Of a DNA stretch of 64,000 nt, positions 1 through 64,000 are shown piece after piece. A program made the translations under genes and the position numbers. A model generated the notes under the pieces. That model did no database searches, had not been told where the DNA came from, and saw nothing but the letters and a program-made list of their open reading frames with translations. The stretch covers positions 924,852 through 988,851 of the forward strand of contig CBDFJL010000003.1 in NCBI GenBank assembly GCA_965248495.1. The letters are read 5' to 3'. Numbering within the stretch: position 1 is the first letter of the stretch; every line of letters begins with the position of its first letter. The DNA is from Dehalococcoidia bacterium (GTDB lineage: Bacteria > Chloroflexota > Dehalococcoidia > Lucifugimonadales > Australimonadaceae).

Positions 1-934
1 CGGTGTAGACGTCGTGGGCAAAGCCCTCGCGCTCTAGCCAGGCTAGGAGCCGCCACTCCGCCGGCGCCACGTGGTTCGGCGCGCGGCCCTCGATGGGGTC
101 GATCACCTGCTCGCTCTCGGGCACGAAGTTGATGAGCTCGGGCCGGTCCAGCGATTGGCGCCGGGGGTGCTCCGTGGCGACGTACGCGGCGGACGTGCCG
201 TCGGTGTAGCGCACCAGCTCGCTGCGGGCGTAGACGGTGGGCGTCGGCGGTAGCCCCTGAGGGTGGATGTAGTTTGAGCGCCCGCCGAAGTTGTTGTACG
301 CCGTCCAGTTCAGGTCGGAGCAGACGACGGCGACCTTCGCGGTGGGCTTGGCTGGGGCGACCACCCAGGGGAAGGAGAAGAAGGCGCCCGACTCGCCCTT
401 GGCGTGGAAGTAGTAGAGGCCGGAGCGCTCCGGCGCGCCGACGTACTGCTTGTGGTCGGGACTCGTGTAGCCGACCGTGTTCCACCGGATGCCCGTCTGG
501 GTGTAGTCCCCGTCGGGGCTCACCTGGACGGTCGCGCGAGGTCCGTGCTCGTCGTACCAGCCGATTGGCCGCACGAGCGTCTTGTCGATGCCGTAACGCC
601 ACAGCGTGAGCTTGTACGCCTCGGGCGAGTGGACGCGGAACTCGGCGAGCTCACCGGAGCGCACGGCCTTGGGCCACGCGTAACCCAGCAGGCGCTCGGG
701 CAGCAGGCGGAACTGGTATGGCTCAGCGACGGGTAGCGCCAGGCGAACGCGCTTCGACCCGAAGCCTGGCCTGGACAGCACGACGTCGTAGTCGCCCGCG
801 GGCAGGTCCGCGTGCAATGAGCCGCTGGCCCGCGAGCGCGCCTCTGAGGAGTTGCCCCGGGCATCGAGGAACTCGACCTGGGTGTCGGCGAGGGCCAGGT
901 AGCGCTCGTCGCTCACGTAACCGATCAGCGGCAT
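1..934 (-). CDS. Conserved hypothetical protein, 3' end runs off the window; possibly N,N-dimethylformamidase large-subunit-like
   Basis: Absent from the ORF track because it has no in-window stop. My translation of the minus strand from ATG 934-932 gives MPLIGYVSDERYLALADTQVEF...VAVVCSDLNWTAYNNFGGRSNYIHP...EWRLLAWLEREGFAHDVYT, with no stop down to position 1 and G/C-rich third positions. AGGAG lies just upstream. The family guess rests on the TAYNNFGG-type motif only. Confidence 0.6.
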   Translation of the reverse strand, partial: MPLIGYVSDERYLALADTQVEFLDARGNSSEARSRASGSLHADLPAGDYDVVLSRPGFGSKRVRLALPVAEPYQFRLLPERLLGYAWPKAVRSGELAEFRVHSPEAYKLTLWRYGIDKTLVRPIGWYDEHGPRATVQVSPDGDYTQTGIRWNTVGYTSPDHKQYVGAPERSGLYYFHAKGESGAFFSFPWVVAPAKPTAKVAVVCSDLNWTAYNNFGGRSNYIHPQGLPPTPTVYARSELVRYTDGTSAAYVATEHPRRQSLDRPELINFVPESEQVIDPIEGRAPNHVAPAEWRLLAWLEREGFAHDVYT

Positions 935-984
935 ATGACTCCTGGGAGCTCGTGCCGTTCGACTCCACCCAGGACAGGCCTTGG

Positions 985-1130
985 GCTGACGACCGGGGTG
1001 AGGCTACCCCTGCCTCGTCCTTCGACCCTTCGGCCTGGCTCAGGGCAGGCAGGCTCAGGACGAGCGGACAATGGTTCGCTCATGATGAGCTAGCTTGCCC
1101 TGAGCATCGTCGAAGGGAACCATGAGCGCC
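985..1130 (+). repeat. REP-like intergenic element (core CCTGAGC-N3-GTCGAAGG at 1099-1116)
   Basis: Non-coding stretch containing ttcgacccttcggcctggctcagggcagg and ccctgagcatcgtcgaagg. The same core recurs at 17440-17456, 19386-19403 and 19464-19480. Confidence 0.6.
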
Positions 1131-1192
1131 TGCGGAGCCAACCTCGGCGCCGCTCGGCACGGTCCGGGCCGCGTACACCCTGCCGTACCCAC

Positions 1193-1600
1193 TCACTCGA
1201 TAATGTCCTCGGCCCCGAAGTACTCCAGCATGGGCTCGAAGTAGTACTCGACCCAGCCAATCTCGACGTCCGCGGCCTGGCCGTCCGGGATCTCGGAGTG
1301 GCGCAGCGTCAGGATAGTCCCATCCTGGATCGGCTCCAGCAGGACCTCGACGCGCGAGTCGGCTGCGTCCTCAGGGAAATCGACGGTCCGCCACGCCTGG
1401 ACGATGCGCCTGGACGGCTCCAGCTCCAGGATCGTTCCCTTGATGTAGCCGTCCCATGCGGTGAAGCGTCCGCCGACCCGTGGGTCGAAGGCGGCGTCGC
1501 CGCCGGTCATGTCGGCGTGCTCGTCCTCGTTGAGCCACGCCTCATAGATGGCTTTCGGGCTCGTGGGGAGCACGTGGGAGACTTCGATGGACTGTGACAT
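1193..1600 (-). CDS. SRPBCC/AHSA1 (Aha1-like) domain protein
   Basis: The ORF is trimmed to ATG at 1600 (MSQSIEVSHVLPTSPKAIYEAWLNEDEHADMTGG...). The layout is typical of activator-of-Hsp90-ATPase-homolog/SRPBCC proteins. The upstream part of the ORF is Arg/Ser-rich junk. Confidence 0.8.
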   Translation of the reverse strand: MSQSIEVSHVLPTSPKAIYEAWLNEDEHADMTGGDAAFDPRVGGRFTAWDGYIKGTILELEPSRRIVQAWRTVDFPEDAADSRVEVLLEPIQDGTILTLRHSEIPDGQAADVEIGWVEYYFEPMLEYFGAEDIIE

Positions 1601-1646
1601 GAGGATCACATCGATTCTAGCCGAAGCGACGCGCGACGGCAGCACG

Positions 1647-2456
1647 CTACTCCTCGACGATGCGCGCGCCGGCCGACAGGCGGGCGAAGAGGTCCGTGCC
1701 AGCCGTGAGCCCGCCGTCGACCACGAGGCTCGCACCCGTGACGAACGACGCGTCGTCCGAGGCCAGGAAGGCGATGGCGCCGGCGATCTCCTCGGGCTCG
1801 GCGACGCGGCGCAGCGGGTAGAGGGCAGCTACGCGATCGAAGTAGGCGCGCTCCGGTGGACCCGCGTCGCCATCCCCACCCCGACTGACGCCAATCGTCG
1901 TACGCACGGTGCCGGGCGTCACGGCGTTGCAGCGCACGCCCTGCGGGCCGTACTTCACGGCCACCGTACGGGTCAGCGAGATCACGGCCGCCTTGGCCGC
2001 GCTGTAGGAGTCCTGTGCGAGGCCAATCATGCCGTTGACCGACGAGACGTTCACGATGTTGGCACCCGGTGTCCGGCGCAACAGGTGGGGCAGGCCGAGC
2101 CGCGTACAGAGGTAGACGCTCTGGAGCGCGACGGTCTGGTCTCGCTGCCAGGACGCCAGGTCTGCGTCCTCGAGCGATCGGCCAGTGGTGGCCGCGGCGT
2201 TGTTTACGAGGATATCGACGCCGCCGAAGCGCTCGACCGTGGCCGAGAACATCGCCGACACGTCGTCCTCGCGCGTTACGTCTGTCCCGACGAACGCGGC
2301 GTCGGTGCCTAGCTCGTCGGCCAGCGCCTGGCCGTTGGCCCTGTCGACGTCGGCGATGGCAACGCGCGCGCCCTCGGCCAGCAGTCGACGCACGGTGGCC
2401 GCGCCGATGCCCTTGGCCCCGCCGGTGACGATGGCGACCTTGCCGTCGAACCTCAT
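1647..2456 (-). CDS. SDR family oxidoreductase
   Basis: Start MRFDGKVAIVTGGAKGIGAA carries the TGxxxGxG Rossmann motif. NNAA and the YSAAK catalytic Y-x3-K are present. ATG at 2456. Confidence 0.9.
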   Translation of the reverse strand: MRFDGKVAIVTGGAKGIGAATVRRLLAEGARVAIADVDRANGQALADELGTDAAFVGTDVTREDDVSAMFSATVERFGGVDILVNNAAATTGRSLEDADLASWQRDQTVALQSVYLCTRLGLPHLLRRTPGANIVNVSSVNGMIGLAQDSYSAAKAAVISLTRTVAVKYGPQGVRCNAVTPGTVRTTIGVSRGGDGDAGPPERAYFDRVAALYPLRRVAEPEEIAGAIAFLASDDASFVTGASLVVDGGLTAGTDLFARLSAGARIVEE

Positions 2457-2519
2457 GGTGCTGGATAGCCTACAACGTGCGCCATAACGTGCCCATATCG
2501 TGCAATGACCGGGAGCGCG

Positions 2520-2609
2520 TGGCGGAGGGAGTGGGATTCGAACCCACGATGCCCTTGCGGGCATAGCGGTTTTCAAGACCGCCGCATTCGTCCACTCTGC
2601 CATCCCTCC
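2520..2609 (-). tRNA. tRNA-Ser (anticodon UGA), CCA encoded
   Basis: The reverse complement reads GGAGGGATGGCAGAGTGGACGAATGCGGCGGTCTTGAAAACCGC-long variable arm-GTGGGTTCGAATCCCACTCCCTCCGCCA. Anticodon loop is CU-UGA-AA. It has a 7-bp acceptor stem and a long variable arm (class II). Confidence 0.9.
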
Positions 2610-2728
2610 GAGGTTGGCGGTGCAGTCCGCACCGCGGCGGCCATTGTACGGCAGGGGGTGCGGGCGGCTCCCGGCAGACCAACGCAGCGCGTGCTACGCT
2701 CATCGACAGCCACGGATGGAGGCGAGCG

Positions 2729-3013
2729 ATGGCAGCGTTTGGCAAGGTCGAGGTCGAGATTTGCTACTGCGTACCCTGAGGGTACTTCGCGCTCGCCACG
2801 TGGATGGCGACCGAGTTCTGGCGAGGGAATGCGCCTGGCGACGTAGCGATTCGGATTACGCCGTCCGACGGCGGCGACCTGCGGGTCCTGCTCGACGGCG
2901 ACACGATCTACGACCGAGCCGGCGGGGAATACCCCAACCTCACGCAGGTCCTCGAGCTGAACATGGCGATCGCCGACCGCATCGTCCAGCTGGAGAGCGC
3001 CCCGAGCGGCTAG
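2729..3013 (+). CDS. Rdx (SelW/SelT/SelH-like) family predicted selenoprotein, CxxU motif, Sec codon at 2777-2779
   Basis: The track only shows 2804..3013. Reading the same frame upstream from ATG 2729 gives MAAFGKVEVEICYCVP-TGA-GYFALATWMATEFWRGN...GGDLRVLLDGDTIYDRAGGEYPNLTQV. This parallels the Rdx pattern VEIxYCxxC/U...W...G.FEV.vdGelifsk...g.FP. Confidence 0.7.
2793..2810 (+). promoter_or_regulatory. Candidate SECIS-like hairpin for the Rdx gene
   Basis: Stem tcgcc/ggcga with loop ACGUGGAU, starting 13 nt after the UGA. Separately, the UGA itself lies in the loop of the perfect palindrome GTACCC-TGA-GGGTAC (2771-2785). Confidence 0.35.
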
Positions 3014-4110
3014 CCGACCGTCTGCCGCGTCCCCGTCTCCGAGGCGCGAGCAATCGCGTCCAGCAGCCGGTGGTGCGCGACGGCGTCGTCGAAGCTGGGC
3101 GCTGTCGCGACGTCTGAGGCCACCGCGTCGGCGAAGGCCCTCCAGGCCTTGGCGACGTTGACGGCCGACCCCGTCACCTCGGCCTGTGCGAGCCACGGCT
3201 CGTCGTCGATGGCCACTTCGCTTGGCTCCGCGTCGTCCCGTCCCGCCACGAACACCCTGGAGCGTCCTGTGTGTGGGCCCGAGGCACTGCTGTGCTCCAG
3301 CAAGATGGCCCCCTCGCGCCCGTAGACCTCGAACCGATGGCCTCTGCCGTGCCACGGCACCGACTCCACGTGGCAGGTGAGCAGCGGGCCTGCGCGGAAC
3401 CTGCCGACCAGGGCCACGCTGTCCGGCGCGGTGACGGGGACCGTCCTGCCCGTGTCGGTCTCCAGCCACTCCCTCGCCTCGGTGCTCACGTGGGCCTCGA
3501 CCCATTCGAGCTCGCCGACCGTGGTGACGAGTCCATCGATGGCGTGGCCAAACTGAATCGTTAGCGTGTTGGCGCCGGCCGACGGGTCCCCCGCCCACGT
3601 CCGCGACGACGGGCGCTCGGTCAGACCGCCCACGTACTGCGTCATGCTGACCGACACCGGCTCGCCGATGTCGCCCGCGGCGATGGCCTCCCGGACGTAG
3701 CCGAGCTCCGCCGAGCGGCGGCTCTGGAGGCCGACCATCGTGTTGGTACCGGCCTGCTTCGCTGCGGCGGCCATCGCCTCCGCCTCCGCGGTGTCGCGGC
3801 CTAGCGGCCACTCGGTGTAGACGTGCTTCCCGGCTGCCAGCGCCGCCAAGGTCGGCTCCAGGTGGTTCGGAACGCGCAGCGACACGCAGACGGCGGCGAT
3901 GTCGTCGCGCTCCAGCATGGCCCGCCAGTCGTCGAAGGCCAGCTCGGCGCCGAAGCGCTGCCTAGACTCCTCGGCCGACTCCATGCGCGTCGTGCAGACG
4001 GCGGCCAGCGTGACGTCGGGATGGTTCGCCAGTGCCGGCAGGTGCGCCCGTGACGCCCAGCCGGCGTTCGCGTTCGCGCCGATCAGGCCGACGCGCAGAG
4101 GATCGGACAT
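3010..4110 (-). CDS. Gfo/Idh/MocA family oxidoreductase
   Basis: Begins MSDPLRVGLIGANANAGWASRAHLPALANHPDVTLAAVCT and contains the EWPL motif in GKHVYTEWPLGRD. ATG at 4110; the upstream extension is Arg-rich junk. Confidence 0.85.
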   Translation of the reverse strand: MSDPLRVGLIGANANAGWASRAHLPALANHPDVTLAAVCTTRMESAEESRQRFGAELAFDDWRAMLERDDIAAVCVSLRVPNHLEPTLAALAAGKHVYTEWPLGRDTAEAEAMAAAAKQAGTNTMVGLQSRRSAELGYVREAIAAGDIGEPVSVSMTQYVGGLTERPSSRTWAGDPSAGANTLTIQFGHAIDGLVTTVGELEWVEAHVSTEAREWLETDTGRTVPVTAPDSVALVGRFRAGPLLTCHVESVPWHGRGHRFEVYGREGAILLEHSSASGPHTGRSRVFVAGRDDAEPSEVAIDDEPWLAQAEVTGSAVNVAKAWRAFADAVASDVATAPSFDDAVAHHRLLDAIARASETGTRQTVG

Positions 4111-4213
4111 CGGTTCATGCCTCGCGCAGATTAGGGTTCGGCTCAAAGCCGCGGCCAGCCTATCAGGCAAGCCCGCGCTCGGCATGGTCCTACGGCGCGC
4201 TAGGCGGTCTGCT

Positions 4214-4561
4214 TCAGCTCGTCGTCGGCCCACCCTGGCGTCCCGAGGCGGGCCCAGTCCTGGTCGAGCAGTCGCTGGAGCTCCGCGAACTCGCCGCGAA
4301 GCTCGGGTTTCGGCGGCATGACGGGCTCAGCCGCGAGGGCTCGGCTTCGGGGACGATCGCTACTAGGGGACGCAGCGGGCGGGTGCGGCGGCGTCGGAGC
4401 GTCGCAAGCAGGGCGAGGACCGCCTTGGCGTTGCGCGGGTAACGCAGTCCCGCGACCCACTTGTCGACCGCGGTGCGGAAGACACCGAGCTCGTCCGCGA
4501 CGCCCACGAGCGTCCAGCCACGCTCGCGCAGCTCTTGGAGGGCCACCTGGACATCGTTCAT
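4214..4561 (-). CDS. Putative small HTH protein; 3' end uncertain, possible frameshift
   Basis: MNDVQVALQELRERGWTLVGVADELGVFRTAVDKWVAGLRYPRNAKAVLALL looks like an HTH. The tail of this frame becomes Arg/Ser-rich. A better-looking frame (MPPKPELRGEFAELQRLLDQDWARLGTPGWADDELKQTA, 4200..4319) takes over. Confidence 0.35.
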   Translation of the reverse strand: MNDVQVALQELRERGWTLVGVADELGVFRTAVDKWVAGLRYPRNAKAVLALLATLRRRRTRPLRPLVAIVPEAEPSRLSPSCRRNPSFAASSRSSSDCSTRTGPASGRQGGPTTS

Positions 4562-4742
4562 GCCCTCGATGCTGACAGCAGAGAAGCCGCGGGAAAACGT
4601 CCGAAAGTACCACCCCATGGGTGGGCCAGGTGTGACATAGGGATGCCGCCGCAACCGTCACGCAGGATTGCGTGCCAGCCCCCCGTAGGATTGCAGGCGC
4701 GCGGCCTTTCTTGGCGTGGGTCGGCCCGCTAGCCTGCGATGC

Positions 4743-6026
4743 ATGGGAGTGCGCCTGGTCGGCCTACTGATGCTCATCGCCGTCGCAATGCTGGTGAGCG
4801 CGTGCGGCAGTTCCTCGGACGGCGTGCGGGTGTCGGTGGCCGAAGCCGCGCTAACCAGCGAGCCGACACCGCCCGCGCCCGCAACGCCGACAGCGACTGC
4901 GAGCCCGATCGCGACCGCAATCGCGACGCCCACCCCCGCGCTGACCCCGGCACCAATCGGCGCGCCGATACCCACGCCGACACCCAAGCAGGCTGGCGAC
5001 GCATCGGCACCTTCGACGCCGACACCTCTCGCGCCAACGCCAACGCAGGCGGCGACGGCGGCGCCTGCGGCGAATCCGACGCCGACGGCCACCATCGCAC
5101 CGCGCTACACGAACGGCGGAGGGGGCGGCTTCGTCGTGCTCGACGACCCCGCGTTCGTCCCCGCCTCGCGGGCCGGCCACGTCGCCGACGGCGACCTCGT
5201 CCTCGGCTACAACGGAGGGGCGCAGGCACGGGCCTACCCGGTGTCGATGATGTGGCTCCATCACATCGTGAACGACACGGTGCTTGGCGATCCGCTGCTC
5301 GTCACCTACTGAATACTCTGTAGATCGGGGGTCGGGTACGACCCCGTGTTGGAGAGTGGCGAGCGGGTCCGCTTCGACCTTCTCGGCCTGTACAAGGGCG
5401 TGTTCCTGATGCGTGACCGTGCCACCGGCTCGGTCTGGGCCCACCTCGACGGCTTCGCGTCCCAGGGCCCGCTGGCAGGGCAGCGCCTCGACTTCGTGTC
5501 CCTGCCGCAGATGACGTGGGGCGAGTGGCGGCAATCGCATCCCGACACGCTGGTGCTCGATGCGAACACGCCGTGGAGCGCCAACTACGGCGACCCCGGC
5601 CAGTTCTCCGATCCGACGCTGGCCAAGTTCGCCGACAATCGTCTGCCCTGGGACGCGCTGGTGGTTGGGGTCGAGGCCAACAGCGCCTACATGGGCTTTC
5701 CGCTCGCCGCGCTGACGGGCGTCGGTGGCTACACCAACACGACGGTGGGTGGCGTGCCCGTGCTCGTGACCTACGACGCTGCAACGCAGACGGGCATCGC
5801 CCACAGCCGCGTCGTCGAAGGCCAGGCGCTGGATTTCTCGTTAGCACCGGGCTTCTTCGGCCGCCTAACCCTCCAGGACGCGCAGACGGGGTCCAAGTGG
5901 GACGCGAGCGGGACGGCCATCGAGGGCCCGCTGAGCGGGACCCAGCTCACCTTCGTCCCGTCCTTCATCTCGGCGTGGTACGGCTGGTCGGCCTACCACC
6001 CGCAGACCGACCTGTTCGACGGCTAA
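4743..6026 (+). CDS. DUF3179 family lipoprotein, predicted selenoprotein (UxxC), Sec codon at 5310-5312
   Basis: Track ORFs 4716..5312 and 5346..6026 share one frame and are separated only by TGA. Read-through gives ...MWLHHIVNDTVLGDPLLVTY-U-ILCRSGVGYDPVLESGERVRFDLLGLYKGVFLMRDRATGSVW.... Lipobox MGVRLVGLLMLIAVAMLVSAC follows ATG 4743, then a PT-rich linker. Confidence 0.75.
5326..5346 (+). promoter_or_regulatory. Candidate SECIS-like hairpin for DUF3179 copy 1
   Basis: Stem GGGGUC/GACCCC (5328-5333 with 5340-5345), loop GGGUAC. The stem begins 15 nt after the UGA. Confidence 0.45.
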
Positions 6027-6550
6027 CCCGGCAGTATCTCGAAGGCGTTGAGCACGCTGGCGATCATCGAGTAGTAGCCGACCGTCGCCGTCAGCTCGAC
6101 GACCCCCACGACGCCGAAGCGCCCCAACGCGGCGTCGAAGGTCGCCTGGCTGACGCGCTTGTCCCGCAGCAGCTCGCGGGCGTAGGCGATGGACGGCCTG
6201 AGCTCGGTCGGCAGCTCGTCGAGCCCGGCCCGCGCGTCGACGAGTGCGATGGTGGCGTCCGGGACACCGAGCCGGGCGGCGATGCCCTTGTGCGCGGCCA
6301 TCTCGTAGGCACACTCCAGCTCGGCGGCCGTCGCCACGATGGTCAGCTCGCGAACGTCGTCCGGCAGCGACGACTCGAGGCGCACGTAGTCGCCAACGCC
6401 GGCGATGCGGCGCGTGAGCTCCGGCACGCTCATTAGCGCGGCGAAGGGCCCGCGCATGGCGCCGCCGCGGGTGGCCGCGATCGCATCGAACGCGGCGTGG
6501 TGCTCGGCGGCGACGCTGTCTCGTTCGGTGATCATGGGTACGCGTGGCAT
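6023..6550 (-). CDS. Carboxymuconolactone decarboxylase (AhpD-like) family protein
   Basis: MPRVPMITERDSVAAEHHAAFDAIAATRGG...TAAELECAYEMAAHKGIAARLG shows the CMD-type E-C-x-x-E-x-x-x-H region. GGGAG lies 7 nt upstream of ATG 6550. Confidence 0.8.
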   Translation of the reverse strand: MPRVPMITERDSVAAEHHAAFDAIAATRGGAMRGPFAALMSVPELTRRIAGVGDYVRLESSLPDDVRELTIVATAAELECAYEMAAHKGIAARLGVPDATIALVDARAGLDELPTELRPSIAYARELLRDKRVSQATFDAALGRFGVVGVVELTATVGYYSMIASVLNAFEILPG

Positions 6551-6659
6551 TGGCTGCTCCCGTGTGCTGGAGTCGGCTGGTGCGCGGCATGATAGACCCG
6601 CTAACGCTCGATGTGGGCGGTGCGCTAGTCTTGGGCCACCGAACGCGGAGGAAGCCGTC

Positions 6660-7769
6660 ATGAAAGAAATCAAGATCGACCGGAGCAAGTCGCTGGTGGA
6701 GGAGCCCGGCAAGGGCCATAACCGATTCCACCCGGATATCGAAGCGGTCATCGAGGTCGACGAGGGCGAGGAGGTCGTCATCGAGACGCGCGCCGCCGCC
6801 GACAATCAGATCACCAGCGCGAGCACCGTCGATGCGCTGAGCGGCACCGACCCCCGACGTCCGCACCCGCTGACCGGCCCCGTGTACGTGAAGGGGGCGT
6901 CGCCGGGCGACCTGCTGGAGATCGAATTCCTCGACATCGTCCCGGCCGACTGGGCCTTCACCGGCATTCGGCCGGGGCGGGGCTACCTGCGGGACCACTT
7001 CCACGATCCGTTCCTCGCGATCTGGGAGCTCCGCGACGGCTGGGCGACGAGCAAGCAGGTGCCGGGGGTGCGCGTGCATGGCGCGCCCTTCACTGGCGTA
7101 TCCGCGGTGGCGCCCTCCCGCGAGCAGCTTGTCGAATGGACGCGTCGCGAGGCGGTGCTGGCGGCCGAGGGTGGGCTGGCCATGCCGCCGGACGCGCGAA
7201 GCGCCGTGCCGTCCGCGGAGCCCATGGCCAGCGAGGGCCTGCGGACCATCCCCCCGCGTGAGAACGGCGGCAACATGGACGTGAAGCAGATGACCAAGGG
7301 GTCGCGGCTGCTGTTGCCGGTCAACGTCGAGGGCGCGCTCTACTCCACCGGCGACGCCCACTTCGCCCAGGGCGACGGCGAGGTGTGCCTCCAAGCGGTG
7401 GAGATGGACGCGACGGTCGCCGTCCGGTTCCGCGTCCTGAAGGGGGAGGCGGAGCGGCACAACATCCGCTGGCCTCGGCTGGCGCACTCGACGTACTTCA
7501 CCGATCCACGCTTCGCCGTCCCCGAGCGCTTCATCGCCACCATGGGCATGCCGATCCGCGCTGACGGCTCCAACGCCAGCGAGGACCTGAACCTCGCCTG
7601 CCAGAACGCACTGCTCCAGATGATCGACCTGCTGGGCGAGCGCGGGTTCAGCCGCGAGCAGGCCTACGTCATCTGCAGCGTGGCGGTGGACCTCAAGATC
7701 AGCCAGGTGGTCGATGTCCCCAACTTCATCGTGAGCGCTGTGCTCTCGGAGGACATCTTCGGCGACTAG
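6660..7769 (+). CDS. Acetamidase/formamidase family protein
   Basis: MKEIKIDRSKSLVEEPGKGHNRFHPDI...HPLTGPVYVKGASPGDLLEIE...GNMDVKQMTKGSRLLLPV...STGDAHFAQGDGEV matches FmdA/AmdA family signatures. GGAGGA RBS is present. Confidence 0.9.
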   Translation: MKEIKIDRSKSLVEEPGKGHNRFHPDIEAVIEVDEGEEVVIETRAAADNQITSASTVDALSGTDPRRPHPLTGPVYVKGASPGDLLEIEFLDIVPADWAFTGIRPGRGYLRDHFHDPFLAIWELRDGWATSKQVPGVRVHGAPFTGVSAVAPSREQLVEWTRREAVLAAEGGLAMPPDARSAVPSAEPMASEGLRTIPPRENGGNMDVKQMTKGSRLLLPVNVEGALYSTGDAHFAQGDGEVCLQAVEMDATVAVRFRVLKGEAERHNIRWPRLAHSTYFTDPRFAVPERFIATMGMPIRADGSNASEDLNLACQNALLQMIDLLGERGFSREQAYVICSVAVDLKISQVVDVPNFIVSAVLSEDIFGD

Positions 7770-7818
7770 CGACGGCTGCCACGTGCGAGTTGGAGCCGGC
7801 CTGCGCTAGGCTTGGCGC

Positions 7819-10368
<2,550 letters not shown>

Positions 10369-10387
10369 GCCGCCGACGCGGCCGGAC

Positions 10388-10416
10388 GGGGAGTTCGACT
10401 CTCCCCCATCTCCACC
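10388..10416 (+). other. tRNA/tmRNA 3'-end-like fragment (T-arm plus acceptor 3' strand)
   Basis: Reads GGGGAG-TTCGACT-CTCCCC-CATCTCC-A-CC. No complementary 5' acceptor (GGAGATG) or D/anticodon arms occur in the preceding 80 nt, so it is only a fragment. Confidence 0.4.
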
Positions 10417-10493
10417 TCACGTCAAGCGCGGAGGCAGAAAGGGGCAGGCTAGCGGCCCCTTCTGGTTGGCTCTGTCCTGGAGGCCAGGATGGC

Positions 10494-11405
10494 TTAGTCG
10501 TCGTCCCCGGCGTCGCCGTCATCGGTGTCTTCGCCGTCGTCATCGTTGTTATCGCCTTGATCGTCGTCCGGTTCGGTACCGTCGTCATCGTCTTCGACCT
10601 CAGCTTCGCCTTCCTCCTCTTCGCCCTCAGCGTCGACCTTCAGCTTGAGCAGGTCCGTACTGTCAGGCGTGACCTTGGCCTTGACCTCCCGGTTCACGAA
10701 CGCTGGGAGGTCGCCAAAGAGGCCCACGACTCCTTCGGGAAGCCGCACCTTGGTGTCGGACTTGACCACGTAGTCCTGCTCTGTCCCGTCCCCTTCACGA
10801 ATGCGCACGCTGTTGGTCTCCGGGTCGACACTGACCAGGATGCCCTCCACCTTCAGCGTCCGGGGCTCGTCCTCATCTTCTTCGTCCTCAACCTCGATCT
10901 TGAGCGCCTCCCTCGTTGCAGGGTCGAACTTCACCTCGACTTCCTGGCCCACGACCAACGCATCAAAGGCCGAGCCATTCTCACCGTCGAGTTCGATCTT
11001 CGTCGCATCGGTGACCTGGAGCGGCTCGCCGTCATCCACAGTAAGCGTTCGCGCATCGGGGTCGACGCTGGTAATGATTCCTTCGACCTCGGCGGCATGA
11101 GCCGTGAGCGTCGAAACCCCATCGTCGTTGTCGACCGCGAGCGTCACCTCGTCCCCTGCACCCAACGCCAGGCTCCCCTCGCTATCCCCGGCTCCTTGGA
11201 GGTTCAGGTCCTGCAGGTTGATGGTCATCGTCTCGCCATTCTCTAGCGTGACCGTGACTTCCCCGGAGATGCTGTCGACGTTTTGCAGGATGCCCCTTAT
11301 GAGCTCCTCCTGGTCGGGGGTGCAGGCGAGCGCGCCCACCAGCGTCAATGAGACCAGCAGCGTCACTAGTCGGACTCGGGCTCGAATCAGTCGTAGGGGG
11401 TTCAT
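10494..11405 (-). CDS. Lipoprotein with repeated beta-rich (DUF5666-like) modules and a D/E-rich tail
   Basis: Signal and lipobox LVGALAC. The theme GxIxSVDxxxxTLTVxxGxxVxVTDATKI recurs. The C-terminus is EGEEEEGEAEVEDDDDGTEPDDDQGDNNDDDGEDTDDGDAGDDD. Confidence 0.7.
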   Translation of the reverse strand: MNPLRLIRARVRLVTLLVSLTLVGALACTPDQEELIRGILQNVDSISGEVTVTLENGETMTINLQDLNLQGAGDSEGSLALGAGDEVTLAVDNDDGVSTLTAHAAEVEGIITSVDPDARTLTVDDGEPLQVTDATKIELDGENGSAFDALVVGQEVEVKFDPATREALKIEVEDEEDEDEPRTLKVEGILVSVDPETNSVRIREGDGTEQDYVVKSDTKVRLPEGVVGLFGDLPAFVNREVKAKVTPDSTDLLKLKVDAEGEEEEGEAEVEDDDDGTEPDDDQGDNNDDDGEDTDDGDAGDDD

Positions 11406-11577
11406 CGTCGCTTTCTCCCATGCATGTGCACGCCCTCTCCGTGGGCGGCTGTGTCTGGTTTAACGACTGTGAGCCCCGATCCGTTACAGCAGATATGTGT
11501 CACTCTGAAACCTAGGAAGCTGTCTGACAGAGCCATTAGCCTGCGGTTGCCCGTGGTGCGTGCGGTCCACCGGGGGC

Positions 11578-11603
11578 GTAACGATCCACGCTCGCCGTAC
11601 GTT
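11578..11603 (+). promoter_or_regulatory. Candidate ECF-type promoter (GTAAC-N17-CGTT)
   Basis: gcGTAACgatccacgctcgccgtaCGTTaag lies about 20 nt upstream of the sigma factor start. It resembles the AAC-N16/17-CGT layout of autoregulated ECF promoters. Confidence 0.4.
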
Positions 11604-11622
11604 AAGCCTTGTGTGAGGAGAT

Positions 11623-12183
11623 TTGGAGCTGGAGACAGGAGACCAAGAATCGATATTGATCACGCGCGCTATGCGTGGCGATGGTACGGCTTTCACCCAG
11701 CTCTACGATCAATGCCTAGCGAGGGTCTACCGGCACATCGCGTACCGAGTCGCTTCGGCCGCGGACGTCGAGGACTTGACCCAGGAGGTCTTCCTCAGGG
11801 CGTGGCGCGCGATCGGAGGTTACAAGCTAGGTCGCAGCCCATTCCTAGCCTGGCTCTACACCATCGCGCACAACCTCGTCGTGGACTACTACCGCAAAAA
11901 AGGCAGGCAACGGGAAGCGCGACTCGAGGCAGCCGAAATGATCGGAGACATGACACAGACCGAAGGGTTAGAGAGCGTCGAACACCTGGACGCATTCCGC
12001 CTCTACCTCATCGACCTGCCGAATGACCAGCAGCAGGTCCTGATGCTTCGTTTCGTCGAGGGGCTGGACCACGCAACGGTAGCTGCGACACTCGGGAAGA
12101 GCGAGGGGGCCGTGCGAGTCATCCAGCTTCGTGCACTGCGTCGGCTCCGGACGCAGCTTGAAAAGAGCGCGAGGCGAGCATGA
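11623..12183 (+). CDS. ECF (sigma-70 family) RNA polymerase sigma factor
   Basis: Region 2 is LITRAMRGDGTAFTQLYDQCLARVYRHIAYRV...DLTQEVFLRAW. Region 4 is QQQVLMLRFVEGLDHATVAATLGKSEGAVRVIQLRALRRLR. The TTG start is uncertain because the SD spacing is very short. Confidence 0.85.
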   Translation: MELETGDQESILITRAMRGDGTAFTQLYDQCLARVYRHIAYRVASAADVEDLTQEVFLRAWRAIGGYKLGRSPFLAWLYTIAHNLVVDYYRKKGRQREARLEAAEMIGDMTQTEGLESVEHLDAFRLYLIDLPNDQQQVLMLRFVEGLDHATVAATLGKSEGAVRVIQLRALRRLRTQLEKSARRA

Positions 12184-13688
12184 CGCGCCTCGACGAAATA
12201 CTCGCGCACTGCCTGGAGGAGGTCCAGTCGGGACGAGCCTCCCTGGAGCAGGTGCTCGCGGAGCACCCGGCTCATCGCGACCAATTGGAGCCGCTCCTGC
12301 GGCTCGCGCTGCAGTTCCCCTCTCCGGCGGATGTCCAGCCATCACAGGAGTTTCGGGTAGGGGCTCGGCGTATGTTGCAGGCGGAGATCGCCCGAGGGCA
12401 AGGTCCTGCGCGCTTCCGCATCCTAGAGAGGATCTTCGGCATTCGGCCTCGCCTTGCAGCAAGAGGTGCCGTCGCGTTGTTGGCCGGTGTGCTGCTGCTG
12501 GGCGGCGGGAGTGGCGTGGCCTATGCGGCCCAAGGGAGCCTGCCGGGCGATGTGTTGTACCCGGTAAAGGCGGCCACGGAGCAGGGCAGGCTACTCGTCA
12601 CCCTTGGCTCTGCTGCCAAGGCGGAGTACCACCTCACCTTGGCACGCCGGAGGCTCGATGAAGTACTTGCGCTTGCCCAGGCGGAGCGCCCCATCGCGCC
12701 AGCGACCATCGCGGCTATAGCCGACCGTCTCGACGCCGCTTTGGCCGAAGTTCGGAAGCTCTCCGCAGCGGATGCCCAGCGGCTGCTCTTGGAGGCCTCG
12801 ACCGACATCGCCGAGGGCCAAGACTCTTTGGCGGAAGCTCAGGGGCGCTCCTCGCCAGGACAAGGACAGGACTCTCTTCGGCAGCTAGGACTGATCGTCG
12901 GACGAGGCCAAGTCATCATCGAGGCAGCGTCTCAGGACCCAACACGCCTGTCGGACCAGGTTGAGGTAGGCGCGGCAACAGCAGGTGAGATCAGCGGCCG
13001 CGTGACAAGCCTGGAGCCTCTGGTGATCGCCGGCGTGACCGTCGTTATCACTCCTGCCACTGAGAGGGATGGAATCATCGAACAAGGCGTGACTGCCGAA
13101 GTGAAAGGCGCCTTCCAAGACGATGGCACGCTGCGCGCCTTTCGCATCGAGGTCTCGGACGATGGGGATCGAGAACGCGTTAAGTTGCAGGGGGTCATCA
13201 CACAGACGACACCGCTGATCGTCGCCGGTCGCACCGTCGTGCTGTCGCAGCGAGCAGAGATTGAAGGCTCCCTCATACGCGGCCTCATCGTCAAGGTCGA
13301 GGGGAGGCTTCAGCACGACGGCTCGGTGTTGGCCGAGCGACTGAAGGTGGAGCAACTCAAAGAAGACACGGAGATCCGCGGGCCGATCCTGAGCCTTGAC
13401 CCCCTGACCGTCGGGGGCACGGAGATAGTGCTGGACTCCAACACGGAGATCGAGGGCCAGCTGCGCCTCGGGGCGGTCGCGCAGTTGGAGGGCCAGCTTC
13501 TCGAGGATGGCCGGGTGCTCGCCACGGAACTGCGGGTCGAAGAAGAGCAGGAGCTCGACGACACCGCCAGGTCAGGGCCAGTCGACCAGGCCGACGAGGA
13601 CGGCCCCGTCGACTCGAGCGACACCGGAAATCGCGACGGCGATACGGATGGAGAAGGGGGAAGGGGTGACGAAGGGGATGAGAGCTGA
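12180..13688 (+). CDS. Putative anti-sigma/ECF partner with DUF5667/DUF5666-like domains and an acidic tail
   Basis: ATGA overlap with the sigma gene. N-terminus is MTRLDEILAHCLEEVQSGRASLEQVLAEHPAHRDQLEPLL, followed by one TM segment (AVALLAGVLLLGGG). It has repeated beta modules like those of 10494..11405 and a D/E/G-rich C-terminus. Confidence 0.7.
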   Translation: MTRLDEILAHCLEEVQSGRASLEQVLAEHPAHRDQLEPLLRLALQFPSPADVQPSQEFRVGARRMLQAEIARGQGPARFRILERIFGIRPRLAARGAVALLAGVLLLGGGSGVAYAAQGSLPGDVLYPVKAATEQGRLLVTLGSAAKAEYHLTLARRRLDEVLALAQAERPIAPATIAAIADRLDAALAEVRKLSAADAQRLLLEASTDIAEGQDSLAEAQGRSSPGQGQDSLRQLGLIVGRGQVIIEAASQDPTRLSDQVEVGAATAGEISGRVTSLEPLVIAGVTVVITPATERDGIIEQGVTAEVKGAFQDDGTLRAFRIEVSDDGDRERVKLQGVITQTTPLIVAGRTVVLSQRAEIEGSLIRGLIVKVEGRLQHDGSVLAERLKVEQLKEDTEIRGPILSLDPLTVGGTEIVLDSNTEIEGQLRLGAVAQLEGQLLEDGRVLATELRVEEEQELDDTARSGPVDQADEDGPVDSSDTGNRDGDTDGEGGRGDEGDES

Positions 13689-13962
13689 GCGGTCGATTCC
13701 TTCAGCGCCTCGAGCCTGTCCTGTCGTACTCACGCCATCGTGGTGTTCGCGATACGGATCGGCTCTCCCCCCCTCCACCACGAACACGACAGCGGCCCGT
13801 CAGCGGTGTGCTAGAGGGCTGTTGCCCCTTGAGCACACTGGCGAAGTGTGCGAACAGGAAGATCTTGGAGCTGGTGGGTGGTACGCAGAACCCAGGTAGT
13901 CTGATTTGCGCTTCGGCACCAATCGCACTGCGTCCCGAGGAACACCACGAGCGACCCCGACG

Positions 13963-14937
13963 CTACATTGTGATGACTAGCTTTCCGGGAACGTGTCCCA
14001 GCTCGAGCTGCCTGACCGCGTCCGGTGCATCTTCGAGACTGTAGCGCTCATGTATCACAGGCTTTACGGCACCGGTGCTGAGAAGCTGGCTCATGGACTC
14101 AAGGTCTTCGGCCGTTACCTTGACCGTACCCATGAGACCGAGGCGCCTGCCGTGCCGCCTGGACATCGCTGGGCCCAGAATCGCGCCTTGAAGCAGGAGC
14201 CCGAAAGAAGAAAACCCGACGATCACGCAGGCCCCGTGTGCACTGAGCGCTCGCTTCAGATCGCGAACCGATCGATTCCCGACCGCATCGATGATCAGAT
14301 CGTAGCCTGCCCCCGTGCGGGTGAACTCTTCTTGTGTGTAGTCGATCACATGGCCCGCGCCGATCGAGCGCACCATCTCGATGTTCTTGGTGCTGCACAC
14401 GCCGGTGACTTCGGCACCAAGATGCTTTGCGATCTGAACGGCGAACGTGCCTACTCCGCCCGATGCACCGTTCACCAACACAGTCTGCCCCGGCCGGATT
14501 TCCCCACGCTTGCGCAGAGCTTGTAGTGCGGTGACCGCTGCGGTCGGAACTGCGGCTGCTTGGTCGTGGCCCATGTTGGCCGGCTTTTGAGCGATGCCTT
14601 CCTCACCGGTGCAGACATACTCTGCGAATCCACCCAGTCGGCCACCGAAGAGGCTCCCGAAGACCTCGTCGCCTGCCTGAAAGTTCTTGACGTCGTTCCC
14701 GACAGCCTCCACACGCCCCGAGATGTCCGCGCCAAGGACCTTGGCCTTCGGCCTAAACAACCCGAGTGTTAGGCGTGCAAAACGCGGCTCTCCTCGGAGG
14801 AAGTGCCAGTCAAGAGGGTTTACGGACGCAGCCTCGATCTTCACCAAAACTTCGTCGTCTCTTGGTGTCGGCTTCTGAATCTCTTCGACGTGTAGTACGG
14901 CGGGCGAGCCGTATTTGTGACGCATGAGCGCTTTCAC
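13963..14937 (-). CDS. Zinc-type alcohol dehydrogenase/quinone oxidoreductase (MDR family)
   Basis: EVLVKIEAASVNPLDWHFLRGEP...VLVNGASGGVGTFAVQIAKHLGAEVTGV matches the family. I placed the start at GTG 14937 (MKALMRHKYG), 6 nt after AAGGAG. The track's TTG at 14961 and an ATG at 14925 are alternatives. Confidence 0.85.
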   Translation of the reverse strand: MKALMRHKYGSPAVLHVEEIQKPTPRDDEVLVKIEAASVNPLDWHFLRGEPRFARLTLGLFRPKAKVLGADISGRVEAVGNDVKNFQAGDEVFGSLFGGRLGGFAEYVCTGEEGIAQKPANMGHDQAAAVPTAAVTALQALRKRGEIRPGQTVLVNGASGGVGTFAVQIAKHLGAEVTGVCSTKNIEMVRSIGAGHVIDYTQEEFTRTGAGYDLIIDAVGNRSVRDLKRALSAHGACVIVGFSSFGLLLQGAILGPAMSRRHGRRLGLMGTVKVTAEDLESMSQLLSTGAVKPVIHERYSLEDAPDAVRQLELGHVPGKLVITM

Positions 14938-14998
14938 AGGCTTCTCCTTGGTTGCGCCCAATCAGTCATCAATCTTATTCGGCTGGGAACTCAATCGA

Positions 14999-15015
14999 CT
15001 TGAATTTGATTCAAG
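14999..15015. promoter_or_regulatory. AT-rich perfect palindrome CTTGAAT-TTG-ATTCAAG upstream of the ADH gene
   Basis: A 7-bp inverted repeat with a 3-nt spacer, set in an unusually AT-rich intergenic stretch about 60 nt upstream of the gene start. Confidence 0.35.
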
Positions 15016-15237
15016 TGTAACTGTTGCCCCTGATGCGCCAAACGACGGCGACAACGACGCTCTACCAAGACTGTTCGCCGTGCCGTGCGTTGGACGAGGA
15101 GTTCAACACTCGTGAAGCCAGCTCCATGCCCATACTGCTTCTCTAAACCCGACCCCTCCCCTTGAAGCTCAGCAACTCACCGTAGCGCGACGCCTCGGAT
15201 CTGGCGCCCGCCGATATGGAGCGCTATCGGCTTCCAC

Positions 15238-15975
15238 CTACCGGTGCCGCGGAGACGGCTGGGTGGTCGGGCGGCGATCGCTAGTGAGCACCGCCGGGGG
15301 AGTTGGGAGATCGGGGAATCCAGGCGGGAGAGGTGGTTGACCGCTGGACTCGTCTTCCCCACGGGCATGATCCTCGTTGCTCTCATCATCTGAGTCCGAT
15401 CGCGGCGCGCCCGACTCGTCATCCCCGGTGCCCCCAACGTCACGCTCTCCCCGTTCGTCGTCCTCTTCGTCCTCCTCTCCCTCATCATCATCCTCTGAGT
15501 CGCGCCGCGCCGTGCCGCCGATGATCTCAATGATGGCCGTCTTCTCCTCCTCGATCGCGCCACCGCCCTCTTGATCGAAGGCCGTCACCCGAACGGTCAG
15601 AACCACGGAGCCCACCGCCAGCGCCTCGAAGCGCCATTCAGCTGTTTTCGTCCGTCGGTTGTTAACCGAGCCGAGATGCTTGTCGGCCGGACCACGGAGC
15701 TGGACGAGGCTCGGATCGAACGTCACGGCCGCCACTACCTGTTGGAGGTTTTGCGACGAGATGTTGCGGACCTCCGCGGTGAGCGTGAAACGCTCGCCCA
15801 CGGTCACGGTCGTCGGTTGGGTGTCGAGGCTCACGATCATCGGAAAGACGCGCACCGTCGCTTGCACCGTACCGGTGCCGGTGCCGTGATCTGCCGACGC
15901 GGATGCGAGCGGCACGAGCGCTGCCACCAGCGCCATAGCGCCGATACCAAGCAGCCGTATGGGCCGCGCCCGCAA
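15238..15975 (-). CDS. Secreted hypothetical protein with an acidic low-complexity tail
   Basis: Signal peptide LLGIGAMALVAALVPLASASA, an approximately 130-aa beta-rich domain, then DSEDDDEGEEDEEDDERGERD...DDESNEDHARGEDESS. It is the last gene of a three-gene minus-strand cluster. TTG start. Confidence 0.6.
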   Translation of the reverse strand: MRARPIRLLGIGAMALVAALVPLASASADHGTGTGTVQATVRVFPMIVSLDTQPTTVTVGERFTLTAEVRNISSQNLQQVVAAVTFDPSLVQLRGPADKHLGSVNNRRTKTAEWRFEALAVGSVVLTVRVTAFDQEGGGAIEEEKTAIIEIIGGTARRDSEDDDEGEEDEEDDERGERDVGGTGDDESGAPRSDSDDESNEDHARGEDESSGQPPLPPGFPDLPTPPAVLTSDRRPTTQPSPRHR

Positions 15976-15978
15976 CCG

Positions 15979-16601
15979 CTACTCCCGCTCGCCGCGTTCC
16001 AGGCGGAAGCGAAGACGAACCCGGCCCACTCGGAAGAGCAGGAACGCCGCCAGCGCAGCCGCCAGCAGCCCGATGCCGATATAGGAGAACGGGCTAGTGT
16101 CCTGGAAACGGTGATAAACCCACAACGCCGAGGCGTTGAAGACGTTGGACTGCTCCACGGTGAAGCTGAGCTTCGTGGCTGCCGCGATGCCGACGCTGGC
16201 CCCACCCCCTCTTCCGTCTCGCGCACCGGGAACGCCTCGACAAAGGCGAAGTAGTCTCCAGGGCGCGCCGTCAGTGGCAGCTGGATGCTGACGATGACGC
16301 TCTGCGCCTCGTCCGGCTCTAGGACGAACAGGTCCGGGCTGAAGCGGAACCAGTCCTCGGCCGGCTCCATCTCCGGCTGTCCACTCAGGTAGGTGATGCG
16401 CAGGCTGTAGGTGCCGGGGTCGTGCCCGGTGTTGATGACGCCGATCGATGGCAGGCGATAGGTGCCGCCGGGCGCGATGGGCTCGTCGACCTCGATGCTG
16501 CCGACGTTCACGCCGACACCCTCTTGTGCGAGCGCCGCTCCGGTGATCGCGCCGAGCGCTCCTAGCGCCACGACGAGGGTCATGAAGATTCTCAGTCGCA
16601 T
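15979..16601 (-). pseudogene. Surface/membrane-anchored protein interrupted by a frameshift in a G5 run (C5 on plus strand, 16205-16209)
   Basis: Frame A reads MRLRIFMTLVVALGALGA...GDYFAFVEAFPVRETEEG and then degenerates. The -1 frame continues GGGASVGIAAATKLSFTVEQSNVFNASALWVYHRFQDTSPFSYIGIGLLAAALAAFLLFRVGRVRLRFRLERGERE*, a TM anchor with a basic tail, stopping at 15979-15981. AAGGAG RBS. Confidence 0.6.
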
Positions 16602-16613
16602 CTGCCTACTCCT

Positions 16614-17159
16614 TTACGGGGCCACCGCGACGATGGTCACCGACGCGCCGTGTTCGGCGACGGACGTCGAGTCCGTCGGCATGCTCAAGCGGAAAAAGAC
16701 ATCCTGAGTGCCACTCGTTGCCACGCCGGCCGTCAGCGGGAAAAGGACGTCCGGCGCCGTGAACGCGGTCCAAGATGTGCCGTTGGTGGAGAACTCCCAG
16801 AGCACCTGGTCGGTGTCGCTGGTGGCGCCGAGGAGCCATGTGTCCGTACCGCTGAAGACGCTCGACTTGATGAAGAGGTCCGCGGGGCCCGTGTCCACCT
16901 GCACGGTCTGCACGTCGTTGACACCCGTAGCGGTCGTATCGACGGTGATGCCGAACTCCTGAGAGCCAAAGGGCGTGGTCCCGTCGGTGGTAATGGAGAT
17001 GGCGACCACCGGCGAGCCGGCGGAGATGTCCAGCCAGTAGCGGCCTCCGGTGCCAGTCGGTGGGTTGCCCGTCGTCTGGCAGCCGGCCGCGGCACCCTTG
17101 GCGAAGGAGCACTGCCTCGAAGGCGGCCTTCGGCCTGATGCTGACGACAGCCCTCGCAT
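16614..17159 (-). CDS. Hypothetical secreted-type beta-rich protein; N-terminus uncertain or truncated
   Basis: Contains ...YWLDISAGSPVVAISITTDGTTPFGSQEFGITVDTTATGVNDVQTVQVDTGPADLFIKSS...TWLLGATSDTDQVLWEFSTNGTSW. No signal peptide is present and its 5' region abuts the recombinase remnant. Confidence 0.5.
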   Translation of the reverse strand: MRGLSSASGRRPPSRQCSFAKGAAAGCQTTGNPPTGTGGRYWLDISAGSPVVAISITTDGTTPFGSQEFGITVDTTATGVNDVQTVQVDTGPADLFIKSSVFSGTDTWLLGATSDTDQVLWEFSTNGTSWTAFTAPDVLFPLTAGVATSGTQDVFFRLSMPTDSTSVAEHGASVTIVAVAP

Positions 17160-17390
17160 CCAGCACCGCTAACAGCAGGCGCATTCGCTCGCCAACGTCC
17201 GCCTCCGCCCAGAGCGCAGGCAGGTCCCGCACGAAGCGCGCGACCTCGGCGACCGCATCAGCCCCAGGCCCAACCAGCGAGGCCAGGTCGAACCCCAGCT
17301 GGGCCTTGCGCGAGCGGAGGAGGCAAGGGGCCTGACTGAGGTCTTTCGTCGCCTGAGTGACAGTAGGCAGTCGCGCAATCGTCATCGGTC
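17105..17390 (-). mobile_element. C-terminal remnant of a large serine recombinase (pseudogene fragment)
   Basis: Within the frame of ORF 16606..17685: ...DLASLVGPGADAVAEVARFVRDLPALWAEADVGERMRLLLAVLDARAVVSIRPKAAFEAVL. This matches the typical recombinase tail pattern LxxLWeeAtxeErrxLLxxlldxVyv....aIxPKpaFxxlf. No catalytic N-terminal domain is present. Confidence 0.55.
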
Positions 17391-17399
17391 GACTACGCT

Positions 17400-17640
17400 T
17401 GGCGGCCACGCTGGCCGAAGACGTGCGACGTCCGTTTGTCCTGAGCCCGTCGAAGGATCCCCCGCGAGGATGCCGGGAGTGAGACGGAATGGCACACAAT
17501 GGCACACCAAACGCGCTCTCGACTGGCACAGGTGTCGGGGCGAAATGACGCGGAATGACACAACGTGACAGCGGATTCTCTCTCCCTGGCAGGGAGAGGG
17601 CTGGGGTGAGGGCTTTCGACCCTGTTCGGCGACGGCGTTC
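17400..17640 (+). repeat. REP-like intergenic elements
   Basis: Core tgtCCTGAGCccGTCGAAGGatcc at 17440-17456. The hairpin motif ctctccctggcagggagagggctggggtgaggg is also present. The stretch is non-coding. Confidence 0.55.
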
Positions 17641-17694
17641 CGCGTGGTAACGGCGTTCCTGCCGCTCTCCGACGGCTGCTATCATTCACCCGTC

Positions 17695-19368
17695 ATGCTG
17701 GTCCGCGATCGCATCGCAGAGCGCGTCGGCGCCGCCATCGAAGCTGCCCAACGGGACGGCATCCTGCCCTCGGCAGCCGTCACTGGGCCCCTCGTCGAGC
17801 GGCCGTCGAACGCCGAGCACGGCGACTTCGCAAGCTCCGTCCCGCTCCGGCTGGCACGGGCCGCGCGCATGTCGCCGTTGGAGATCGCCGAGCGCCTCGT
17901 GCCCCTGGTAGGCGGCGACGAGGCCATCGACCACGTGTGGGCCGCTCCGCCAGGGTTCATCAACTTCAAGCTCAGCGATGACTGGGTACGCGCGCAGGTC
18001 CAGACGGTCCGGTCGGCGGGCGCGTTGTACGGGAACCTCGATGTGGGGCAGGCCCGGCGCGTGCAGGTCGAGTTCGTCAGCGCCAACCCGACCGGACCGC
18101 TGCACGTGGGAACGGCGAGGGGCGCCGTGCTGGGCAGCAGCTTGGCGAACGTCCTCGAAGCCGCTGGATACGAGGTCAACCGCGAGTACTACGTCAACGA
18201 CGCGGGCCTCCAGATGCGCCTCTTCTACGATTCGGCCTTCGCCCGGTATGCCCAGGCTCTCGGCCACACAGGCGAGGTGGTGCCAGACGGCGGCTACCAG
18301 GGCGACTACCTCGTGGACCTGGGCGTTGAGCTGGCGCGCGAGTTCGGCGATCGCTACATGAGCGGTGACCGCGAGGCCGCGACCCACGAGATCGGCGAGG
18401 TGGGGCTCCAGCGGATGCTGGCCAATATCCGCGCGGACCTCGAGCTCATAGGCGTTCGCTTCGACACCTGGTTCAGCGAGCGGGACCTGTTCGCCAACAA
18501 GCAGTACGACACCGCGATGGACCTCCTTCGCGAGCGGGGGTACACGGCCGAGCGGGACGGTGCGCTGTGGTTCATGTCGACGGCGCTGGGCGAGGACAAG
18601 GACAACGTCCTCGTGCGTGGGACCGGACAGCCGACCTACTTCGCCTCGGACATTGCCTACCACCACGACAAGTTCGTCGGACGGGGCTTCGACCGCGTCA
18701 TCGACATCTGGGGCGCCGATCATCAGGGCCACGTTCCCCGCATGAAGATCGTCATGGAGGCCCTGGGCATCGAGCCCGAGCGCCTCACCATCCTGATCTC
18801 GCAGCTGGTGACGCTCAAGCGTGGCGACGAGACGGTCCGCGCCTCCAAGCGCACGGGCCAGCTGGTCTCCATCCGTGAGCTGGTCGATGAGGTGGGGCCG
18901 GACGCCTGCCGTTACTTCTTCCTGGCCCGCGCCGCCGATAGCCAGATGGAGTTCGACATGGAGCTCGCCAAGCGTGAGTCGCCCGACAACCCCGTCTACT
19001 ACGTGCAGTACGCCCACGCGCGCATCGCAGGCATTCTCCGCCAGGCCCAGGAGCGCAGCCTGAGCTGGGACGACGGTGACGTATCGCTGCTGAGGCACGA
19101 GGCGGAGCTGGCGCTGGTCCGCAAGATGGTCCAGCTGCCCGAGCTCATCGACTCCATCGCCACGACCCTCGCACCGCACGCGCTCCCGCACTACGCGACG
19201 GAGCTGGCCACCGCGTTCCACCTGTTCTACGACAACTGCCGCGTGCTGTCGCAGGACGATGCCGACCTCCCGCTGTCCAAAGCGCGGCTCAAGCTGGCCG
19301 AGGCCAGCAAGATCGCGCTGGCACGGTGCCTGGGCCTGATGGGGATGACGACGCCCGAGTCGATGTAA
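17695..19368 (+). CDS. argS: Arginine--tRNA ligase
   Basis: The class I HIGH-type motif reads SANPTGPLHVGTARGAVLG. DALR anticodon-binding features lie near the C-terminus. ATG at 17695 (MLVRDRIAERV). Confidence 0.95.
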   Translation: MLVRDRIAERVGAAIEAAQRDGILPSAAVTGPLVERPSNAEHGDFASSVPLRLARAARMSPLEIAERLVPLVGGDEAIDHVWAAPPGFINFKLSDDWVRAQVQTVRSAGALYGNLDVGQARRVQVEFVSANPTGPLHVGTARGAVLGSSLANVLEAAGYEVNREYYVNDAGLQMRLFYDSAFARYAQALGHTGEVVPDGGYQGDYLVDLGVELAREFGDRYMSGDREAATHEIGEVGLQRMLANIRADLELIGVRFDTWFSERDLFANKQYDTAMDLLRERGYTAERDGALWFMSTALGEDKDNVLVRGTGQPTYFASDIAYHHDKFVGRGFDRVIDIWGADHQGHVPRMKIVMEALGIEPERLTILISQLVTLKRGDETVRASKRTGQLVSIRELVDEVGPDACRYFFLARAADSQMEFDMELAKRESPDNPVYYVQYAHARIAGILRQAQERSLSWDDGDVSLLRHEAELALVRKMVQLPELIDSIATTLAPHALPHYATELATAFHLFYDNCRVLSQDDADLPLSKARLKLAEASKIALARCLGLMGMTTPESM

Positions 19369-19377
19369 ACCACTAAT

Positions 19378-19553
19378 CCGTTCGCCCTGAGCTTTGTTGA
19401 AGGACGGGTGCCGTTACCGGCGGGAGGCCAGGGCCAGCAGCAGGCGCCAGCCCACGGTGTCATCCTGAGCGAAGCGAAGGATCTGACCTGCCACAGCCGC
19501 CGCGCCCCAGGCCCGTCTTCGACGAGTTCCTCAGGATGACGCATTCAGGGGTG
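19378..19553 (+). repeat. REP-like elements plus an 11-bp inverted repeat (GTCATCCTGAG...CTCAGGATGAC)
   Basis: Cores lie at 19386-19403 (gCCTGAGCtttGTTGAAGG) and 19464-19480 (CCTGAGCgaaGCGAAGG). The inverted repeat spans 19459-19469 and 19530-19540. Confidence 0.6.
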
Positions 19554-19955
19554 CTAGCGGCGCGAGGCGAGGGCCAGCAGCAGGCGCCAGCCCACGAGCA
19601 TGGCGCCCGTCAGCCCCACGGCTACGATGGCGAAGGAGGGCGAGAAGGGCCTGTCGAAGGCCACCACCCGTATGGGGACCGCCGCGATGCCCGCCACTAG
19701 CCATGCGCCGGGTATCAGCGCGAGCGTCCGTGCCGGCGAGCGCAGCGTTCGCGTGGCGTAGGCGCCTGTGGCGAGCCCGACGATGGCCCACGCCAGCGCG
19801 AACGGCAGCGCGGTGCGCAAGAAGGTGTCAGCGGAGAGCGACGTGTCGTGGTTCGCCGAGCCGAGGAGTGGGAACAGCGCGAAGACGACCGCATCGCCGA
19901 TGGCGGCATGGACAGGGCGAGGGCTGGTGCTATACCGCCAGCCGAGGAGCGCCAA
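19554..19955 (-). CDS. DUF3054-like integral membrane protein
   Basis: Four predicted TM segments; contains ...AAIGDAVVFALFPLLGSANHD...LPFALAWAIVG. It lies immediately downstream of tyrS. Confidence 0.6.
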   Translation of the reverse strand: MALLGWRYSTSPRPVHAAIGDAVVFALFPLLGSANHDTSLSADTFLRTALPFALAWAIVGLATGAYATRTLRSPARTLALIPGAWLVAGIAAVPIRVVAFDRPFSPSFAIVAVGLTGAMLVGWRLLLALASRR

Positions 19956-19956
19956 G

Positions 19957-21201
19957 CTACCCGCGCACCACGCGCACGAACTTGCGCTTGCCGACCCGGA
20001 CGATGGAACCGAACGCGATTTGCGCTTGCTCGCCGGTGGCGCGCTCGTCCGCGATCTCGACGGCGTCCTGCGCGACCAGACGGCGTGCTTCGGTGCGGCT
20101 GGAGGCGAGCCCCACCCCCGCGAGCCACCGGCTCAGGTCGACGGTGAACGTCTCTGCGTCCATCGACTGGACGCCATCCGCGTCGGCGGCGACGGCCAGC
20201 TCCGGCACCTCCGACGGCTCCTCGCGGCGCTGGACGACGCGCTCGAACTCGGCCTGCGCTGCGCCGGCGGCGTCGGCGCCGTGGAACTCGGCGACGAGCT
20301 CGTAGCCGAGGCGCTTCTTCGCGTCCATGGCGTTGGCCGAGCGATCAGCAACCGCGTTCCGTACCTCGACAACCTCGGTGTCCGGCACGTCCGTCAGCAG
20401 CTCGTAGTAGAGCGGCACCACGTCGTCCGGCAGCGACATGACCTTGCCGAAGGTGTCTGCGGGCGTGTCCTCAAGGGCGATGTAATTGTCGAGCGACTTG
20501 CCCATGCGCCGCACGCCATCCGTCCCCGGCAGGATAGGCACCAGGAACACGTCCTGCGCGCGCTGGCCCCGCTTCTCCTGGAGGTCGCGGCCCACCAGCA
20601 GGTTGAAGCGCTGGTCGGTGCCGCCGAACTCGACGTCCGCCTCGACGGCCACGGAGTCGTAGGCCTGGAGGAGCGGGTAAAGCAGCTCGACCACGCCGAT
20701 GGGGCTGCCTGCCGCGTAGCGGGTGCCGAAGTCGTCGCGGTGCAGGAACTGGTTCACGGTGAACTCGGCCGACAGGCGCATGACGGTCGCCAGGGTGAAC
20801 TCGTCGAACCACTCGCTCTGGTAGCGGACCTCGGCGCGGTTGCGGTCGACCACGGAGAAGAACTGCCGCATGTAGGTCTCGGCGTTCTCCGCGACCTGCT
20901 CGGCGCTGAGCATTGGCCGTGTCTCCGACCTGCCGGATGGGTCGCCGATGCGTGCGGTCCAGTCGCCGACGATGACGACGACGGTGTGGCCGAGCTCCTG
21001 GAGCTGGCGCAGCTTGCGCAGGCCGACGACGTGCCCGAGGTGCAGGTCCGGGGCGCTGGGGTCGAACCCCATCTTGAGGCGCAACGGCCGTCCTGCGTTC
21101 AGTCGATCAATGAACTCCTGGCGTGGAATGATCTCCGCCACGCCCCGATTGACGATGCGGTCGAGCTCCTCCGGCGATGGCCGTCGCGCCTGCTCGGCCA
21201 C
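19957..21201 (-). CDS. tyrS: Tyrosine--tRNA ligase
   Basis: HIGH motif (DLHLGH), KMSKS-like KMGKS and a C-terminal S4-like domain. I chose GTG 21201 (VAEQARRPSPEEL), giving about 414 aa, with GGAGG 10 nt upstream. The upstream part of the track ORF is junk. Confidence 0.9.
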   Translation of the reverse strand: MAEQARRPSPEELDRIVNRGVAEIIPRQEFIDRLNAGRPLRLKMGFDPSAPDLHLGHVVGLRKLRQLQELGHTVVVIVGDWTARIGDPSGRSETRPMLSAEQVAENAETYMRQFFSVVDRNRAEVRYQSEWFDEFTLATVMRLSAEFTVNQFLHRDDFGTRYAAGSPIGVVELLYPLLQAYDSVAVEADVEFGGTDQRFNLLVGRDLQEKRGQRAQDVFLVPILPGTDGVRRMGKSLDNYIALEDTPADTFGKVMSLPDDVVPLYYELLTDVPDTEVVEVRNAVADRSANAMDAKKRLGYELVAEFHGADAAGAAQAEFERVVQRREEPSEVPELAVAADADGVQSMDAETFTVDLSRWLAGVGLASSRTEARRLVAQDAVEIADERATGEQAQIAFGSIVRVGKRKFVRVVRG

Positions 21202-21203
21202 GG

Positions 21204-22154
21204 CTAGCCGGCCTCCGACTTCGCGGCTTGGCCCAGCGCCAGTAGGGCTTTGGTCGCCTCGACGTCCAGTGCGATTTGCGCGGCCAGCTCGCCAGCGGAC
21301 GCAAAGCGCTCCTGCGGCCGGATGAAGCGTACGAATTCGATGCGCACGTCCTTCCCGTAGAGGTCGCCGTCGAAGTCGAGGACGAACGCCTCGACAACAC
21401 GCGGACCGGCGTCGTGGAACGTCGGCTTGGTGCCAACGCTCGCCGCGGCGCGCAGACGCTGGCCATCGACGACGACCCACGCGGCGTAGATGCCGTCCGC
21501 CGGCAGCGCCTGCGATGCACTGAGGTCGAGGTTGCAGGTCGGGAAGCCCAGCTCACCACCGCGCCCTTCCCCCGGGACCACCGGCGCAGCGAGGCTGAAG
21601 GGCCTGCCGAGGATTTCGGCTGCCGCTTCGACGTCGCCTGCCGCCAGAGCTTCCCGGATGGCCGTGCTCCGCGCAGGCCCGCGCTCGAGCACCAGGGGCT
21701 CAACGACGTGGACCGAGTAGCCCAGGCGGTCGCCAAGAGCAGTCAGCACGGGCGGCGTGCCCTCGCGGCCATGGCCCAGCGCGAAGTCGGGACCGAGCAC
21801 CATGTGGCGAAGGTCGAGCTCGTCTCGCAGGGCCGTGACGAACTGCTCGGCGCTGAGCTTCGAAAGCTCGGTGGTGAAGGAGACGGGCACTACATGATCG
21901 ACACCGGCGGCGCGGATCAGCTCGATGCGCTCGTCGACGGGCGTGAGCATGACGATGTCCAACCCTGGCCGTAGCACAGCGAGCGGGTGGTTTGAGAACG
22001 TCAGCGCAACGGAGGCCAGCCCACGAGCAGCGGCGCCGTCGCGAAGGGCATTGAGCACGTGTCGGTGCCCAAGGTGGACCCCGTCGAAGACGCCGAGCGT
22101 GACGGCCGTGGGGCCGGGCACGCCGACGGCTCGTAGCTCATCGCGCAGCGCCAT
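21204..22154 (-). CDS. ribF: Bifunctional riboflavin kinase/FMN adenylyltransferase
   Basis: LGVFDGVHLGHRHV (FAD synthetase) and PTFHDAGPRVVEAFVLDFDGDLYG (riboflavin kinase) are present. The start overlaps the upstream stop (TGATG). Confidence 0.9.
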   Translation of the reverse strand: MALRDELRAVGVPGPTAVTLGVFDGVHLGHRHVLNALRDGAAARGLASVALTFSNHPLAVLRPGLDIVMLTPVDERIELIRAAGVDHVVPVSFTTELSKLSAEQFVTALRDELDLRHMVLGPDFALGHGREGTPPVLTALGDRLGYSVHVVEPLVLERGPARSTAIREALAAGDVEAAAEILGRPFSLAAPVVPGEGRGGELGFPTCNLDLSASQALPADGIYAAWVVVDGQRLRAAASVGTKPTFHDAGPRVVEAFVLDFDGDLYGKDVRIEFVRFIRPQERFASAGELAAQIALDVEATKALLALGQAAKSEAG

Positions 22155-23188
22155 CAGGAGGCCGCGGCCATGGCCGGCGGCCGGGGGAAGGCGGCCCCCA
22201 GTGCCTGGAGCTGGACCATCAAGCGGGAGAAGTTCTTCGGCGTCAGCGACTGCGGGCCGTCCGACTTGGCGGTTTCGGGGGTCGGGTGGACCTCGATGAG
22301 GAGGGAGTGGACCCCCGCGACTGCGGCAGCCATGGCCATGGGCGATACCAGGTACCAGGCCCCCGTGCCGTGGCTCGGGTCGGCGACGATCGGCAGGTGG
22401 CTGAGGCGCCGAAGCACCGGGATTGCCGCCAGGTCCATGGTGTTGCGGGTCCCGACCTCGAAGGTCCGGATGCCGCGCTCGCAGAGCAGCAGGTCCGGGT
22501 TGCCTGCTGCCAGCACGTACTCACCCGCAAGGAGCAGGTCCTCGTAGGTAGTGGCGAACCCACGCTTGAGCAGGACCGGTTTCCCGGCCCGCGCGGCCTC
22601 TTCCAGCAACGCGTAGTTCTGGACGTTCCGTGCCCCGATCTGGAGGATATCGGCGTGGGCCGCGACGGCCTCGACGTCCCGCGTGTCCATGACCTCGGTG
22701 ATCACGGGCAGGCCGGTCTCGTCGCGTGCCGCGGCGAGGATCTTCAGGCCGTCCAGCCCGAGCCCACGGAAGCTGTAGGGCGAGGTTCGGGGCTTGAAGG
22801 CGCCTCCGCGCAGCACCTGCGCACCCGCTGCCTTGACGAGGCGTGCGGTCGTCATCAGCTGCTCCTCGGACTCCACGGCGCAGGGGCCGGCCATGACGAC
22901 AAGGGGCTCGTCGCCGCCTATCCGGACTCCCGACACCTCGACGACGGTGTCAGCCGGCCGGAACTCGCGTCCCGTCAGCTTGTACGGCCGCGAGACGCGG
23001 ACCACCTCCATCACACCGGTGAGCGCCTCGATCTCGTTCTGGAGCTCGGGGTAGATGGCGCCAATGACACCGATCACGGTGCGCTCGGCTCCGACGATGT
23101 GATGCGGGGCGAGCCCGGCGCCGACGATGTGCTTCTCAACCGACGCCACGTCGTTGGGCGTGGAGTCGGCCGACATGACGACGATCAT
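22154..23188 (-). CDS. aroF: 3-deoxy-7-phosphoheptulonate (DAHP) synthase, class I-beta type with N-terminal regulatory domain
   Basis: [21 protein letters not shown]...[17 protein letters not shown]...[17 protein letters not shown]...[19 protein letters not shown] precedes ATG 23188. The 549-aa track ORF is an artefactual extension. Confidence 0.9.
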
Positions 23189-23202
23189 GGCGCTCCTCCC
23201 AG

Positions 23203-24276
23203 CTAGCCGGAGTTGACGAGCTCGCTGCTCTGTCGAAGAGCGGCGTGTGCTTCCCGCAGCAGCTCCGCGGTCTCGTCCCAGCCGATGCATGCGTCGGTGA
23301 TCGAGACGCCATAGCGCAGCTTGGACGGGTCGCCGCTCAGCGCCTGTTTTCCTGGGTGCAGGTGGCTCTCGACCATCACGCCCACGATGTCGGCGTTGCC
23401 GGCGACGCGCTGCTGGACGACGTCGCGCAGGGCGATGGCCTGGCGAGTGTGGTCCTTGTCGGAGTTGGCATGGCTGCAGTCGACCATGAGCTGCGGCGGC
23501 AGCTCCGCATCGCGAAGGCTTTGCTGGACCTCGGCCATGAACGCCGCATCGTAGTTCGAGCCCCCGGTACCCCCGCGGAGCACGAGGTGGCCGGCCAGGT
23601 TCCCTGTCGTCTCGACGATGCACGTGCGCCCTTCGGCATCGATGCCGAGAAAGCCGTGTGGGGAGCGCGCCGAGACCATGGCGTCGATGGCGATCTGCGA
23701 GTTGCCGTCGGTCCCGTTCTTGAAGCCGACGGGCATGCTGAGCCCGCTGGCCATTTGACGATGCGTTTGGCTCTCGGTCGTTCGCGCGCCGATCGCCGCC
23801 CACGATACGAGGTCAGCGATGTACTGGGGCACGATGGGGTCGAGGAACTCGGTGGCGGCGGGAAGGCCCAACTCGCCGAGGTGCAGCAGGAGCCGGCGGG
23901 CGGCGGTCAGCCCAGTCTCCATGTCGAAGGAGCCGTCGAGCGCGGGGTCGTAGATCAGGCCCTTCCAGCCCACGGTGGTGCGGGGCTTCTCGAAGTACAC
24001 ACGCATGACGACGAGCATCTGCTCCGTCACGTCCGCGGCGAGCTTGGCCAACCGCTCGGCGTACTCGGTCGCCGCCGCCTCGTCGTGAATGGAACAGGGC
24101 CCGACGATGGCCAGGAAGCGGCTGTCCTCACCTGCGAGGATGCGTTTGATGGACTCGCGGCCTTCGGTGACGGTCTGCAGCGCCTGGTCGGTCATGGGCA
24201 GTCGAGCGCGCAGGTCGTTGGGAGCGATCAGTGGGCCGATGCGTCGTATGTTTACGTCGTGCATGGAGTGCGTCAT
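23203..24276 (-). CDS. aroG: 3-deoxy-7-phosphoheptulonate (DAHP) synthase, class I-alpha (AroG/F/H type)
   Basis: IVGPCSIHD, KPRTTVGWKGLIYDP, AIGARTTESQTHRQMASGLSMPVGFKNGTDG and DCSHANS are AroG-type signatures. Confidence 0.9.
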   Translation of the reverse strand: MTHSMHDVNIRRIGPLIAPNDLRARLPMTDQALQTVTEGRESIKRILAGEDSRFLAIVGPCSIHDEAAATEYAERLAKLAADVTEQMLVVMRVYFEKPRTTVGWKGLIYDPALDGSFDMETGLTAARRLLLHLGELGLPAATEFLDPIVPQYIADLVSWAAIGARTTESQTHRQMASGLSMPVGFKNGTDGNSQIAIDAMVSARSPHGFLGIDAEGRTCIVETTGNLAGHLVLRGGTGGSNYDAAFMAEVQQSLRDAELPPQLMVDCSHANSDKDHTRQAIALRDVVQQRVAGNADIVGVMVESHLHPGKQALSGDPSKLRYGVSITDACIGWDETAELLREAHAALRQSSELVNSG

Positions 24277-24330
24277 GACGCATTCCTTTCGTACCTTGGG
24301 ATAGGGATACGCTGGGCGGGCGGCGGCGCG

Positions 24331-24450
24331 CTAGCTATAGCGCCAGGCCACGCCCGGATACGTAAACAGCGGCGAAGGGCGCGAGCCGTTCCCGGCCAAC
24401 GTGCCGTTGGCACGCGGGGCGATGGCTTCAGCGGCGATTCCGGTCTTCAT
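24331..24450 (-). CDS. Unannotated 39-codon ORF with an aromatic-rich C-terminus; candidate leader or small protein
   Basis: Its ATG overlaps the aroH stop (ATGA). The product is MKTGIAAEAIAPRANGTLAGNGSRPSPLFTYPGVAWRYS*. 30 of 38 third positions are G/C. It ends 54 nt before the aroG start. It is too short for the ORF track. Confidence 0.4.
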   Translation of the reverse strand: MKTGIAAEAIAPRANGTLAGNGSRPSPLFTYPGVAWRYS

Positions 24451-24821
24451 GACCCGACCGTTCCTCTCGTCCGCAGGTTCCGGGCCTCCTTGAGGTAGAC
24501 GTGGACCAAGCCGTCTTTGGCCTTGTCCGTGTTGACCAAGAGCATCGCCCGGATGACCGATGGAGTGGCGCCGGGAACCGGAATCTCATGAGAGCTCATG
24601 AGCGCGGTGTGTTCCCATCCCAACCTGACGCGTGCTGCGACCGCTGGGAAGTCAGCATCCAAGTCCGTCGTCGTCGTAAAGAATATCGCAGCAACGGCTT
24701 GTTCATCAAGTCCGTTGGCCCTCACGACCTCGCGCAGCAGCTCCTCGGTGGCGCTGAGAATCGCGTCGGAGGTGTTGGCGTCCGCAGTGGTCGCTCCCCG
24801 TATGCCGAGGCACTGGCTCAT
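24447..24821 (-). CDS. aroH: Chorismate mutase, AroH class
   Basis: GIRGATTADANTSDAILSATEELLREV...FFTTTTDLDADFPA...RAMLLVNTD is the monofunctional AroH pattern. 4-nt overlap with trpA. Confidence 0.85.
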   Translation of the reverse strand: MSQCLGIRGATTADANTSDAILSATEELLREVVRANGLDEQAVAAIFFTTTTDLDADFPAVAARVRLGWEHTALMSSHEIPVPGATPSVIRAMLLVNTDKAKDGLVHVYLKEARNLRTRGTVGS

Positions 24822-25636
24822 GGCGTCCGGCTGTCGGTCGGTTGAGTGCGCCCCACAAGCTCCGCCACGTAGGCGCCGGCGCGCTCGGCGCGCTCGTTGG
24901 GCGGCGCCGAGTCTATCACGTCGATGACGCGGCTACCGACGGCCGCGGCCTGCGCGATGTCGGCCAGCTGCTCGACGTGCCGGCGTTGCGAGATGCCGAA
25001 GCCGACTGCCAGCGGTAGGCCCGTGTGGCGGCGGACGCGCGCCAGGAAGTCACCGAGGTTGGCCGGGAGGTCCGCGCGAGCGCCCGTGACGCCCGCGACC
25101 GATACGCAGTAGATGAAGCCGTCGGCACTGGCGCAGGCGCTCCGGATGCGATCGTCGGCACTGGTAGGCGCGAGCAATGGCGTCAGCGTCAGGCCGTTCG
25201 CCGTGAGCGCCGCGCGTAGCTCCGCGTCCTCTTCGGGCGGCAGGTCGACCACGATGAGCCCATCCAGGCCCGCCTCGGCGCAGTCGCGCGCGTACTTTTC
25301 GACGCCGTAAGACAGGATCGGGTTGTAGTAGCCCATGAACAGGAGAGGCACGGCGACGCCGGCGGCCCGAAGCTCTCGCACCGTGGCGATGCACTGAGCG
25401 GGCGTGACGCCGTTCTGGAGCGCTCGGTAGCTTGCCGCCTGGATCGAGGGACCGTCCGCTAGCGGGTCGCTGTAGGGGACGCCGAGCTCGATGACGTCGG
25501 CGCCGGCTGCCTCGATGGCGGTAACGATGGGCACGGTGTCTCCCACCTCGGGGAAGCCGACCGTCACGTACGGGATCACGCCGACGCGCCCCTCGTCGCG
25601 CATGCGAGCGAAGGCTGCTTCGATGCGGTTCGTCAT
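24818..25636 (-). CDS. trpA: Tryptophan synthase alpha chain
   Basis: IPYVTVGFP...IELGVPYSDPLADGPSIQ...YYNPIL...GVTGAR...GFGIS. No trpB is adjacent. Confidence 0.9.
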   Translation of the reverse strand: MTNRIEAAFARMRDEGRVGVIPYVTVGFPEVGDTVPIVTAIEAAGADVIELGVPYSDPLADGPSIQAASYRALQNGVTPAQCIATVRELRAAGVAVPLLFMGYYNPILSYGVEKYARDCAEAGLDGLIVVDLPPEEDAELRAALTANGLTLTPLLAPTSADDRIRSACASADGFIYCVSVAGVTGARADLPANLGDFLARVRRHTGLPLAVGFGISQRRHVEQLADIAQAAAVGSRVIDVIDSAPPNERAERAGAYVAELVGRTQPTDSRTP

Positions 25637-25639
25637 GCG

Positions 25640-26413
25640 CTATCCAATTCTTGAGTCCAGGGTGACTGCGGTGAAGACGACGTTGCCTAGGATAGCGGGC
25701 CAGAGCGATCCGCTGCGCCAGAAGACCCACGCGAGCAGGAGCCCCGCGCCGAACGCCGGGATGACGAGGCCGGGTCCGCCGCCGACGTGTGTGAGCGCGT
25801 ACAACGCGCTGGCGACGGCGGCCGCGGCGGGGACCTGCAGCCTCTCGGTCAGCCCCTGCATGACGAAACCGCGGAAAAGCACCTCCTCGGCGAACGGGCG
25901 CAGCACGGTGACGCTCGCGAAGAACAAGACTCTGTGGCGCTCGGCGGTCCAGATGATGGGGAGCTCATCGCGGGCCGACGGGATCGAGCCTACCTGCTCG
26001 GCCACCGCCGCGTACGCCCCGAAGATGACGCCCATGCCGACCGCCGCGATCAGGCCGAACGCGACGAAGTTGGCCCAGGAGAGCGAATTGAAACCCAGGG
26101 TGTTGATACCTATCTCCAGCCGCTCCGGGCCTCTCAGCGAGGCGGTCAACAGCGAACCGACGGAGAACAGCAGCATCGAAGCGAGCACACCGGCCCCGGT
26201 GACGGTGCTCTTGTTGGACCAGGTTCCCTCGGGTGAGACGATCAGCCCCGAGCCGCCGACGAAGAGCAGGGTCGCGATGCCGATGCCCAGTGCCGTCTGC
26301 CCGGCACTCCACATGCGTGGGCGGTCAGCGATATGGGGGATCAGGCGTAGGTCGGCGCCCGCGGATGAAGCCTGGCGCGAGGTAGACGCCTCGGGCCGCA
26401 TTGGGGACCTCAT
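25640..26413 (-). CDS. CPBP family intramembrane glutamic endopeptidase
   Basis: EEVLFRGF (EExxxR) and a later ALTH (His) motif, with multiple TM segments. ATGA overlap with the upstream paralog. Confidence 0.75.
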   Translation of the reverse strand: MRSPMRPEASTSRQASSAGADLRLIPHIADRPRMWSAGQTALGIGIATLLFVGGSGLIVSPEGTWSNKSTVTGAGVLASMLLFSVGSLLTASLRGPERLEIGINTLGFNSLSWANFVAFGLIAAVGMGVIFGAYAAVAEQVGSIPSARDELPIIWTAERHRVLFFASVTVLRPFAEEVLFRGFVMQGLTERLQVPAAAAVASALYALTHVGGGPGLVIPAFGAGLLLAWVFWRSGSLWPAILGNVVFTAVTLDSRIG

Positions 26414-27153
26414 GCGAGCACGGACCCGATGAAGGCGAGCGAGTTCTGCGTCATGTGGGCGGTGACCACCGGCCAGATCGAGCCGGACCGCCAATAGACC
26501 CACGCGAAGATGACGCCAGTGACGAACGCGGGCAGCATCAGCCCCGGCGTTAGATGGGCCACGCTAAAGACGGCAGCGCTAACCAGAATGGCAGGCCAGG
26601 GCCCCCAATGCGCCGCCAGCCCGCCGAACACGAAGCCGCGGTCGAACGCCTCCTCGACGATCGGCGCGACCACCCCGACCGTCACCCATGCATACAGCAG
26701 CGTCGCCAGCGGAGCGTCACCTCCCAAGCCCAGGTCGTCGGAGAGATCGGGCGGCGAGAGCGCTGGGGCGATTGCCTCGGTGAGGGTGATGTAGATCAGC
26801 CCGGTGAGAATGCCGCCGAACAGGGCGATGGCTGCCCAGGCCACGAGGCGTCCACGGGAGAGCCAACGAAAACCGAGCGCAGTCCACGTCACGCCGTGCC
26901 GGTAGGGGCCGAAGTAGTAGGCGACGCCCAGGGTGCCAAGCTGCAGGACCAGCGTCGCGGTCAGGAGCGCGGTGGCGGAAAACTCGACCTCACTCACCGC
27001 ACCGCTGGCCACGGCGATGACCGCCAGCAGGACGCCGGACGCCACAAAGACGCCCACAAAGGCGATAATCCCGATGGCGACGGTGTGGGGGCCCCAGGGG
27101 ACTCCGCCAGACTTGGTGTCGCCAACGGGAGAAACAGTTCGAAGGTCCATCAA
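26410..27153 (-). CDS. CPBP family intramembrane glutamic endopeptidase
   Basis: EEAFDRGF (EExxxR) and FSVAHL, with multiple TM segments. Confidence 0.75.
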   Translation of the reverse strand: MMDLRTVSPVGDTKSGGVPWGPHTVAIGIIAFVGVFVASGVLLAVIAVASGAVSEVEFSATALLTATLVLQLGTLGVAYYFGPYRHGVTWTALGFRWLSRGRLVAWAAIALFGGILTGLIYITLTEAIAPALSPPDLSDDLGLGGDAPLATLLYAWVTVGVVAPIVEEAFDRGFVFGGLAAHWGPWPAILVSAAVFSVAHLTPGLMLPAFVTGVIFAWVYWRSGSIWPVVTAHMTQNSLAFIGSVLA

Positions 27154-27227
27154 AAGCGCCCCGAGCCAAGTCCCTCAAAAACATGCTAGCAGCGCACCAC
27201 GAAGCCGGGCAAGGCGACCACGCGAGG

Positions 27228-27257
27228 TTGACACGACAGAGACGAGATTGGTAAACT
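27228..27257 (+). promoter_or_regulatory. Sigma-70-type promoter of the ilv-leu operon
   Basis: TTGACA (27228-27233), an 18-nt spacer, then TGgTAAACT (extended -10; hexamer at 27252-27257). Confidence 0.55.
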
Positions 27258-27261
27258 TTCG

Positions 27262-27530
27262 GCGCACTTTCAATAAGTTTCCGCAACGAAGGGAAGTAGT
27301 AGGGGACTCCTCGTCCAAGCGAGCCGGCGGTTGGTGAAAGGCCGGTGGCGTCAGGGCCCCGAACTCGTCCCGGAGCGGCCGACCTGAACGTTTTGAGCGG
27401 CTCAAAGCGTGTAGGGTAGGCGGAGCGCGCCGATACCGCGCCTAACGAAGCGCCTCCCAGCGGGCTGGGGGGAACGAGGGTGGTACCGCGGGCCTGGCCC
27501 GTCCCTTAATTGAGGGGCGGGTTTTTTTGT
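27262..27530 (+). promoter_or_regulatory. T-box leader, probable Leu (CUC) specifier, with intrinsic terminator
   Basis: T-box sequence AACGAGGGTGGTACCGCGG at 27473-27491. Stem I elements include the AGCGA bulge, a GGTGAAAG distal loop, and a specifier loop with AGUAGUA opposite GAA-CUC-G (CUC at 27364-27366). The terminator cccgtccc-ttaattga-ggggcggg plus T7 lies at 27497-27528. Confidence 0.8.
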
Positions 27531-27571
27531 CTGCGGATTAGGGCGGGGTAGATGAGAACGAGGCTGACGAC

Positions 27572-29278
27572 ATGCGGCTAACCGGTGGGCAGATGGTATG
27601 CGAGGCGTTGGTCCGCGAAGGCGTGGACCTCGTGTTCGGCCTGCCCGGCGGCGCTATCCTGCCGCTCTATCAGACGCTGCCAGAGTATCCGCAGATACGG
27701 CACGTCTTGGTTCGCCACGAGCAGAATGCGGGCCACGCGGCGGACGGCTACGCTCGGGCCACCGGCAAGGTCGGCGTCTGCATCGCAACGTCGGGGCCCG
27801 GCGCCACCAACCTCGTGACCCCGCTGGCCACGGCCATGATGGACTCCGTCCCGGTCGTCGCCATCACTGGGCAGGTGCCCCGCGCGGCCATCGGCAGGGA
27901 TGCGTTCCAAGAGGTCGATACCACCGGCATCACGTTGCCCATCACCAAGCACAACTACCTGGTCATGCACGCGTCCGAGTTGCCGCAAGTGCTCAAGGAG
28001 GCGTTCCACATCGCGCGAACGGGGCGGCCCGGGCCGGTGCTCATCGACATCCCCCGCGACGTGCAGGCCGAGCGCGCTGAGTTCGACTACCCGGAGAACG
28101 CCGACATGCGCTCCTACCGGCCGACGCTCGAAGGGCATGCGCAGATGATCAAGCGCGCGGCGCGGCTCATCCGCGAGTCGCAGCGCCCGCTCATTCTTGC
28201 CGGCCACGGCGTCCTGATTTCCGGTGCGTCCGCCGAGCTTCGCGAGCTCGCCGAGAAGGCGCAGGTGCCGGTCATCACAACGCTGCTCGGCATCAGCGCG
28301 TTCGACGAGGGCCACGTGCTCTCGATGGGCATGCCCGGCATGCACGGGATGGCCTATACCAATTGGGCCATCGAGCGCTCCGATCTGCTGATCGCGATCG
28401 GCATGCGATTCGACGACCGGGTCACCGGGCGCATCAGCACCTTTGCGCCCAACGCGAAGGTGGTTCACATAGATGTGGACCCCGCCGAGGTCGGCAAGAA
28501 CGTGCGCGTGACCGTGCCCATCGTCGGGGACGCGAAACGTGTGCTGCATGTGCTCGTCCGCGAGACGGAGCCCGCGACACACCCCGCCTGGCTGCACGAG
28601 ATCGACGAGCTGCGCACCGAGCATCCGTCGGACCGGCTCCGCGAGACCGATAAGCTGTTGCCCCAGCACGTCGTCCGCGAGCTTTCTGACGTCACGCGGG
28701 GCAATGCCATCGTCGTCACCGGCGTGGGCCAGCACCAGATGTGGGCTGCGCAGCACTTCCGCTTCCGCGAGCCCAACAGCTGGCTGACGTCCGGCGGGCT
28801 CGGGACCATGGGTTACGAGGTTCCCGGCGCTATGGGCGCGGCCATGGGCCGACCAGACAAGGTGGTCTGGAGCATCGCCGGTGACGGCGGTTTTCAGATG
28901 ACCATGTCGGAGCTGGCGACGATCGTGGAGAACAAGGTGCCGGTGAAGTTCGTCATCCTGAACAACAACAACCTGGGGCTTGTAAGACAGCTGCAGGATC
29001 TCTTCCACGATGGCTCGCGCGTCGCGTCCGGGTACACGGGAAACCCCGACTTCGTGAAGCTGGCCGAGGCCTACGGTATCTGGAGCACTCGCGTCACCGA
29101 ACGCTCGCAGGTGCGGGACGCCATAGAAGCGGCGATGGCCCACGACGGACCCGCGCTGATCGACTTTAAGGTGGAGCCGGATGAGAACGTCTACCCACAC
29201 GTGCCCGCCGGCGAAAGCGTGGCCGAGATGATCGAGGGGCAGCCGCTGCCCGATGGGGAGGGCGCATGGCAACGATAG
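27572..29278 (+). CDS. ilvB: Acetolactate synthase large subunit
   Basis: ThDP-enzyme motifs are present (GGLGTMGYEVPGAMGA...GDGGFQM...NN), with full-length AHAS-like sequence. Confidence 0.95.
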   Translation: MRLTGGQMVCEALVREGVDLVFGLPGGAILPLYQTLPEYPQIRHVLVRHEQNAGHAADGYARATGKVGVCIATSGPGATNLVTPLATAMMDSVPVVAITGQVPRAAIGRDAFQEVDTTGITLPITKHNYLVMHASELPQVLKEAFHIARTGRPGPVLIDIPRDVQAERAEFDYPENADMRSYRPTLEGHAQMIKRAARLIRESQRPLILAGHGVLISGASAELRELAEKAQVPVITTLLGISAFDEGHVLSMGMPGMHGMAYTNWAIERSDLLIAIGMRFDDRVTGRISTFAPNAKVVHIDVDPAEVGKNVRVTVPIVGDAKRVLHVLVRETEPATHPAWLHEIDELRTEHPSDRLRETDKLLPQHVVRELSDVTRGNAIVVTGVGQHQMWAAQHFRFREPNSWLTSGGLGTMGYEVPGAMGAAMGRPDKVVWSIAGDGGFQMTMSELATIVENKVPVKFVILNNNNLGLVRQLQDLFHDGSRVASGYTGNPDFVKLAEAYGIWSTRVTERSQVRDAIEAAMAHDGPALIDFKVEPDENVYPHVPAGESVAEMIEGQPLPDGEGAWQR

Positions 29279-29838
29279 AAGCCGCACCCGAGACACACAC
29301 CATCACAGCGCTGGTGAATGACCGGCCGGGCGTGCTCACCCGCGTGTCGGGCCTGTTCCGCCGCCGCGGATTCAACATCTCGAGCCTGGCCGTCGGCCAC
29401 AGCGAGGTGCCGAACCTGTCCCGCATGACATTTAATGTCGAGGGCGACGACTACGTCGTGGAGCAGGTGACAAAACAGCTCTACAAGCTCATCGACGTCG
29501 TGCGGGTAAACGACATCTCCTCCGAGAGCATCGTCGGCCGCGAGCTCGCGCTCATCAAGGTCAAGGCGACCGCTCAGACACGGGCCGAGATCATCGAGAT
29601 AGTCGACATTTTCAGAGCGAATATCGTCGACGTCGGTCCCGAGTCCCTGATCATCGAGACGACGGGCGACGAGGAAAAGGTCGACGCGCTATTGCAGCTG
29701 CTCAAGCCCTTTGGCATCCGCGAGATCATGCGCACGGGGCGCGTCGCGATGGCGCGTGGCGCGCCGGCCACGGGAAGCCGTCGCCCGATGGCGCAGCATA
29801 CGGACCAAAGCGCACCGGATACCGAGGTGGTGGAGTAA
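29266..29838 (+). CDS. ilvN: Acetolactate synthase small (regulatory) subunit
   Basis: ACT domain HTITALVNDRPGVLTRVSGLFRRRGFNISSLAVG. It overlaps the ilvB end. Confidence 0.9.
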   Translation: MATIEAAPETHTITALVNDRPGVLTRVSGLFRRRGFNISSLAVGHSEVPNLSRMTFNVEGDDYVVEQVTKQLYKLIDVVRVNDISSESIVGRELALIKVKATAQTRAEIIEIVDIFRANIVDVGPESLIIETTGDEEKVDALLQLLKPFGIREIMRTGRVAMARGAPATGSRRPMAQHTDQSAPDTEVVE

Positions 29839-29907
29839 TGGCGGCCGTAGCACCGTCCGGGCGCGGGCCAACACTCCAGCGCCCTTGATCGCATTGGGGA
29901 GGCATCG

Positions 29908-30903
29908 ATGGCAATCGTCTACTACGAGAAGGACGCCGACATGGGTCGGCTCCACGGCAAGCGCATGGGGATCATGGGTTACGGAAGCCAGGGCCACGCG
30001 CATGCGCTGAACCTGCACGACAATGGCGTCGACGTCGTCGTGGGCCTGTACGAGGGCTCCTCGAGCAGATCGAAAGCGGAGGCCGCGGGCCTAACCGTCG
30101 GTTTGCCGGAGGAGGTGACGAAGGCCGCCGACGTCATCATGGTGCTGGTGCCGGACCACGTGCAGCGCGGGCTCTACGAGAGCGCCATCGAGCCGCACCT
30201 CGATGGGACGAAAACGCTGATGTTCGCTCACGGGTTCAATATCCACTTCGGGGAGATCGTCCCGCCGCCCAACACCGATGTGTCGATGATTGCACCGAAG
30301 GCGCCGGGCCATCGGATGCGCGAGGTCTTCGTCGGCGGGTCCGGCGTGCCGGCGCTCGTCGCCGTCCACCAGGACGCGTCTGGCCAGGCGCTGCCCAATG
30401 CTCTGGCGTACGGCGCGGCCGTCGGCAGCATGCGCGCAGGCATTGTCGCGACGACGTTCAAGGAGGAGACGGAGACGGACCTGTTCGGTGAGCAGTCCGT
30501 CCTATGCGGCGGCACCTCGGCCCTGGTCAAGATGGGCTTCGAGACGCTGGTGGAGGCCGGGTACCAACCGGAGATCGCCTATTTCGAGGTCCTGCACGAG
30601 CTCAAGCTCATCGTGGACCTCATGTACGAGGGCGGGCTGAAGTACATGCGCTATTCGGTGAGTGAGACCGCGGAGTATGGCGACTACTCGCGGGGCTCGC
30701 GGATCGTGGACGAGCACACTCGCGAGAGCATGCGTCAGGTGCTCAAGGAGATACAGGACGGCACCTTCGCCCGGGAGTGGATAGCGGAGAACCACGAGGG
30801 AGGACACAAGTTCAGACAGATGCGCGAGCAGGACGCCAACCACCAGATCGAAGAGGTCGGTGCTCAGCTACGAGAGATGATGAGCTTCCTGCAACAGAAG
30901 TAA
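29908..30903 (+). CDS. ilvC: Ketol-acid reductoisomerase
   Basis: [19 protein letters not shown]...[11 protein letters not shown]. Confidence 0.95.
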
Positions 30904-30938
30904 GGCGCGGCGCCAACGGCGGCGGATGAGGTGACGAG

Positions 30939-32489
30939 ATGGACGACAGGGTACTGATATTCGACACGACGCTGCGCGACGGGGAGCAGTCGGCGGGCAC
31001 CGCCATGACCGTCGACGAGAAGGTTGAGATCGCGCGGCAGCTGGAGCGCCTGGGCGTCGACGTCATCGAGGCGGGCTTCCCGATCAGCTCCAACGGCGAC
31101 TTCGAGGCGGTACAGCGCATCGCGCGGGAGCTTCGAACGCCGATCGTGGCGGCGCTGGCACACGCCAACAACAAGGCCATCGACCGCGCCGGCGAGGCTT
31201 TGAAGGACGCCGCGCATCCGCGCATCCACATCTTCTTGTCCTCGTCCGACAACCATCTCATGAACCAGCTGCGCAAGAACCGCGAGGAGGTCGTCGACAT
31301 GGCGGTTGCCGCGGTAACGCGCGCCCGGACCCACACCGACGACATCGAATTCTCGCCCATGGACTCCAGCCGGACGGACAAGGAGTTCCTGGCGCACTTG
31401 GTACGAGCCGTGGTCGAGGCGGGCGCGACGACCATCAATATCCCCGACACGGTCGGCTACGCGATCCCGGCGGAGTTCGCCGGGCTGATCGAATACCTCC
31501 GCGAGCAGGTGCCCGAGCTGGGCGACAGCGTCCGCATATCGGTGCACTGCCACGACGACCTCGGCATGGCGGTCGCCAACAGCTTGGCCGGGGTCAAAGC
31601 GGGTGCGCGGCAGGTCGAGGGCTGTATCAACGGCATCGGTGAACGCGCGGGCAACTGCGCGTTGGAGGAGGTCATCGTCGCGCTCAGGACGCGTAAGGAC
31701 TACTTCGGCGCGGACACCGGCGTGGACACCACGCAGATCTTTGCGACCAGCCGGCTCGTGAGCCAGATCACCGGCTTCGCGGTCCAGCCAAACAAGGCCG
31801 TGGTCGGCCGCAACGCCTTCCGGCACGCCTCCGGCATCCACCAGGACGGGCTCATCAAGGAGCGGACGACCTACGAGATCATCGATCCGGTCTCCGTCGG
31901 CGTGCCGCGCAGCGAGCTCGTCTTGAGCAAGCTGAGCGGGACTCACGGCCTGCGCGCCCGCCTGGGCGAGCTGGGCTATGTGCCCACGGACGAGGAGATG
32001 GTGCAGGTCTACGCTGAGTTCAAGGACCTTGCGGACAAGAAGCGGGAGGTCATGGACCGAGATCTGGTCGCGTTGATGAGCGGCCGGTCGGTCTCCTTCG
32101 TCGAGACGTACACCCTCGATCGCGTCCAGGTGACCTGTGGCGACCGCGAGGTGGCGACCGCTACCGTGACGCTGTCTGACACCAAGGGCGGGACCTTCAC
32201 CGACGCCTGCACGGGCTCGGGCCCCGTCGATGCCGTCTACAAGGCCATCAACCGCATCGTCGAGGTCCCGAATGAGCTCACCGAGTTCTCGGTGAACTCC
32301 GTCACCGAGGGGATCGACGCCGTTGGCGAAGTGAGCATCCGCATCGAACAGGACGGGCGCACCTACGTTGGCCGCGGCGCGGACACCGACGTTATCGTGG
32401 CGTCGGCGAAGGCTTACATGCACGCGCTGAACCGGCTCCTCGCCATGGGCGACACGACGAAGCGCCCGGAGGCGGCGGGGGCCGTCTAA
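30939..32489 (+). CDS. leuA: 2-isopropylmalate synthase
   Basis: FDTTLRDGEQSAG...HCHDDLGMAVANSLAG, plus the C-terminal LeuA dimerisation/regulatory domain. Confidence 0.95.
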   Translation: MDDRVLIFDTTLRDGEQSAGTAMTVDEKVEIARQLERLGVDVIEAGFPISSNGDFEAVQRIARELRTPIVAALAHANNKAIDRAGEALKDAAHPRIHIFLSSSDNHLMNQLRKNREEVVDMAVAAVTRARTHTDDIEFSPMDSSRTDKEFLAHLVRAVVEAGATTINIPDTVGYAIPAEFAGLIEYLREQVPELGDSVRISVHCHDDLGMAVANSLAGVKAGARQVEGCINGIGERAGNCALEEVIVALRTRKDYFGADTGVDTTQIFATSRLVSQITGFAVQPNKAVVGRNAFRHASGIHQDGLIKERTTYEIIDPVSVGVPRSELVLSKLSGTHGLRARLGELGYVPTDEEMVQVYAEFKDLADKKREVMDRDLVALMSGRSVSFVETYTLDRVQVTCGDREVATATVTLSDTKGGTFTDACTGSGPVDAVYKAINRIVEVPNELTEFSVNSVTEGIDAVGEVSIRIEQDGRTYVGRGADTDVIVASAKAYMHALNRLLAMGDTTKRPEAAGAV

Positions 32490-32573
32490 GCCGGCCGCCG
32501 CTACTAGACGGCTGGTGCCCCGCAATGCAGGGCGCTATCCTACGGCCCCGCTACAGCGAAGAAGGGAGTTCAC

Positions 32574-33992
32574 GTGGCGCCTAAGACCATGTTCGAGAAG
32601 ATTTGGGACGCGCATGTGGTGCGTCAGGAGCCTGATCAGCCCACGCTGCTCTACGTGGACCTGCACTTGGTCCACGAGGTCACGTCGGCACAGGCATTCG
32701 ACGGGCTACGGCAGAATGGCCGCAAGGTCCGCCGCGTGGACAAGACCGTGGCCGTGGCGGACCACAATGTGCCGACGGATGACCGCTCGCACCACGACGT
32801 GGAGATCACCGACGAGACGTCGCGCCTTCAGCTGGAGGCGATGGAGCGGAACACCGGGGAGTTCGGCATCGAGTACTACGACATGTACTCGCCCAACCAG
32901 GGCATCGTCCACGTCATCGCCCCGGAGCAGGGACGCACGCAGCCCGGTATGGTGATCGTCTGCGGCGACAGCCACACGTCAACCCATGGCGCCTTCGGCT
33001 CGCTGGCCTTCGGCATCGGCACGTCGGAGGTGGAGCACGTGCTGGCTACCCAGTGCCTGCTCCAGGCCAAGCCCAAGTCCATGGAGGTGCGCTTCCAGGG
33101 GCCGCTTGCACCCGGCTGCACGGCCAAAGACATGGCGCTGGCCGTCATCGGCACCATCGGCACCGCCGGCGGTACCGGTCACGTGATCGAGTACACGGGC
33201 GAGGCGGTGCGGGCTCTCTCCATGGAGGGCCGCATGACACTGTGCAACATGACCATCGAGGCAGGCGCTCGCGCGGGGATGATCGCGCCCGACCAGACGA
33301 CCTTCGACTACGTGAAGGGCCGCGACTACGCGCCTCGGGGCGCTGAGTGGGACGCTGCGTTGGAGCGCTGGCGCGTACTGCCGACGGACGAGGGCGCCGG
33401 CTACGACGAGTTGGTCACCATCGATGCGTCCGGCCTGAAGCCTCACGTCACTTGGGGCACGAACCCCGGCCAGGTGGTCACCATCGACGGCACGGTGCCC
33501 ACGCCCTCCGGCTTCGCGGACGACCTCCAGCGCCAGTCGGCCGAGAAGGCGTTGGCGTACATGGGCCTGGCGGCTGGAACGCCGATCGCGGAGGTGGCCG
33601 TCAACCGTGTCTTCATCGGCTCGTGTACCAACTCACGCATCGAGGACCTCCGCGCAGCGGCAGCGATTGCCAAGGGCTACCGGGTGCATCCGGATGTCTA
33701 CGCGATGGTCGTCCCCGGCTCGACGAGGATCAAGCTCGAGGCCGAGGCCGAGGGCCTCGACCGGGTGTTCACCGAGGCGGGGTTCGACTGGCGCGCGGCG
33801 GGTTGCTCCATGTGCCTGGGCATGAATCCCGACATCCTGGCCCCTGGCGAGCGGTCGGCTTCCACGTCCAACCGCAACTTCGAGGGGCGCCAGGGACCTG
33901 GTGGGCGCACGCACTTGGTGAGCCCGGCCATGGCGGCCGCGGCGGCTATCGAGGGACACTTCACGGACGTGCGGGACTGGGAGGTACGCTGA
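32574..33992 (+). CDS. leuC: 3-isopropylmalate dehydratase large subunit
   Basis: Aconitase-family motifs [14 protein letters not shown] and [11 protein letters not shown]...[11 protein letters not shown] start. Confidence 0.95.
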
Positions 33993-33994
33993 CC

Positions 33995-34582
33995 ATGGAG
34001 GCATTCACCAAGCACACGGGGATTGCACTGCCCCTGGACCGTATCAACGTCGATACGGACCAGATCATCCCCGCGCGGTTCCTCAAGAAGATCGACCGTG
34101 TCGGCTTTGGCGAGCTGCTCTTCTACGCGTGGCGCTACAAAGCCGATGGCTCCCCCAACGCGGACTTCATCCTGAACGACCCCGACTACGCCGATGCCAC
34201 CGTGCTGTTGGCGGGGGATAACTTCGGCTGCGGCTCGTCACGCGAGCACGCGCCGTGGTCGCTGCAGCAGTATGGCTTCCGCGCAGTGATTGCTCCCTCC
34301 TTCGCAGACATCTTCCGTGGCAACTGCTATCAGAACGGCCTGCTGCCGGTGCAGCTGAGCGCCGACGATGTGGGCTTGCTGATGCGCCGGGCGCAGGACA
34401 CGCCGGGGTACCAGGTGGCGGTGAATCTGGACAACCAGACCGTCACCGACACGGCGGGCTTCGAGACCCACTTCGACATCGACCCGTTCAGACGCGATCG
34501 GCTGCTGCAGGGCCTGGACGATGTCGGTCTGACACTGAGCTACGCGGCGGACATCGCAAAATACGAATCCGCGAACCGGTAG
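33995..34582 (+). CDS. leuD: 3-isopropylmalate dehydratase small subunit
   Basis: MEAFTKHTGIALPLDRINVDTDQIIPARFLK...NFGCGSSREHAPW. ATG 33995 lies 2 nt after the leuC stop. Confidence 0.95.
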   Translation: MEAFTKHTGIALPLDRINVDTDQIIPARFLKKIDRVGFGELLFYAWRYKADGSPNADFILNDPDYADATVLLAGDNFGCGSSREHAPWSLQQYGFRAVIAPSFADIFRGNCYQNGLLPVQLSADDVGLLMRRAQDTPGYQVAVNLDNQTVTDTAGFETHFDIDPFRRDRLLQGLDDVGLTLSYAADIAKYESANR

Positions 34583-34584
34583 CC

Positions 34585-35688
34585 ATGCCTACCTTCGACA
34601 TCCTCGTTCTGCCCGGCGACGGCATCGGCCCGGAGGTGACTGCGTCGGCGCGGCTGGCGCTGGACGCCGTGGGCCGCAGGTTCCGCCACACCTTCCGCTA
34701 CGAGTCCGACCTGGTCGGCGGCGGCGCCATCGATCGCTACGGCATGCCGCTGCGTGACGAGACCGTCGCCCAGGCCAAGAAGGCCGACGCGGTGCTGTTC
34801 GGCGCCGTCGGCGGTCCCAAATGGGATGACGCACCCGTGCGTCCTGAGGCGGCGATCCTGGGGCTGCGCAAGGCGCTGGGCCTATTCGCGAACATCCGTC
34901 CGGTCCGTGTCTCCCCCGGCATGGAGGACTCCAGCCCAGTGAAGAACGACCGGGTGCGGGGGACGGACATGATCATCATCCGCGAGCTCACCGGCGGTCT
35001 GTACTACGGCAAGCCCAAGCGGCGCTGGACGACCAAGGCCGGGCGCAATGCCGTCGACACCATGCGCTACACCGAGCGAGAGGTCGAGCGCATCGTGCGC
35101 GTGGCCTTCGAGCTCGCCCGCGGCCGCCGGCGGAAGGTGACGTCGGTGGACAAGGCAAACGTGCTAGAGGTCGGCCGCATGTGGCGTGAGATCGCCAACG
35201 AGGTCGCCAATGAGTACCCGGATGTGACGTTGGAGCATCAGCTGGCCGACTCGTGCGCCATGTTGCTGGTGACGCGGCCCGCTGACTTCGACGTGCTCGT
35301 CACGAGCAACATGTTTGGTGACATCCTGTCGGACGAGGCCGCAATCCTGACGGCGTCCCTGGGCATGCTGCCCTCGGCGAGCCTAGCGGGCCTGCCTCGC
35401 TCTGACGGCGAGCGGCGCCGGAAAGTGCGCGGACTCTACGAGCCGATCCACGGGACGGCGCCGGACATCGCGGGCCAGGGCAAGGCGAACCCGGTGGGGG
35501 CCATCGTGAGCGCGGCGTTTATGCTGCGCTATTCGTTCGGGCTGGAGCGCGAGGCGCGGGTCATGGAAGATGCAGTCGAAGGCGCCCTGGCCGAGGGACT
35601 GCGCACCGCAGACCTCGCTGCGGGTGGGCCCAGCGTGTCCACCGAGCAGATGACGGACGCGATTGTTGCAGGCATCGACGCGGCGTAA
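34585..35688 (+). CDS. leuB: 3-isopropylmalate dehydrogenase
   Basis: MPTFDILVLPGDGIGPEV...NMFGDILSDEAA...EPIHGTAPDIAGQGKANP. Confidence 0.95.
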   Translation: MPTFDILVLPGDGIGPEVTASARLALDAVGRRFRHTFRYESDLVGGGAIDRYGMPLRDETVAQAKKADAVLFGAVGGPKWDDAPVRPEAAILGLRKALGLFANIRPVRVSPGMEDSSPVKNDRVRGTDMIIIRELTGGLYYGKPKRRWTTKAGRNAVDTMRYTEREVERIVRVAFELARGRRRKVTSVDKANVLEVGRMWREIANEVANEYPDVTLEHQLADSCAMLLVTRPADFDVLVTSNMFGDILSDEAAILTASLGMLPSASLAGLPRSDGERRRKVRGLYEPIHGTAPDIAGQGKANPVGAIVSAAFMLRYSFGLEREARVMEDAVEGALAEGLRTADLAAGGPSVSTEQMTDAIVAGIDAA

Positions 35689-35756
35689 TGGACCGCAGCC
35701 TCAGATGCGCCTGTTGTCGCTGCTGCTGTTGTAGCGTTCGCCACAATGTCTCTTGG

Positions 35757-35792
35757 AAGGGGCGTGACCCATGGGGTCGCGCCCCTTTCTTT
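35757..35792 (+). terminator. Intrinsic terminator after leuB
   Basis: aaggggcgtgaccc-atg-gggtcgcgcccctt forms a 14-bp stem (one G-U pair), followed by TCTTT. Confidence 0.6.
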
Positions 35793-35818
35793 AAGCACAA
35801 AGCTCGCGGGCAGGGCTC

Positions 35819-36544
35819 ATGGACGTTCTAGTCTGGGCAGGGATCGGCGTGGCCTCCTTCGTGGCGGCGGTCATCGGCGGCGTGGTCGGCATCGGCACGG
35901 CCATCATCATGCTCCCGATCCTCGCGGCGGTGTTCGGCGTGCGGGAGACGGTGCCGATCATCTCCGTCGCCATGACCATGGCCAACCTGGCTCGTGCCAT
36001 CGCCAACCGCAAGGAGATCGACTGGCGAGTCGTGCGCTGGTGGTCGGCGGGGGCAGTCCCGGCCGTGGTAGCCGGCACGTTCCTGCTTGCCGCCACGCCG
36101 GCGGGCGCACTGACCCGACTCCTCGGCGGCTTCTTCCTGGTGTTGCTGGCGTACCGTTATTTGCCCTCGGGGAAGAGCTGGCGCATGCGGCTGCGGGGTT
36201 TCTTCCTCGTTGGGGTCGTCCAGGCTGTGGTCAGTGCACTCTTCGGGGCGGCCGGGCCGCTTGGCGTCCCGTTCTTCCTGTCCTACGGACTGCGGCGGGC
36301 AGCCTACATCGGGACGGTCGGTGCCGCGACCACCTCGATGAATGGCGCGCGCCTCGCCGCGCAGGGCGGACTCGACCTACTGGACCTGCGGCTCTTCCTG
36401 ATCGGGCTCGCCATCGGCAGCGTCATGTTCGCCGGCAGCTTCGCCGGTCGTTGGTTCGTCACCCGCATCCCTGAGCAAGTCTTCGTCCGCTTGGTCGAGG
36501 TGGTGCTCTTCGGTGTCGGGCTGCTGTTCCTGATCAGGGGCTAG
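35819..36544 (+). CDS. TSUP (TauE/SafE) family anion exporter-like membrane protein
   Basis: FVAAVIGGVVGIGTAIIMLPILAAVFG and about 8 TM segments in the two-repeat architecture typical of TSUP. Confidence 0.8.
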   Translation: MDVLVWAGIGVASFVAAVIGGVVGIGTAIIMLPILAAVFGVRETVPIISVAMTMANLARAIANRKEIDWRVVRWWSAGAVPAVVAGTFLLAATPAGALTRLLGGFFLVLLAYRYLPSGKSWRMRLRGFFLVGVVQAVVSALFGAAGPLGVPFFLSYGLRRAAYIGTVGAATTSMNGARLAAQGGLDLLDLRLFLIGLAIGSVMFAGSFAGRWFVTRIPEQVFVRLVEVVLFGVGLLFLIRG

Positions 36545-37417
36545 GCCCGGCGCCGGCTCGGCGGGTGAGGTGTCGATGACGAGGACGCGCTCGCGGCGAG
36601 TGAGATCGGCCAACGTCACGATCCGCGCGGTCGGGAAGGGGCGCCGAGCGATGGCCCGGGCCCGCCGCATCTGCCGTGGGTCGAGCTCCAGCAGCACCCA
36701 GCCGGCCGGGCTCAGGCGACGTGGCGCGTCGTCGAGGAGGCGCCTGACCACTTCGAGGCCGTCGTCGCCGCCATCGAGCGCCTCCCGCGGCTCGTACAGG
36801 CTGATCTCCGGCTCCAGCCGAGGCACCTGCTCGCTCGGGACGTAGGGCAGGTTGGCGGCGATCATGTCGACCCGGCCCGGTAGGGGGGCGAGGAGGTCGC
36901 CTTTGAGCACCCTCACGCGCGCGCTTACCCCCAGGCGCTCTGCGTTCAAGGTCGTGATCTCGAGGGCACGATCGGAGATGTCGATGGCATGGACACGAAC
37001 GTTGGGGAGCGCTATGGCGAGGCTGATCCCGATGATGCCGGTGCCGCTGCCGACATCGGCGACCTCGAGTGGGACGGGGCCGCGCGACTGCAAGAGGCGC
37101 AGCGCCTCCGCGACCAGCGTCTCGGTATCGGGGCGCGGCACGAGGACGCCGGGAGCGACATGGAAATCGAGCCCGTAGAACTCGCGACGGCCCATGAGGT
37201 AGGCCATGGGCTCGCGACGGAGCCGGCGTACGATGAGCGCTTCGGCGGCTTCCACGCCGTCGGCGGACGGCTCCTCTCGCAGATCTGCGTAGAGGGTCGC
37301 TCGGTCGATGTCCAGAGCGGTCATCCAGACCAGCTCGGCCTCGAGCCGGGCGTCGGCGATGCCCGCGCGGGCGAGCCGCTGCTCCGTGGAGTGGAGCAGC
37401 GCGCTCATGGTGCTCAC
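36377..37417 (-). CDS. prmC: Release-factor glutamine N5-methyltransferase (PrmC/HemK) with a long acidic C-terminal extension
   Basis: SAM-binding motif VADVGSGTGIIG and IAANLPYV (an NPPY variant). 4-nt overlap with prfA. The last approximately 55 codons run antisense through the 3' end of the TSUP gene. Confidence 0.85.
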   Translation of the reverse strand: MSTMSALLHSTEQRLARAGIADARLEAELVWMTALDIDRATLYADLREEPSADGVEAAEALIVRRLRREPMAYLMGRREFYGLDFHVAPGVLVPRPDTETLVAEALRLLQSRGPVPLEVADVGSGTGIIGISLAIALPNVRVHAIDISDRALEITTLNAERLGVSARVRVLKGDLLAPLPGRVDMIAANLPYVPSEQVPRLEPEISLYEPREALDGGDDGLEVVRRLLDDAPRRLSPAGWVLLELDPRQMRRARAIARRPFPTARIVTLADLTRRERVLVIDTSPAEPAPGLAPDQEQQPDTEEHHLDQADEDLLRDAGDEPTTGEAAGEHDAADGEPDQEEPQVQ

Positions 37418-38481
37418 GCGACGGCCTCGTGCAGCAGCCGGTCCTGCTCGGCCTGTCTCAACGCATCGACGATGTGATCGATCTCGCCGGCGAGTATGCT
37501 CTCGAGGCCGTGAACGGTGAGCCCGATGCGGTGGTCGGTCAGGCGGTCCTGGGGAAAGTTATAAGTGCGAACCTTCTCGGAGCGCTCACCGGTTCCGACC
37601 TGGGCCTTGCGCATGGCTCCGGTCTGTTCCTGAGCCTCGCGCAGCTGGCGCTGGAGCAGGCGCGCACGCAGCACGTTCATGGCTTTGGTCTTGTTCTTGA
37701 GCTGGGACCGCTCGTCCTGGCAGGTGACGATGATGCCGGTCGGCAGGTGCACGAGCCTCACAGCGGTGGCGACCTTGTTGACGTTCTGCCCGCCAGCGCC
37801 GCCCGAATGGAAGATATCGATGCGGAGCTCGCCGTCCTTGATATCGACTTCGACCTCGTCTGCCTCGGGCAGGACGGCGACGGTGGCGGTGGAGGTGTGG
37901 ATGCGGCCTTGGGTTTCGGTGGCTGGCACGCGCTGCACGCGATGCACGCCGCTTTCGTACTTCATCTGCCCGTAGGTACCCGCGCCACTGAGCTCGAAGA
38001 CGATCTCCTTAAATCCGCTCTGGCCCGACTCGCTCGTGTTCGCGACATCGACCTTCCAGCCAAGACGCTGAGCGTAACGCGCGTACATGCGGTAGAGATC
38101 GGCGGCAAACAGCCCGGCCTCCTCTCCTCCAGTGCCCGCGCGAATTTCGATGATGGCACCCCTCTCGTCGTTGGGGTCCCGTGGCAACAGGGCGGAACGC
38201 ATGTCATCCTCAAGGGTGTCGACAGCCGCTGCAAGCTCCGGCACTTCGCTCTTGGCGAGAGCCGCGATGTCCGGGTCGTCGTCGCCAGCCAGCGCACGGG
38301 CGTCGGCCAGCGCCGCGTTGAGGCGTTGGAGCTTGTTGTGGGCAATGACCACCGGCTGCAGCTCGGCGCGTTCCTTGGCGAGCTTGCTCACCAGCGCCAC
38401 GTCTGAGACGACATCGGGCTGCGCGAGCAGCTCTTCGATCTCGGCGTTCCTTTGGACGATGGTTTCGAGGCGATCGCTCAT
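37414..38481 (-). CDS. prfA: Peptide chain release factor 1
   Basis: The PAT tripeptide (RVQRVPATETQGR) and GGQ (SGGAGGQNVNK) are present. ATG 38481 (MSDRLETIVQ). Confidence 0.95.
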   Translation of the reverse strand: MSDRLETIVQRNAEIEELLAQPDVVSDVALVSKLAKERAELQPVVIAHNKLQRLNAALADARALAGDDDPDIAALAKSEVPELAAAVDTLEDDMRSALLPRDPNDERGAIIEIRAGTGGEEAGLFAADLYRMYARYAQRLGWKVDVANTSESGQSGFKEIVFELSGAGTYGQMKYESGVHRVQRVPATETQGRIHTSTATVAVLPEADEVEVDIKDGELRIDIFHSGGAGGQNVNKVATAVRLVHLPTGIIVTCQDERSQLKNKTKAMNVLRARLLQRQLREAQEQTGAMRKAQVGTGERSEKVRTYNFPQDRLTDHRIGLTVHGLESILAGEIDHIVDALRQAEQDRLLHEAVA

Positions 38482-38713
38482 GGCGTCACTCACAACAAGA
38501 CCCCCGGCGTACCGGGGGTCCTGTGGCACAGTATAACATAGCCTTGGACCAGGCCGTGGTGCTGTGCAGCCACTGGTTGACCCGCGCCTGCGTCAGCAGT
38601 TGGGGAGGAGACTCAAGAAGGGTCGGCTTCCTAAGCATTCGTTCGCCTTGCATCGTCCCTTCGGGTGCGTTGTACACTTTGTACGGCCTCTCGCACGGGC
38701 ACCACCTTCCGCT

Positions 38714-39862
38714 ATGTTGCACATCCGCACACGCACCCTGAGTCTCGTCGTCCTGACTGGGGTCGCCCTGCTGGCCGCTGCGTGTGCCTCGGCGCCGCCG
38801 ACGTTGCCGTCGCCGCCGACGCCGACGCCGACTGCAACGGCGACACCTTCACCCGACCCCACGCCGACCGCCACGCCGCTGCCGACCGCCACGCCGACGC
38901 CGACCCCCACGCCGACCCCGACAGCCACGCCGACGCCGACGCCGACGCCGACGCTGGAGGAGGTGATTGACGACGCTGCCGCCGCCATGGTGCGCGTGGC
39001 GCGGGGCACGCTGCGCTGGTCCGGGGTGATGATCAATGCGGATGGCCGCTTGCTCACCACCTCCCGCAACCTGGGCGCGGCGCCGCTAGTCGACGTGACG
39101 ATGGCGGATGGGCGCGTGGCCCAGGCCTGGGTGGCCGGGCGCAACGACTCACTCGACATTGCGCTGCTCGATGTCATCGAATCGACCGGCGGCTTCGCCT
39201 TCATCCCGCCCGGCCCGGGCGGGACACTCGACATCGACGAGTCCGTACTGGTCCTGGGCTACCCGAGCGGACTGAACGCGCCGTTGGACCGGCGCCAGGC
39301 GCGGGTGCTGGGCATCCGCGAGGACCTGAACTCGCGCGCACGGTACTCGCAGATCCTGGTCTCGCAGGTAGCCGGCACGGAAGGCGGTGGCCTCTTTGAC
39401 GTCCTCGGTCAGCTCGTTGGGATACGGATGACCGAGGAGCAGATGATCCTGCTTGGCCTGGGCCGGCCGGGCGAGGTCTACGCCCTCTCGGCCGATTCGC
39501 TGCAAGGGTTCGTGCTCCGGCAGCTCGAAGAAGGGATCTCAGACATCATCCTCAGCCCCTCCGACATTAACGAGAACACCTTCCCGGGCCTGCCAAACGT
39601 GTTCACCGGCACGGTGTTTGAGGGCACTCAGCCCGCCGATCCGGGATCAGTCCCGGTCTACGCGCGCGTATTCAAGCCCGGCCTGCCAGACATTTGGACC
39701 GTCGCGGAGATCGCGTCGGGCGGCGCTTACCAGCTGTCTGTGAACGCCGGTGATGACTACCAGAACGCGACGGTGGAGTTCTGGCGGGACAAGAAGAGGG
39801 CGGCCGTGCAGCGCAACTACACGAACGGTTTCGCCACCGTTGCGCTCGACCTGGTCTACTAG
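38714..39862 (+). CDS. Lipoprotein with PT-rich linker and a trypsin-like (S1C/HtrA-like) fold that lacks the catalytic His and Ser
   Basis: Lipobox LLAAAC, then a (TP)n linker. LLTTSRNL sits where the family has LTNAHV. DIALLDV retains the Asp. AGTEGGGLFD sits where the family has GNSGGPL. Confidence 0.7.
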   Translation: MLHIRTRTLSLVVLTGVALLAAACASAPPTLPSPPTPTPTATATPSPDPTPTATPLPTATPTPTPTPTPTATPTPTPTPTLEEVIDDAAAAMVRVARGTLRWSGVMINADGRLLTTSRNLGAAPLVDVTMADGRVAQAWVAGRNDSLDIALLDVIESTGGFAFIPPGPGGTLDIDESVLVLGYPSGLNAPLDRRQARVLGIREDLNSRARYSQILVSQVAGTEGGGLFDVLGQLVGIRMTEEQMILLGLGRPGEVYALSADSLQGFVLRQLEEGISDIILSPSDINENTFPGLPNVFTGTVFEGTQPADPGSVPVYARVFKPGLPDIWTVAEIASGGAYQLSVNAGDDYQNATVEFWRDKKRAAVQRNYTNGFATVALDLVY

Positions 39863-39867
39863 GCGGC

Positions 39868-41130
39868 TTACCTGCGTCCCAACAGGGCGACCGCCTCGCC
39901 GGGGGTCATCTCCCGCTGGTCACCTGCCCGCATGTCGCGGAGCGTCACCACCCCCTTGGCCAGCTCCTGCTCGCCGATGATGGCCACGTATGCCGCCCCG
40001 ATGCCCGAGGCGTAACGAAGTTGGCCGCGCATGCTGCGTTCGGGAGCCAGCGTGGTCACCGCGCCCGCGGCGCGGAGGTCGCGGGCGAGGGCGATGCCAC
40101 CGGCCTTCGCCGCTTCGCCTCGATAGGCGACCACGACGGGTGTCACCGAAGGGCCGGGCACGGCGATGCTCTGGCGCTGCATGTTGAGGACGAGCCGGTC
40201 GATGCCGGCAGCCCACCCGATGGCCGGCGTCGGCGCCCCGCCCATCTGTTCGATGAGTCCATCGTAGCGCCCGCCGGCGCAGACGCTGCTCTGCGAGCCC
40301 TCGACGTCCGGCTGGATCTCGAAGACGGTGCGCGTGTAGTAATCGAGTCCGCGCACCAGCCGGTGGTCGAGCTCGTATGCGATTCCCGCGGTGTCCAGGT
40401 GATGCAGCAGCTCCCGCCAATGTGCGGCGGCGTCGGCTCCCAGATAGTCGACGCTCCGAGGTGCGCCGGGCAGCAGGTCCTGAATCCGGGGGTCCTTGGA
40501 ATCGAGCAGGCGCAGCGGGTTGCCTTCGAAGCGTCGCAGGTCATCTGCGCCTAGCTGACTGAGGTGGGGCCTCAGATACTCGCGAAGGGCGTCTAGGTAG
40601 GCCGGCCGGTCGGTCTGGTCGCCGATGCTGTTGACCAGGAGCCGCATGCTCCCGAGGCCGAGGCCGTCGATTGCGCCCATGGCAAGCTCGATGACTTCGA
40701 GGTCGAGCGCGGCGTCGGAGTCGCCGATCGCCTCGATGCCAAACTGCTGGAGCTGGCGATAGCGCCCGGCCTGCGGACGGTCGTACCGGAACATGGGCGC
40801 GTAGTAGAACAGGCGCAGCGGCAGCGGCTGGTTGTGCAGGCCGTGCTCGATGTAGGCCCTGCATACGGCGGCGGTGCCCTCCGGCCGCAGGGACAACTGC
40901 TGTCCGCCGCGGTCCTCGAAGAGGTACATCTCTTTCTGGACGATGTCCGTCTCATCGCCGACGGTGCGGAGGAAGACGTCCGCGTCTTCGAAAACCGGCG
41001 TGTCGATGCGCGCGTAGCCAAAGGTTCCGGCGCGGGCCGCCAGCGACGATTCCACGAAGCGCCAGTAGGGCTGCTGGTCGGGGAGGACGTCGTAAGTCCC
41101 TCGAGGTGCTTGGTGCTGTTGGCCGCTCAT
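39868..41130 (-). CDS. hisS: Histidine--tRNA ligase
   Basis: Class II motifs: YAPMFRYDRPQAGRYRQLQQFGIEAIG and GGRYDGL. Confidence 0.95.
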   Translation of the reverse strand: MSGQQHQAPRGTYDVLPDQQPYWRFVESSLAARAGTFGYARIDTPVFEDADVFLRTVGDETDIVQKEMYLFEDRGGQQLSLRPEGTAAVCRAYIEHGLHNQPLPLRLFYYAPMFRYDRPQAGRYRQLQQFGIEAIGDSDAALDLEVIELAMGAIDGLGLGSMRLLVNSIGDQTDRPAYLDALREYLRPHLSQLGADDLRRFEGNPLRLLDSKDPRIQDLLPGAPRSVDYLGADAAAHWRELLHHLDTAGIAYELDHRLVRGLDYYTRTVFEIQPDVEGSQSSVCAGGRYDGLIEQMGGAPTPAIGWAAGIDRLVLNMQRQSIAVPGPSVTPVVVAYRGEAAKAGGIALARDLRAAGAVTTLAPERSMRGQLRYASGIGAAYVAIIGEQELAKGVVTLRDMRAGDQREMTPGEAVALLGRR

Positions 41131-41210
41131 GGTAGTTCTGGGGTAGCTCTGGGTGGCGCTGGTGGCCGTTCGTTGGGCCGCGGAGGCTGGGAAGCTACGG
41201 GACGATTATA

Positions 41211-43445
41211 ATGGGGGCCAGGTTCAAGGAGGCCACCCGCGTGGAAGCGCTGATCGAGAAGGTACGCGGCTACCTGCCCGCCGACAAGGTGGAGTTGGTC
41301 GAGCGCGCGCTTGCTTACGCCGACGAGCTTCACGCGGGGCAGAGCCGGCGCTCTGGCGGGCCGTACATCGAGCACCCGCTGAGCGTGGCGAGCTACCTGG
41401 CCGACCTTTCCCTGGACGCCACGACCATCGCGGCGGCCCTGCTTCACGACGTCGTCGAGGACTGCGACGTCTCGCCCGCGGAGCTCAGCGAGCGATTCGG
41501 CCCCGACGTCGCACGGCTCGTGGACGGCGTCACGAAGCTCCAGCGTCTCGATTTGCTGAATACTGACGGATCCGATACCGCCAGACCTCCCATCGACGCG
41601 GCGCAGGCTGAGAGCCTGCGCAAGATGCTGGTGGCGATGGCCGAGGACATCCGCGTCGTGCTCATCAAGCTCGCCGACCGGCTCCACAACATGAACACAT
41701 TGGGGGCCCTGGCCCCCGATCGCCGGGTTGCGATCGCACAAGAGACGCTGGACATCTACGCACCGTTGGCTCATCGCTTAGGCATGGGCGAGATCAAGTG
41801 GCAGCTCGAAGACCTGGCGTTCCGGCACCTGCAGCCAAACCAGTACCGCTCGATTTCCCGCTTGCTGTCCCACCGGCGCCAGGAGCGCGAGGCCTACGTC
41901 CGCCAGGTGACGGAGGTGTTGCGCCGGGAGCTGGTCCGCGCGGGCTTGGACGGTGAGGTCACGGGACGCCCGAAGCACATCTACAGCACCTATCGAAAGG
42001 CGCAGACCTACCGGGCGCAAGGCAAGGACTTCGGCGATATCCATGACCTCTACGCCGTCCGGGTGCTGGTGCATAGCATGCAGGACTGCTATGCGGCCCT
42101 GGGCGTCGCGCACGCACTGTGGCGGCCGGTGCCCGGCGAGTTCGACGACTACATCGCCAACCCCAAAGAGAACCTGTACCAGTCACTGCACACGACGGTG
42201 CGTGCCATCGGGGGGGTGCCGATCGAGGTGCAGGTACGCACACACCTGATGCACCAGTACGCCGAGCACGGCGTGGCGTCGCACTGGCGCTACAAAGAGG
42301 GCGGGACCAGCAAGGACGGTAGCTTCGACGAGCGCATGACCTGGCTGCGCCAGCTCCTGGAGTGGCAGCGGGATCTGAGCGGGACTGACGACTTCCTCGA
42401 GTCGGTCACCACGGACCTGTTCAACGACCAGGTGTTTGTCTACACACCTAAGAACGAGATCAAAGAGCTGCCCGCCGGCTCGACGCCCATCGACTTCGCC
42501 TACCGCATCCATACCGACCTTGGCCACCGGTGTATCGGCGCCAAGGTCAACGGCAAGCTCGTGGCCCTGGACACGCAGCTGCGCAATGGGGACACCGTCG
42601 AGATATTGACCAGCAAGGTCGCGCGCGGTCCCAGCCTCGACTGGCTGAACCCTCACCTTGGCGTCGTCCACACCGCGACGGCCAGGCAGGCGATTCGCGC
42701 CTGGTTCCGTAGGCAGCAGCGTGGCGAAAACGCCCAGCGAGGCCGCGAGCTCCTGAAGCGCGAGCTGCGCAGGCTGAACGTGGACGTCGACGAAGCGGAG
42801 ATCGCCAAGCTGCTCGGTCTGGACGGCGCCGAAGACATGCACGTGGGCCTGGGGTCCGGCCAGATCTCCGTGGCGCAGCTCACCAGCAGGCTCGCCAACC
42901 GGCAAGACCCCGGCGCGGTCTCGGAGCCCACCCACACGACCTTGCCTGCGCCCGCGCCGTCTATATCGGTCCTGGGGGTGGGCGACCTGCTGACCCGCAT
43001 GGGCGAATGTTGCCACCCGCTGCCGGGAGACGACATCGTCGGCTACGTGACGCGTACGCGCGGGGTGACCGTCCACCGAGGCGACTGCCCCAACATGCGT
43101 TCGGACCCCGACTCTGAGCGCAGGATCGCGGTGTCGTGGGGTGATGCGCGCACGCTGTACCCGGTTCGGATCCGAGTGGACGCATGGGACCGGGTCGGGC
43201 TGCTGCACGACATCACCGGCACGGTGTCGGGCGAGAGCGTGAACATCGCCGGCTCTCACACCGATGTCCACCCGGACGGGCAGGTGACGGTGACGATGAC
43301 GCTGCAGGTCGTATCCATGGAGCAGCTCAGCCGGCTGTTCTCCCGTGTTGAGGGGGTTCGTGGCGTCCGCAGCGTCGCCCGGTCTACCGAGACGCGGCAG
43401 CGGGAACAGGCGCCTGGTGGCCAAGAGACGCCCCAGCAGCGATAA
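41211..43445 (+). CDS. relA: Bifunctional (p)ppGpp synthetase/hydrolase
   Basis: Contains the HD domain (YIEHPLSVA...HDVVED), the synthetase domain (YRSLHTTV-like QSLHTTVRA) and TGS and ACT domains. Confidence 0.95.
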   Translation: MGARFKEATRVEALIEKVRGYLPADKVELVERALAYADELHAGQSRRSGGPYIEHPLSVASYLADLSLDATTIAAALLHDVVEDCDVSPAELSERFGPDVARLVDGVTKLQRLDLLNTDGSDTARPPIDAAQAESLRKMLVAMAEDIRVVLIKLADRLHNMNTLGALAPDRRVAIAQETLDIYAPLAHRLGMGEIKWQLEDLAFRHLQPNQYRSISRLLSHRRQEREAYVRQVTEVLRRELVRAGLDGEVTGRPKHIYSTYRKAQTYRAQGKDFGDIHDLYAVRVLVHSMQDCYAALGVAHALWRPVPGEFDDYIANPKENLYQSLHTTVRAIGGVPIEVQVRTHLMHQYAEHGVASHWRYKEGGTSKDGSFDERMTWLRQLLEWQRDLSGTDDFLESVTTDLFNDQVFVYTPKNEIKELPAGSTPIDFAYRIHTDLGHRCIGAKVNGKLVALDTQLRNGDTVEILTSKVARGPSLDWLNPHLGVVHTATARQAIRAWFRRQQRGENAQRGRELLKRELRRLNVDVDEAEIAKLLGLDGAEDMHVGLGSGQISVAQLTSRLANRQDPGAVSEPTHTTLPAPAPSISVLGVGDLLTRMGECCHPLPGDDIVGYVTRTRGVTVHRGDCPNMRSDPDSERRIAVSWGDARTLYPVRIRVDAWDRVGLLHDITGTVSGESVNIAGSHTDVHPDGQVTVTMTLQVVSMEQLSRLFSRVEGVRGVRSVARSTETRQREQAPGGQETPQQR

Positions 43446-43499
43446 TTGCATCGCGCGCCCACATTTGGCCTGACTGGGCCGCCGATCGAGGAGTATCCA

Positions 43500-43751
43500 T
43501 TGCCAGCAAAGAAAACGGCCCGCACGCAAGTACGGCGCCGCACGATCAACCGGACCCTTCGCTCCGGTAGCCGCACGGCCGTCAAGAAAGCGGATCGCCT
43601 CATCCGGGCGGGCGCCGACGAGGCAACATCAGCGGTGACCGCGGCTATCAGCACCCTGGATCGCGCCGCCAGCAAGGGCGTCGTTCATCGGAACGCCGCC
43701 GCCCGCGGCAAGTCCCGGCTCATGCGCCGGCTGCACAAGGCGGCCGGCTAG
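43500..43751 (+). CDS. rpsT: 30S ribosomal protein S20
   Basis: (M)PAKKTARTQVRRRTINRTLRSGSRTAVKKADRLI...HRNAAARGKSRLMRRL. TTG 43500 lies 6 nt after GAGGAG; the track ORF starts too early. Confidence 0.85.
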   Translation: MPAKKTARTQVRRRTINRTLRSGSRTAVKKADRLIRAGADEATSAVTAAISTLDRAASKGVVHRNAAARGKSRLMRRLHKAAG

Positions 43752-43808
43752 CAGACTCGCTACGCCGGCTCCGGTTCACCGCCTCAGCACGCCCCTGACA
43801 GGCCGCCG

Positions 43809-43856
43809 TTGACACCCCGGCGGGCCCGCCGCTAGAGTGCGCCGAACAGACGTTCC
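43809..43856 (+). promoter_or_regulatory. lexA promoter with Cheo-type SOS box
   Basis: TTGACA (43809-43814), an 18-nt spacer, TAGAGT (43833-43838). It is followed by CGAACAGACGTTCC (43843-43856), which fits CGAACRNRYGTTYC at every position. Confidence 0.7.
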
Positions 43857-43880
43857 GACTCACCCACAGGCGGCTGCTCC

Positions 43881-44528
43881 ATGACCAAGCTCTCACCACG
43901 ACAGGCCGAGATCCTCGCCTTCATCCGCGAGTACCACGCCGAGCATCAGTACATGCCTTCGGTGCGGGAGATCCAGGCCGCGTGCGATATCAGCTCCACC
44001 TCTGTGGTGGACTACAACCTGCGTATCCTCCAGCGCGAGGGCCAGGTGCGGCGGGCGCCCGACATCTCCCGCGGCCTCGAGATAACGGACGGCTCTCCCA
44101 CGCGCCGGGCACCTGAGCGTGTCGCCATACCGGTGATTGGGAACATCGCCGCCGGCGCACCGTTGCCGGTCGCGACACCGGACGGGTGGCACAGCGAGAA
44201 CACCGAGACCATCGGGCTGCCTCCAGAGCTGACCCCCCGAGACGTGGAGGAGCTCTACGCACTGCGCGTCAAGGGGACTTCGATGATCGACGCGCTGGTA
44301 GACGACGGGGATGTCGTCGTGCTCAGGGCCGTGCGCGACGCGCACGATGGTGAGATGGTCGCCGCCTGGATCAAGTCCACTGAGGAGACGACGCTCAAGC
44401 GCTTCTACCGTGAGGGCGACCGGGTGCGGCTACAGCCGGCCAACAGCCAGATGGACGCGATCATGGTCCCGGCCGACGACGTCGAGGTACAGGGGCGGGT
44501 CGTCGCCGTGTTCCGGCGACTGGAGTAG
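43881..44528 (+). CDS. lexA: LexA repressor
   Basis: An N-terminal winged HTH (PSVREIQAACDISSTSVVDYNLRIL) is followed by an S24 peptidase domain (VKGTSMIDA...K). Confidence 0.95.
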   Translation: MTKLSPRQAEILAFIREYHAEHQYMPSVREIQAACDISSTSVVDYNLRILQREGQVRRAPDISRGLEITDGSPTRRAPERVAIPVIGNIAAGAPLPVATPDGWHSENTETIGLPPELTPRDVEELYALRVKGTSMIDALVDDGDVVVLRAVRDAHDGEMVAAWIKSTEETTLKRFYREGDRVRLQPANSQMDAIMVPADDVEVQGRVVAVFRRLE

Positions 44529-44557
44529 CCCCGCTTTTCGAGGCCCTCCCGACTAAC

Positions 44558-44599
44558 CGGACGCCCGCTTGGTCGGACGCCCGCTTAGTCGGACGACGG
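44558..44599. repeat. 16-bp tandem direct repeat (about 2.6 units)
   Basis: cggacgcccgcttggt / cggacgcccgcttagt / cggacgacgg. It spans the gap between lexA and the convergent small gene and includes that gene's stop codon. Confidence 0.6.
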
Positions 44600-44833
44600 T
44601 AGCTTCTTGGCTACCAGCATCTCCAACGGCTCGCCCTCGGCGAGCAGCCTACCCGGCCCCGGCTTGGTGCACAGCACGGTGATCCCGGTCGCCGTGGACG
44701 CGTAGCGCTTGCCAAGCTGGAACGCGCCCGTGTCACTGCCCTCGTAAGTCAGGCCCGCGCCGCCGCCCTTCGTGACCATGAAGTGGGGGCCGGCGTCGCC
44801 GTACGAGAGCTTTTGTCCCATGGTGGTCGGCAT
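44585..44833 (-). CDS. Small hypothetical protein with an internal approximately 27-aa duplication
   Basis: GQKLSYGDAGPHFMVTKGGGAGLTYEG aligns with GKRYASTATGITVLCTKPGPGRLLAEG. Third-position G/C bias supports coding. Confidence 0.5.
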   Translation of the reverse strand: MPTTMGQKLSYGDAGPHFMVTKGGGAGLTYEGSDTGAFQLGKRYASTATGITVLCTKPGPGRLLAEGEPLEMLVAKKLPSSD

Positions 44834-44918
44834 CGCGGCTCCTTCGGCGAGGCCATGTTAGCAGAGCCCACGCGGTCGCTTGCCGCGCCAGGCGGCGCCC
44901 AACTATGCTCCCGCGACC

Positions 44919-46106
44919 ATGGCTATCTCTCGTACCGTCCGGGCCTACATGGCGGAGAGCTCTTGGATCCGCCGCATGTTCGAGGCAGGGATCGAGCTAC
45001 GGCGCCAGCGGGGCGACGACAACGTCTTCGACCTGTCCTTGGGCAACCCCATCATGGAGCCCCCGGAGGAGTTCCGCACGGAGCTGAGGCGCTGGGCGGA
45101 TCATCCCGAGCCGGGGATGCATCGTTACATGCCCAACGCCGGCTACCCGGCGACGCGGCAGGCGGTGGCGGGCGAGCTGGCGCGGGAGAGCGGCCTGCCG
45201 TACACGGGAGCCAATGTGCTCATGACCGTGGGCGCGGGCGGTGGTCTCAACTGCGCGCTGCACGCACTCTGTGACCCAGGCGACGAGGTGCTCGTCCTGG
45301 CCCCGTACTTCGCGGAGTACCTCTTCTACGCTTACAACCATGCGGCAGTGCCGGTGGTAGTCCGCTGCGACGCGCGATTCGTCCCCGACCTCGACGACCT
45401 GGCGGCGAAGGTGACGTCGCGGACCAAGGCCCTGCTGCTCAATTCACCCAACAATCCCTCCGGTGTCGTGTACGGCGAAGATGTCGTGCGCGCCATCGCA
45501 GAGGTCTTGGAGCGGCGCGGCGCCGAGGTGGGGGCAGAGGTCTACATCGTCAGCGATGAGCCGTACCGGCGGCTGCTGTTCGATGGCGCGAGCTACATCT
45601 TCCCGCAACGGCTGTATACGCGGACCATCGTCGTCAGCTCTCACTCCAAGGACCTGGCGCTGCCGGGCGAGCGCATCGGTTACGCGGCCGTTCACCCCCA
45701 CGACCCCGACGCGGCCGAGCTGATGGACGCGCTGACGTTTAGCAACCGCGTGCTGGGCTTCGTCAACGCACCCGCGCTCATGCAGCACATCGTTGCGCGC
45801 TTGCAGGGGGTCACGGTGGACGTGACGGACTATCAGCGCAAGCGCGACTTCGTGTACGAGGGCCTGAGCGACGCGGGTTACGAGGTTGTGAAGCCTCAGG
45901 GCGCCTTCTACATCTTCCCGCGCTCACCGGTGGCCGACGAGCTTCTCACCGTCGATGCGCTCTTCGAGCGGGGGGTCCTGGTAGTGCCGGGCCGTGGATT
46001 CGGTATGGAGGGATACTTCCGTATCTCCTTCTGTGTCGACCAGTCCGTGCTCGACGGAGCGATGCCGGCGCTGCGCGAGGTCGCTACCGAGCTCGGAGGC
46101 ACCTAA
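44919..46106 (+). CDS. Pyridoxal-phosphate-dependent aminotransferase (class I/II)
   Basis: LSLGNP...NSPNNPSGVVY...SHSKDLALPGERIGY (PLP lysine)...FRISF. Confidence 0.9.
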   Translation: MAISRTVRAYMAESSWIRRMFEAGIELRRQRGDDNVFDLSLGNPIMEPPEEFRTELRRWADHPEPGMHRYMPNAGYPATRQAVAGELARESGLPYTGANVLMTVGAGGGLNCALHALCDPGDEVLVLAPYFAEYLFYAYNHAAVPVVVRCDARFVPDLDDLAAKVTSRTKALLLNSPNNPSGVVYGEDVVRAIAEVLERRGAEVGAEVYIVSDEPYRRLLFDGASYIFPQRLYTRTIVVSSHSKDLALPGERIGYAAVHPHDPDAAELMDALTFSNRVLGFVNAPALMQHIVARLQGVTVDVTDYQRKRDFVYEGLSDAGYEVVKPQGAFYIFPRSPVADELLTVDALFERGVLVVPGRGFGMEGYFRISFCVDQSVLDGAMPALREVATELGGT

Positions 46107-46179
46107 CGGGCGAGCCGGGCTGACGGGCGGCGCGATGCTCGTTATGATTGGTGTGGACGGGCAAGAGAAGAGGAGACCG

Positions 46180-47082
46180 ATGGCAACGCAGCCCAGGGTG
46201 CTGGGTGTAGACCGCCAACTGCAGATGCGCATGCTCATCACGATGCTGCTGCTGGGCGTCGTGTACGGCGTCTTCATCTTTGTCCTGTGGAGCATCGGGG
46301 CGGCGTTCGGGCTGATCTTCGTGAGCCTCATGGTGTTGGTCCAGTTCTACTTTTCGGACCGCATGGTGTTGGCGACCATGCGAGCGAAGGTGGTCACGGA
46401 GCAAGACCAGCCCCGCCTGCACGAGATGGTCGGGCGCCTGGCCGCTGAGGCCGGCGTTCCCAAGCCCCGGGTCGCGGTCGCGGATATGGCCGTGCCCAAT
46501 GCCTTCGCCACCGGCCGTAGCCAGAAGCACGCCGCCGTGGCCGTGACCACAGGCCTGATGGACATACTCAGCGATGCCGAGCTGGAGGGTGTGCTGGCCC
46601 ACGAGATGAGCCACATCCGCTCGCGCGACGTGCAGGTGATGACCTACGCGAGCTTCTTCGCGGTGGTGGCCTCGTCCCTCATGACCTTCTTCTTCTTCAT
46701 GGGCCTAATGGGCGGGATGAGGGGCCGTCGCAATGGCAGCGGGGGCAGCTACATCATGGTCGCTTACCTCGTCACCATCATCGTCTGGGTCGTCAGCCAG
46801 ATCCTCATAGCCACGCTGTCGCGCTATCGAGAGTTCGCTGCCGACAGAGGCGCCGCGGCGTTGACGGGCAGACCCATGGAGCTGGCATCGGCGCTCGAGC
46901 GCATCAGCGGGAGCGTCTCCAAGGTGCCCAAGAACGATCTGCGCAAACTCGAGACCATGAACGCCTTCTTCATCATGCCGGCCATCGGCGACGGTGTGGC
47001 GAAGCTCTTCTCGACACACCCGTCGACCATGCGGCGGATCGAGCGCCTGCGCCAGATCGCGCAGGACTTCCCGGCAAGCTAG
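46180..47082 (+). CDS. htpX: Zinc metalloprotease HtpX homolog (M48)
   Basis: HEMSHI zinc motif with TM segments on either side. AGAGGAG RBS precedes ATG 46180. Confidence 0.9.
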   Translation: MATQPRVLGVDRQLQMRMLITMLLLGVVYGVFIFVLWSIGAAFGLIFVSLMVLVQFYFSDRMVLATMRAKVVTEQDQPRLHEMVGRLAAEAGVPKPRVAVADMAVPNAFATGRSQKHAAVAVTTGLMDILSDAELEGVLAHEMSHIRSRDVQVMTYASFFAVVASSLMTFFFFMGLMGGMRGRRNGSGGSYIMVAYLVTIIVWVVSQILIATLSRYREFAADRGAAALTGRPMELASALERISGSVSKVPKNDLRKLETMNAFFIMPAIGDGVAKLFSTHPSTMRRIERLRQIAQDFPAS

Positions 47083-47100
47083 GACGCACGCAAGCTCACC

Positions 47101-47676
47101 ATGATGCACGGAGCTCTGTTTCGCCGGAATGCGGGTGCGCCCGACTCGTGGTCCGAGGCCATCGGTACGATGGCGACCGCCGCGCCACGGCTCGAGGGAC
47201 AGCTCGAGACGCTCAACACGGGCCGCGTGGGAATCATCGTGCGCCCAGACTCGGGCCAGTCGGCCGAGTCGGCCCGAGAGCAGCTCGACGCCATTCTCCG
47301 TACCGACCCGTCGACGGCGACGGTCGCGCTGTCGGTTGAGGATGACCAGCTCGGCACCCAATGGATCATCGTGCGGGGATCGTCGCTAAAGGGGCTGGTG
47401 CGCGACGCTCGCCTGGTCGGCGAGGCTCTCCTCAGCCGGGACATTGGCTCGCGAATCGTGGCGGCGGTGTTCCCGTTCACCTGGAACGACACACGCCAGT
47501 ACTGGGTCTATCAACGCCGGATCAACAAGTACACGCCCTTCGTGCCAGTGGGGATGCCTTCCGAAGAGCGACGCGACGCGACGCTGGAGACGCGCATGGA
47601 GAAGGCGCTGCGGCGCGAGCTGCCTACCGAGAAGAAGATGAGCGAGTGGTACCCCATCTGGGGGATGCCGATCTAG
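47101..47676 (+). CDS. Conserved hypothetical protein downstream of htpX
   Basis: 191-aa ORF with good third-position bias and no motif I can name. Possibly one of the PspA/HtpX-associated families, but this is unverified. Confidence 0.55.
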   Translation: MMHGALFRRNAGAPDSWSEAIGTMATAAPRLEGQLETLNTGRVGIIVRPDSGQSAESAREQLDAILRTDPSTATVALSVEDDQLGTQWIIVRGSSLKGLVRDARLVGEALLSRDIGSRIVAAVFPFTWNDTRQYWVYQRRINKYTPFVPVGMPSEERRDATLETRMEKALRRELPTEKKMSEWYPIWGMPI

Positions 47677-47687
47677 CCGTTTGCTCA

Positions 47688-47885
47688 TCAGTGCCCCGCG
47701 CGGGCGTAGCGGCGCACGAGCACGAAGCCCCCGATGATGATCACCAGGTCCAGCACCAGCAAGACCAGTAGGCCGCCAACGGCAGGCAGGCCCGCGCCGA
47801 GCACCAGGGCGATAACGAGGAATCCCGACAGCGCCAAGCCGACGGTCATGCCCAACCCGATTCGTGTGCTCGTGGGCATGTTCAA
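47688..47885 (-). CDS. Small two-TM membrane protein
   Basis: MNMPTSTRIGLGMTVGLALSGFLVIALVLGAGLPAVGGLLVLLVLDLVIIIGGFVLVRRYARAGH. Confidence 0.5.
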   Translation of the reverse strand: MNMPTSTRIGLGMTVGLALSGFLVIALVLGAGLPAVGGLLVLLVLDLVIIIGGFVLVRRYARAGH

Positions 47886-47928
47886 GGGGCCTCAATCGGG
47901 AGTATAGCGCCGCGCGCTTGTGTGTTTG

Positions 47929-47966
47929 TGGTATATTAGACCCAGCCCAGGGGGGTAGGGGTAACC
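47929..47966 (+). promoter_or_regulatory. csoR-copA promoter (extended -10) and G/C-tract pseudo-palindrome; candidate CsoR operator
   Basis: TGgTATATT has its hexamer at 47932-47937. ACCCAGCCCAGGGGGGTAGGGGTA follows between the -10 and the ATG. CsoR operators are typically C-tract/G-tract inverted repeats. Confidence 0.45.
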
Positions 47967-48233
47967 ATGGAAGACACAGTCAAGAGCGACGCACTCAAAC
48001 GGCTGAGCTACCTCAGCGGCCACCTTGACGGCGTTCGCCGCATGATCGAGGCCGACACCTACTGCGTCGATGTGCTCAAGCAGACCCACGCCGTGCGGCG
48101 GGCCATCGAGAAACTGGAGTCGGTACTCCTCGAAGGCCACCTGCACACGTGCGTGCCCGACGCCATCCGCGATGGACGTGAGGACCAAGTGGTCAGCGAA
48201 TTGGTCGAGCTCTACGAAGTGGCAAACAGGTAA
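47967..48233 (+). CDS. csoR: CsoR/RcnR family metal-sensing transcriptional repressor
   Basis: [51 protein letters not shown] carries the C-H-C ligand pattern. Confidence 0.9.
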
Positions 48234-48268
48234 AACATGGCGACCCGAATTACGGCGAGGAGGCGGCG

Positions 48269-50860
48269 ATGACCACGACCGCGGGCAATGAGCAGCAGCG
48301 TGTCATCCTACAGATCGAGGGCATGACGTGCGCCGCGTGCGTTAGCACGGTGCAGACTGCTCTTGAGGGCGTCGGTGGGGTGAGTGTCGCCACGGTCGCC
48401 CTGGGCGTCGACACGGCGACGGTCTCCTATGACCCCAGCTCCACCGAGGTGCGCCAGCTGGTCGGCGCCGTCAAGTCCGTGGGCTACGGCACCGCCGCTG
48501 ACACCGTGGCGTTCGTGGTACCGGGCCTGAGTGATGGGGCCGCAGGAAGGTCGATCGAGAGCCGCGTGGGCGCGTTGGACGGCGTCGTCGCAGTGTCGGC
48601 CAACCCTGCCACCGAGCAGGTGGCCGTCTCATATATCCGCGGCGCCGTGACCATGCAGTCCATCCAGAGCGTGATCGAGGAGTCCGGCCTGCGCGTGGAG
48701 GGCATCGAGAACGCAGACCAACTCGCGACGGATCTGGAGCGGTTGGCCCGCACCAAGGAGATCGCGTCGCTGCGCCGAAAGGTCGCAATTGCGGGCGCTG
48801 TTGGGGCCATCATCATGGTCCTCATGTACGTCCCTCTTGAGGCTCTTAACCTCACTGAGTTCCAGCTTAACTTCATTCTGTGGGGGATGGCCACCCCGGT
48901 GCAGTTCTGGATCGGCGCGACTTTTTATCGGGGCGCTTGGGGCGCGCTGAAACACGGGACGTCCAACATGAACACGTTGGTCGCCCTCGGCACGAGCGTG
49001 GCCTACGTCTACAGCACCAGCCTCACCTTCTTCGGGAGCTTCTATAGCGACGCCCATCTGCTGCACGCCCACAGTACGTTTGGCCACAGCACCGGGACGT
49101 ACTTCGACGCCTCCGCGATCATCATTGGTCTCATCCTGTTCGGCCGGTTCTTGGAGGCTCGCGCCAAAGGCCAGACCACGGCGGCTATCCGAACGCTTAT
49201 CGGCCTGCAGCCGCGGACCGCCCGCGTGGTCCGCGCTGGGGAGGAAGTCGACGTACCCATAGCCGACGTCGTACTGGGCGATTTTGTCATCGTACGGCCC
49301 GGAGAGCGGGTCCCCGTGGACGGAGAGATGACAGAGGGCTTCTCGACGGTGGATGAGAGCATGCTGACCGGCGAGAGTATCCCCGTGGAGAAGCAGCCCG
49401 GGGCCGTCGTCTATGGAGGCACCGTCAACGCCGTGGGAAGCTTCACCTTCCGCGCCACGAAGGTGGGCAGTGACACGGCGCTGGCCCAGATCATCCGGCT
49501 GGTCCAGCAGGCGCAGGGCTCGAAGGCGCCGATCCAGCGCCTCGCCGACACCGTGGCTGCCTACTTCGTGCCCGCCGTCCTCGGCATCGCCCTCGTTACC
49601 GGCCTCGTCTGGTACTTTGCCGGCCCCCCTCCTCAGTTCGCCATCGCTATCTTGAATGTTGTCGCGGTCTTGGTGATCGCCTGCCCCTGCGCGCTTGGCC
49701 TCGCCACGCCCACCGCAATCATGGTGGGTACAGGCAAGGGGGCGGAGCACGGCATCCTCGTCCGAGATGCCGGGGCGTTGGAGCAGGCCCACAAGATCCA
49801 AATAGTCGTGTTGGACAAGACGGGCACCGTCACGCGCGGGCAGCCAGTGCTGACGGACGTGCTTGCGCGCAGCGTCAGCGAGGCTGAGCTGCTGCGGCTG
49901 GCGGCCTCCGTCGAGCGCCTGAGTGAGCATCCGCTCGCTGCGGCCATCGTAGACGGGGCGCGCGAGCGAGGGCAGGAGCCGGTGCCTGTCGAGGCGTTCG
50001 AGGCGGCGGTGGGACTCGGCGTGCGGGCGCAGGTGGACGGTGAGTGGATCGCCGTCGGCAGTATGGGGCTCATGGCGCAGGCGGGCATCGAGCTTGATGC
50101 CGCGACCCAGAGCACGGCGCGGCTGCTCTCCGAGCGCGGACGCACGGCGATGGTCGTGCTCCGCGGCGAAGAGGTCATTGGTGTGCTGGCCGTCGCCGAT
50201 ACGCCGCGGGACGAGGCGGCGGAGGCAGTGGCGCGCCTGCAACAGATGGGTATCCAAGTGCTGATGCTCACGGGCGACACCAAGGCCACCGCATTGGCGA
50301 TGGCCGAGCAGGTCGGCATCGACGACGTGATCGCCGAGGTGCTCCCCGGGCAGAAGGCGGCGGAGATCAAGCGGCTCCAGGCGAGCGGAAAGCGTGTCGC
50401 CATGGTCGGAGACGGCATCAACGACGCTCCAGCCTTGGTGCAGGCCGACGTGGGCATAGCCATCGGCACCGGCACGGACGTCGCCATGGAAGCGGCCGAC
50501 GTCACGCTGATGCGCGGCGACCTGAGGGGCGTGAGTGACGCCATCTTCCTTTCGAAGTCCACGATCCGGACGATCAAGCAGAATCTGTTCTGGGCATTCT
50601 TTTACAACACTGCCCTCATCCCCATCGCCGCGGGTATGTTGTATCTGGTGTTCAGCGATGGGGTGCCCGCCGGGTGGCTGCGGTATCCTCTGGGCGATTT
50701 CGGGTTCCTGAACCCGGTTATGGCGGCAGGGGCAATGGCCTTCAGCTCTGTCTCCGTCGTGACGAACTCTCTCCGCCTCCGGCGGTGGAAGCCCGCGAGC
50801 GGGGGTGGCCTGTCGGGCCGTCCCGCAACACAGCCCGCTCCGACTCCGGCGCTTCGGTGA
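48269..50860 (+). CDS. copA: Copper-translocating P1B-type ATPase
   Basis: The N-terminal HMA domain carries GMTCAACV and a second HMA-like domain lacks CxxC. Also present are TGES, CPC ([11 protein letters not shown]), DKTGT and GDGINDAP. Confidence 0.95.
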
Positions 50861-50921
50861 GGCCACCGGAACGGTTGGAGATGCAGGCCGACGCTATTAT
50901 TCACGAAAGGTTGATACGCCA

Positions 50922-51143
50922 ATGAGCACCATGGATACACTGTTCCGGAGCCAAGGCACTGCCATGGACCCGGTGTGCGGGATGGACGTGGACACGGCCA
51001 ACCCATCGGGGGGCAGCCACGAGCACGAGGGTACGACGTACTACTTCTGCGCGCCGGGGTGCCGCTTGGCATTCGCCAAGGACCCCGCCCACTTCCTGGC
51101 CAGCCCAGGAGGCCACGGCCACGATGGGGCCCACGCCCACTAG
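50922..51143 (+). CDS. YHS/TRASH-domain metal-binding protein with a His-rich tail
   Basis: MDPVCGMDVD...HEGTTYYFCAPGCRLAFAKDP...GGHGHDGAHAH. ATG at 50922. Confidence 0.8.
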   Translation: MSTMDTLFRSQGTAMDPVCGMDVDTANPSGGSHEHEGTTYYFCAPGCRLAFAKDPAHFLASPGGHGHDGAHAH

Positions 51144-51240
51144 CACCGAGGATCGGCTATAGGCCCGGCTTATGGCTGATCCGTGAATAGGCGTAGCAGG
51201 GTGCGCCACGCAGCCGCAAACGCGCCCCACGTCGATCGCC

Positions 51241-52098
51241 CTAAGGGCGGAGGCACCGCGCTTCCAGTTCGTCCAGGAAGGCGATTGCGCGGGACTGTGC
51301 ATTGGTGGCGTCGAAGCTGATGACCTCGCCCGCGCGACTGCGTCCCTGTAGGTCGACCAGGCTCGCGGCGAAGTCCCGGTGGCTGTCCAGCCGGGGGAAG
51401 TGCTCCAGGAACCGGTCCACGAGCTCCATGCGCTTGACGCCCGAGTTGTCGTGGGCAACCACCATCAGTGCGTTGGTCATCGTGCGCGTGACGATGCTGT
51501 GGTATAGCTCCAGCAGCAGGTCGTCGGTGACGGGCAGCGGCTCGACCGCACGGCCAAGCTTGCCGTTATCGTCCTTGGGTGTGAGCGCGATGACGGTCTG
51601 ATCCGCCGCCATCTGGCGGTAGTGCCGTATCCCAGCGCGCGCGTTCAGCAGCTGGTCCAGCGTTGGGAAGCCGATGGCAGCGTAGTAGGTCAGCTTGTGC
51701 CCCAGCCACACGGGGAAGCGAGACCAGTCGAGCGTGATGAACGGGCTGGTGTCGACGTAGCGGGCGAACGCCTCGCGGTCGAAGACGAGGGGTTGGACCA
51801 TCGAGACGATGGGCGTGTCCCCGTGGGGCTTCACGGGCCCCACGCGGTCGTCGACGTAGACCAGGTGATCGTCGCGGCTCAGCTCGGCGGCGACGCTATC
51901 GAGCCGCCGGCGTAACGTCCTGAAACGCTCCCACGTGAGCCCCTCCAGCACGTAGACGAAGTCGTAGTCGTTGTGCAGCTCTTCCGGTGCGTCCCGGTCT
52001 GCGTGGGAGCCAACCGGCACGAACGACAGCAGGTCGTCGCCGAAGTGCTCGGCCACGTCCGCCACGGCGTCGAAGACCGCGTGCTTCAGAGGCTCCAT
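51241..52098 (-). CDS. Hypothetical protein, last gene of a four-gene cluster
   Basis: MEPLKHAVFDAVADVAEHFGDDLLSFVPVGSHADRD...YDFVYVLEG. I recognise no family. It follows the dioxygenase gene after a 20-nt gap. Confidence 0.55.
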   Translation of the reverse strand: MEPLKHAVFDAVADVAEHFGDDLLSFVPVGSHADRDAPEELHNDYDFVYVLEGLTWERFRTLRRRLDSVAAELSRDDHLVYVDDRVGPVKPHGDTPIVSMVQPLVFDREAFARYVDTSPFITLDWSRFPVWLGHKLTYYAAIGFPTLDQLLNARAGIRHYRQMAADQTVIALTPKDDNGKLGRAVEPLPVTDDLLLELYHSIVTRTMTNALMVVAHDNSGVKRMELVDRFLEHFPRLDSHRDFAASLVDLQGRSRAGEVISFDATNAQSRAIAFLDELEARCLRP

Positions 52099-52118
52099 GA
52101 GCGGACCGGGCCGGCGAG

Positions 52119-53072
52119 CTATCCGGCGCTCGCCTCTGTCGTGCTCTGCGTTGGCCCCCATGTCGCGAAGCCGCAGCCGATCTTGGCGTGGTGCGACGGG
52201 AAGTACTCGACGATGTCGGCCCGGCGGTCCATGGCCGCGGCGACCGCGATCCAGGCCCTGAGCTCGCCCGTGCCTCCGCGCAGCGTGTCGGAGTCGAAGG
52301 TGAACAGGCTCTTCAGCCGCTCGTGCTCGTTGCTGGCGAGCCTGTCAAGAAACCAACGATCGAGCGGCTCGTCGACCCAGCCAGCGCGAGGGCCGGTGGG
52401 GTCGTGGGAGAGCCCGCCCGAGGCGTAGATGGCGACGCGCTCCGGCCGCTCGTCGAGGATCTGCCGCAGCGCCCGACCCAGGTGCCAGCACCGCTCCGCT
52501 GAGGGCAGGGGCGGGAAGTACTCGTTCAGGAAGATGGGCACGATGGGGATATCCAACTCCGGCATCAGCCGTGGCATCGGGTGGATCATCGCGTGGGAGG
52601 CGCCGTGGTCGGGCCGGCCCATGGGGCGTTCGATCTCCGCATACGCGGGGTCGAAGCCGTGGTCAAACAGGCGGTCGAGGACATGCTTCGCGAGGCCTTC
52701 GTGGACCTTCAGTGTGATGATCATCTCCTGTGGGTCCTCGGGTAGGTAGGGGACCGCGAGTGTCCCCCACAGCTCCTCGCCCGTGTAGACGCACAGCGCC
52801 GGCATCATGGAGCGGGCGAACATATCGCCCTGGTCGTCTCCGAGCACGACGAGCGCGTCGGCACCGAAAGCACGGAGCCGCTCGCGGAGCACGGCGAACG
52901 ATGCGTCGATTCGGTCGACGTACCCCTGGATGACCTCCGGCGTCTCGGCAGCGGCGGTGTGCGGTTGGCTCCCCTTGGTGTACTCCGGGATGGCCCCGTA
53001 GATGGCCGGCCAGGTCTCTGCCGGCCGAAACATGGCGGGTGCGTGTGACGACGCAAGTCCGAGTCCGAGCAT
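52119..53072 (-). CDS. Class III extradiol dioxygenase (LigB-like) family protein
   Basis: MLGLGLASSHAPAMF...ALVVLGDDQGDMF...HAMIHP...IYASGGLSHDP fits the LigB/memo-like catalytic-subunit pattern. Confidence 0.7.
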   Translation of the reverse strand: MLGLGLASSHAPAMFRPAETWPAIYGAIPEYTKGSQPHTAAAETPEVIQGYVDRIDASFAVLRERLRAFGADALVVLGDDQGDMFARSMMPALCVYTGEELWGTLAVPYLPEDPQEMIITLKVHEGLAKHVLDRLFDHGFDPAYAEIERPMGRPDHGASHAMIHPMPRLMPELDIPIVPIFLNEYFPPLPSAERCWHLGRALRQILDERPERVAIYASGGLSHDPTGPRAGWVDEPLDRWFLDRLASNEHERLKSLFTFDSDTLRGGTGELRAWIAVAAAMDRRADIVEYFPSHHAKIGCGFATWGPTQSTTEASAG

Positions 53073-53117
53073 GTCGCCTGCCTCCGATCTCGCGCCGCGC
53101 CGAGGTCTCGCCGCGCC

Positions 53118-54866
53118 CTAGCCGATGCGCATGTCCAAGACGGCGGCCTGCCCGACTCGAACCCGCTCGAGGCCGCGCTTGATGGCGGGCAGCACTTGGT
53201 CGGGCTCTTCGACCTTCTCGCCGTATCCCCGGCAGGCCTGTACCAGCACGTCGTAGTCCGGCGAAGGATCGATGTCCACGCCGATGAAGTCCTGGTTGCG
53301 TGGACCTGCGCCGTCCGGGTAGTGGTTGGTCCAGGACCTGCGCGTCGCGTGGTGCCGCGAATTGTTGTAGATGATGGTGAGGAAGGGCGCGTTGTACTTC
53401 TCGGCGGCCCAGAACGCAGACGTGGGCCGCGCGAACACGAACGAGCCGTCACCCTCCATGCAGACGACAGTCCTGTCGGGCTGGGCCAACTTGGCGCCCA
53501 GCGCCGCGCCGAGCCCCCAGCCAAGCGAGGAGCCACCACTCCCGAACACGGTGCCGGGGACGTGGCGGTCGGTGTACATGGTCCACGGGCCACCACCGGT
53601 CATCCCCTCGTTCATGACGATGGCGTCCTCATCCAACACCTGCTCCAGACAGTGGGCTATCCAATCGGGGCTGATCGGTCGCTCGTCCTTGGCCGCGAGC
53701 GCCTGGCGCTCGATCTCCCCGCGCCGCCGCGCCGAGCTTGCGGCGTAGCCCGCGACGCGCTCTTCGATGCGCTTGGCATCGGCGTCGCTCATGCGCGAGC
53801 GCACCGCGTCGACCAGCGCGGGCAGCGCCTTGCGCGAGGCGGCGTGGATGAGCAGGTCGGCGGGGAAGGTCCACAGTGGGATGGTGTCCTTCGACGGGTC
53901 GATGTCTATCCAGGCCACGCGCCCACTGGGCTCGATCGACTCCCGGTCGGGCACCCACGGCACATCGTGGTCGACGACCAGGATGAGGTCTGCCTCGGCC
54001 ACCGTGGGCGCATCGCAGGTGGCGGCGTTCAGCGGATGACGGCTGGGCATGTTCAGCCGGGTGCCGAGGGCGCCCTGGACGGGGGTCCCGACAAGCTCGG
54101 CCAGAGTCGTCAGATGCGCAACGCTCTCCGGGAAGCGTCCCGGTGTGCCGGCGATGATCAATGGGCGCTCGGCGGAGACCATCCAGCCGGCCAGGGTCTC
54201 GATGGCCTCGGCGTCGGGGGCGGGAGCGATGGGCTTGGCGTGCCGGGCGACGGGTGGAGCGTCGAAGGCCTCCATCTTCTGCATGAGCAGCTCACGGGGC
54301 AACGCGAGGTAGACGGGGCCCGCCGGCTCGGCGGTGGCGACCTGAAAGGCCTTCTGCATGACCCAGTTCAGGCTCTCGACGTTGCGGAGCTCGTAGTCCC
54401 ACTTGGTGAACGTGCGGACGATGCCGTTCTGGTCTCGCTGCTCCTGAATCCAGTGGATGCCCATGTCCTTTCCGCCCCGCACGGCATCGCCGACGGTGGA
54501 CGGCGCCCTGCCCGCGCAGACCACGACCCCGGAGTGGTCCCGCTGCGCGTCATGGTAGGCGCCGCCGATTTGGGCGGTGCCGGCGTCTACGTGCACGAGG
54601 ACGGCCTGCGCCTTTCCGGTCAGTTGGAAGTAGCCTTGGGCGGCGAACATGGCCGTGACCTCGTCGATGCACAGGATGAGCCGGGGCACGGGCCGCTCTT
54701 GCTCCATCATCCGGGCCATCGCCTCCTGGATGGGGAAGGTGTCCGTGCCTGAGTTGATGAACAGGTACTCGACGCCGTTGCGGTTGAGCATCTCGACGAA
54801 GGCCTCGGCGGCATCCTCGACGGGAATGGCTTCGATGCTGCGGGCGTCGGGTGTGGTGGCCGGCAT
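53118..54866 (-). CDS. Thiamine-diphosphate-dependent enzyme (acetolactate synthase-like superfamily)
   Basis: The N-terminal Pyr domain contains FINSGTDTFPIQEA. The C-terminal PP domain contains GSSLGWGLGAALGAK...GDGSF...NN. Confidence 0.85.
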   Translation of the reverse strand: MPATTPDARSIEAIPVEDAAEAFVEMLNRNGVEYLFINSGTDTFPIQEAMARMMEQERPVPRLILCIDEVTAMFAAQGYFQLTGKAQAVLVHVDAGTAQIGGAYHDAQRDHSGVVVCAGRAPSTVGDAVRGGKDMGIHWIQEQRDQNGIVRTFTKWDYELRNVESLNWVMQKAFQVATAEPAGPVYLALPRELLMQKMEAFDAPPVARHAKPIAPAPDAEAIETLAGWMVSAERPLIIAGTPGRFPESVAHLTTLAELVGTPVQGALGTRLNMPSRHPLNAATCDAPTVAEADLILVVDHDVPWVPDRESIEPSGRVAWIDIDPSKDTIPLWTFPADLLIHAASRKALPALVDAVRSRMSDADAKRIEERVAGYAASSARRRGEIERQALAAKDERPISPDWIAHCLEQVLDEDAIVMNEGMTGGGPWTMYTDRHVPGTVFGSGGSSLGWGLGAALGAKLAQPDRTVVCMEGDGSFVFARPTSAFWAAEKYNAPFLTIIYNNSRHHATRRSWTNHYPDGAGPRNQDFIGVDIDPSPDYDVLVQACRGYGEKVEEPDQVLPAIKRGLERVRVGQAAVLDMRIG

Positions 54867-54896
54867 CCTCTTCTCCTGGCGCTCGGGTTGGGTGCG

Positions 54897-55961
54897 CTAC
54901 TTCACGAAGCCGTAGAACCGCTCGGCTGCTCCACGTAGGATGCCGTACTTCTGATCGGGAGTCATCCGGGGCCGGGCGGCCATGTCGTAGAGCGACTGTG
55001 GGTACTCGCCGTCCCAGTGCGGGTAGTCAGAGGCGTACATGATGAGGTCGTTGCCCAGCAGGTCCATGACTGGCTCCAGCAGCCGCTCCTGGGACTCGGA
55101 GCCGAAGAAGATGTTGCCGCCCTGATGGACGTACTTGCTGGGTGGCTTGCTAAGCAGTGGCGCGTCGATTTCGCCGCGGTGCTCGAACTCCTCGTCCATG
55201 CGGTCGAGCCACCAGGGGACCCACGTCCCTCCTGACTCCAGGAAACCGAAACGGACGTGGGGGAACTTCTCGAATACGCCCTCGAACATCATGCTCGTCA
55301 TCTGGCGCAGGATGCCGAAGGGGTGGGCGACGGTGTGGGTCTGGATGAACTTGGGGAAGGGGTCGGCGCCCGGCGCCATGCTCGAGCCGGAGGCGTGGAC
55401 GGCGATACAGACGTCGAGCTCGCCAGCGGCCCGGTAGACGCGGTCGAACTGCGAGTGGCCGAGCAGATGCGCGCCATCGGCGCCGAGCATGCCGCCGACC
55501 AGGCCCATGGAGACGCCTCGGCGGAGCTCCTTCTCGGCCTCTTCAGGGTCGTAGGTTGGGAGCAGCGCGACGCCCATGATGCGGCCGCCGGAGGGTGCGC
55601 AGAAGTCGTTGGCCAGCCACGTGTTGTAGGCGCGGCAATAGGCGGCTTGGTAGTCGGGATCGCGCATGAAACCGTAGAACAGGCCGAGAGACGGGTAGAC
55701 GACACTCCACTCGATGGGCCCACGCTCCAGGGCTTCGATCCAGTCCCCGGTCTTGCTGGCCGCGCCCCGATGGAGCCTTCGACCAAGGTTGCGATCGTGC
55801 CCGTCCAGCGGTGTCAGCCCGCCGGGTCCCGCGAACCCGGCTCGGAACTCCTTGTAAGGCTGGTCCATGTACTCGAGGATCGCCGCGCCATTCTCGCCGA
55901 CGTGGCCATCGGCATCGACGGCGAGGACACCGGGCCTCGCCTCCACGATCGCGATCGTCAT
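54897..55961 (-). CDS. Amidohydrolase-2 (ACMSD/LigW-like decarboxylase/hydratase) family protein
   Basis: AVDADGHV near the N-terminus, VHAS, and MYASDYPHWDGEYP near the C-terminus. Confidence 0.8.
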   Translation of the reverse strand: MTIAIVEARPGVLAVDADGHVGENGAAILEYMDQPYKEFRAGFAGPGGLTPLDGHDRNLGRRLHRGAASKTGDWIEALERGPIEWSVVYPSLGLFYGFMRDPDYQAAYCRAYNTWLANDFCAPSGGRIMGVALLPTYDPEEAEKELRRGVSMGLVGGMLGADGAHLLGHSQFDRVYRAAGELDVCIAVHASGSSMAPGADPFPKFIQTHTVAHPFGILRQMTSMMFEGVFEKFPHVRFGFLESGGTWVPWWLDRMDEEFEHRGEIDAPLLSKPPSKYVHQGGNIFFGSESQERLLEPVMDLLGNDLIMYASDYPHWDGEYPQSLYDMAARPRMTPDQKYGILRGAAERFYGFVK

Positions 55962-56085
55962 CGCTCGGGCCTCCTCGCGCCGGCCACCGGCCGGTCCGCT
56001 GCGCCATTCTAGTACGTTCCCACGGGGGCGCGAGCAGGCGCCTCGCCGAGCGGGCTTTTGGACACGCGAGCGCTTGGCCGGTTCG

Positions 56086-56673
56086 CTACAAGATCTCGTC
56101 GATGAGCTCGTTCATCTTGCTCTTGGTCAGCAGCCCGGCGAAGCGGCTCTTGACCACGCCGTCCTTGGTGATGAAGTAGGTGGTCGGCATGCCGAGGATC
56201 TGGTACGAGCGAACGACGTTCTCATCGAAGGTGGTCCCTACCGGGTAGTCGACACCGAGCTCGCGGATGAGCTCCAGCCCTTCCGCTCGCGTGCCGAGCA
56301 GCTGGAACGGCCCGATGTCGATGCCGAGCAGCGTGACCTCGGCACCCCGCGCCTCGTAGACCTCCTGGAAGTCGGGCATCTCGGCCCGGCACGGCGGGCA
56401 CAGCCCAGCCCAAAAGTTGAGCACGAGCGGCTTGCCGGTGTGTTCGAGGATCGCCGTCAACGTGACTTCGTCCCCGCCCAGGATGTCGTCGCCCTGGTAC
56501 GTGGAGATGGTGAGGTTGGGCACGCCAAGGCTTATGCCATCGGCGGCCGGCTCGCCCCCATCGCTCCCACCACAGGCGGTTGCGATGAGCGCGACCAGCA
56601 GGAATACGGAGGCCATTGCCGTCATGCGGCCGCGTGGCCTTCGCGCTCGCGCCATTCGGATAAGACTTGGCAT
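56086..56673 (-). CDS. TlpA/ResA-like thiol:disulfide oxidoreductase lipoprotein (CPPC)
   Basis: Lipobox LIATAC. Thioredoxin fold with LVLNFWAGLCPPCRAEMP. It lies 44 nt downstream of the DUF3179 gene on the same strand. The start could be 56673, 56655 or 56625. Confidence 0.85.
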   Translation of the reverse strand: MPSLIRMARARRPRGRMTAMASVFLLVALIATACGGSDGGEPAADGISLGVPNLTISTYQGDDILGGDEVTLTAILEHTGKPLVLNFWAGLCPPCRAEMPDFQEVYEARGAEVTLLGIDIGPFQLLGTRAEGLELIRELGVDYPVGTTFDENVVRSYQILGMPTTYFITKDGVVKSRFAGLLTKSKMNELIDEIL

Positions 56674-56717
56674 CGGATCGCTACCTCTTCGAGTTTAGGA
56701 ACCAAACAGGGCGGGCA

Positions 56718-57839
56718 CTAGGGGGTCGCTTCCGCCCCGCCGTACAACCCGGTGTCGGGGTGGAAGTCGGTCCACGCGAACCAGAAGGACACGAACGAGG
56801 CCAACTGCGTCAGGCGGGTCCCCGCGAGCTCGCCGTCCTTGGCGACCCCGCTGACGCGCGTCCACGTCGAGCCGGTCTGAGTATCGCGCATCTCCAGGTT
56901 ACCGACGGGAGTGAAGCTCAACACCCGCCCATCGGCCAATGTGCGGTCGAACACGGCCTGCGTGCCCGCCTGTGGATCGAGGGTGACGACGATTTCTCGG
57001 CCGGAGTAGCTGTCGTTCACGATCTGCTCTTCCGCCAGCGCGCGGAACCCGTACGCCCGGGCCTGGTCGCCCCAGTCGAGCCCAACCACAAGCGTCTTCG
57101 TCGGCAGCCGGTCGTCGGGTACCGCTTCGCCGAGGATGCCGGCTGAGCCGCTTTGATAGTAACTCCGGTAGGGGTCGTCCCCGCTGCCGCGGCCGAAGCG
57201 CCGGTCCAGCAGCTTGGTGTCCGGGTGCCGTTCCACCCAAGCTGCCCACGTGGTCAGCGGGGCGGGGATCAGTTCGAGGCGCTCCCCTGCCAGCTCGCCC
57301 TCGACGGCCTCCTGGAGGAATTGACTCCAGAAGGTGTCGGTCTGGTGGTCGTACATGACGACGGCGTTGCGGATCAGCTTGCCGGATACGCCGAAGGTGA
57401 GCTCCCTCCCGGCGACCTCGCGGGCAAAGACCATGCCCGTAAAGCAGAGCGGTCACCACGTGACCATGACTGGTCTCCCGCCAACCGTATCGTTGACGAC
57501 TTCGTGACTGCTCAGGTGCGCTGTGGCGTAGGCCCGGTGGTCGCCGTTGATGGACAGCCCGATGACGAGCTCTTGCGGCAGCATCTGGGACGCCGCTACC
57601 GCGCCGTCGACGAACATCGGGTCAAGGATCGCTGGGATCGCGTCCTTCCCGAGAACCGTCCGGATCTCGAACTCGCGTAATGGCGTGGACGCGTCGGCGC
57701 CGGCACTGGCCGCGGGGAGGGCCACGGTGGTACTGCGGTTGAGCAGCCGCCAAACGGGGCTGCCGGGAATCACGGCGAGGAATGCCAATACGACGACGCC
57801 CATGACTACGGTCGCTGCGATGGTGGTGCGGCTCAGCAA
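56718..57839 (-). CDS. DUF3179 family membrane-anchored protein, predicted selenoprotein (UPLC), Sec codon at complement(57453..57455)
   Basis: Track ORFs 57453..57839 and 56718..57434 are in the same frame. Read-through gives ...HLSSHEVVNDTVGGRPVMVTW-U-PLCFTGMVFAREVAGRELTFGVSGKLIRNAVVMYDHQTDTFWSQ.... N-terminal TM anchor; TTG start. Confidence 0.75.
57421..57439 (-). promoter_or_regulatory. Candidate SECIS-like hairpin for DUF3179 copy 2
   Basis: On the minus strand, CGGGCA-UGGUCUU-UGCCCG forms a 6-bp stem with a 7-nt loop containing GGUC. It begins 13 nt after the UGA. Confidence 0.5.
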
Positions 57840-57986
57840 GTACAGCCCCTATTCATTCGTTGGATGCGTGCGGCTAACCTACGGTGCAGCAGTGGGCGCG
57901 CCCTTGGCGCAGCTCTCGTAGATAGGTACGACTCGGAGCTGGAAAAGGGTCACGGGCAACGACAGGTCGCCCTGAGACGCCAGGAA

Positions 57987-58010
57987 GGGCCGGCGTAGTC
58001 ACGCCGGCCC
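57987..58010. terminator. Perfect 9-bp GC hairpin downstream of sulfite reductase
   Basis: gggccggcg-tagtca-cgccggccc lies about 30 nt after the sir stop. The minus-strand U-tract is weak (UUCCUGG); the plus-strand side is T-rich. Confidence 0.45.
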
Positions 58011-58038
58011 TTCTTTTCGACCGATTGTTTCTCGCTGG

Positions 58039-59826
58039 CTAGACCGCGCACTCACCCTCGCCGCGCTCCAGCTTGTAGAGCACGGTCTTGCCCCAGTCCA
58101 TGTAGTAGTCCAGCGTCTCTTTGCCCAGTGGACCGATCTCGCGGAACTCCGAGAGGATGGCCTCAAAAGCGTCATTGCCCGTGCGGTCGACGAAGTCGTT
58201 GAACTCCTCACCATCTCGTCGCTGGTCGCGGTAGTAATCGAGGAGCCGCCGAATGGCACTCGGGACGTGTTTGGAAGGCACCTTGGCCTTGACTCGCTGG
58301 CCGTATTTGAGGCCGCCCCGCTCGTAGGCGCCGCCAAGGTAGACCTCGAAAGCGGGGATCTGGTTGCCCCCGGGCCCTTTGATGGAGGCTCCCTGGAAGC
58401 CGATGTTGGCCAGATGGTGCCTGCCACAGCCGTTGGGGCAGCCGGACGCCTTGATGTGCAGCTTCTTGATGGCCGGGTCTTCCAACAGGTCGTCCCAGTC
58501 CATCAGCGCATCCGTGACCGCCCGGTTCAGGCCCATGGAGGACGTGATGCCGAGCTTGCAGCTATCCGTGCCGGGGCAAGACGTCATGTCGGTGATCGAG
58601 TAGACCTCGGCCTCCGCCAGTCCGATGGCGCCAAGCTCGCGCCATACGGCGTAGAGAGCCCCATCGGGAATCCAGCGCAGCGCCAGGTTCTGCTCGGCGC
58701 TGAGCCCGAAGCTGGCCGAGCCGTGGTCGCGGGTGATCTGGGCGATGGCCCGGAACTGGTCCGCCGTCAGGTCCCCTCGCGGAACCTTCACGTACACCGC
58801 GTTGTAGCCCTCCTGGATTTGCGCGACGACGTTGGTCTTCCGCCAGAGAAGAAACTCCTTGTCCCCGGAGCCCTCCCCGGTGTCCGCCAGGGGAGCCGGA
58901 GGCGTCTCTTGAGCATTTGCCATCAGCGGGCTGGGGTCGAAGCTCCCCTCGTTGGCCCACGGCTTCTCCAGCTCGTCCTCGACCATCTGCCTGACGGCGT
59001 CGATGCCACGCCGGTGAATGAGTACTTTGATCCGCGCCATCATCTTGTTCTGACGCAGCTCGTCGGCGGCATCGAACACCCGGAGGATCGCCTCGGTAAC
59101 CCGCAGGTAGTCCTCGACCGCGACGAACTCGTAGAGCGTTTCGGCGTTCTTGGCGAGGATCGAGGTGCCTCCGCCGACGACCATCTTGAAGCCCCTGTGT
59201 TCGACCCCGTCAATCTCTCGCACGCGCGCCACGAAGCCGAGATCGTGCATCCCCACGATGGCAGGGTCGTGCTCGCCGGAGGAGAAGGCCGTCTTGAACT
59301 TACGCGGCATCGATTGGGCGATGGGGTGCCGCACGAACTTGCGGACGTACGCCACAAGGTAGGGCGTGATGTCAAAGGCCTGCTCCGGGTCGATGCCCAT
59401 CATCGGGTCAGCGTTCACGTTGCGGACCGTGTTCCCGCACGCCTCGCGGGTGGAGAGCCCGGACTCGCCGAGGATGCGCATCACGTTGGGAGCGTCCTCC
59501 AGCGCCACGTGGTGGTACTGGATGTTCTCCCGGGTCGTGATATGCCCCATCTTGAGGGGAGCAAGCTCGTCCGCAATGACCGCCAGCGCGTCCATCTGGT
59601 CTGCCGTTCCCAGCCCTCCGGGCAGCTTGACGCGCACCATTTGCGCATCGGGCTGGCGCTGTCCATAGATGCCCCGCCGCAGACGCCACGGGGTGAACTG
59701 CTTGTCGTCGATCTCACCCGCCCGGAAGCGCTTGGCCTCGACCTCGAACTCCTCGGCCTCGACCGCCAGGTACGGGATGACGCCCTTGGTGTTGTCGACT
59801 AGGCCGGCGTTGCGTGCAATGGCCAT
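58039..59826 (-). CDS. sir: Sulfite/nitrite reductase hemoprotein (ferredoxin-dependent type)
   Basis: Two NIR/SIR repeats are present. The siroheme-[4Fe-4S] Cys cluster reads TSCPGTDSCKLG...ASGCPNGCGRHH. GGAGGG RBS precedes ATG 59826. Confidence 0.9.
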   Translation of the reverse strand: MAIARNAGLVDNTKGVIPYLAVEAEEFEVEAKRFRAGEIDDKQFTPWRLRRGIYGQRQPDAQMVRVKLPGGLGTADQMDALAVIADELAPLKMGHITTRENIQYHHVALEDAPNVMRILGESGLSTREACGNTVRNVNADPMMGIDPEQAFDITPYLVAYVRKFVRHPIAQSMPRKFKTAFSSGEHDPAIVGMHDLGFVARVREIDGVEHRGFKMVVGGGTSILAKNAETLYEFVAVEDYLRVTEAILRVFDAADELRQNKMMARIKVLIHRRGIDAVRQMVEDELEKPWANEGSFDPSPLMANAQETPPAPLADTGEGSGDKEFLLWRKTNVVAQIQEGYNAVYVKVPRGDLTADQFRAIAQITRDHGSASFGLSAEQNLALRWIPDGALYAVWRELGAIGLAEAEVYSITDMTSCPGTDSCKLGITSSMGLNRAVTDALMDWDDLLEDPAIKKLHIKASGCPNGCGRHHLANIGFQGASIKGPGGNQIPAFEVYLGGAYERGGLKYGQRVKAKVPSKHVPSAIRRLLDYYRDQRRDGEEFNDFVDRTGNDAFEAILSEFREIGPLGKETLDYYMDWGKTVLYKLERGEGECAV

Positions 59827-59851
59827 GGTGGACCCTCCGGTCTTGAACAAT

Positions 59852-59900
59852 AAAAAAGCTGCACCCCGGTCCTTTGGCTTCGTAGCCAGCGGGGCGCAGC
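59852..59900 (-). terminator. Leader terminator (attenuator) about 25 nt upstream of the sir start codon
   Basis: On the minus strand, GCUGCGCCCCG...(inner UGGC/GCCA)...CGGGGUGCAGC is followed by UUUUUUAUUGUU. Confidence 0.6.
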
Positions 59901-59923
59901 GCCTAGTGGTTCAGGCGTGCACC

Positions 59924-59959
59924 CTACAGGGGACAGGGACAGCAGCTCAAGAGCGCCAT
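59924..59959 (-). CDS. Cys-rich leader peptide MALLSCCPCPL (11 codons)
   Basis: Reads atg gcg ctc ttg agc TGC TGT ccc TGT ccc ctg tag. The ATG lies 9 nt after the predicted -10 hexamer, so the transcript is essentially leaderless. The stop codon abuts the antiterminator arm GGGUGCA. Confidence 0.55.
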   Translation of the reverse strand: MALLSCCPCPL

Positions 59960-59967
59960 ACAGGGCC

Positions 59968-59997
59968 AAGCTAACACCCGTCGGAGCGGATTGTCAA
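59968..59997 (-). promoter_or_regulatory. Predicted sir promoter
   Basis: On the minus strand, TTGACA (59997-59992), an 18-nt spacer, then TGtTAGCTT (hexamer 59973-59968). Confidence 0.5.
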
Positions 59998-60018
59998 CGC
60001 GCGAGGTCGACAATCCGC
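59986..60018. promoter_or_regulatory. 10-bp perfect inverted repeat GCGGATTGTC-N13-GACAATCCGC overlapping the sir -35
   Basis: The arms lie at 59986-59995 and 60009-60018, in the divergent region between sir and the 60082 gene. Confidence 0.45.
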
Positions 60019-60081
60019 CAGGCCACGGCCTGGGGCACGGGGCTCCGGTGATAGACTGGCGCAGCCCGGATTGGGGGTGTC

Positions 60082-60438
60082 GTGCGGCAGGTCGCCTTCC
60101 TCGTTGGCTTGTTCGGTGCGGCGCTCGCGCTGTTGGGCTCGCTGGTGGCCATATTCGTTGGCGCACTCGGCCTGGTCACCGGCGGGGGGTTCGATGCGGG
60201 GGACCAGGCGTTATTCGGGTTGCTGGCCGTCGGTGCGGCATTGGTTGGCGGCCTCGGCGCGGTCGTCTCGCTCTTTCGGCCTCGGGCCGGTGCGCTGATG
60301 CTTCTGGGCTCGGCGGTGGCCGGGCTCCTCGCGATCCCGACGTACTACATCTTCGGAGCGGTGCTGCTGTTGGTCGGGGCCTTCTTCGCGTACCGCGCAG
60401 ACAGGGAGGCGGGCCGCAGTATCATGGGCGAGCGATGA
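60082..60438 (+). CDS. Small integral membrane protein (four TM, Gly/Ala/Leu-rich)
   Basis: MRQVAFLVGLFGAALALLGSLVAIFVGALGLV.... ATGA overlap with the following chdC-like gene. Confidence 0.6.
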   Translation: MRQVAFLVGLFGAALALLGSLVAIFVGALGLVTGGGFDAGDQALFGLLAVGAALVGGLGAVVSLFRPRAGALMLLGSAVAGLLAIPTYYIFGAVLLLVGAFFAYRADREAGRSIMGER

Positions 60439-61139
60439 CCACCGACGTGACCCCGCAGATCGTGCGCTACGCTTTCTACAAGGCTGACCCGGCCTGGCGC
60501 CGGCTACCGGAGGACGCCCGCTCGCGCAGCAAACGGGAGTTTGCCAGCGTCCTGGCCGAGCTCGAGTCACAATTGACGCTGCGCACCTACAGCCTGATGG
60601 GGATGCGCGCCGACGCCGAGCTGATGGTCTGGTCCGTCAGTGCCGACCTCGAGGGCCAGCAGGTCCTGGCCACCAGCTTGGCCCGCACCGAGCTTGGCGC
60701 CTACTTGGACCTGACCCACTCCTTCCTGGCCATGACGCGGCGCTCCAGGTACATCGACGACCATGGGCACGATGGGCACGAAGGGCCGGAGAGCCGCACG
60801 CGCATAAAGCCCATGGACCGGCCGTACCTGTTCGTCTACCCGTTCGTGAAGACCCACGACTGGTACCAGCTCTCCGGCGAGGAGCGCCAGCGGATGATGG
60901 AGGCGCACTTCACCATCGGCCACCTCTACCCCGAGGTGAAGATTCACACCTCCTACTCGTACGGGCTGGACGACCAAGAGTTCGTGCTCGGGTTCGAGAC
61001 GTCCGAGCCGCAGCGCTTTCTGGAGCTGGTGATGGAGCTGCGGCACGCTGAGCAGCGCCCGTACACCGAGCGGGACGTGCCCATCTTCACCTGCCTGCTG
61101 AAGACCGTCGAGGAGGCGCTCGACGACCTGGGGGGCTGA
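60435..61139 (+). CDS. chdC: Chlorite dismutase family protein, probable coproheme decarboxylase (HemQ/ChdC)
   Basis: YAFYKADPAWRRLPED...YLFVYPFVKTHDWYQLSGEERQRMMEAHFTIG...YSYGLDDQEFVLGFETSEP. Confidence 0.85.
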   Translation: MTTDVTPQIVRYAFYKADPAWRRLPEDARSRSKREFASVLAELESQLTLRTYSLMGMRADAELMVWSVSADLEGQQVLATSLARTELGAYLDLTHSFLAMTRRSRYIDDHGHDGHEGPESRTRIKPMDRPYLFVYPFVKTHDWYQLSGEERQRMMEAHFTIGHLYPEVKIHTSYSYGLDDQEFVLGFETSEPQRFLELVMELRHAEQRPYTERDVPIFTCLLKTVEEALDDLGG

Positions 61140-61268
61140 TGGGGGCCGATGGGAGGCTCCTGGCGGGCGATTGGGAGCCATAAGGCAAGCCCCCGGACAT
61201 TGATGACAACGAAGACGGCCCCGCACACGCGGGGCCGTCTGTTTCGGCGTGAGTGTCGGTGGGGGCCT

Positions 61269-61517
61269 TTAGCCGCGGGCGGCCGTGTAGTCGAAGTCGC
61301 GATTGATCTCGATGTAGTTTTTCCACTGCTCGGGGACCGCGTCTTCGGCGAAGATGGCGGCGACGGGGCATACCGGCTCGCAGGCGGCGCAGTCGATGCA
61401 CTCATTGGGCTCGATGTAGTACATCGTCTCCCCTTCGTAGATACAGTCGACGGGGCACACGTCCACGCAGGAAGCGTCTTTCAAGTCGACACAGGGTTCA
61501 GCAATGATGTACGCCAT
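61269..61517 (-). CDS. fdxA: 7Fe-type ferredoxin
   Basis: MAYIIAEPCVDLKDASCVDVCPVDCIYEG...CIDCAACEPVCP carries the [3Fe-4S] and [4Fe-4S] cysteine patterns. ATG at 61517. Confidence 0.9.
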   Translation of the reverse strand: MAYIIAEPCVDLKDASCVDVCPVDCIYEGETMYYIEPNECIDCAACEPVCPVAAIFAEDAVPEQWKNYIEINRDFDYTAARG

Positions 61518-61578
61518 TGGCTGGAACGTCCTCCTAATGGTTGCGCCGAGGGCTCGTTGGTGCGGTAGTGTACGGCGC

Positions 61579-62055
61579 CTACACGCGCTGTGCAACGGTC
61601 CCGGTGGTCTGCAAAACGGTGCTTGGCCCGCCGGGATTCTTCTTGATGGAGAGGTTCACGAAGGTCTCGGTGCGACGGACGCCGGGTACCGTGCCGACGC
61701 TGGAGCGCAGGAAGGCGGCGAGTTGCTCGGGCGACGGTAGCGCCACCCACAGGAACACGTCGTATGCCCCCGTCGTGATGGCCGCGTATTGCACCTCGGG
61801 GAGCTCGGCCAGCGCATTGGCGACGGGCTCGACCTCGGCGGGATCGACCTGCAGGCCGACCAACGCGGTGGTGCCGCGGCCTAGCTTGGCGGGGTCGGGT
61901 ATGGCGACCACGCGGATGACGCCGTCGCGGACGAGGTTGCGGAACCGGCGCCTAATGGTCCCTTCGCTCACCCCGATCTCGTTGGCCAGCTCGATGTTGG
62001 AAGCGCGGCCGTTGGTCTGTAGGAGATTGATCAATTGGTAGTCTAGTTCGTCCAT
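61579..62055 (-). CDS. lrp: Lrp/AsnC family transcriptional regulator
   Basis: MDELDYQLINLLQTNGRASNIELANEIGVSEGTIRRRFRNL, followed by an AsnC-type ligand-binding domain. Confidence 0.9.
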   Translation of the reverse strand: MDELDYQLINLLQTNGRASNIELANEIGVSEGTIRRRFRNLVRDGVIRVVAIPDPAKLGRGTTALVGLQVDPAEVEPVANALAELPEVQYAAITTGAYDVFLWVALPSPEQLAAFLRSSVGTVPGVRRTETFVNLSIKKNPGGPSTVLQTTGTVAQRV

Positions 62056-62215
62056 TGTGCCTCTTGTAACTATCTCTGTAATTCGCCGCCAGTATAGCGC
62101 TGGTCACCGGATTCGCGCAACAATGCTGCGCTATTCGCTTATAGACCGGCTGAACCGGCTGAACACGTCGCCGGCGCGACCCTCTGATGAGAGCCTGCAC
62201 TCTATTGTCGAATCC

Positions 62216-62245
62216 TTGACTAGAGAATAGGCATCTTGGTAGGCT
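62216..62245 (+). promoter_or_regulatory. Predicted promoter of the HesB/IscA-like gene
   Basis: TTGACT (62216-62221), an 18-nt spacer, then TGgTAGGCT (hexamer 62240-62245). The tandem repeat accggctga-accggctga lies upstream, at about 62145-62162. Confidence 0.45.
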
Positions 62246-62287
62246 GGTTACTAGTCTTCCGATCGCCTCTCAAAGGAGCGAGCCCAT

Positions 62288-62626
62288 ATGATCACCATTA
62301 CCGAGACTGCCGCAGGCAAGCTCAGGGGCATCCTCGAAGAGGAAGGGCAGCACGACGCCGCGTTACGGGTCATCGTGGTCCCCAACGGCCAAGGTGCGCA
62401 GTACATGCTCGCGCTGGAGGATTCGCCTAAGGACGACGACATTGTGATGCACGAGAACGGCGTAAGGGTTGTCGTGGACACCGACAGCGTTCCGCTGTTG
62501 GAGGGCGCCGAGATCGACTACACGGACAGCTTGATGCGTAGCGGCTTCGTGATCAGCAACCCGAACATCGCCCCGACGGGCGGCGGGTGCGCCTGCGGCG
62601 GCAACTGCGGCTGCGGCGCCCACTAG
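62288..62626 (+). CDS. HesB/IscA-like Fe-S cluster insertion protein, atypical Cys pattern
   Basis: ITETAAGKLRGILEEEG...LRVIVVPNGQGAQYMLALED...FVISNPN matches the family. The usual GGCSG cysteine is absent and the C-terminus is GGGCACGGNCGCGAH. Confidence 0.8.
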   Translation: MITITETAAGKLRGILEEEGQHDAALRVIVVPNGQGAQYMLALEDSPKDDDIVMHENGVRVVVDTDSVPLLEGAEIDYTDSLMRSGFVISNPNIAPTGGGCACGGNCGCGAH

Positions 62627-62707
62627 GGCCCAAGCGAACGAAACGCCAGAAGGGGCGGTCCATTGGCCGCCCCTTCTCTTTGCCCTCTTTCGCCGCGAGC
62701 CTGGCGC

Positions 62708-63454
62708 TTAAGTGACCATTGCTGGTGTCTGTCCTTCGTTGCCGACCGGTAGCGTGCCGCCATGGTGCGCGCGGTAGTCCGCCAGTAGCTCGGCGTGACG
62801 GGGCTGCGGCTCGTTGTCGACCTCGAAGGCGAAGTGCGTCGACTCCCAGGTCAGAGCGTTGACATCGTTGCGCCGGTGCGCCCGGAGGTGGCTTCGGAGG
62901 GTGTCACCGCCGTCCTTAGCCCATCCGATGAAGATGGTCTCGGTGCCGCGGTAGAGGACGTAGACTCCGGGCCGGTCCGGGACCCCTCCGACCGCCTCGA
63001 CGGTGAAGGGATAGCGGCGCTCATCCAGTGGGCGCTGGAGTAGGGGTTCTGGCTCCGGCGACAGCTGATGCTCTCTCGCCGCGTACGCCTGGCGAACGGC
63101 GACGCCAAGTTGGCTGAAGGTGAAGGGCTTCGTCAAAAACCCGTCCGCGCCGAGTGACTGTGCCTGGGCGAAGGCTTGGGGCGTGGAGAGGCCGCTGACC
63201 ATCAGCATGCAGGTCCCGGGATTAGCGCCTCGCGCCTCCTGAAGGACCTGAAAGCCGTTTAGGTCGGCCATGCGGATGTCGAGGACGACCAGGTCGAACA
63301 GGCCGACGGCGAGCCAATCGAGCGCCTCGTCGCCGGACCCGGCCTCGATGCAATCGAAGCCGTACCTCTCGAGGAAGACGCTCAGCAGCTCCCGAATGCC
63401 TGGGTCGTCGTCGACAATCAGGGCTGATGACCGCGTGTCGGTATCGATCGTCAT
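62708..63454 (-). CDS. Response-regulator receiver domain fused to a GIY-YIG-like C-terminal domain
   Basis: REC domain: ALIVDDDPGIRELL...DLVVLDIRMADLNG...KPF. C-terminal domain: GVYVLYRGTETIFIGWAKDGGDTLRSHLRAHRRN...FEV. ATG 63454 is preferred over the track's TTG 63466. Confidence 0.7.
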   Translation of the reverse strand: MTIDTDTRSSALIVDDDPGIRELLSVFLERYGFDCIEAGSGDEALDWLAVGLFDLVVLDIRMADLNGFQVLQEARGANPGTCMLMVSGLSTPQAFAQAQSLGADGFLTKPFTFSQLGVAVRQAYAAREHQLSPEPEPLLQRPLDERRYPFTVEAVGGVPDRPGVYVLYRGTETIFIGWAKDGGDTLRSHLRAHRRNDVNALTWESTHFAFEVDNEPQPRHAELLADYRAHHGGTLPVGNEGQTPAMVT

Positions 63455-63583
63455 GACTGTTTCCAAGCGGGCACGCTCGGCAGCCTAGCCCAGCTGAAAA
63501 CACCACTCTATGCCTGGTCCGAGGGAGCGGGCATGTACGGTGGTCGGGGGGTCTGCCCTACTTCCGGGGAAGCCGGAAGTGTG

Positions 63584-64000
63584 CTAAGGGGCGAGCTCGA
63601 CGCGGCGCCCCGTCCTTGCGGACTCGACCATGGCGAGGGTTACCTGGGCGCTGCGCAGGCCATCGATACCACTCGCCGGCGGCTCGGTGCCGTCAGCGAC
63701 GGCCCGGCCGAAGGCCTCCACCTGCCGTGTGTAGAGTGCAATGGGGTCGGTGTCGAAGTGCTGGTGCTCGTCGATGGCATCGGTCGCGACGCGGAGGTCG
63801 CCCTGGAGTACGGTCTCGACGCTGCCGGCCACATTGCCTTTGCCGAGCGATCCGTAGACTGCCACGTCCTGGCTGGGCCAGTCCGGCGTGCGGCGGCTGG
63901 TGGTGACGGTGCCGATGGCGCCGCTCTGGAAGCGCAGTAACAGCGTGATGAGGTGCTCCAGCGGGGTGTCTTGGGAGGCGTCGGTCAAGGCTGAGACCTC
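63584..64000 (-). CDS. Gfo/Idh/MocA-type oxidoreductase, C-terminal part (5' end beyond the window)
   Basis: ...GAIGTVTTSRRTPDWPSQDVAVYGSLG...ALYTRQVEAFGRAVADGTEPPASGIDGLRSAQVTLAMVESARTGRRVEL. The frame stays open to position 64000. Confidence 0.65.
   Translation of the reverse strand, partial: EVSALTDASQDTPLEHLITLLLRFQSGAIGTVTTSRRTPDWPSQDVAVYGSLGKGNVAGSVETVLQGDLRVATDAIDEHQHFDTDPIALYTRQVEAFGRAVADGTEPPASGIDGLRSAQVTLAMVESARTGRRVELAP

What the first reader, a model, noticed from the sequence alone, without database searches (positions are those of the whole stretch)
2729..3013. Hidden Rdx/SelW-like selenoprotein (YCVPU) that the ORF track truncates to 69 aa
Extending the 2804..3013 frame upstream gives ATG 2729 and MAAFGKVEVEICYCVP-UGA-GYFALATWMATEFW.... 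The Rdx family (SelW/SelT/SelH and bacterial homologs) has the N-terminal pattern VEI.YC..C/U followed by an aromatic-rich helix and later G.FEV.vdG..i.sk...g.FP. Here the later block reads GGDLRVLLDGDTIYDRAGGEYP. The UGA falls on the second redox position of CxxU. The UGA also sits in the 3-nt loop of a perfect palindrome, GTACCC-UGA-GGGUAC (2771-2785), and a second small hairpin (loop ACGUGGAU) follows 13 nt later. This is the third Sec-type UGA in 64 kb.
Basis: partly seen in the sequence, partly recalled or inferred. Interest (0 to 1): 0.7.

Follow-up and report, generated by a model that had tools for sequence, protein, structure and literature searches.

The report
Mis-annotated SelW-like selenoprotein gene
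A small redox-protein gene of the selenoprotein-W (Rdx) family almost certainly reads its in-frame UGA as selenocysteine and is therefore cut short to 69 residues in public annotation; this is a genuine but ordinary member of a bacterial selenoprotein family known since 2005.

Summary
ATG 2729 to TAG 3013 is one 94-codon reading frame, interrupted only by TGA 2777-2779. With that codon read through, the protein passes Pfam's Rdx threshold (36.8 bits against 22.6). The annotated 69-aa ORF does not (14.4 bits).

The TGA lies on the second redox position (C-V-P-U). Homologues carry Cys there (CAPC, CVPC, CLQC). All 25 other TGA-form loci whose DNA I read have TGA at this codon, with the upstream frame conserved. 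These are 21 species-level Dehalococcoidia/Chloroflexota genomes and 4 metagenome contigs.

A hairpin at 2786-2815 (6-bp upper stem, loop CGUGGA, 19 nt after the UGA) meets all four published bacterial SECIS constraints. Across 23 distinct relatives its synonymous sites do not vary, while comparable sites elsewhere in the gene vary freely.

Two DUF3179 genes in the window also have UGA at a CxxC cysteine. TGA ends 9 of 45 genes, so it has not become a general sense codon.

Not shown: selA, selB, selC and selD could not be looked for, because only the window is available and it contains none of them. The palindrome around the UGA is only partly conserved.

Verdict: a real SelW-like selenoprotein, a new member of a known kind, of low interest.

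The parts
2718..2722 (+). Shine-Dalgarno-like GGAGG, 6 nt upstream of the true start codon
   Evidence: Read directly from the sequence. The N-terminus MAAFGKVEVEI aligns with MPGAEFGKVEVEI of the relatives.
2729..3013 (+). Full SelW-like (Rdx family) selenoprotein gene: 94 codons including Sec-17, plus the TAG stop
   Evidence: Translation. Pfam PF10262 36.8 bits, E = 4.7e-9, with the UGA read through. Family profile matches PDB SelW-related proteins. 46-61% identity to 21 Dehalococcoidia/Chloroflexota loci across the UGA.
2768..2770 (+). TGC, Cys-14: first residue of the CxxU redox motif
   Evidence: Invariant Y-C in all homologues.
2777..2779 (+). In-frame TGA, predicted selenocysteine codon (residue 17, second redox position)
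   Evidence: TGA at the homologous codon in 25 of 25 other TGA-form loci. Cys in CAPC/CVPC/CLQC/CVTC homologues. Written as 'W' in 8 of 31 full-length database entries, which I take to be TGA called as Trp; this was confirmed on DNA for one of them.
2771..2785 (+). Perfect palindrome GUACCC-UGA-GGGUAC with the UGA in a 3-nt loop; doubtful part of the signal
   Evidence: Present. Across 24 distinct sequences 80.6% of cells pair, and one pair shows CG/GC/UA types but 9 unpaired cells. It largely follows from the V-P-U-G-Y codons.
2786..2815 (+). Predicted bacterial SECIS hairpin inside the coding sequence: lower stem 2786-2789/2812-2815, G2791-C2811, upper stem 2793-2798/2805-2810, apical loop CGUGGA 2799-2804
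   Evidence: MFE structure at -11.7 kcal/mol, 19 nt spacing from the UGA, 6-bp upper stem, 6-nt loop with G at position 2 followed by U. All published bSECIS constraints are met (PMC13188914). Synonymous sites do not vary in 23 relatives. 89.9% of cells pair, with compensatory changes at two pairs.
2804..3013 (+). The 69-aa ORF as called in public annotation (P0001): a truncation artefact
   Evidence: P0001 is identical to this ORF and lies on a 2,642,258-bp NCBI/ENA contig. It scores only 14.4 bits against Rdx and lacks strand beta-1 and the redox motif.

Best explanation
Positions 2729-3013 (+) encode a 94-residue SelW-like (Rdx family) thiol/selenol oxidoreductase. Its active site is Cys14-Val-Pro-Sec17.

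**How the UGA is read.** While translating, the ribosome reaches UGA 2777-2779. The hairpin 2786-2815 lies in the next codons (L-A-T-W-M-A-T). Its apical loop CGUGGA is supplied partly by the conserved Trp codon. The hairpin acts as a bacterial SECIS: it recruits SelB.GTP.Sec-tRNA(Sec), so selenocysteine is inserted instead of translation terminating.

**What the protein is.** It adopts the thioredoxin-like beta1-alpha1-beta2-beta3-beta4-alpha2 Rdx fold. The CxxU motif sits between beta1 and alpha1 and cycles between selenol/thiol and selenenylsulfide. Its physiological partner is unknown.

**What is shown.** The frame, the family membership, the Cys/Sec pairing, conservation of the TGA, and conservation of the hairpin with constraint on synonymous sites.

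**What is inferred.** That SelB and tRNA(Sec) exist in this genome, that selenium is actually incorporated, and the redox chemistry.

**Host.** The organism is a Dehalococcoidia-type Chloroflexota bacterium.
For: **Protein family**
- Pfam Rdx passes its threshold only with read-through.
- A profile of the family matches solved bacterial SelW-related proteins 2fa8, 2obk, 2p0g, 2oka, 3dex and 2ojl at E = 1e-13 to 1e-15. It also matches mouse SelW (2npb).
- The AlphaFold2 model of the closest Cys form, P0033 (53% identical), has pLDDT 86.7 and the Rdx topology, with CxxC between beta1 and alpha1. It superposes on those structures at TM 0.83-0.88 and 1.5 A.

**Recoding**
- All 21 genome loci from distinct species and all 4 metagenome loci have TGA at the same codon. 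The upstream frame K-V-E-V-E-I-x-Y-C is conserved and shows synonymous variation, which indicates selection on the protein.
- Cys forms exist.
- Of 290 family members in the protein database, most of the 120 listed are 62-76 aa truncations. Some are named 'predicted Rdx family selenoprotein'.

**SECIS**
- The window hairpin meets all the bSECIS constraints. So do 20 of the 26 sequences; the other six miss only the position of the loop G.
- Codons +5 to +10 after the UGA do not vary at synonymous sites: Val GTC 17/18, Ala GCC 23/23, codon +7 always NNG, Ala GCG 23/23.
- Other invariant Ala, Gly, Val and Leu columns carry 1.3-1.9 bits of third-base entropy. Overall, 49% of four-fold sites differ between pairs of sequences.
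- L002 swaps GCC...GCG to GCG...GCC and keeps both pairs.

**Organism**
- Two more genes in the window (DUF3179) carry UGA at a CxxC cysteine, each followed by a SECIS-like hairpin.
- TGA ends 9 of 45 genes, so it is not a general sense codon.
- The nearest named relatives of the window's RF1 are all Dehalococcoidia, SAR202 or Chloroflexota.
- Dehalococcoidia MAGs with 46-49 selenoproteins are on record (PMC13326102).
- SELENOW-like/PF10262/CxxU and DUF3179 are both listed prokaryotic selenoprotein families (PMC13188914, PMC9312934, PMC1088965).
Against: - No selA, selB, selD or tRNA-Sec is present in the 64-kb window or in the roughly 400 kb of related loci I held. The machinery is inferred, not seen.
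- On the window sequence alone the hairpin is no more stable than shuffled or synonymously resampled sequence.
- One Cys-form lineage (L033-L035, CAPC) also keeps a 6-bp helix at the same place, through a compensatory C-G to G-C change, although it loses the loop G. The helix is therefore not strictly specific to Sec forms. It may be a relic there, or partly a by-product of the A-T-W-M-A codons.
- NCBIfam TIGR02174 and NF041051 score below their curated cutoffs (26.8 against 34.2; 30.3 against 88). This is a divergent member.
- No Rfam SECIS model matches.
- There is no expression or selenium-incorporation data.
Confidence: 0.9

Rival explanations
1. The UGA is decoded, but not as selenocysteine. 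It could be read as Cys by a tRNA(Sec)-like tRNA, or as Trp by near-cognate read-through. The protein would then be a CxxC or CxxW Rdx protein.
For: The tools cannot tell which amino acid is inserted. No Sec machinery was seen in the window. Database entries show W at this position. Cys-for-Sec recoding systems are described in the literature; this rests on my own knowledge and was not checked here.
Against: The W entries are best explained as gene-caller output, because the one checked on DNA has TGA. The position is the redox Cys/Sec site of a family with documented Sec forms (PMC1088965, PMC13188914). A hairpin meeting the bSECIS constraints is conserved. The lineage is known to be rich in selenoproteins (PMC13326102).
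Confidence: 0.05
2. It is a pseudogene: a TGC/TGT Cys codon mutated to TGA, so the gene is broken in this genome.
For: A single base change turns TGC or TGT into TGA. Public annotation treats the upstream part as non-coding.
Against: TGA is at the same codon in 25 of 25 other TGA-form loci, from at least 21 species with 46-61% protein identity. Both flanks are under protein-level selection. An independent nonsense mutation fixed in all of them is not credible.
Confidence: 0.02
3. The real gene is the 69-aa ORF from ATG 2804, as annotated, and the upstream frame is a coincidence.
For: Gene callers choose this start in this genome and in dozens of relatives.
Against: The 69-aa product lacks beta1 and the redox motif and falls below the Rdx threshold. 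The 16 upstream codons are conserved at the amino-acid level with synonymous variation. GGAGG precedes ATG 2729, not ATG 2804. In several relatives the equivalent Met is absent (for example W-L-A or W-V-A), yet the frame is kept.
Confidence: 0.02

Closest known systems
Bacterial SelW-like / Rdx family (seleno)proteins (PF10262; for example PDB 2fa8 Atu0228, 2p0g Vibrio cholerae, 2obk Pseudomonas fluorescens). Sec forms have been described since the Sargasso Sea analysis (PMC1088965).
   Same: Same domain (Pfam hit above threshold). Same CxxC/U motif between beta1 and alpha1. Same fold in the closest Cys homologue. Same solution of an in-frame UGA followed by a downstream hairpin.
   Different: A divergent branch. 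It scores below the NCBIfam TIGR02174 and NF041051 cutoffs and is about 28-31% identical to the solved structures. It has a longer C-terminal helix. The branch is largely confined to Dehalococcoidia/SAR202/Chloroflexota by the names recovered.
Mammalian selenoprotein W (SELENOW; PDB 2npb)
   Same: CxxU motif at the same structural position, and the same Rdx fold. The profile matches at E = 3.7e-4 and Foldseek at E = 3.8e-4, TM 0.65-0.71.
   Different: The eukaryotic gene uses a 3'-UTR SECIS with SBP2/eEFSec. Here the element lies inside the coding sequence directly after the UGA, as in bacteria. Sequence identity is about 14%.
Bacterial SECIS consensus model (bSECISearch model as summarised in PMC13188914; prototype E. 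coli fdhF)
   Same: 3-9 nt apical loop (6 here). 4-16 bp upper stem (6 here). G in the first two loop positions followed by G or U (C-G-U here). 16-37 nt spacing from the UGA (19 here). MFE at or below -7.5 kcal/mol (-11.7 here).
   Different: No sequence resemblance to fdhF, and no Rfam model matches. The loop's G-U-G-G is built from the last base of codon +7 plus the conserved Trp codon, so RNA and protein constraints are interleaved.
DUF3179 (PF11376) UxxC selenoproteins
   Same: Two are encoded in the same window, each with UGA at the first Cys of CxxC and a hairpin 19-22 nt downstream. This is independent evidence that the host decodes UGA as Sec.
   Different: An unrelated protein family with an unrelated hairpin sequence.

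Membership tests
Rdx / SelW-like family (Pfam PF10262) | Match to the family HMM above the curated gathering score | tested here: met
   36.8 bits against a cutoff of 22.6, E = 4.7e-9, residues 8-76 on profile 1-70/74, with U replaced by C.
Rdx / SelW-like family (Pfam PF10262) | CxxC or CxxU redox motif directly after the first beta strand | tested here: met
   C14-V-P-U17 follows VEVEICY. It aligns to CAPC/CVPC/CLQC of the homologues. In the model of P0033 the motif lies between E9-16 and H22-34.
Rdx / SelW-like family (Pfam PF10262) | Thioredoxin-like beta1-alpha1-beta2-beta3-beta4-alpha2 fold | tested here: met
   Tested on the closest Cys homologue P0033 (53% identical), not on the window protein itself, which the tool would not accept. 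pLDDT 86.7 with the expected order of elements. Foldseek TM 0.83-0.88 and rmsd 1.5 A to 2obk, 2p0g and 2fa8.
NCBIfam TIGR02174 (CXXU_selWTH) and NF041051 (SelTWH_Campy) | Score above the curated cutoff of the model | tested here: not met
   26.8 against 34.2, and 30.3 against 88. These are the best hits but are sub-threshold, so I do not file the protein under these narrower models.
Bacterial selenoprotein gene | In-frame UGA aligned to a conserved Cys in homologues (Cys/Sec pair) | tested here: met
   Cys in P0004, P0007, P0012, P0013, P0015, P0029, P0033 and others at the UGA column. TGC or TGT was confirmed on DNA in L027, L028, L030, L031 and L033-35.
Bacterial selenoprotein gene | TGA-containing orthologues in other organisms with the frame conserved on both sides | tested here: met
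   21 of 21 genome loci and 4 of 4 distinct metagenome loci.
Bacterial selenoprotein gene | bSECIS stem-loop directly downstream of the UGA that meets the consensus constraints | tested here: met
   Loop of 6 nt (CGUGGA), upper stem of 6 bp, spacing of 19 nt, -11.7 kcal/mol (constraints from PMC13188914). Synonymous sites in the hairpin do not vary across 23 sequences. Compensatory changes occur at two pairs.
Bacterial selenoprotein gene | Sec machinery (selA, selB, selC/tRNA-Sec, selD) in the same genome | not testable with these tools
   Only the 64-kb window is available. It contains none of these genes (tblastn). The genome is not among the species representatives searched. Indirect support: two further Sec-type UGA genes in the window, and selenoprotein-rich Dehalococcoidia in the literature (PMC13326102).
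Bacterial selenoprotein gene | Selenium actually incorporated at the UGA position | not testable with these tools
   Needs 75Se labelling or mass spectrometry.

The most novel reading that the evidence does not exclude
The coding-region hairpin may do more than recruit SelB. Its synonymous sites do not vary across the whole clade. A Cys-form lineage keeps the helix through a compensatory change even though it no longer needs a SECIS. In many members the UGA itself sits in the 3-nt loop of a second mini-hairpin. Together these could mark a clade-specific two-hairpin recoding or translation-pausing signal, or decoding of the UGA by something other than canonical Sec-tRNA(Sec) in these Chloroflexota.
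Probability: 0.06. Interest if true: 0.5.

Novelty: new member of a known kind. Interest (0 to 1): 0.2.

Why it matters
Its main value is as an annotation correction. The public record for this genome, and for dozens of related Chloroflexota, lists a 62-76-aa fragment that lacks the active site. The real product is a 94-residue CxxU selenoprotein.

With the two DUF3179 genes, the window indicates that its host is a selenocysteine user. That matters for gene calling across the rest of the genome.

The clade-wide invariance of synonymous sites gives a clean, alignable bacterial SECIS for this branch of the Rdx family. It could be turned into a covariance model to find further members.

It does not open a new biological question. 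SelW-like CxxU selenoproteins have been catalogued in bacteria since 2005, and their function remains as unknown as before.

Tried and rejected
- **Rfam.** The whole window at gathering thresholds, and 2650-3100 at E up to 10, gave no SECIS family, only a chance lncRNA hit.
- **Single-sequence folding.** z-scores were -0.4 and 0.0, which is uninformative in 67% GC sequence.
- **Synonymous resampling of the window alone.** p of about 0.12-0.17, not significant.
- **First word-based protein search.** It found only the identical truncated ORF.
- **Restricted tools.** I used the 77 post-UGA residues for the sensitive search, and the closest Cys homologue for the structure.
- **The search for related loci.** The 11- and 5-sequence alignments failed for lack of a conserved stretch. 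A 2-sequence alignment worked.
- **P0001 look-ups.** It is not on record in the contig index and carries no name or accession. The organism was therefore inferred from named relatives of the window's RF1.
- **Search for Sec machinery.** I ran ARAGORN on the window and 23 loci. Nothing was found.
- **Synteny as a clue to function.** Nineteen relatives share MaoC-MaoC-Rdx-pentapeptide-DRTGG/AAA_26, but the window copy lies elsewhere, so no inference was possible.
- **Cys forms as a negative control for the hairpin.** Four lineages lack the helix and one keeps it, so the control is suggestive rather than decisive.
- **General reassignment of UGA (code 4 or 25).** Rejected, because 9 of 45 genes end in TGA with no coding signal beyond it.
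- **tRNA-Ser(UGA anticodon) at 2520-2609.** It reads UCA codons and has nothing to do with Sec.

Full report
**1. The observation**

- ATG 2729 opens a frame reading MAAFGKVEVEICYCVP, then TGA (2777-2779), then GYFALATWMATEFWRGNAPGDVAIRITPSDGGDLRVLLDGDTIYDRAGGEYPNLTQVLELNMAIADRIVQLESAPSG, ending at TAG 3011-3013.
- GGAGG (2718-2722) lies 6 nt before ATG 2729. No such site precedes ATG 2804.
- The palindrome GTACCC-TGA-GGGTAC (2771-2785) is exact.
- A hairpin follows it. The upper stem is UCGCCA 2793-2798 with UGGCGA 2805-2810, the loop is CGUGGA 2799-2804, and the lower stem is 2786-2789 with 2812-2815.
- Public annotation holds only the 69-aa ORF 2804-3013. This is P0001, on a 2,642,258-bp NCBI/ENA contig.

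**2. Protein family**

- With the UGA replaced by Cys, the 94-aa product matches Pfam Rdx (PF10262) at 36.8 bits (cutoff 22.6), E = 4.7e-9. The match covers residues 8-76 on profile positions 1-70 of 74. The 69-aa ORF alone reaches 14.4 bits.
- The narrower NCBIfam models TIGR02174 and NF041051 are the best hits but fall below their cutoffs. This is a divergent branch.
- A profile of 31 full-length relatives matches solved bacterial SelW-related proteins (2fa8, 2obk, 2p0g, 2oka, 3dex, 2ojl; E = 1e-13 to 1e-15). It also matches mouse SelW (2npb) and MIEN1.
- The tools would not accept the read-through protein. I therefore modelled the closest Cys form, P0033, which is 53% identical and has the motif CAPC.
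- That model has pLDDT 86.7 and the topology beta1(9-16)-CxxC-alpha1(22-34)-beta2-beta3-beta4-alpha2. It superposes on the solved SelW-related proteins at TM 0.83-0.88 and 1.5 A.

**3. Is the UGA a sense codon here?**

A sensitive search with the 77 post-UGA residues found 20 relatives, of three kinds:
- full-length Cys forms with CLQC, CVTC or CVPC;
- full-length forms with W at that position;
- forms of 51-75 aa, most of which begin at a Met just after it.

The DNA of four of these (L001, L002/L003, L004, L005) shows an in-frame TGA at exactly this codon. It is preceded by a conserved frame, a start codon and, in the W form, TGA rather than TGG.

A scan of species-representative genomes returned 21 loci, all Dehalococcoidia or Chloroflexota MAGs, 46-61% identical to the window protein. 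All 21 have TGA at the same codon within ...GKVEVEIvYC[VSL][PSA]-TGA-[GA][YH]....

The upstream codons keep their amino acids while varying synonymously (K AAG/AAA, V with four codons, E GAG/GAA). That is the signature of protein-level selection upstream of the 'stop'.

A profile search found 290 family members. Most of the 120 listed are 62-76-aa truncations. Several are named 'Rdx family protein [Chloroflexi/Dehalococcoidia bacterium]', 'SAR202 cluster bacterium' or 'predicted Rdx family selenoprotein'. Of the 31 full-length entries aligned, 8 have W at the Sec column.

The closest Cys forms, P0029 and P0033 (CAPC), are 51-53% identical, and their DNA has TGC.

These results exclude both a pseudogene and a true start at Met-26.

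**4. The RNA element**

Rfam has nothing for it. On the window alone its stability is unremarkable.

Measured against the published bacterial SECIS model, the window hairpin passes every constraint. The model requires a 3-9 nt loop, a 4-16 bp upper stem, G in the first two loop positions, 16-37 nt from the UGA, and MFE at or below -7.5 kcal/mol (PMC13188914). The window values are 6 nt (C-G-U-G-G-A), 6 bp, 19 nt and -11.7 kcal/mol.

Twenty of the 26 sequences pass every constraint. The other six have a U.U closing mismatch, which shifts the loop G to position 3.

The strongest evidence comes from synonymous sites. Among 23 distinct coding sequences, 49% of four-fold sites differ between pairs.
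- Val +5 is GTC in 17 of 18.
- Ala +6 is GCC in 23 of 23.
- Codon +7 is always NNG, whatever the amino acid (ACG, ATG or TCG).
- Ala +10 is GCG in 23 of 23.
- For comparison, other invariant columns vary widely: Ala +23 is 5/10/4/2, Ala +76 is 11/7/2/3, Gly +20 is 8/9/1/5, and Leu +56 is 12/3/1/7.

The helix pairs in 89.9% of cells, against 27-57% when the partner column is slid by 1-3 positions. Two pairs show changes on both sides. L002 has GCG...GCC where the others have GCC...GCG, and AUC in place of AUG, which restores both pairs. Two distant Sec forms (L004, L005) use a helix shifted by about 2 nt, with loop UGGAU.

There is a caveat. One Cys-form lineage (L033-35), which has the identical peptide LATWMATEFW, also keeps a 6-bp helix (UGGCCA/UGGCCA). 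Its loop G is replaced by C. Four other Cys lineages do not keep the helix. By codon usage I estimate such a helix arises by chance about 18% of the time; this follows from the frequencies. The Cys control is therefore suggestive only.

The palindrome around the UGA pairs in 80.6% of cells, with some CG/GC/UA variation at one pair and many mismatches. I treat it as largely a consequence of the V-P-U-G-Y codons.

**5. Does the host use selenocysteine?**

This could not be tested directly. The window holds one tRNA, tRNA-Ser with anticodon UGA, which reads UCA codons. None of about 60 ORFs scanned is selA, selB or selD. tblastn with E. coli SelA, SelB and SelD found nothing in the window or the related loci, and no tRNA-Sec lies in those loci.

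The indirect evidence is good.
- Two DUF3179 genes in the window (4716-6026 +, 56718-57803 -) carry an in-frame TGA on the first Cys of CxxC. The Pfam match runs across the TGA (E = 4e-58 and 4e-88). Hairpins with loops GGUA and UGGUCUU lie 22 and 19 nt downstream, at -16 and -15 kcal/mol.
- DUF3179 and SELENOW-like/PF10262/CxxU are both catalogued prokaryotic selenoprotein families (PMC9312934, PMC13188914, PMC1088965).
- TGA ends 9 of 45 genes, with no coding signal beyond it, so it has not been reassigned in general.
- The window's RF1 lies on the same 2.64-Mb contig, and its named relatives (60-72% identical) are all Dehalococcoidia, SAR202 or Chloroflexota. Dehalococcoidia MAGs with 46-49 selenoproteins are on record (PMC13326102).

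**6. Mechanism**

- Shown: the frame, the family membership, the Cys/Sec pairing, conservation of the TGA, and constraint on the hairpin.
- Inferred from established knowledge of bacterial Sec insertion: SelB.GTP.Sec-tRNA(Sec) binds the hairpin at 2786-2815 as the ribosome reaches UGA 2777 and inserts Sec-17. The product is a small thioredoxin-fold oxidoreductase whose Cys14/Sec17 pair cycles through a selenenylsulfide.
- Unknown: the substrate. Gene context does not help. Nineteen relatives share a MaoC-MaoC-Rdx-pentapeptide-DRTGG/AAA_26 arrangement, but the window copy sits between tRNA-Ser and a convergent Gfo/Idh/MocA gene.

**7. Verdict**

This is a genuine SelW-like selenoprotein gene that standard annotation truncates. 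It is a new member of a known kind, not a new kind. Interest is low (0.2).

The least ordinary reading the evidence leaves open has a probability of about 0.06. It is that the invariant hairpin, which persists in one Cys lineage, and the mini-hairpin that holds the UGA have a role beyond canonical SelB recruitment.

Noticed in passing
window 4716-6026 (+), TGA 5310-5312; window 56718-57803 (-), TGA 57455-57453: Two DUF3179 (PF11376) genes each carry an in-frame TGA on the first Cys of CxxC (LLVTY-U-ILC and VMVTW-U-PLC). The Pfam match spans the TGA, and a SECIS-like hairpin follows (loops GGUA and UGGUCUU, 22 and 19 nt after the UGA, -16 and -15 kcal/mol). DUF3179 is a listed UxxC selenoprotein family. 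The second gene is followed by an AhpC/TSA-redoxin gene (56089-56694, -). The first lies next to a CMD/AhpD-like gene (6026-6805, -).
   Followed up: partly
whole window (45 Pfam-supported genes): Stop codon usage is TAG 24, TAA 12, TGA 9. From my own knowledge of GC-rich genomes, which was not checked here, TGA is unexpectedly rare and TAG unexpectedly dominant for a 67% GC genome. Whether this is a lineage habit or is linked to heavy Sec use was not examined.
   Followed up: partly
window 3010-3013: The Rdx gene's stop (TAG 3011-3013) and the stop of the convergent Gfo/Idh/MocA gene (minus strand, 3012-3010) overlap within the palindrome CTAG. The two genes therefore share no intergenic spacer or terminator.
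   Followed up: no
L006-L026, about 1.1 kb upstream to 2.2 kb downstream of the Rdx gene (e.g. L011 8992-12224): In 19 related Dehalococcoidia genomes the Rdx selenoprotein gene sits in a conserved same-strand cluster: two MaoC-like hot-dog genes, Rdx, a pentapeptide-repeat protein, and a DRTGG/AAA_26 protein. The window copy is not in this context, so it may be a relocated copy or a paralogue.
   Followed up: partly
L033/L034 5001-5300, L035 72-374: The closest Cys-form relatives (CAPC, with the identical peptide LATWMATEFW) keep a 6-bp helix at the SECIS position through a compensatory C-G to G-C change. They replace the loop G with C (CCUGGA). This could be a relic of a recent Sec-to-Cys conversion, or chance.
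   Followed up: partly
window 27277-27509 (+): A T-box leader (Rfam RF00230, 93.1 bits, right at the gathering score of 93) lies directly upstream of an acetolactate-synthase-like TPP enzyme and the ilv/leu genes (27542-35688).
   Followed up: no
window 2520-2609 (-): tRNA-Ser with anticodon UGA lies 120 nt upstream of the Rdx gene and is divergent from it. It reads UCA codons and is not tRNA-Sec, but the anticodon spelling could be misread.
   Followed up: yes
window 16462-17035 (+), TGAs at 16705 and 16960: Consecutive same-frame ORFs with high GC3 are separated by TGA codons. There is no Pfam hit on either strand. This may be an antisense artefact of minus-strand ORFs (15837-17168) and remains unresolved.
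   Followed up: partly
protein database entries P0005, P0018, P0023, P0026, P0035, P0036, P0038, P0040, P0041, P0043: Ten full-length family entries show W at the Sec position. For the one checked (P0005, locus L004) the DNA has TGA, so the caller appears to have used a TGA=Trp code on short contigs. This is a systematic way in which selenoproteins enter databases as Trp proteins.
   Followed up: partly

What the first reader, a model, noticed from the sequence alone, without database searches (positions are those of the whole stretch)
4743..6026. Second DUF3179 paralog with the same trick: UILC, lipoprotein form
ORFs 4716..5312 and 5346..6026 share a frame, and only TGA 5310-5312 intervenes; I checked every codon from 5313 to 5345. 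Read-through gives ...MWLHHIVNDTVLGDPLLVTY-U-ILC-RSGVGYDPVLESGERVRFDLLGLYKGVFLMRDRATGSVWAH.... The UGA is in the same column as in the paralog at 56718..57839. The hairpin GGGGUC-GGGUAC-GACCCC begins 15 nt after the UGA. Two diverged paralogs keeping UGA at the identical catalytic column argues strongly against sequencing error or pseudogenisation. This copy has a lipobox (LVSAC) and a PT-rich linker.
Basis: partly seen in the sequence, partly recalled or inferred. Interest (0 to 1): 0.8.

Follow-up and report, generated by a model that had tools for sequence, protein, structure and literature searches.

The report
Selenocysteine DUF3179 lipoprotein gene, mis-split
This is one intact gene for an exported lipoprotein of the DUF3179 family whose in-frame UGA is most likely read as selenocysteine; the family and its lineage are already known to use selenocysteine, so it is a sound but ordinary find that public gene calls have cut in two.

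Summary
Window 4743..6026 (+) is one reading frame interrupted only by TGA 5310-5312, and the read-through product is a full DUF3179 domain (Pfam E=4e-58). The TGA lies in the first position of a U-x-x-C motif, where full-length homologs have Cys. In 65 related loci that column is TGA in 55 (Dehalococcoidia/Chloroflexota) and TGC/TGT in 10 (mainly Armatimonadota). A 7-bp hairpin with loop GGUA (5328-5345) starts 15 nt after the TGA. It meets all four published bacterial SECIS criteria, is paired in 99.1% of cells across 47 sequences, and shows three compensatory pairs. Cys-codon homologs lack it. Both halves are under similar purifying selection. The second window paralog (56718..57839, minus strand) has U in the same column. 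Lipobox and Pro/Thr-rich linker are conserved in orthologs. DUF3179 is already listed as a selenoprotein family (UxxC/T), and Dehalococcoidia are documented as selenoprotein-rich, so this is a new member of a known kind. Not shown: Sec machinery in the source genome (none in the window; a relative has a Sec-containing SelD beside its copy). Function remains unknown; models suggest a weakly Rieske-like fold with His, Sec and Cys probably clustered.

The parts
4743..6026 (+). Complete selenoprotein gene: 427 codons, ATG 4743 to TAA 6024-6026, with Sec190 encoded by TGA
   Evidence: Single frame with one internal TGA. Pfam DUF3179 scores 197.5 bits across residues 133-422 and spans the TGA. The syntenic ortholog L001 has the same architecture.
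4743..4805 (+). Lipoprotein signal peptide MGVRLVGLLMLIAVAMLVSA|C; the lipobox VSAC is at 4794-4805
   Evidence: Read from the sequence. A lipobox after a hydrophobic segment recurs in most TGA-form orthologs.
4806..5096 (+). Pro/Thr/Ala/Ser-rich low-complexity linker, residues 22-118
   Evidence: Translation. PTAS fraction is 0.75 here and 0.5-0.8 in orthologs.
5097..6023 (+). DUF3179 domain, made of two tandem beta-rich repeats; only the first carries U-x-x-C
   Evidence: Pfam. Internal duplication seen by tblastn. AF2 models of the closest Cys homolog have pLDDT 85 and 93.
5259..5261 (+). His173, the invariant His of the H-[H/E]-[IV]-[IV]-N-[D/E] motif, 17 residues before U
   Evidence: Invariant in the N-repeat alignment. 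It is inferred to lie next to U190 at the base of one beta-hairpin, from the model's secondary structure.
5310..5312 (+). In-frame TGA, read as Sec190, first position of U-I-L-C
   Evidence: Aligns with Cys in full-length homologs. The column is TGA in 55 loci and TGY in 10.
5319..5321 (+). Cys193 (TGT), partner residue of the UxxC motif
   Evidence: Invariant in all Sec and Cys forms.
5328..5345 (+). SECIS-like hairpin core: stem 5328-5334 / 5339-5345, loop GGUA 5335-5338. It lies inside the coding sequence for G-V-G-Y-D-P, and a possible lower stem spans 5315-5357.
   Evidence: MFE -13.8, z=-3.3. 99.1% of cells paired in 47 sequences, 3 of 7 pairs compensatory. Cys forms pair only 4.7 of 7 positions on average.
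56718..57839 (-). Second DUF3179 paralog, membrane-anchored. Sec-TGA is at 57453-57455 (W-U-P-L-C) and the hairpin CGGGCA-UGGUCUU-UGCCCG is at 57421-57439.
56086..56673 (-). TlpA/redoxin-type thioredoxin lipoprotein (CPPC), 45 nt downstream of paralog B and probably in the same operon
   Evidence: Pfam AhpC-TSA, Redoxin and Thioredoxin hits; sequence.

Best explanation
Window 4743..6026 is one functional gene for a membrane-anchored, extracytoplasmic DUF3179 lipoprotein. Codon 190, UGA, is decoded as selenocysteine.

Mechanism of decoding (inferred from the standard bacterial pathway). The hairpin 5328-5345, lying 15 nt downstream inside the coding sequence, acts as a bacterial SECIS. It would recruit SelB-GTP-Sec-tRNA(Sec) to the ribosome paused at UGA, so that translation continues into the remaining 237 codons.

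The protein. Sec190 and Cys193 form a U-x-x-C pair at the end of a beta-strand. Invariant His173 is probably beside them, in the first of two Rieske-like beta repeats. The most likely role is a selenol/thiol-based site on the outer face of the membrane. That site could be a redox-active selenylsulfide or a soft-metal (for example Cu) binding site.

What is shown: gene integrity, the Sec/Cys pair, the conserved SECIS-like structure, and the export signals. What is inferred: Sec rather than another residue at UGA, SelB dependence, and the biochemical role.
For: 1. Single in-frame TGA, and DUF3179 spans it.
2. Cys at that column in full-length homologs P0050, P0068, P0106, P0111 and P0116.
3. About 100 of the 120 best database homologs are roughly 225-aa fragments that start just after this column, so gene callers stop at the same TGA.
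4. DNA of 65 loci read at the column: 55 TGA and 10 TGY.
5. All four bSECIS criteria from PMC13188914 Fig. 2A are met: 4-nt loop with 7-bp stem, G at loop positions 1-2, 22 nt from UGA to the loop, and MFE -13.8.
6. Across 47 distinct sequences, 99.1% of stem cells are paired against 35-69% in slid controls. Three pairs show double changes. C24:G31 becomes U:A in 8 sequences, concerted every time.
7. Synonymous stem positions are frozen (Gly third base is G in 31/32 Sec forms against 1/9 Cys forms), while the loop third base varies. Cys forms pair 4.7 of 7 positions with MFE -6.7, against 6.9 of 7 and -14.5 for Sec forms.
8. dN/dS is 0.18-0.59 on both sides of the TGA against seven orthologs.
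9. The second paralog has U in the same column and its own hairpin with a GGU-containing loop.
10. TGA still ends about 7 of 41 ordinary genes in the window, so the code is standard.
11. Relative L044 has a SelD with TGA at the Cys17 position, 2.6 kb from its TGA-form DUF3179.
12. Literature: DUF3179 is a listed UxxC/T selenoprotein family. Dehalococcoidia UBA1141, the source of L027, has 49 selenoproteins.
13. Lipobox and linker are conserved.
14. Fold and site. TlpA-like neighbour of paralog B.
Against: - No selA, selB, selD or tRNA-Sec is in the 64-kb window. The SelD search did not recover a protein from the source contig among the 120 hits listed, so Sec competence of this particular genome rests on indirect evidence.
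- No protein-level evidence exists for Se incorporation.
- The Gly-Val...Asp-Pro codons are inherently partly complementary (Cys forms already pair 4.7 of 7), so part of the hairpin comes free with the coding sequence.
- Paralog A has no conserved gene neighbour.
- The Rieske-like fold matches are statistically weak (best E 5e-3 and 2.7e-2, none at or below 1e-3), and Pfam detects no Rieske signal. The functional part of the statement is therefore a hypothesis.
Confidence: 0.88

Rival explanations
1. The UGA is recoded through the same hairpin, but with cysteine or another residue rather than selenocysteine. One route would be a non-canonical tRNA with a UCA anticodon delivered by SelB. Another would be near-cognate read-through.
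For: The data here establish recoding plus a SECIS-like element but not the chemical identity of residue 190. Sec machinery was not found for the source genome. The paper I checked for it, PMC5424206, does not cover it.
Against: Relative L044 encodes a SelD that is itself TGA-containing at the catalytic position, next to its DUF3179. Most of the SelD homologs listed in the search with L044's SelD are N-terminally truncated in the same way. Dehalococcoidia are documented as selenoprotein-rich. There is no evident reason to maintain UGA plus SECIS across 55 loci merely to insert Cys, when 10 homologs simply use TGY.
Confidence: 0.05
2. The TGA is a true stop. The locus then yields a truncated N-terminal lipoprotein (residues 1-189) and possibly a separate C-terminal protein from GTG 5346, as public gene calls have it.
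For: Gene callers annotate exactly this split (P0001 is 226 aa; L001 and L003 have split calls). A GTG exists at 5346.
Against: The split cuts the first beta-repeat of one Pfam domain in the middle. It also removes the invariant CxxC partner Cys193 and the conserved GVG[FY]DP segment from both products, yet that 11-codon stretch between TGA and GTG is conserved in frame in 55 loci. The C-terminal piece would lack any export signal. Downstream 'start' codons differ between orthologs: P0005 and P0008 start inside the motif.
Confidence: 0.04
3. The gene is a pseudogene, or the TGA is a sequencing or assembly error in place of TGC/TGT.
For: MAG assemblies do contain errors. L045 has a 1-nt deletion in the G-run of the hairpin.
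Against: The same TGA occurs in 55 independent assemblies and in two or three paralogs of this genome. There are no other stops or frameshifts. dN/dS is below 1 on both sides. There is RNA-level covariation specific to TGA forms.
Confidence: 0.02
4. TGA is reassigned genome-wide to a sense codon in this lineage (as in code 4 or code 25), so no special element is needed.
For: TGA is an infrequent stop in the window: 7 of about 41 genes, against TAG 23 and TAA 11.
Against: TGA does terminate well-supported genes. Only the two DUF3179 genes show coding signal on both sides of an in-frame TGA. Related loci, and even the Cys-form Armatimonadota loci, have similar TAG-rich stop usage. The TGA-specific hairpin argues for local recoding.
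Confidence: 0.01

Closest known systems
DUF3179 (PF11376) selenoprotein family, motif UxxC/T. It is catalogued in PMC9312934 and PMC13188914, which attribute it to Zhang & Gladyshev 2007 (PMC1976440, Olavius delta-1 symbiont).
   Same: Same Pfam domain. Sec occupies the first position of UxxC. Cys-containing homologs exist. There is a SECIS-like hairpin directly downstream.
   Different: This copy comes from a high-GC Chloroflexota/Dehalococcoidia genome, not a deltaproteobacterium. It is a lipoprotein with a long Pro/Thr linker. It is one of two copies in the window and probably three in the genome. The Sec form is near-universal in its clade (55 of 65 loci sampled). I could not check whether these Dehalococcoidia copies are already in BSepDB.
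Bacterial SECIS consensus (bSECISearch model as summarised in PMC13188914 Fig. 2A); the archetype is E. coli fdhF
   Same: It lies in the coding region immediately 3' of UGA. It has a small apical loop starting with G-G/U, a 7-bp GC-rich upper stem, and 22-nt spacing.
   Different: It is a very compact, almost sequence-invariant element (GGGGUCG-GNUN-CGACCCC) that doubles as the codons for Gly-Val-Gly-Phe/Tyr-Asp-Pro. SelB binding has not been tested.
Rieske-fold domains: Rieske ferredoxins such as 5bok, 3gce and 2i7f, and the cluster-less NirD 3c0d/2jo6
   Same: The top structural matches of both models are almost exclusively Rieske-fold proteins, with TM 0.47-0.58 on the target. The spacing of His...(17)...[U/C]xxC resembles CxH...(about 17)...CxxH.
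   Different: No E-value is at or below 1e-3. Pfam gives no Rieske hit. The ligand set is His + Sec/Cys + Cys, not 2 Cys + 2 His. The domain is duplicated, and the second copy has no ligands. This is a resemblance, not membership.
Extracytoplasmic TlpA-type thiol:disulfide reductases and their CxxC/CxxxC clients (for example ScoI and CoxB in Bradyrhizobium; from my own knowledge)
   Same: Paralog B is followed by a TlpA/redoxin lipoprotein with CPPC. Both proteins are predicted to sit outside the membrane. That arrangement is typical of a reductase and its Cys-pair client.
   Different: The pairing is seen only for paralog B. Paralog A has no conserved partner. No biochemical data exist.

Membership tests
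Bacterial selenoprotein gene | In-frame TGA aligned with Cys in homologs (Sec/Cys pair) | tested here: met
   Full-length homologs have VTYCSVC, VTYCPLC or ISYCPLC at the column. 10 loci have TGC/TGT there.
Bacterial selenoprotein gene | TGA-containing orthologs in other organisms, with conservation on both sides of the TGA | tested here: met
   55 loci have TGA. dN/dS is 0.18-0.59 both upstream and downstream.
Bacterial selenoprotein gene | bSECIS: 3-9 nt apical loop, 4-16 bp upper stem, G in the first two loop positions, 16-37 nt from UGA to the loop, MFE <= -7.5 kcal/mol (PMC13188914 Fig. 2A) | tested here: met
   Loop GGUA (4 nt), 7-bp stem, 22-nt spacing, -13.8 kcal/mol. Covariation; contrast with Cys forms.
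Bacterial selenoprotein gene | selA, selB, selC (tRNA-Sec) and selD present in the same genome | not testable with these tools
   None is in the window. The source contig's length fingerprint is absent from the 120 SelD hits listed out of 8000 that passed the cut-off. Indirect support: a Sec-containing SelD sits next to the DUF3179 of relative L044, and the lineage is documented as Sec-rich.
Bacterial selenoprotein gene | Selenium actually incorporated at the UGA position | not testable with these tools
   Needs 75Se labelling or mass spectrometry.
Pfam PF11376 DUF3179 | Profile score above the gathering threshold over the whole domain | tested here: met
   197.5 bits against a cut-off of 27; profile positions 7-292 of 292.
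DUF3179 selenoprotein subfamily (UxxC/T) | Sec at the first position of the conserved UxxC/T motif | tested here: met
   U-I-L-C here. It is U-x-x-C in all 55 TGA loci. Motif as listed in PMC9312934 and PMC13188914.
Bacterial lipoprotein | N-terminal hydrophobic signal followed by a lipobox [LVI][ASTVI][GAS]C | tested here: met
   MGVRLVGLLMLIAVAMLVSAC. Conserved in most orthologs. Processing by Lgt/Lsp is not testable.
Rieske [2Fe-2S] domain | CxH...CxxH cluster ligands and a sequence-profile match | tested here: not met
   The motif is H[HE]...[U/C]xxC. No Pfam Rieske hit even at E<=10.
Rieske [2Fe-2S] domain | Rieske beta-fold | tested here: inconclusive
   Foldseek top hits are nearly all Rieske-fold proteins (TMt 0.47-0.58), but the best E-values are 5e-3 and 2.7e-2.
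Thioredoxin-fold CxxC/UxxC oxidoreductase | Thioredoxin fold around the UxxC | tested here: not met
   The model is an all-beta repeat, no thioredoxin-family Pfam hit was found, and no Trx-fold structure is among the Foldseek matches.

The most novel reading that the evidence does not exclude
DUF3179 is a duplicated, Rieske-derived extracytoplasmic domain whose former cluster-binding loops now hold His173, Sec190 and Cys193. In Dehalococcoidia, selenocysteine would then serve as a direct ligand of a metal ion or Fe-S-type centre on the outside of the membrane, rather than as a redox selenylsulfide. Only a few selenoprotein families are known in which Sec ligates a metal, and this would add an exported, lipid-anchored one. 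It would also give the whole DUF3179 family a function.
Probability: 0.12. Interest if true: 0.65.

Novelty: new member of a known kind. Interest (0 to 1): 0.3.

Why it matters
- **Annotation.** Public gene calls split this gene, and about 100 of its 120 closest database relatives, into fragments at the Sec codon. Recognising the UGA as Sec restores a complete exported protein.
- **Scale.** Sec is the normal state of this DUF3179 clade in Dehalococcoidia/Chloroflexota, a globally abundant group: 55 of 65 loci sampled.
- **A useful RNA example.** The SECIS is compact and almost invariant, it doubles as coding sequence, and it shows clean compensatory changes. That makes it a good marker for finding these genes and a tidy example of dual RNA and protein constraint.
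- **Biology.** An exported, lipid-anchored U-x-x-C protein present in two or three copies per genome points to a selenium-dependent activity at the cell surface. What that activity is remains unknown.
- **Limits.** None of this changes what is known in principle. The family was reported as a selenoprotein in 2007, and the lineage is on record as selenoprotein-rich.

Tried and rejected
1. **Finding the source genome's Sec machinery.**
   - tblastn of E. coli SelA, SelB and SelD against the window found nothing.
   - ARAGORN and Rfam found only tRNA-Ser(UGA anticodon) and a T-box.
   - A search with the Dehalococcoidia SelD from L044, using contig length 2,642,258 as a fingerprint, did not recover the source among the 120 hits listed out of 8000 that passed the cut-off. 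This is uninformative, not negative.
   - The look-up of encoding contigs has no record of P0001 or P0026.
2. **L042 'tRNA-???' (914-1004) as a possible tRNA-Sec.** No Rfam match; dropped.
3. **Other selenoprotein genes in the window.** A scan for TGA-split same-frame ORF pairs found only the two DUF3179 genes with a coding signature on both sides.
4. **A conserved operon partner for paralog A.** Clustering of all ORFs within 3.5 kb in 50+ loci gave only DUF3179 itself and its antisense shadow ORFs.
5. **Solved structures by sequence.** None at E<=1.
6. **Modelling the window protein itself.** I modelled the closest full-length Cys homolog, P0050, instead.
7. **Sequence-level Rieske relationship.** No Pfam hit even at E<=10.
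8. **UGA-to-Cys recoding literature.** PMC5424206 turned out to be about SepRS/SepCysS, not UGA recoding.
9. **Low TGA stop usage as a sign of codon reassignment.** Rejected, because relatives and the Cys-form lineages show similar usage and TGA ends real genes.

Full report
**1. The observation**

The sequence is as described. ORFs 4716..5312 and 5346..6026 lie in one frame, and translating 4716-6026 gives a single internal stop, TGA at 5310-5312. With that codon read through, the 427-residue product from ATG 4743 matches Pfam DUF3179 at E=4.3e-58 (197.5 bits; profile 7-292 of 292). The match spans the TGA.

The N-terminus MGVRLVGLLMLIAVAMLVSAC has a lipobox, and a roughly 97-residue Pro/Thr/Ala-rich linker follows it.

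It reads ...GGRPVMVTW-U-PLCFTG.... The two proteins are 33% identical over the whole domain, and the two TGA codons fall in the same ungapped column.

I scanned the window for same-frame ORF pairs separated by one TGA. Only these two genes have a real coding signature on both sides.

**2. Sec/Cys pair and distribution**

I searched with the domain (U replaced by C) and obtained 210 homologs at E<=1e-10. About 100 of the best 120 are fragments of roughly 225 aa covering only the 72% of the query that lies after the TGA. The few full-length homologs have Cys at the column: VTYCSVC, VTYCPLC, ISYCPLC. This is the pattern expected when gene callers stop at a Sec codon.

The DNA confirms it. The syntenic ortholog L001 (CMD and FmdA genes downstream, as in the window) and L003 both carry TGA in that column. 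In a scan of one genome per species, the column could be read in 65 loci (counting L001-L003 and the two window copies). It is TGA in 55 and TGC/TGT in 10.
- The TGA loci are Dehalococcoidia, Chloroflexota and SAR202 MAGs, plus one Acidimicrobiales bin.
- The TGY loci are mainly Armatimonadota.

The nearest named relative, Ca. Australimonas brisbanensis, is Chloroflexota; Dehalococcoidia.

A third fragment from a contig of the same length as the source (P0026, 52% identical, not in the window) suggests a third copy in this genome.

**3. The RNA element**

A 15-nt spacer after the TGA is followed by GGGGUCG-GGUA-CGACCCC (5328-5345). Its MFE is -13.8 kcal/mol with z=-3.3. In its 45-nt context the MFE is -23.0 kcal/mol, and none of 200 shuffles folds as well.

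It meets all four constraints of the published bacterial SECIS model (PMC13188914 Fig. 2A):
- a 3-9 nt loop and a 4-16 bp stem;
- G in the first two loop positions;
- 16-37 nt from UGA to the loop (22 nt here);
- MFE at or below -7.5 kcal/mol.

Across 47 distinct TGA-form sequences the seven stem pairs are formed in 99.1% of cells, against 35-69% when the 3' arm is slid by 1-3 columns. Three pairs show changes on both sides. In particular, C24:G31 becomes U:A in eight sequences and never changes on one side alone.

The element is also the coding sequence for Gly-Val-Gly-Phe/Tyr-Asp-Pro, so part of the complementarity comes free with the protein. Cys-codon homologs pair at 4.7 of 7 positions on average (MFE -6.7), against 6.9 of 7 (MFE -14.5) in TGA forms. 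The synonymous sites show the difference. The Gly third base in the stem is G in 31/32 TGA forms and 1/9 Cys forms, whereas the Gly third base in the loop varies freely.

Paralog B has its own hairpin, CGGGCA-UGGUCUU-UGCCCG (-9.7 kcal/mol, z=-3.1), with GGU in the loop.

**4. Constraint, and exclusion of trivial explanations**

Nei-Gojobori estimates against seven orthologs give dN/dS of 0.18-0.49 upstream and 0.20-0.59 downstream of the TGA. dS is near saturation, so these are rough, but the two halves behave alike.

TGA terminates about 7 of 41 well-supported genes in the window, so the code is standard. The TAG-rich stop usage is shared by relatives and by the Cys-form lineage.

Sequencing error or pseudogenisation cannot explain the same TGA in 55 assemblies together with TGA-specific RNA covariation.

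**5. Sec machinery**

The window has no selA, selB, selD or tRNA-Sec. I could not reach the rest of the source genome, so this refutation test stays open for this genome.

The indirect evidence is good:
- In relative L044, a SelD homolog lies 2.6 kb from the TGA-form DUF3179 and itself has TGA at the catalytic Cys17 position (HCAG-U-AAKF).
- Most of the 120 SelD homologs listed in the search with L044's SelD are N-terminally truncated in the same way.
- BSepDB lists Dehalococcoidia bacterium UBA1141 (the source of L027) with 49 selenoprotein genes and another Dehalococcoidia MAG with 46 (PMC13326102).

**6. What the protein might do**

No PDB entry is related by sequence.

I built AF2 models of the closest full-length Cys homolog, P0050 (41% identical). 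The whole protein gives pLDDT 85 and pTM 0.81; the N-repeat alone gives pLDDT 92.8. The models show two tandem beta-rich repeats, which agrees with the internal duplication seen by tblastn.

Foldseek returns almost only Rieske-fold proteins: Rieske ferredoxins, NirD, PetC3 and the arsenite-oxidase small subunit. TM is 0.47-0.58 on the target, but no E-value is at or below 1e-3. Pfam sees no Rieske signal.

The invariant residues of the first repeat are His173, Asn177, Tyr189, U190, Cys193 and an Asp. His173 precedes one strand, and U190 ends the partner strand, of a single beta-hairpin in the model's secondary structure. They are therefore probably adjacent; this is an inference, because I could not read the coordinates. 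The second repeat has lost the CxxC.

Paralog A has no conserved neighbour. Paralog B is followed by a TlpA/redoxin lipoprotein with CPPC. That arrangement is typical of an extracytoplasmic reductase and a Cys-pair client.

I therefore favour a selenol/thiol site on the outer face of the membrane. It could be a redox-active selenylsulfide or a soft-metal site, and I cannot decide between the two.

**7. Comparison with what is known, and verdict**

DUF3179 already appears in two catalogues of prokaryotic selenoprotein families with motif UxxC/T (PMC9312934 and PMC13188914). Both attribute it to the Olavius symbiont study (PMC1976440).

The finding is a correct identification of a new, unannotated member of a known selenoprotein family in a lineage known to be Sec-rich. 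Four modest additions go beyond the catalogue entry:
- near-fixation of the Sec form in the Dehalococcoidia clade;
- the compact, covarying SECIS that doubles as coding sequence;
- the conserved lipoprotein architecture;
- the weak Rieske-like fold lead.

Interest is moderate to low (0.3). The most novel reading still open is Sec as a metal or cluster ligand in a Rieske-derived exported domain (probability about 0.12).

Noticed in passing
window 56086-57839 (-): Paralog B of DUF3179 has an N-terminal membrane anchor and Sec-TGA at 57453-57455. A TlpA/redoxin-type thioredoxin lipoprotein (CPPC) starts 45 nt downstream of it. This may be an extracytoplasmic redox pair.
   Followed up: partly
source genome, outside the window (protein P0026): A third DUF3179 fragment (227 aa, 52% identical to copy A) comes from a contig of the same length, 2,642,258 bp. 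It starts just after the U column, so the genome probably has three Sec-type DUF3179 genes.
   Followed up: partly
L044 1385-2428 (-): The SelD homolog (42% identical to E. coli SelD) has an in-frame TGA at the catalytic Cys17 position (HCAG-U-AAKF). It lies 2.6 kb from that MAG's TGA-form DUF3179. Most of the 120 SelD relatives listed in the database search are N-terminally truncated, so Sec-containing SelD seems common among them.
   Followed up: partly
protein database hits P0002-P0105: About 100 of the 120 closest homologs are annotated only as the post-TGA fragment of roughly 225 aa. This is a systematic mis-annotation of the clade in public gene calls.
   Followed up: yes
L045 ~5187-5230; L027 ~2275-2320; L010: There are three exceptions within the SECIS. 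L045 has a 1-nt deletion in the G-run that shifts the frame, which may be a long-read homopolymer error. L027 has a broken stem (GVGFFP). L010 has one unpaired position (Pro to Thr).
   Followed up: no
L057 (uncultured Acidimicrobiales bin), U column at ~5190: A TGA-form DUF3179 with the same hairpin (GGGGUCG-CGUU-CGAUCCU) occurs in a bin labelled Actinomycetota. This is either horizontal transfer or mis-binning.
   Followed up: no
window, whole (about 41 genes): Stop-codon usage is TAG 23, TAA 11, TGA 7 (plus one Sec-TGA) in a 66.9% GC sequence, so TGA is unusually rare. Related Dehalococcoidia loci (TGA 35%, TAG 44%) and the Armatimonadota loci show a similar TAG-rich pattern, so it is probably a lineage trait and not linked to recoding.
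   Followed up: partly
window 27277-27509 (+): A T-box leader (Rfam 93.1 bits, right at the gathering score of 93) lies immediately upstream of a 578-codon ORF at 27542-29278. That ORF is presumably an aminoacyl-tRNA synthetase or a related gene.
   Followed up: no
window 6023-6805 (-): A CMD (carboxymuconolactone decarboxylase/AhpD-like) family gene lies convergent to copy A, and L001 has the same synteny. CMD/AhpD-like proteins are themselves a known selenoprotein family, but I saw no in-frame TGA here.
   Followed up: no
window 58039-61139: Beside paralog B there is a divergent pair: a ferredoxin-type sulfite/nitrite reductase (NIR_SIR, 603 aa, minus strand) and a chlorite-dismutase-family protein (410 aa, plus strand).
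   Followed up: no
DUF3179 domain, window 5097-6023: The domain is an internal duplication. tblastn aligns its C-terminal half to its N-terminal half, and the model shows two similar beta repeats. Only the first repeat keeps His...U/CxxC; the second reads VTYDAATQTG at the equivalent place.
   Followed up: partly

What the first reader, a model, noticed from the sequence alone, without database searches (positions are those of the whole stretch)
56086..57839. Sec-DUF3179 and a TlpA-like CPPC lipoprotein look like one extracytoplasmic redox operon
The UPLC DUF3179 gene is followed 44 nt later, on the same strand, by a thioredoxin-fold lipoprotein (LVLNFWAGLCPPCRAEMP). Both carry export or anchor signals. 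DUF3179 has no assigned function. A U/CxxC motif paired with a dedicated TlpA/ResA-type reductase suggests that DUF3179 is a redox-active, thiol/selenol-dependent periplasmic-side enzyme or metal/chalcogen handler kept reduced by its neighbour. I am not aware of this pairing being characterised.
Basis: inference. Interest (0 to 1): 0.75.

Follow-up and report, generated by a model that had tools for sequence, protein, structure and literature searches.

The report
Selenoprotein DUF3179 with its TlpA-like reductase partner
A membrane-anchored selenocysteine protein of unknown function (DUF3179) sits in front of a TlpA/ResA-like thiol reductase lipoprotein; the selenoprotein family was already catalogued, but the two proteins recur as neighbours and are often fused into one protein in archaea, which gives this large orphan family a testable role as a client of the cell-surface thiol-reducing pathway.

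Summary
Gene 56718..57839 (-) is a full-length DUF3179 protein (PF11376, E 4e-88). It is read through an in-frame TGA at 57453-57455 that replaces the first Cys of the near-invariant W-C-P-L-C motif. A conserved, covarying SECIS hairpin follows at 57421-57439. After a 44-nt spacer comes a 195-aa TlpA/ResA-like lipoprotein with a CPPC motif (56086..56673).

Sec-DUF3179 (UxxC/T) is already listed in the selenoprotein catalogues, so that part is not new. I found no description of the pairing.

The pairing is real but facultative:
- It is kept in all six relatives found that share the window's syntenic region, although the genes downstream of tlpA differ.
- It is absent from most other Sec-DUF3179 loci, including a second Sec-DUF3179 gene in this same window (4716..6026).
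- It recurs independently in distant bacteria and archaea, sometimes with CcdA.
- A TlpA-like domain is the commonest fusion partner of DUF3179 (66 of the 120 best hits to one fusion protein, all keeping both CxxC motifs).

DUF3179 models confidently as a tandem repeat of a domain with weak Rieske-fold similarity. CPLC lies at a beta-hairpin turn of repeat 1.

Best reading: an extracytoplasmic selenol/thiol client kept reduced by TlpA. The substrate is unknown, and a metal-handling role is not excluded. Interest is moderate.

The parts
56718..57839 (-). DUF3179 selenoprotein gene (373 codons including one UGA). It has an N-terminal membrane anchor, then two homologous ~125-aa repeats.
   Evidence: Translation. 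PF11376 E 3.9e-88 over residues 65-363. Internal repeat by hhalign, probability 99.9%, E 1e-35. AF2 model of a 58%-identical Cys homologue, pLDDT 89.9 and pTM 0.87.
57765..57827 (-). Codons for the N-terminal hydrophobic segment TTIAATVVMGVVVLAFLAVIPG (signal anchor or signal peptide, no twin-arginine motif).
   Evidence: Read directly from the sequence. Many homologues instead carry a lipobox (LAAC) at this place. The topology is inferred.
57453..57455 (-). UGA selenocysteine codon, replacing the first Cys of the W-C-P-L-C motif.
   Evidence: Aligned with Cys in 195 of 197 full-length homologues. 60 of 60 interrupted homologues use TGA.
57444..57455 (-). U-P-L-C motif codons.
   Evidence: P130, L131 and C132 are about 100% conserved. 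In the model of the Cys homologue the motif lies at the turn between two beta-strands.
57421..57439 (-). SECIS hairpin: 6-bp stem CGGGCA/UGCCCG in the window (7 bp in most relatives), apical loop UGGUCUU. It starts 16 nt after the U of UGA. A lower stem may extend it to 57415-57445.
   Evidence: Fold. Across 58 sequences it is 95.3% paired with 4 covarying pairs and exceeds all 500 shuffles on three of five measures. It is absent from Cys forms.
56674..56717 (-). 44-nt intergenic spacer with a GAGG Shine-Dalgarno-like sequence about 9 nt before the ATG of the downstream gene.
   Evidence: Sequence. No terminator- or promoter-like site in the spacer.
56086..56673 (-). TlpA/ResA-like thioredoxin-fold lipoprotein, 195 aa.
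   Evidence: Pfam AhpC-TSA 7e-15 and Redoxin 1e-12. NCBIfam ResA, StoA, DsbE and TlpA hits, all below the equivalog cut-offs. Nearest solved structures are ResA, StoA and CcmG/DsbE.
56389..56400 (-). C-P-P-C active-site codons (Cys92 to Cys95).
   Evidence: LCPPCRAEMP is invariant in 16 orthologues.
56572..56586 (-). Lipobox-like I-A-T-A-C (Cys34).
   Evidence: This Cys is invariant in 16 orthologues, which mostly read L-x-A-C-G/S. Lipidation is inferred.
57987..58010 (.). GC-rich hairpin (GGGCCGGCG-6 nt-CGCCGGCCC) 29 nt after the stop of the upstream sulfite reductase gene. It may be a terminator that separates that gene from the DUF3179-tlpA pair.
   Evidence: Read from the sequence. The terminator scan did not call it. 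Inference only.

Best explanation
The two genes encode a cell-surface (extracytoplasmic) selenol/thiol redox pair.

DUF3179 is made by UGA read-through directed by the SECIS hairpin just downstream. It is exported unfolded and held on the outer face of the membrane by its N-terminal anchor. Its working site is the Sec129-Pro-Leu-Cys132 turn in the first of two domains that show weak Rieske-fold similarity. A conserved His-Glu-x-x-Asn-Asp stretch lies 17 residues upstream in the sequence.

In each cycle the selenolate reacts with an oxidised substrate, which is not identified, and ends as a Se-S bond with Cys132. The co-encoded TlpA-like lipoprotein (CPPC) reduces this bond by thiol-selenosulfide exchange. 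TlpA is itself re-reduced by a CcdA/DsbD-type membrane protein that draws electrons from cytoplasmic thioredoxin. That protein is encoded elsewhere in this genome.

Shown here: the gene anatomy, Sec decoding, family membership, the recurrent adjacency and the fusions.

Inferred: the topology, the direction of electron flow, catalysis and the substrate.
For: Sec decoding:
- The TGA aligns with the near-invariant Cys.
- 60 of 60 interrupted genes use TGA.
- The hairpin covaries and is absent from Cys forms.

The pair behaves as a unit:
- The spacer is 44 nt with no terminator-like site.
- The pair is retained in L085, L086, L087, the JGI 3300072015 contig, L168 and L169. The genes downstream of tlpA differ among these loci: amidohydrolase; adenine glycosylase and RecO; cytochrome c, YHS and a Cu-ATPase.

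Independent recurrences:
- L055: TlpA, CcdA, Sec-DUF3179, one small gene, TlpA, with overlapping genes.
- L028 and L036: CcdA followed by two Sec-DUF3179 genes.
- L061: archaeal tlpA overlapping DUF3179 by 4 nt.
- L062, L046, L090.
- L135: TlpA, CcdA-like, DUF3179.

Enrichment: of about 10 Trx-fold or CcdA genes in 750 kb of flanks of 80 loci, 6 are immediately adjacent or fused. About 4% would be expected, giving a binomial p of roughly 1e-6.

Fusions:
- 66 of the 120 best hits to the L077 fusion are TlpA-like::DUF3179 proteins from at least six archaeal groups.
- All 66 keep CPLC and 64 keep the Trx CxxC.
- Among the 44 long representatives in the top 150 of an exhaustive profile search, the AhpC-TSA/Redoxin domain is the commonest extra domain (13 of 44).

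Direction of electron flow: CcdA adjacency points to the reducing rather than the oxidising pathway. The nearest solved relatives of the partner are the reductases ResA, StoA and CcmG.

Redox rather than structural role: UxxT variants are reported for the family (PMC9312934, PMC13188914), and an SxxC variant occurs (P0110). Both are typical of redox motifs.
Against: - Most DUF3179 genes, Sec or Cys, have no Trx-fold or CcdA neighbour. This includes relatives at 71%, 58% and 55% identity and the second Sec-DUF3179 gene in this window.
- The six syntenic loci are related genomes, so they are not independent evidence.
- Relatives of this TlpA at 40-57% identity are mostly not next to DUF3179.
- No ccdA gene lies in the 64-kb window.
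- CPLC sits at a beta-hairpin turn, not at a helix N-terminus as in thioredoxin-type catalysts. With the conserved His, Glu, Asn and Asp it could be a metal site.
- The AF2 model of a natural fusion gave no confident placement of the two domains (pTM 0.63, disordered linker 186-204).
- No substrate is indicated by any conserved neighbour.
Confidence: 0.45

Rival explanations
1. DUF3179 handles metal (for example copper) or a chalcogen rather than acting as a reductase. Sec/Cys129, Cys132 and nearby conserved His112, Glu113 or Asp117 would form a binding site on a scaffold derived from the Rieske fold. The TlpA-like partner would only keep the ligand pair reduced so that the ion can bind, as TlpA does for ScoI and CoxB in Bradyrhizobium (my own knowledge of that system).
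For: - The best PDB fold matches are all Rieske ferredoxins, Rieske domains of oxygenases or NirD (E 0.015-0.1, probability about 1, TM about 0.6 on ~100-residue targets).
- CPLC lies at a knuckle-like hairpin turn.
- H112 is 95% conserved and E113, N116 and D117 are 100% conserved, 17 residues upstream. This spacing resembles CxH-x(15-17)-CxxH of Rieske proteins (the Rieske motif is from memory).
- In three of the six syntenic relatives, YHS, HMA P-type ATPase or CsoR-type genes lie within 0-4 kb downstream in convergent orientation.
- Several Sec-containing metal-binding families appear in the same catalogue table (PMC9312934).
- In ammonia-oxidising archaea, DUF3179 is translationally coupled to a small Cys-rich 4-TM protein.
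Against: - Only two conserved Cys ligands, and His112 is not invariant.
- No twin-arginine signal, so a pre-assembled cofactor is unlikely.
- UxxT and SxxC variants would lose a ligand (PMC13188914).
- The copper genes are convergent neighbours in related genomes only and are absent from the window.
- The Foldseek E-values are weak, the aligned query region was not reported, and Pfam Rieske models do not match even at E up to 10.
Confidence: 0.25
2. The adjacency in this window is inherited gene order without a direct functional link. The TlpA-like lipoprotein would serve other clients (cytochrome c maturation, general repair of surface thiols), and DUF3179 would work independently.
For: - The pair is embedded in a block conserved across the relatives: GFO/IDH/MocA, HesB-like, AsnC, ferredoxin, Cld-like, sulfite reductase.
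- About 85% of Sec-DUF3179 loci lack the partner.
- The second Sec-DUF3179 gene in the window has none.
- TlpA-like paralogues are numerous and mostly sit elsewhere, often behind ccdA.
Against: - Independent recurrences occur in unrelated phyla and in both gene orders.
- Adjacency is strongly enriched.
- Fusions are widespread and keep both motifs.
- tlpA stays with DUF3179 while the genes beyond it change.
Confidence: 0.15
3. The TlpA-like protein acts as an oxidant or folding catalyst (DsbA-like). It would form a structural Se-S or S-S bond in newly exported DUF3179, rather than recycling a catalytic site.
For: Some Gram-positive DsbE/TlpA-like proteins are reported to be oxidising (my own knowledge). 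No ccdA gene lies in the window. The two residues are only two positions apart at a tight turn.
Against: - CcdA, the reductant supplier, is the other recurrent neighbour (L028, L036, L055, L135).
- Selenocysteine is rarely selected for a purely structural bond.
- A permanently fused oxidant domain in archaeal proteins would be unusual.
Confidence: 0.1

Closest known systems
DUF3179 domain-containing selenoprotein (PF11376, UxxC/T), listed in the prokaryotic selenoprotein catalogues (PMC9312934 table; PMC13188914 table). NCBI names some members 'DUF3179 domain-containing (seleno)protein'.
   Same: Same Pfam family, with Sec at the same position (first residue of the xPLC motif) and a SECIS hairpin directly downstream. 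The window gene is simply a further member.
   Different: The catalogues give no function, partner or structure. The public gene calls for this genome miss the read-through and record only the 238-aa C-terminal part (P0001).
CcdA -> TlpA/ResA/CcmG-type extracytoplasmic thiol-reducing pathways with dedicated clients: ResA with apocytochrome c in Bacillus; TlpA with ScoI/CoxB in Bradyrhizobium (own knowledge; structures hit).
   Same: A membrane-tethered Trx-fold protein with a CxxC motif is encoded next to its presumed client. CcdA is in the same cluster in some lineages (L055, L028, L036, L135).
   Different: The client is an uncharacterised family with weak Rieske-fold similarity and a Sec/Cys-x-x-Cys turn. 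The partner scores far below the ResA and TlpA equivalog cut-offs (74 vs 170 bits; 36 vs 230 bits), so it is a paralogue and not either of those proteins.
Surface methionine sulfoxide reductase systems: pneumococcal CcdA-Etrx-MsrAB2 and the neisserial PilB Trx-MsrA-MsrB fusion (own knowledge). Pneumococcal 'thioredoxin family protein' structures are among the PDB hits.
   Same: An extracellular reductase is recycled by a TlpA-like lipoprotein, and in some organisms the Trx-like domain is fused to the N-terminus of its client. This matches the pattern seen for DUF3179 (separate genes in bacteria, fusions in archaea). Msr families also have Sec/Cys alternation.
   Different: DUF3179 has no sequence or fold similarity to MsrA or MsrB, and no evidence points to methionine sulfoxide as its substrate.
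Rieske-type [2Fe-2S] domains and cluster-less Rieske-like proteins such as NirD.
   Same: Best structural matches of the model. A domain of about 100-125 residues with a C-x-x-(H/C) turn and a His about 17 residues upstream.
   Different: The first Cys and second His ligands of the Rieske motif are missing. Export appears Sec-dependent. The similarity is weak (E >= 0.015) and not detectable by sequence. This is not a member of the family.

Membership tests
DUF3179 (Pfam PF11376) | Match to the Pfam model above the gathering score over the whole domain. | tested here: met
   296 bits against a cut-off of 27, covering profile positions 1-292 of 292, with the UGA read as Cys.
DUF3179 (Pfam PF11376) | Conserved HE(I/V)VND ... 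T(W/Y)CPLC signature. | tested here: met
   HEVVND and TW-U-PLC are present. Conservation was measured over 197 homologues.
Bacterial selenoprotein (Sec decoded at UGA) | In-frame UGA aligned with Cys in homologues. | tested here: met
   Cys in 195 of 197 full-length homologues; TGA in 60 of 60 interrupted genes.
Bacterial selenoprotein (Sec decoded at UGA) | SECIS stem-loop shortly downstream of the UGA with G/U in the apical loop, supported by covariation. | tested here: met
   Hairpin at +16 to +34 with loop nGUnU. 95.3% paired, 4 pairs with double changes, no shuffle reaching the observed value on three of five measures. Lost in Cys forms.
Bacterial selenoprotein (Sec decoded at UGA) | Genome encodes selA, selB, selD and tRNA-Sec. 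| not testable with these tools
   Only 64 kb are available. ARAGORN and Rfam find a single tRNA-Ser and no tRNA-Sec in the window. The rest of the 2.64-Mb contig could not be fetched.
TlpA/ResA/CcmG-type extracytoplasmic thiol-disulfide oxidoreductases | Thioredoxin fold of the AhpC-TSA/Redoxin type with a WxxxCxxC active site. | tested here: met
   Pfam AhpC-TSA 55 bits and Redoxin 48 bits, both above their cut-offs. FWAGLCPPC is present. PDB best hits are ResA, StoA and CcmG.
TlpA/ResA/CcmG-type extracytoplasmic thiol-disulfide oxidoreductases | N-terminal membrane anchor or lipobox that places the domain outside the cytoplasm. | tested here: met
   Signal sequence with the lipobox-like IATAC. 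The Cys is invariant in 16 orthologues. Processing itself was not tested.
ResA (NF002854) or TlpA (NF047696) proper | Score above the NCBIfam family cut-off. | tested here: not met
   ResA 74.2 bits against 170. TlpA 36.3 bits against 230. DsbE 46.7 bits against 123. It is a TlpA-like paralogue, not an orthologue of these.
CcdA-dependent reducing pathway | A CcdA/DsbD membrane electron conduit is present and linked. | tested here: inconclusive
   No DsbD_TM homologue in the window. CcdA is adjacent to DUF3179 in L028, L036, L055 and L135.
Rieske [2Fe-2S] proteins | CxH ... CxxH cluster ligands and a match to the Rieske Pfam models. | tested here: not met
   The motif is SxH ... U/CxxC. No Rieske hit appears even at E up to 10. 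There is only weak fold similarity.

The most novel reading that the evidence does not exclude
DUF3179 is a previously unrecognised class of extracytoplasmic selenol/thiol enzyme or metal/chalcogen handler. It would be built from a duplicated domain derived from the Rieske fold that has lost its iron-sulfur cluster. Together with TlpA-like and CcdA proteins it would form a dedicated electron-supply module that is separate in bacteria, fused in archaea, and possibly replaced in ammonia-oxidising archaea by a new Cys-rich 4-TM partner. This module would operate in environmentally dominant groups (Nitrososphaerota, SAR202 and other Chloroflexota).
Probability: 0.25. Interest if true: 0.7.

Novelty: new member of a known kind. 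Interest (0 to 1): 0.45.

Why it matters
DUF3179 is a large orphan family. An exhaustive profile search found 16,203 clusters at 50% identity with E <= 0.001. The family is common in ammonia-oxidising archaea and marine and soil Chloroflexota, and many members use selenocysteine. Tying it to the TlpA/CcdA thiol-reducing pathway through gene adjacency and frequent fusion turns 'function unknown' into concrete experiments: thiol exchange between the two purified ectodomains, metal content, and substrate screening. It would also add a new client to a pathway so far known mainly for cytochrome c maturation, copper-site assembly and methionine sulfoxide repair. Finally, it flags systematic mis-annotation, because public gene calls split or truncate these selenoprotein genes.

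Tried and rejected
1. Stop codon as pseudogene or sequencing error: rejected. TGA is used exclusively, and the hairpin covaries.
I modelled the closest full-length Cys homologue, P0004, instead.
3. No coordinates are returned by the structure tool. Exposure of the UxxC and its distance to His/Glu/Asp could therefore not be measured.
4. As a stand-in for AlphaFold-Multimer I modelled a natural fusion. The domains are confident but the linker is disordered and pTM is 0.63, so the result says nothing about docking.
5. Looking up the window's own gene product in public contigs failed.
6. The sequence search of PDB with the DUF3179 profile gave only noise.
7. Pfam at E up to 10 on each DUF3179 half gave no Rieske hit.
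8. An apparent Trx::Sec-DUF3179 fusion in L007 is a spurious low-complexity hit in a non-coding frame.
9. The small thaumarchaeal 4-TM Cys protein is not detectably related to CcdA (hhalign probability about 1%) and has no Pfam family.
10. Clustering the neighbours of 80 loci gave no other widely conserved partner. The recurrent APRT/RecF, DUF1684 and 585-aa membrane proteins are local synteny.
11. The TlpA-side metagenome scan showed that this TlpA subfamily is not dedicated to DUF3179.
12. A scan for further in-frame TGA read-throughs in the window found only the two DUF3179 genes as convincing cases.
Full report
**1. What is in the sequence**

Two minus-strand genes occupy 56086-57839.

The upstream gene, 56718..57839, translates as one 373-codon frame interrupted once, by TGA at 57453-57455, in the context VMVTW-U-PLCFTG. 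With that codon read as Cys, the protein matches Pfam DUF3179 end to end (E 3.9e-88, residues 65-363). No NCBIfam model matches it. Its N-terminus (TTIAATVVMGVVVLAFLAVIPG) is a single hydrophobic anchor without a twin-arginine motif.

Forty-four nucleotides downstream (56674-56717), preceded by a GAGG, starts a 195-aa protein at 56086..56673:
- It has a charged N-region and a lipobox-like IATAC.
- It contains the stretch LVLNFWAGLCPPCRAEMP.
- It hits AhpC-TSA, Redoxin and Thioredoxin in Pfam, and ResA, StoA, DsbE and TlpA models in NCBIfam, all well below their orthologue cut-offs.
- Its nearest solved relatives are ResA, StoA and CcmG/DsbE.

**2. The UGA encodes selenocysteine**

- In an alignment of full-length homologues the stop falls on the first Cys of a W/Y-C-P-L-C motif. 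That position is Cys in 195 of 197 sequences.
- A scan of species-representative genomes returned 80 loci, mostly Chloroflexota and Nitrososphaerota. In about 58 of them the gene is interrupted at exactly this position.
- Every one of the 60 interruptions at the motif (including the window's) is TGA, never TAA or TAG.
- Sixteen nucleotides after the U of UGA lies a hairpin: CGGGCA-UGGUCUU-UGCCCG in the window, 57421-57439.
- Over 58 distinct sequences its 7 pairs are 95.3% paired. Four pairs show changes on both sides (GC to UA, CG to AU and others). None of 500 shuffles reaches the observed percentage paired, double-changed cells or covariation score. Sliding the partner by one to three columns drops pairing to 17-53%.
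- Cys-encoding homologues keep on average 3.2 of the 7 pairs, against 6.7 for TGA forms. The hairpin therefore goes with the UGA, not with the protein sequence.
- The Sec machinery itself is not in the window and could not be checked elsewhere in the genome.

**3. What was already known**

[quoted passage not shown] NCBI names some members 'DUF3179 domain-containing (seleno)protein'.

Neither review assigns a function or mentions a partner, and the section on selenoprotein operons does not include it. Full-text searches for DUF3179, PF11376 or pfam11376 found nothing else relevant.

The selenoprotein is thus a new member of a catalogued family. The pairing is the only potentially new element.

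**4. Is the pairing conserved?**

*Among relatives that share the window's syntenic region: yes.*
- Six contigs have the same Sec-DUF3179 followed by a Redoxin/AhpC-TSA gene, 10 to 85 nt downstream. Their DUF3179 is 59-73% identical to the window's. They are L085, L086, a JGI contig (sample 3300072015), L168 and L169, plus L087, where one 180-aa gene is inserted between the two.
- These loci share the window's wider gene order: GFO/IDH/MocA, HesB-like, AsnC, ferredoxin, Cld-like, small membrane protein, and sometimes sulfite reductase. They are therefore related genomes, not independent samples.
- However, the genes after tlpA differ: amidohydrolase; adenine glycosylase and RecO; cytochrome c, YHS and a Cu-ATPase. 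So tlpA stays with DUF3179 at the edge of the conserved block.

*Outside these relatives: mostly no.*
- Relatives at 71%, 58% and 55% identity lack the partner.
- Among the 80 genome loci only a handful have any Trx-fold or CcdA gene nearby.
- From the other side, relatives of this TlpA at 40-57% identity are almost never next to DUF3179. More distant ones typically sit behind ccdA.
- The window itself holds a second Sec-DUF3179 gene with no such neighbour: 4716..6026 (+), UGA at 5310-5312, motif VTY-U-ILC, strong hairpin at 5328-5345.

**5. The association nevertheless recurs independently**

| Locus | Lineage | Arrangement |
|---|---|---|
| L055 | Dormibacterota | TlpA-like, CcdA, Sec-DUF3179, small secreted protein, TlpA-like; first three genes overlapping |
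| L028, L036 | Chloroflexota | CcdA followed by two tandem Sec-DUF3179 lipoproteins |
| L061 | Methanosarcinales | tlpA-like gene overlapping DUF3179 by 4 nt |
| L062 | Terriglobia | tlpA-like gene directly upstream |
| L046 | Dehalococcoidia | 545-aa protein with an N-terminal Redoxin domain directly downstream |
| L090 | metagenome contig | Trx-like, TlpA, then Sec-DUF3179 after 500 bp |
| L135 | metagenome contig | TlpA, CcdA-like, DUF3179 |

Of about ten Trx-fold or CcdA genes found in 750 kb of flanking DNA of the 80 loci, six touch DUF3179 or are fused to it. About 4% would be expected for random placement, giving a binomial p of about 1e-6 after removing one spurious hit and merging two sister loci.

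**6. Fusions**

- L077 (Nitrososphaerota) encodes one protein with a membrane anchor, a TlpA-like domain (FWATWCPFC) and DUF3179 (TYCPLC).
- Searching with it, 66 of the 120 best clusters are such fusions (440-620 aa). They come from Nitrososphaerales, Aenigmarchaeota, Micrarchaeota, Woesearchaeota, Nanoarchaeota and Euryarchaeota.
- All 66 keep CPLC, and 64 keep the Trx CxxC (CPFC in 37, CPPC in 20).
- An exhaustive profile search found 16,203 clusters at 50% identity with E <= 0.001.
- Among the 44 long proteins in its top 150, the AhpC-TSA/Redoxin domain is the most frequent extra domain (13). Next come surface modules such as fn3 (4).
- Fusion of a TlpA-like domain to its client has a precedent in neisserial PilB (own knowledge).

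This is the strongest argument that the two window proteins work on each other.

**7. Anatomy of DUF3179**

- An AF2 model of the closest Cys homologue is confident (pLDDT 89.9, pTM 0.87).
- The two halves of the domain are homologous (hhalign probability 99.9%, E 1e-35). The protein is a tandem duplication of a ~125-residue beta-rich unit, and only repeat 1 carries the motif.
- CPLC lies at the turn between two strands.
- Foldseek against the PDB gives only weak E-values (0.015-0.1). However, the first 27 hits are all Rieske ferredoxins, Rieske domains of oxygenases or NirD, with probability about 1 and TM about 0.6 on ~100-residue targets.
- His112 (95%), Glu113, Asn116 and Asp117 (100%) lie 17 residues before the motif. 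This spacing recalls CxH-x(15-17)-CxxH of Rieske proteins (from memory).
- The Rieske ligand set is incomplete and no Rieske Pfam model matches. This is a fold resemblance, not membership.
- A model of a natural fusion has confident domains but a disordered linker and pTM 0.63. It gives no information on docking.

**8. Most likely mechanism**

- DUF3179 is exported and anchored outside the membrane.
- Its Sec129/Cys132 pair cycles between selenol/thiol and Se-S.
- The TlpA-like lipoprotein reduces it.
- A CcdA-type conduit encoded elsewhere feeds TlpA from cytoplasmic thioredoxin.

The recurrent CcdA neighbour and the ResA/CcmG-like nature of the partner argue for reduction rather than oxidation. 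UxxT and SxxC variants argue for a redox motif rather than a strict metal ligand pair.

The substrate is unknown, and no conserved catalytic neighbour points to one.

A metal or chalcogen-handling role on the TlpA-ScoI model is the main rival. The points in its favour are:
- the knuckle-like turn;
- the conserved His, Glu and Asp;
- the Rieske-like fold;
- YHS, Cu-ATPase and CsoR-type genes close by in three related loci;
- the Cys-rich 4-TM partner in ammonia oxidisers.

Pure synteny, and an oxidative folding role, are less likely.

**9. Verdict**

A functional link between DUF3179 and a TlpA-like reductase is well supported by recurrence and fusion. But the link is facultative, the selenoprotein is already known, and neither electron transfer nor co-transcription has been shown.
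- This is a new member, and a probable new client, of a known kind of system. It is of moderate interest mainly because it gives a large and ecologically prominent orphan family a testable function.

Noticed in passing
window 4716..6026 (+); UGA 5310-5312; hairpin 5328-5345: A second DUF3179 selenoprotein gene in the same window. It is a lipoprotein (LVSAC) with a long Pro/Thr/Ala linker, motif VTY-U-ILC, and a strong hairpin with a GGUA loop 18 nt after the UGA (z -2.1). It has no Trx-fold or CcdA neighbour. Its flanks are a GFO/IDH/MocA-type oxidoreductase (-) and a formamidase-like gene.
   Followed up: partly
L059, L060, L064, L065, L067, L069-L073, L078-L080 (e.g. L064:5429-5935): In 12 thaumarchaeal loci DUF3179 is translationally coupled (often a 4-nt overlap, in either order) to a ~160-aa four-helix membrane protein with a conserved LGC and FFSFFSLVPLGCCGWW. 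It has no Pfam family and no detectable similarity to CcdA. It might be a new membrane thiol or metal partner.
   Followed up: partly
L169:5408-8714; L087:6941-8717; L086:8421-8627: In three relatives of the window locus, a convergent copper-type cluster lies directly or within about 4 kb downstream of the DUF3179-tlpA pair. In L169 it comprises cytochrome c, a YHS protein, an HMA P-type ATPase and a CsoR-type repressor. No such cluster is present in the window.
   Followed up: no
window 56718..57434 and 56086..56625 (public gene calls P0001, P0121): The public annotation of this genome records only the 238-aa part of DUF3179 after the UGA. It also starts the TlpA-like gene at Met17 (179 aa). 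About half of the 120 best database hits to DUF3179 are such 232-255-aa truncated calls, so Sec forms are systematically mis-annotated.
   Followed up: partly
L062:5833-6930: A Cys-encoding DUF3179 in a Terriglobia genome keeps all 7 pairs of the SECIS-type hairpin, which suggests a recent Sec-to-Cys change. It has a TlpA-like gene upstream and transposase genes on both sides.
   Followed up: no
L005, L006, L040, L028, L036: Tandem duplicated Sec-DUF3179 genes, each with its own UGA and hairpin. In L028 and L036 both copies follow a single ccdA gene.
   Followed up: partly
window 57450-57466 (-): A 7-bp palindrome (UGGUCAC-GUG-GUGACCG) spans the UGA codon itself. It was the only terminator-like call in the region. 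Its relation to Sec decoding, if any, is unknown.
   Followed up: no
window 58039..64000: The pair sits at the end of a block conserved in relatives: GFO/IDH/MocA oxidoreductase, HesB/IscA-like protein (62288..62626), AsnC regulator, small ferredoxin, chlorite-dismutase-like protein, a 118-aa membrane protein, and a 603-aa ferredoxin-type sulfite/nitrite reductase (58039..59850) directly upstream on the same strand.
   Followed up: partly
window 27277..27509 (+) and 2520..2609 (-): A T-box leader (Rfam, 93.1 bits, just above the gathering score of 93) and a tRNA-Ser(UGA) gene. With 67% GC and the nearest DUF3179 relatives, this fits a Chloroflexota (Dehalococcoidia-like) genome.
   Followed up: no
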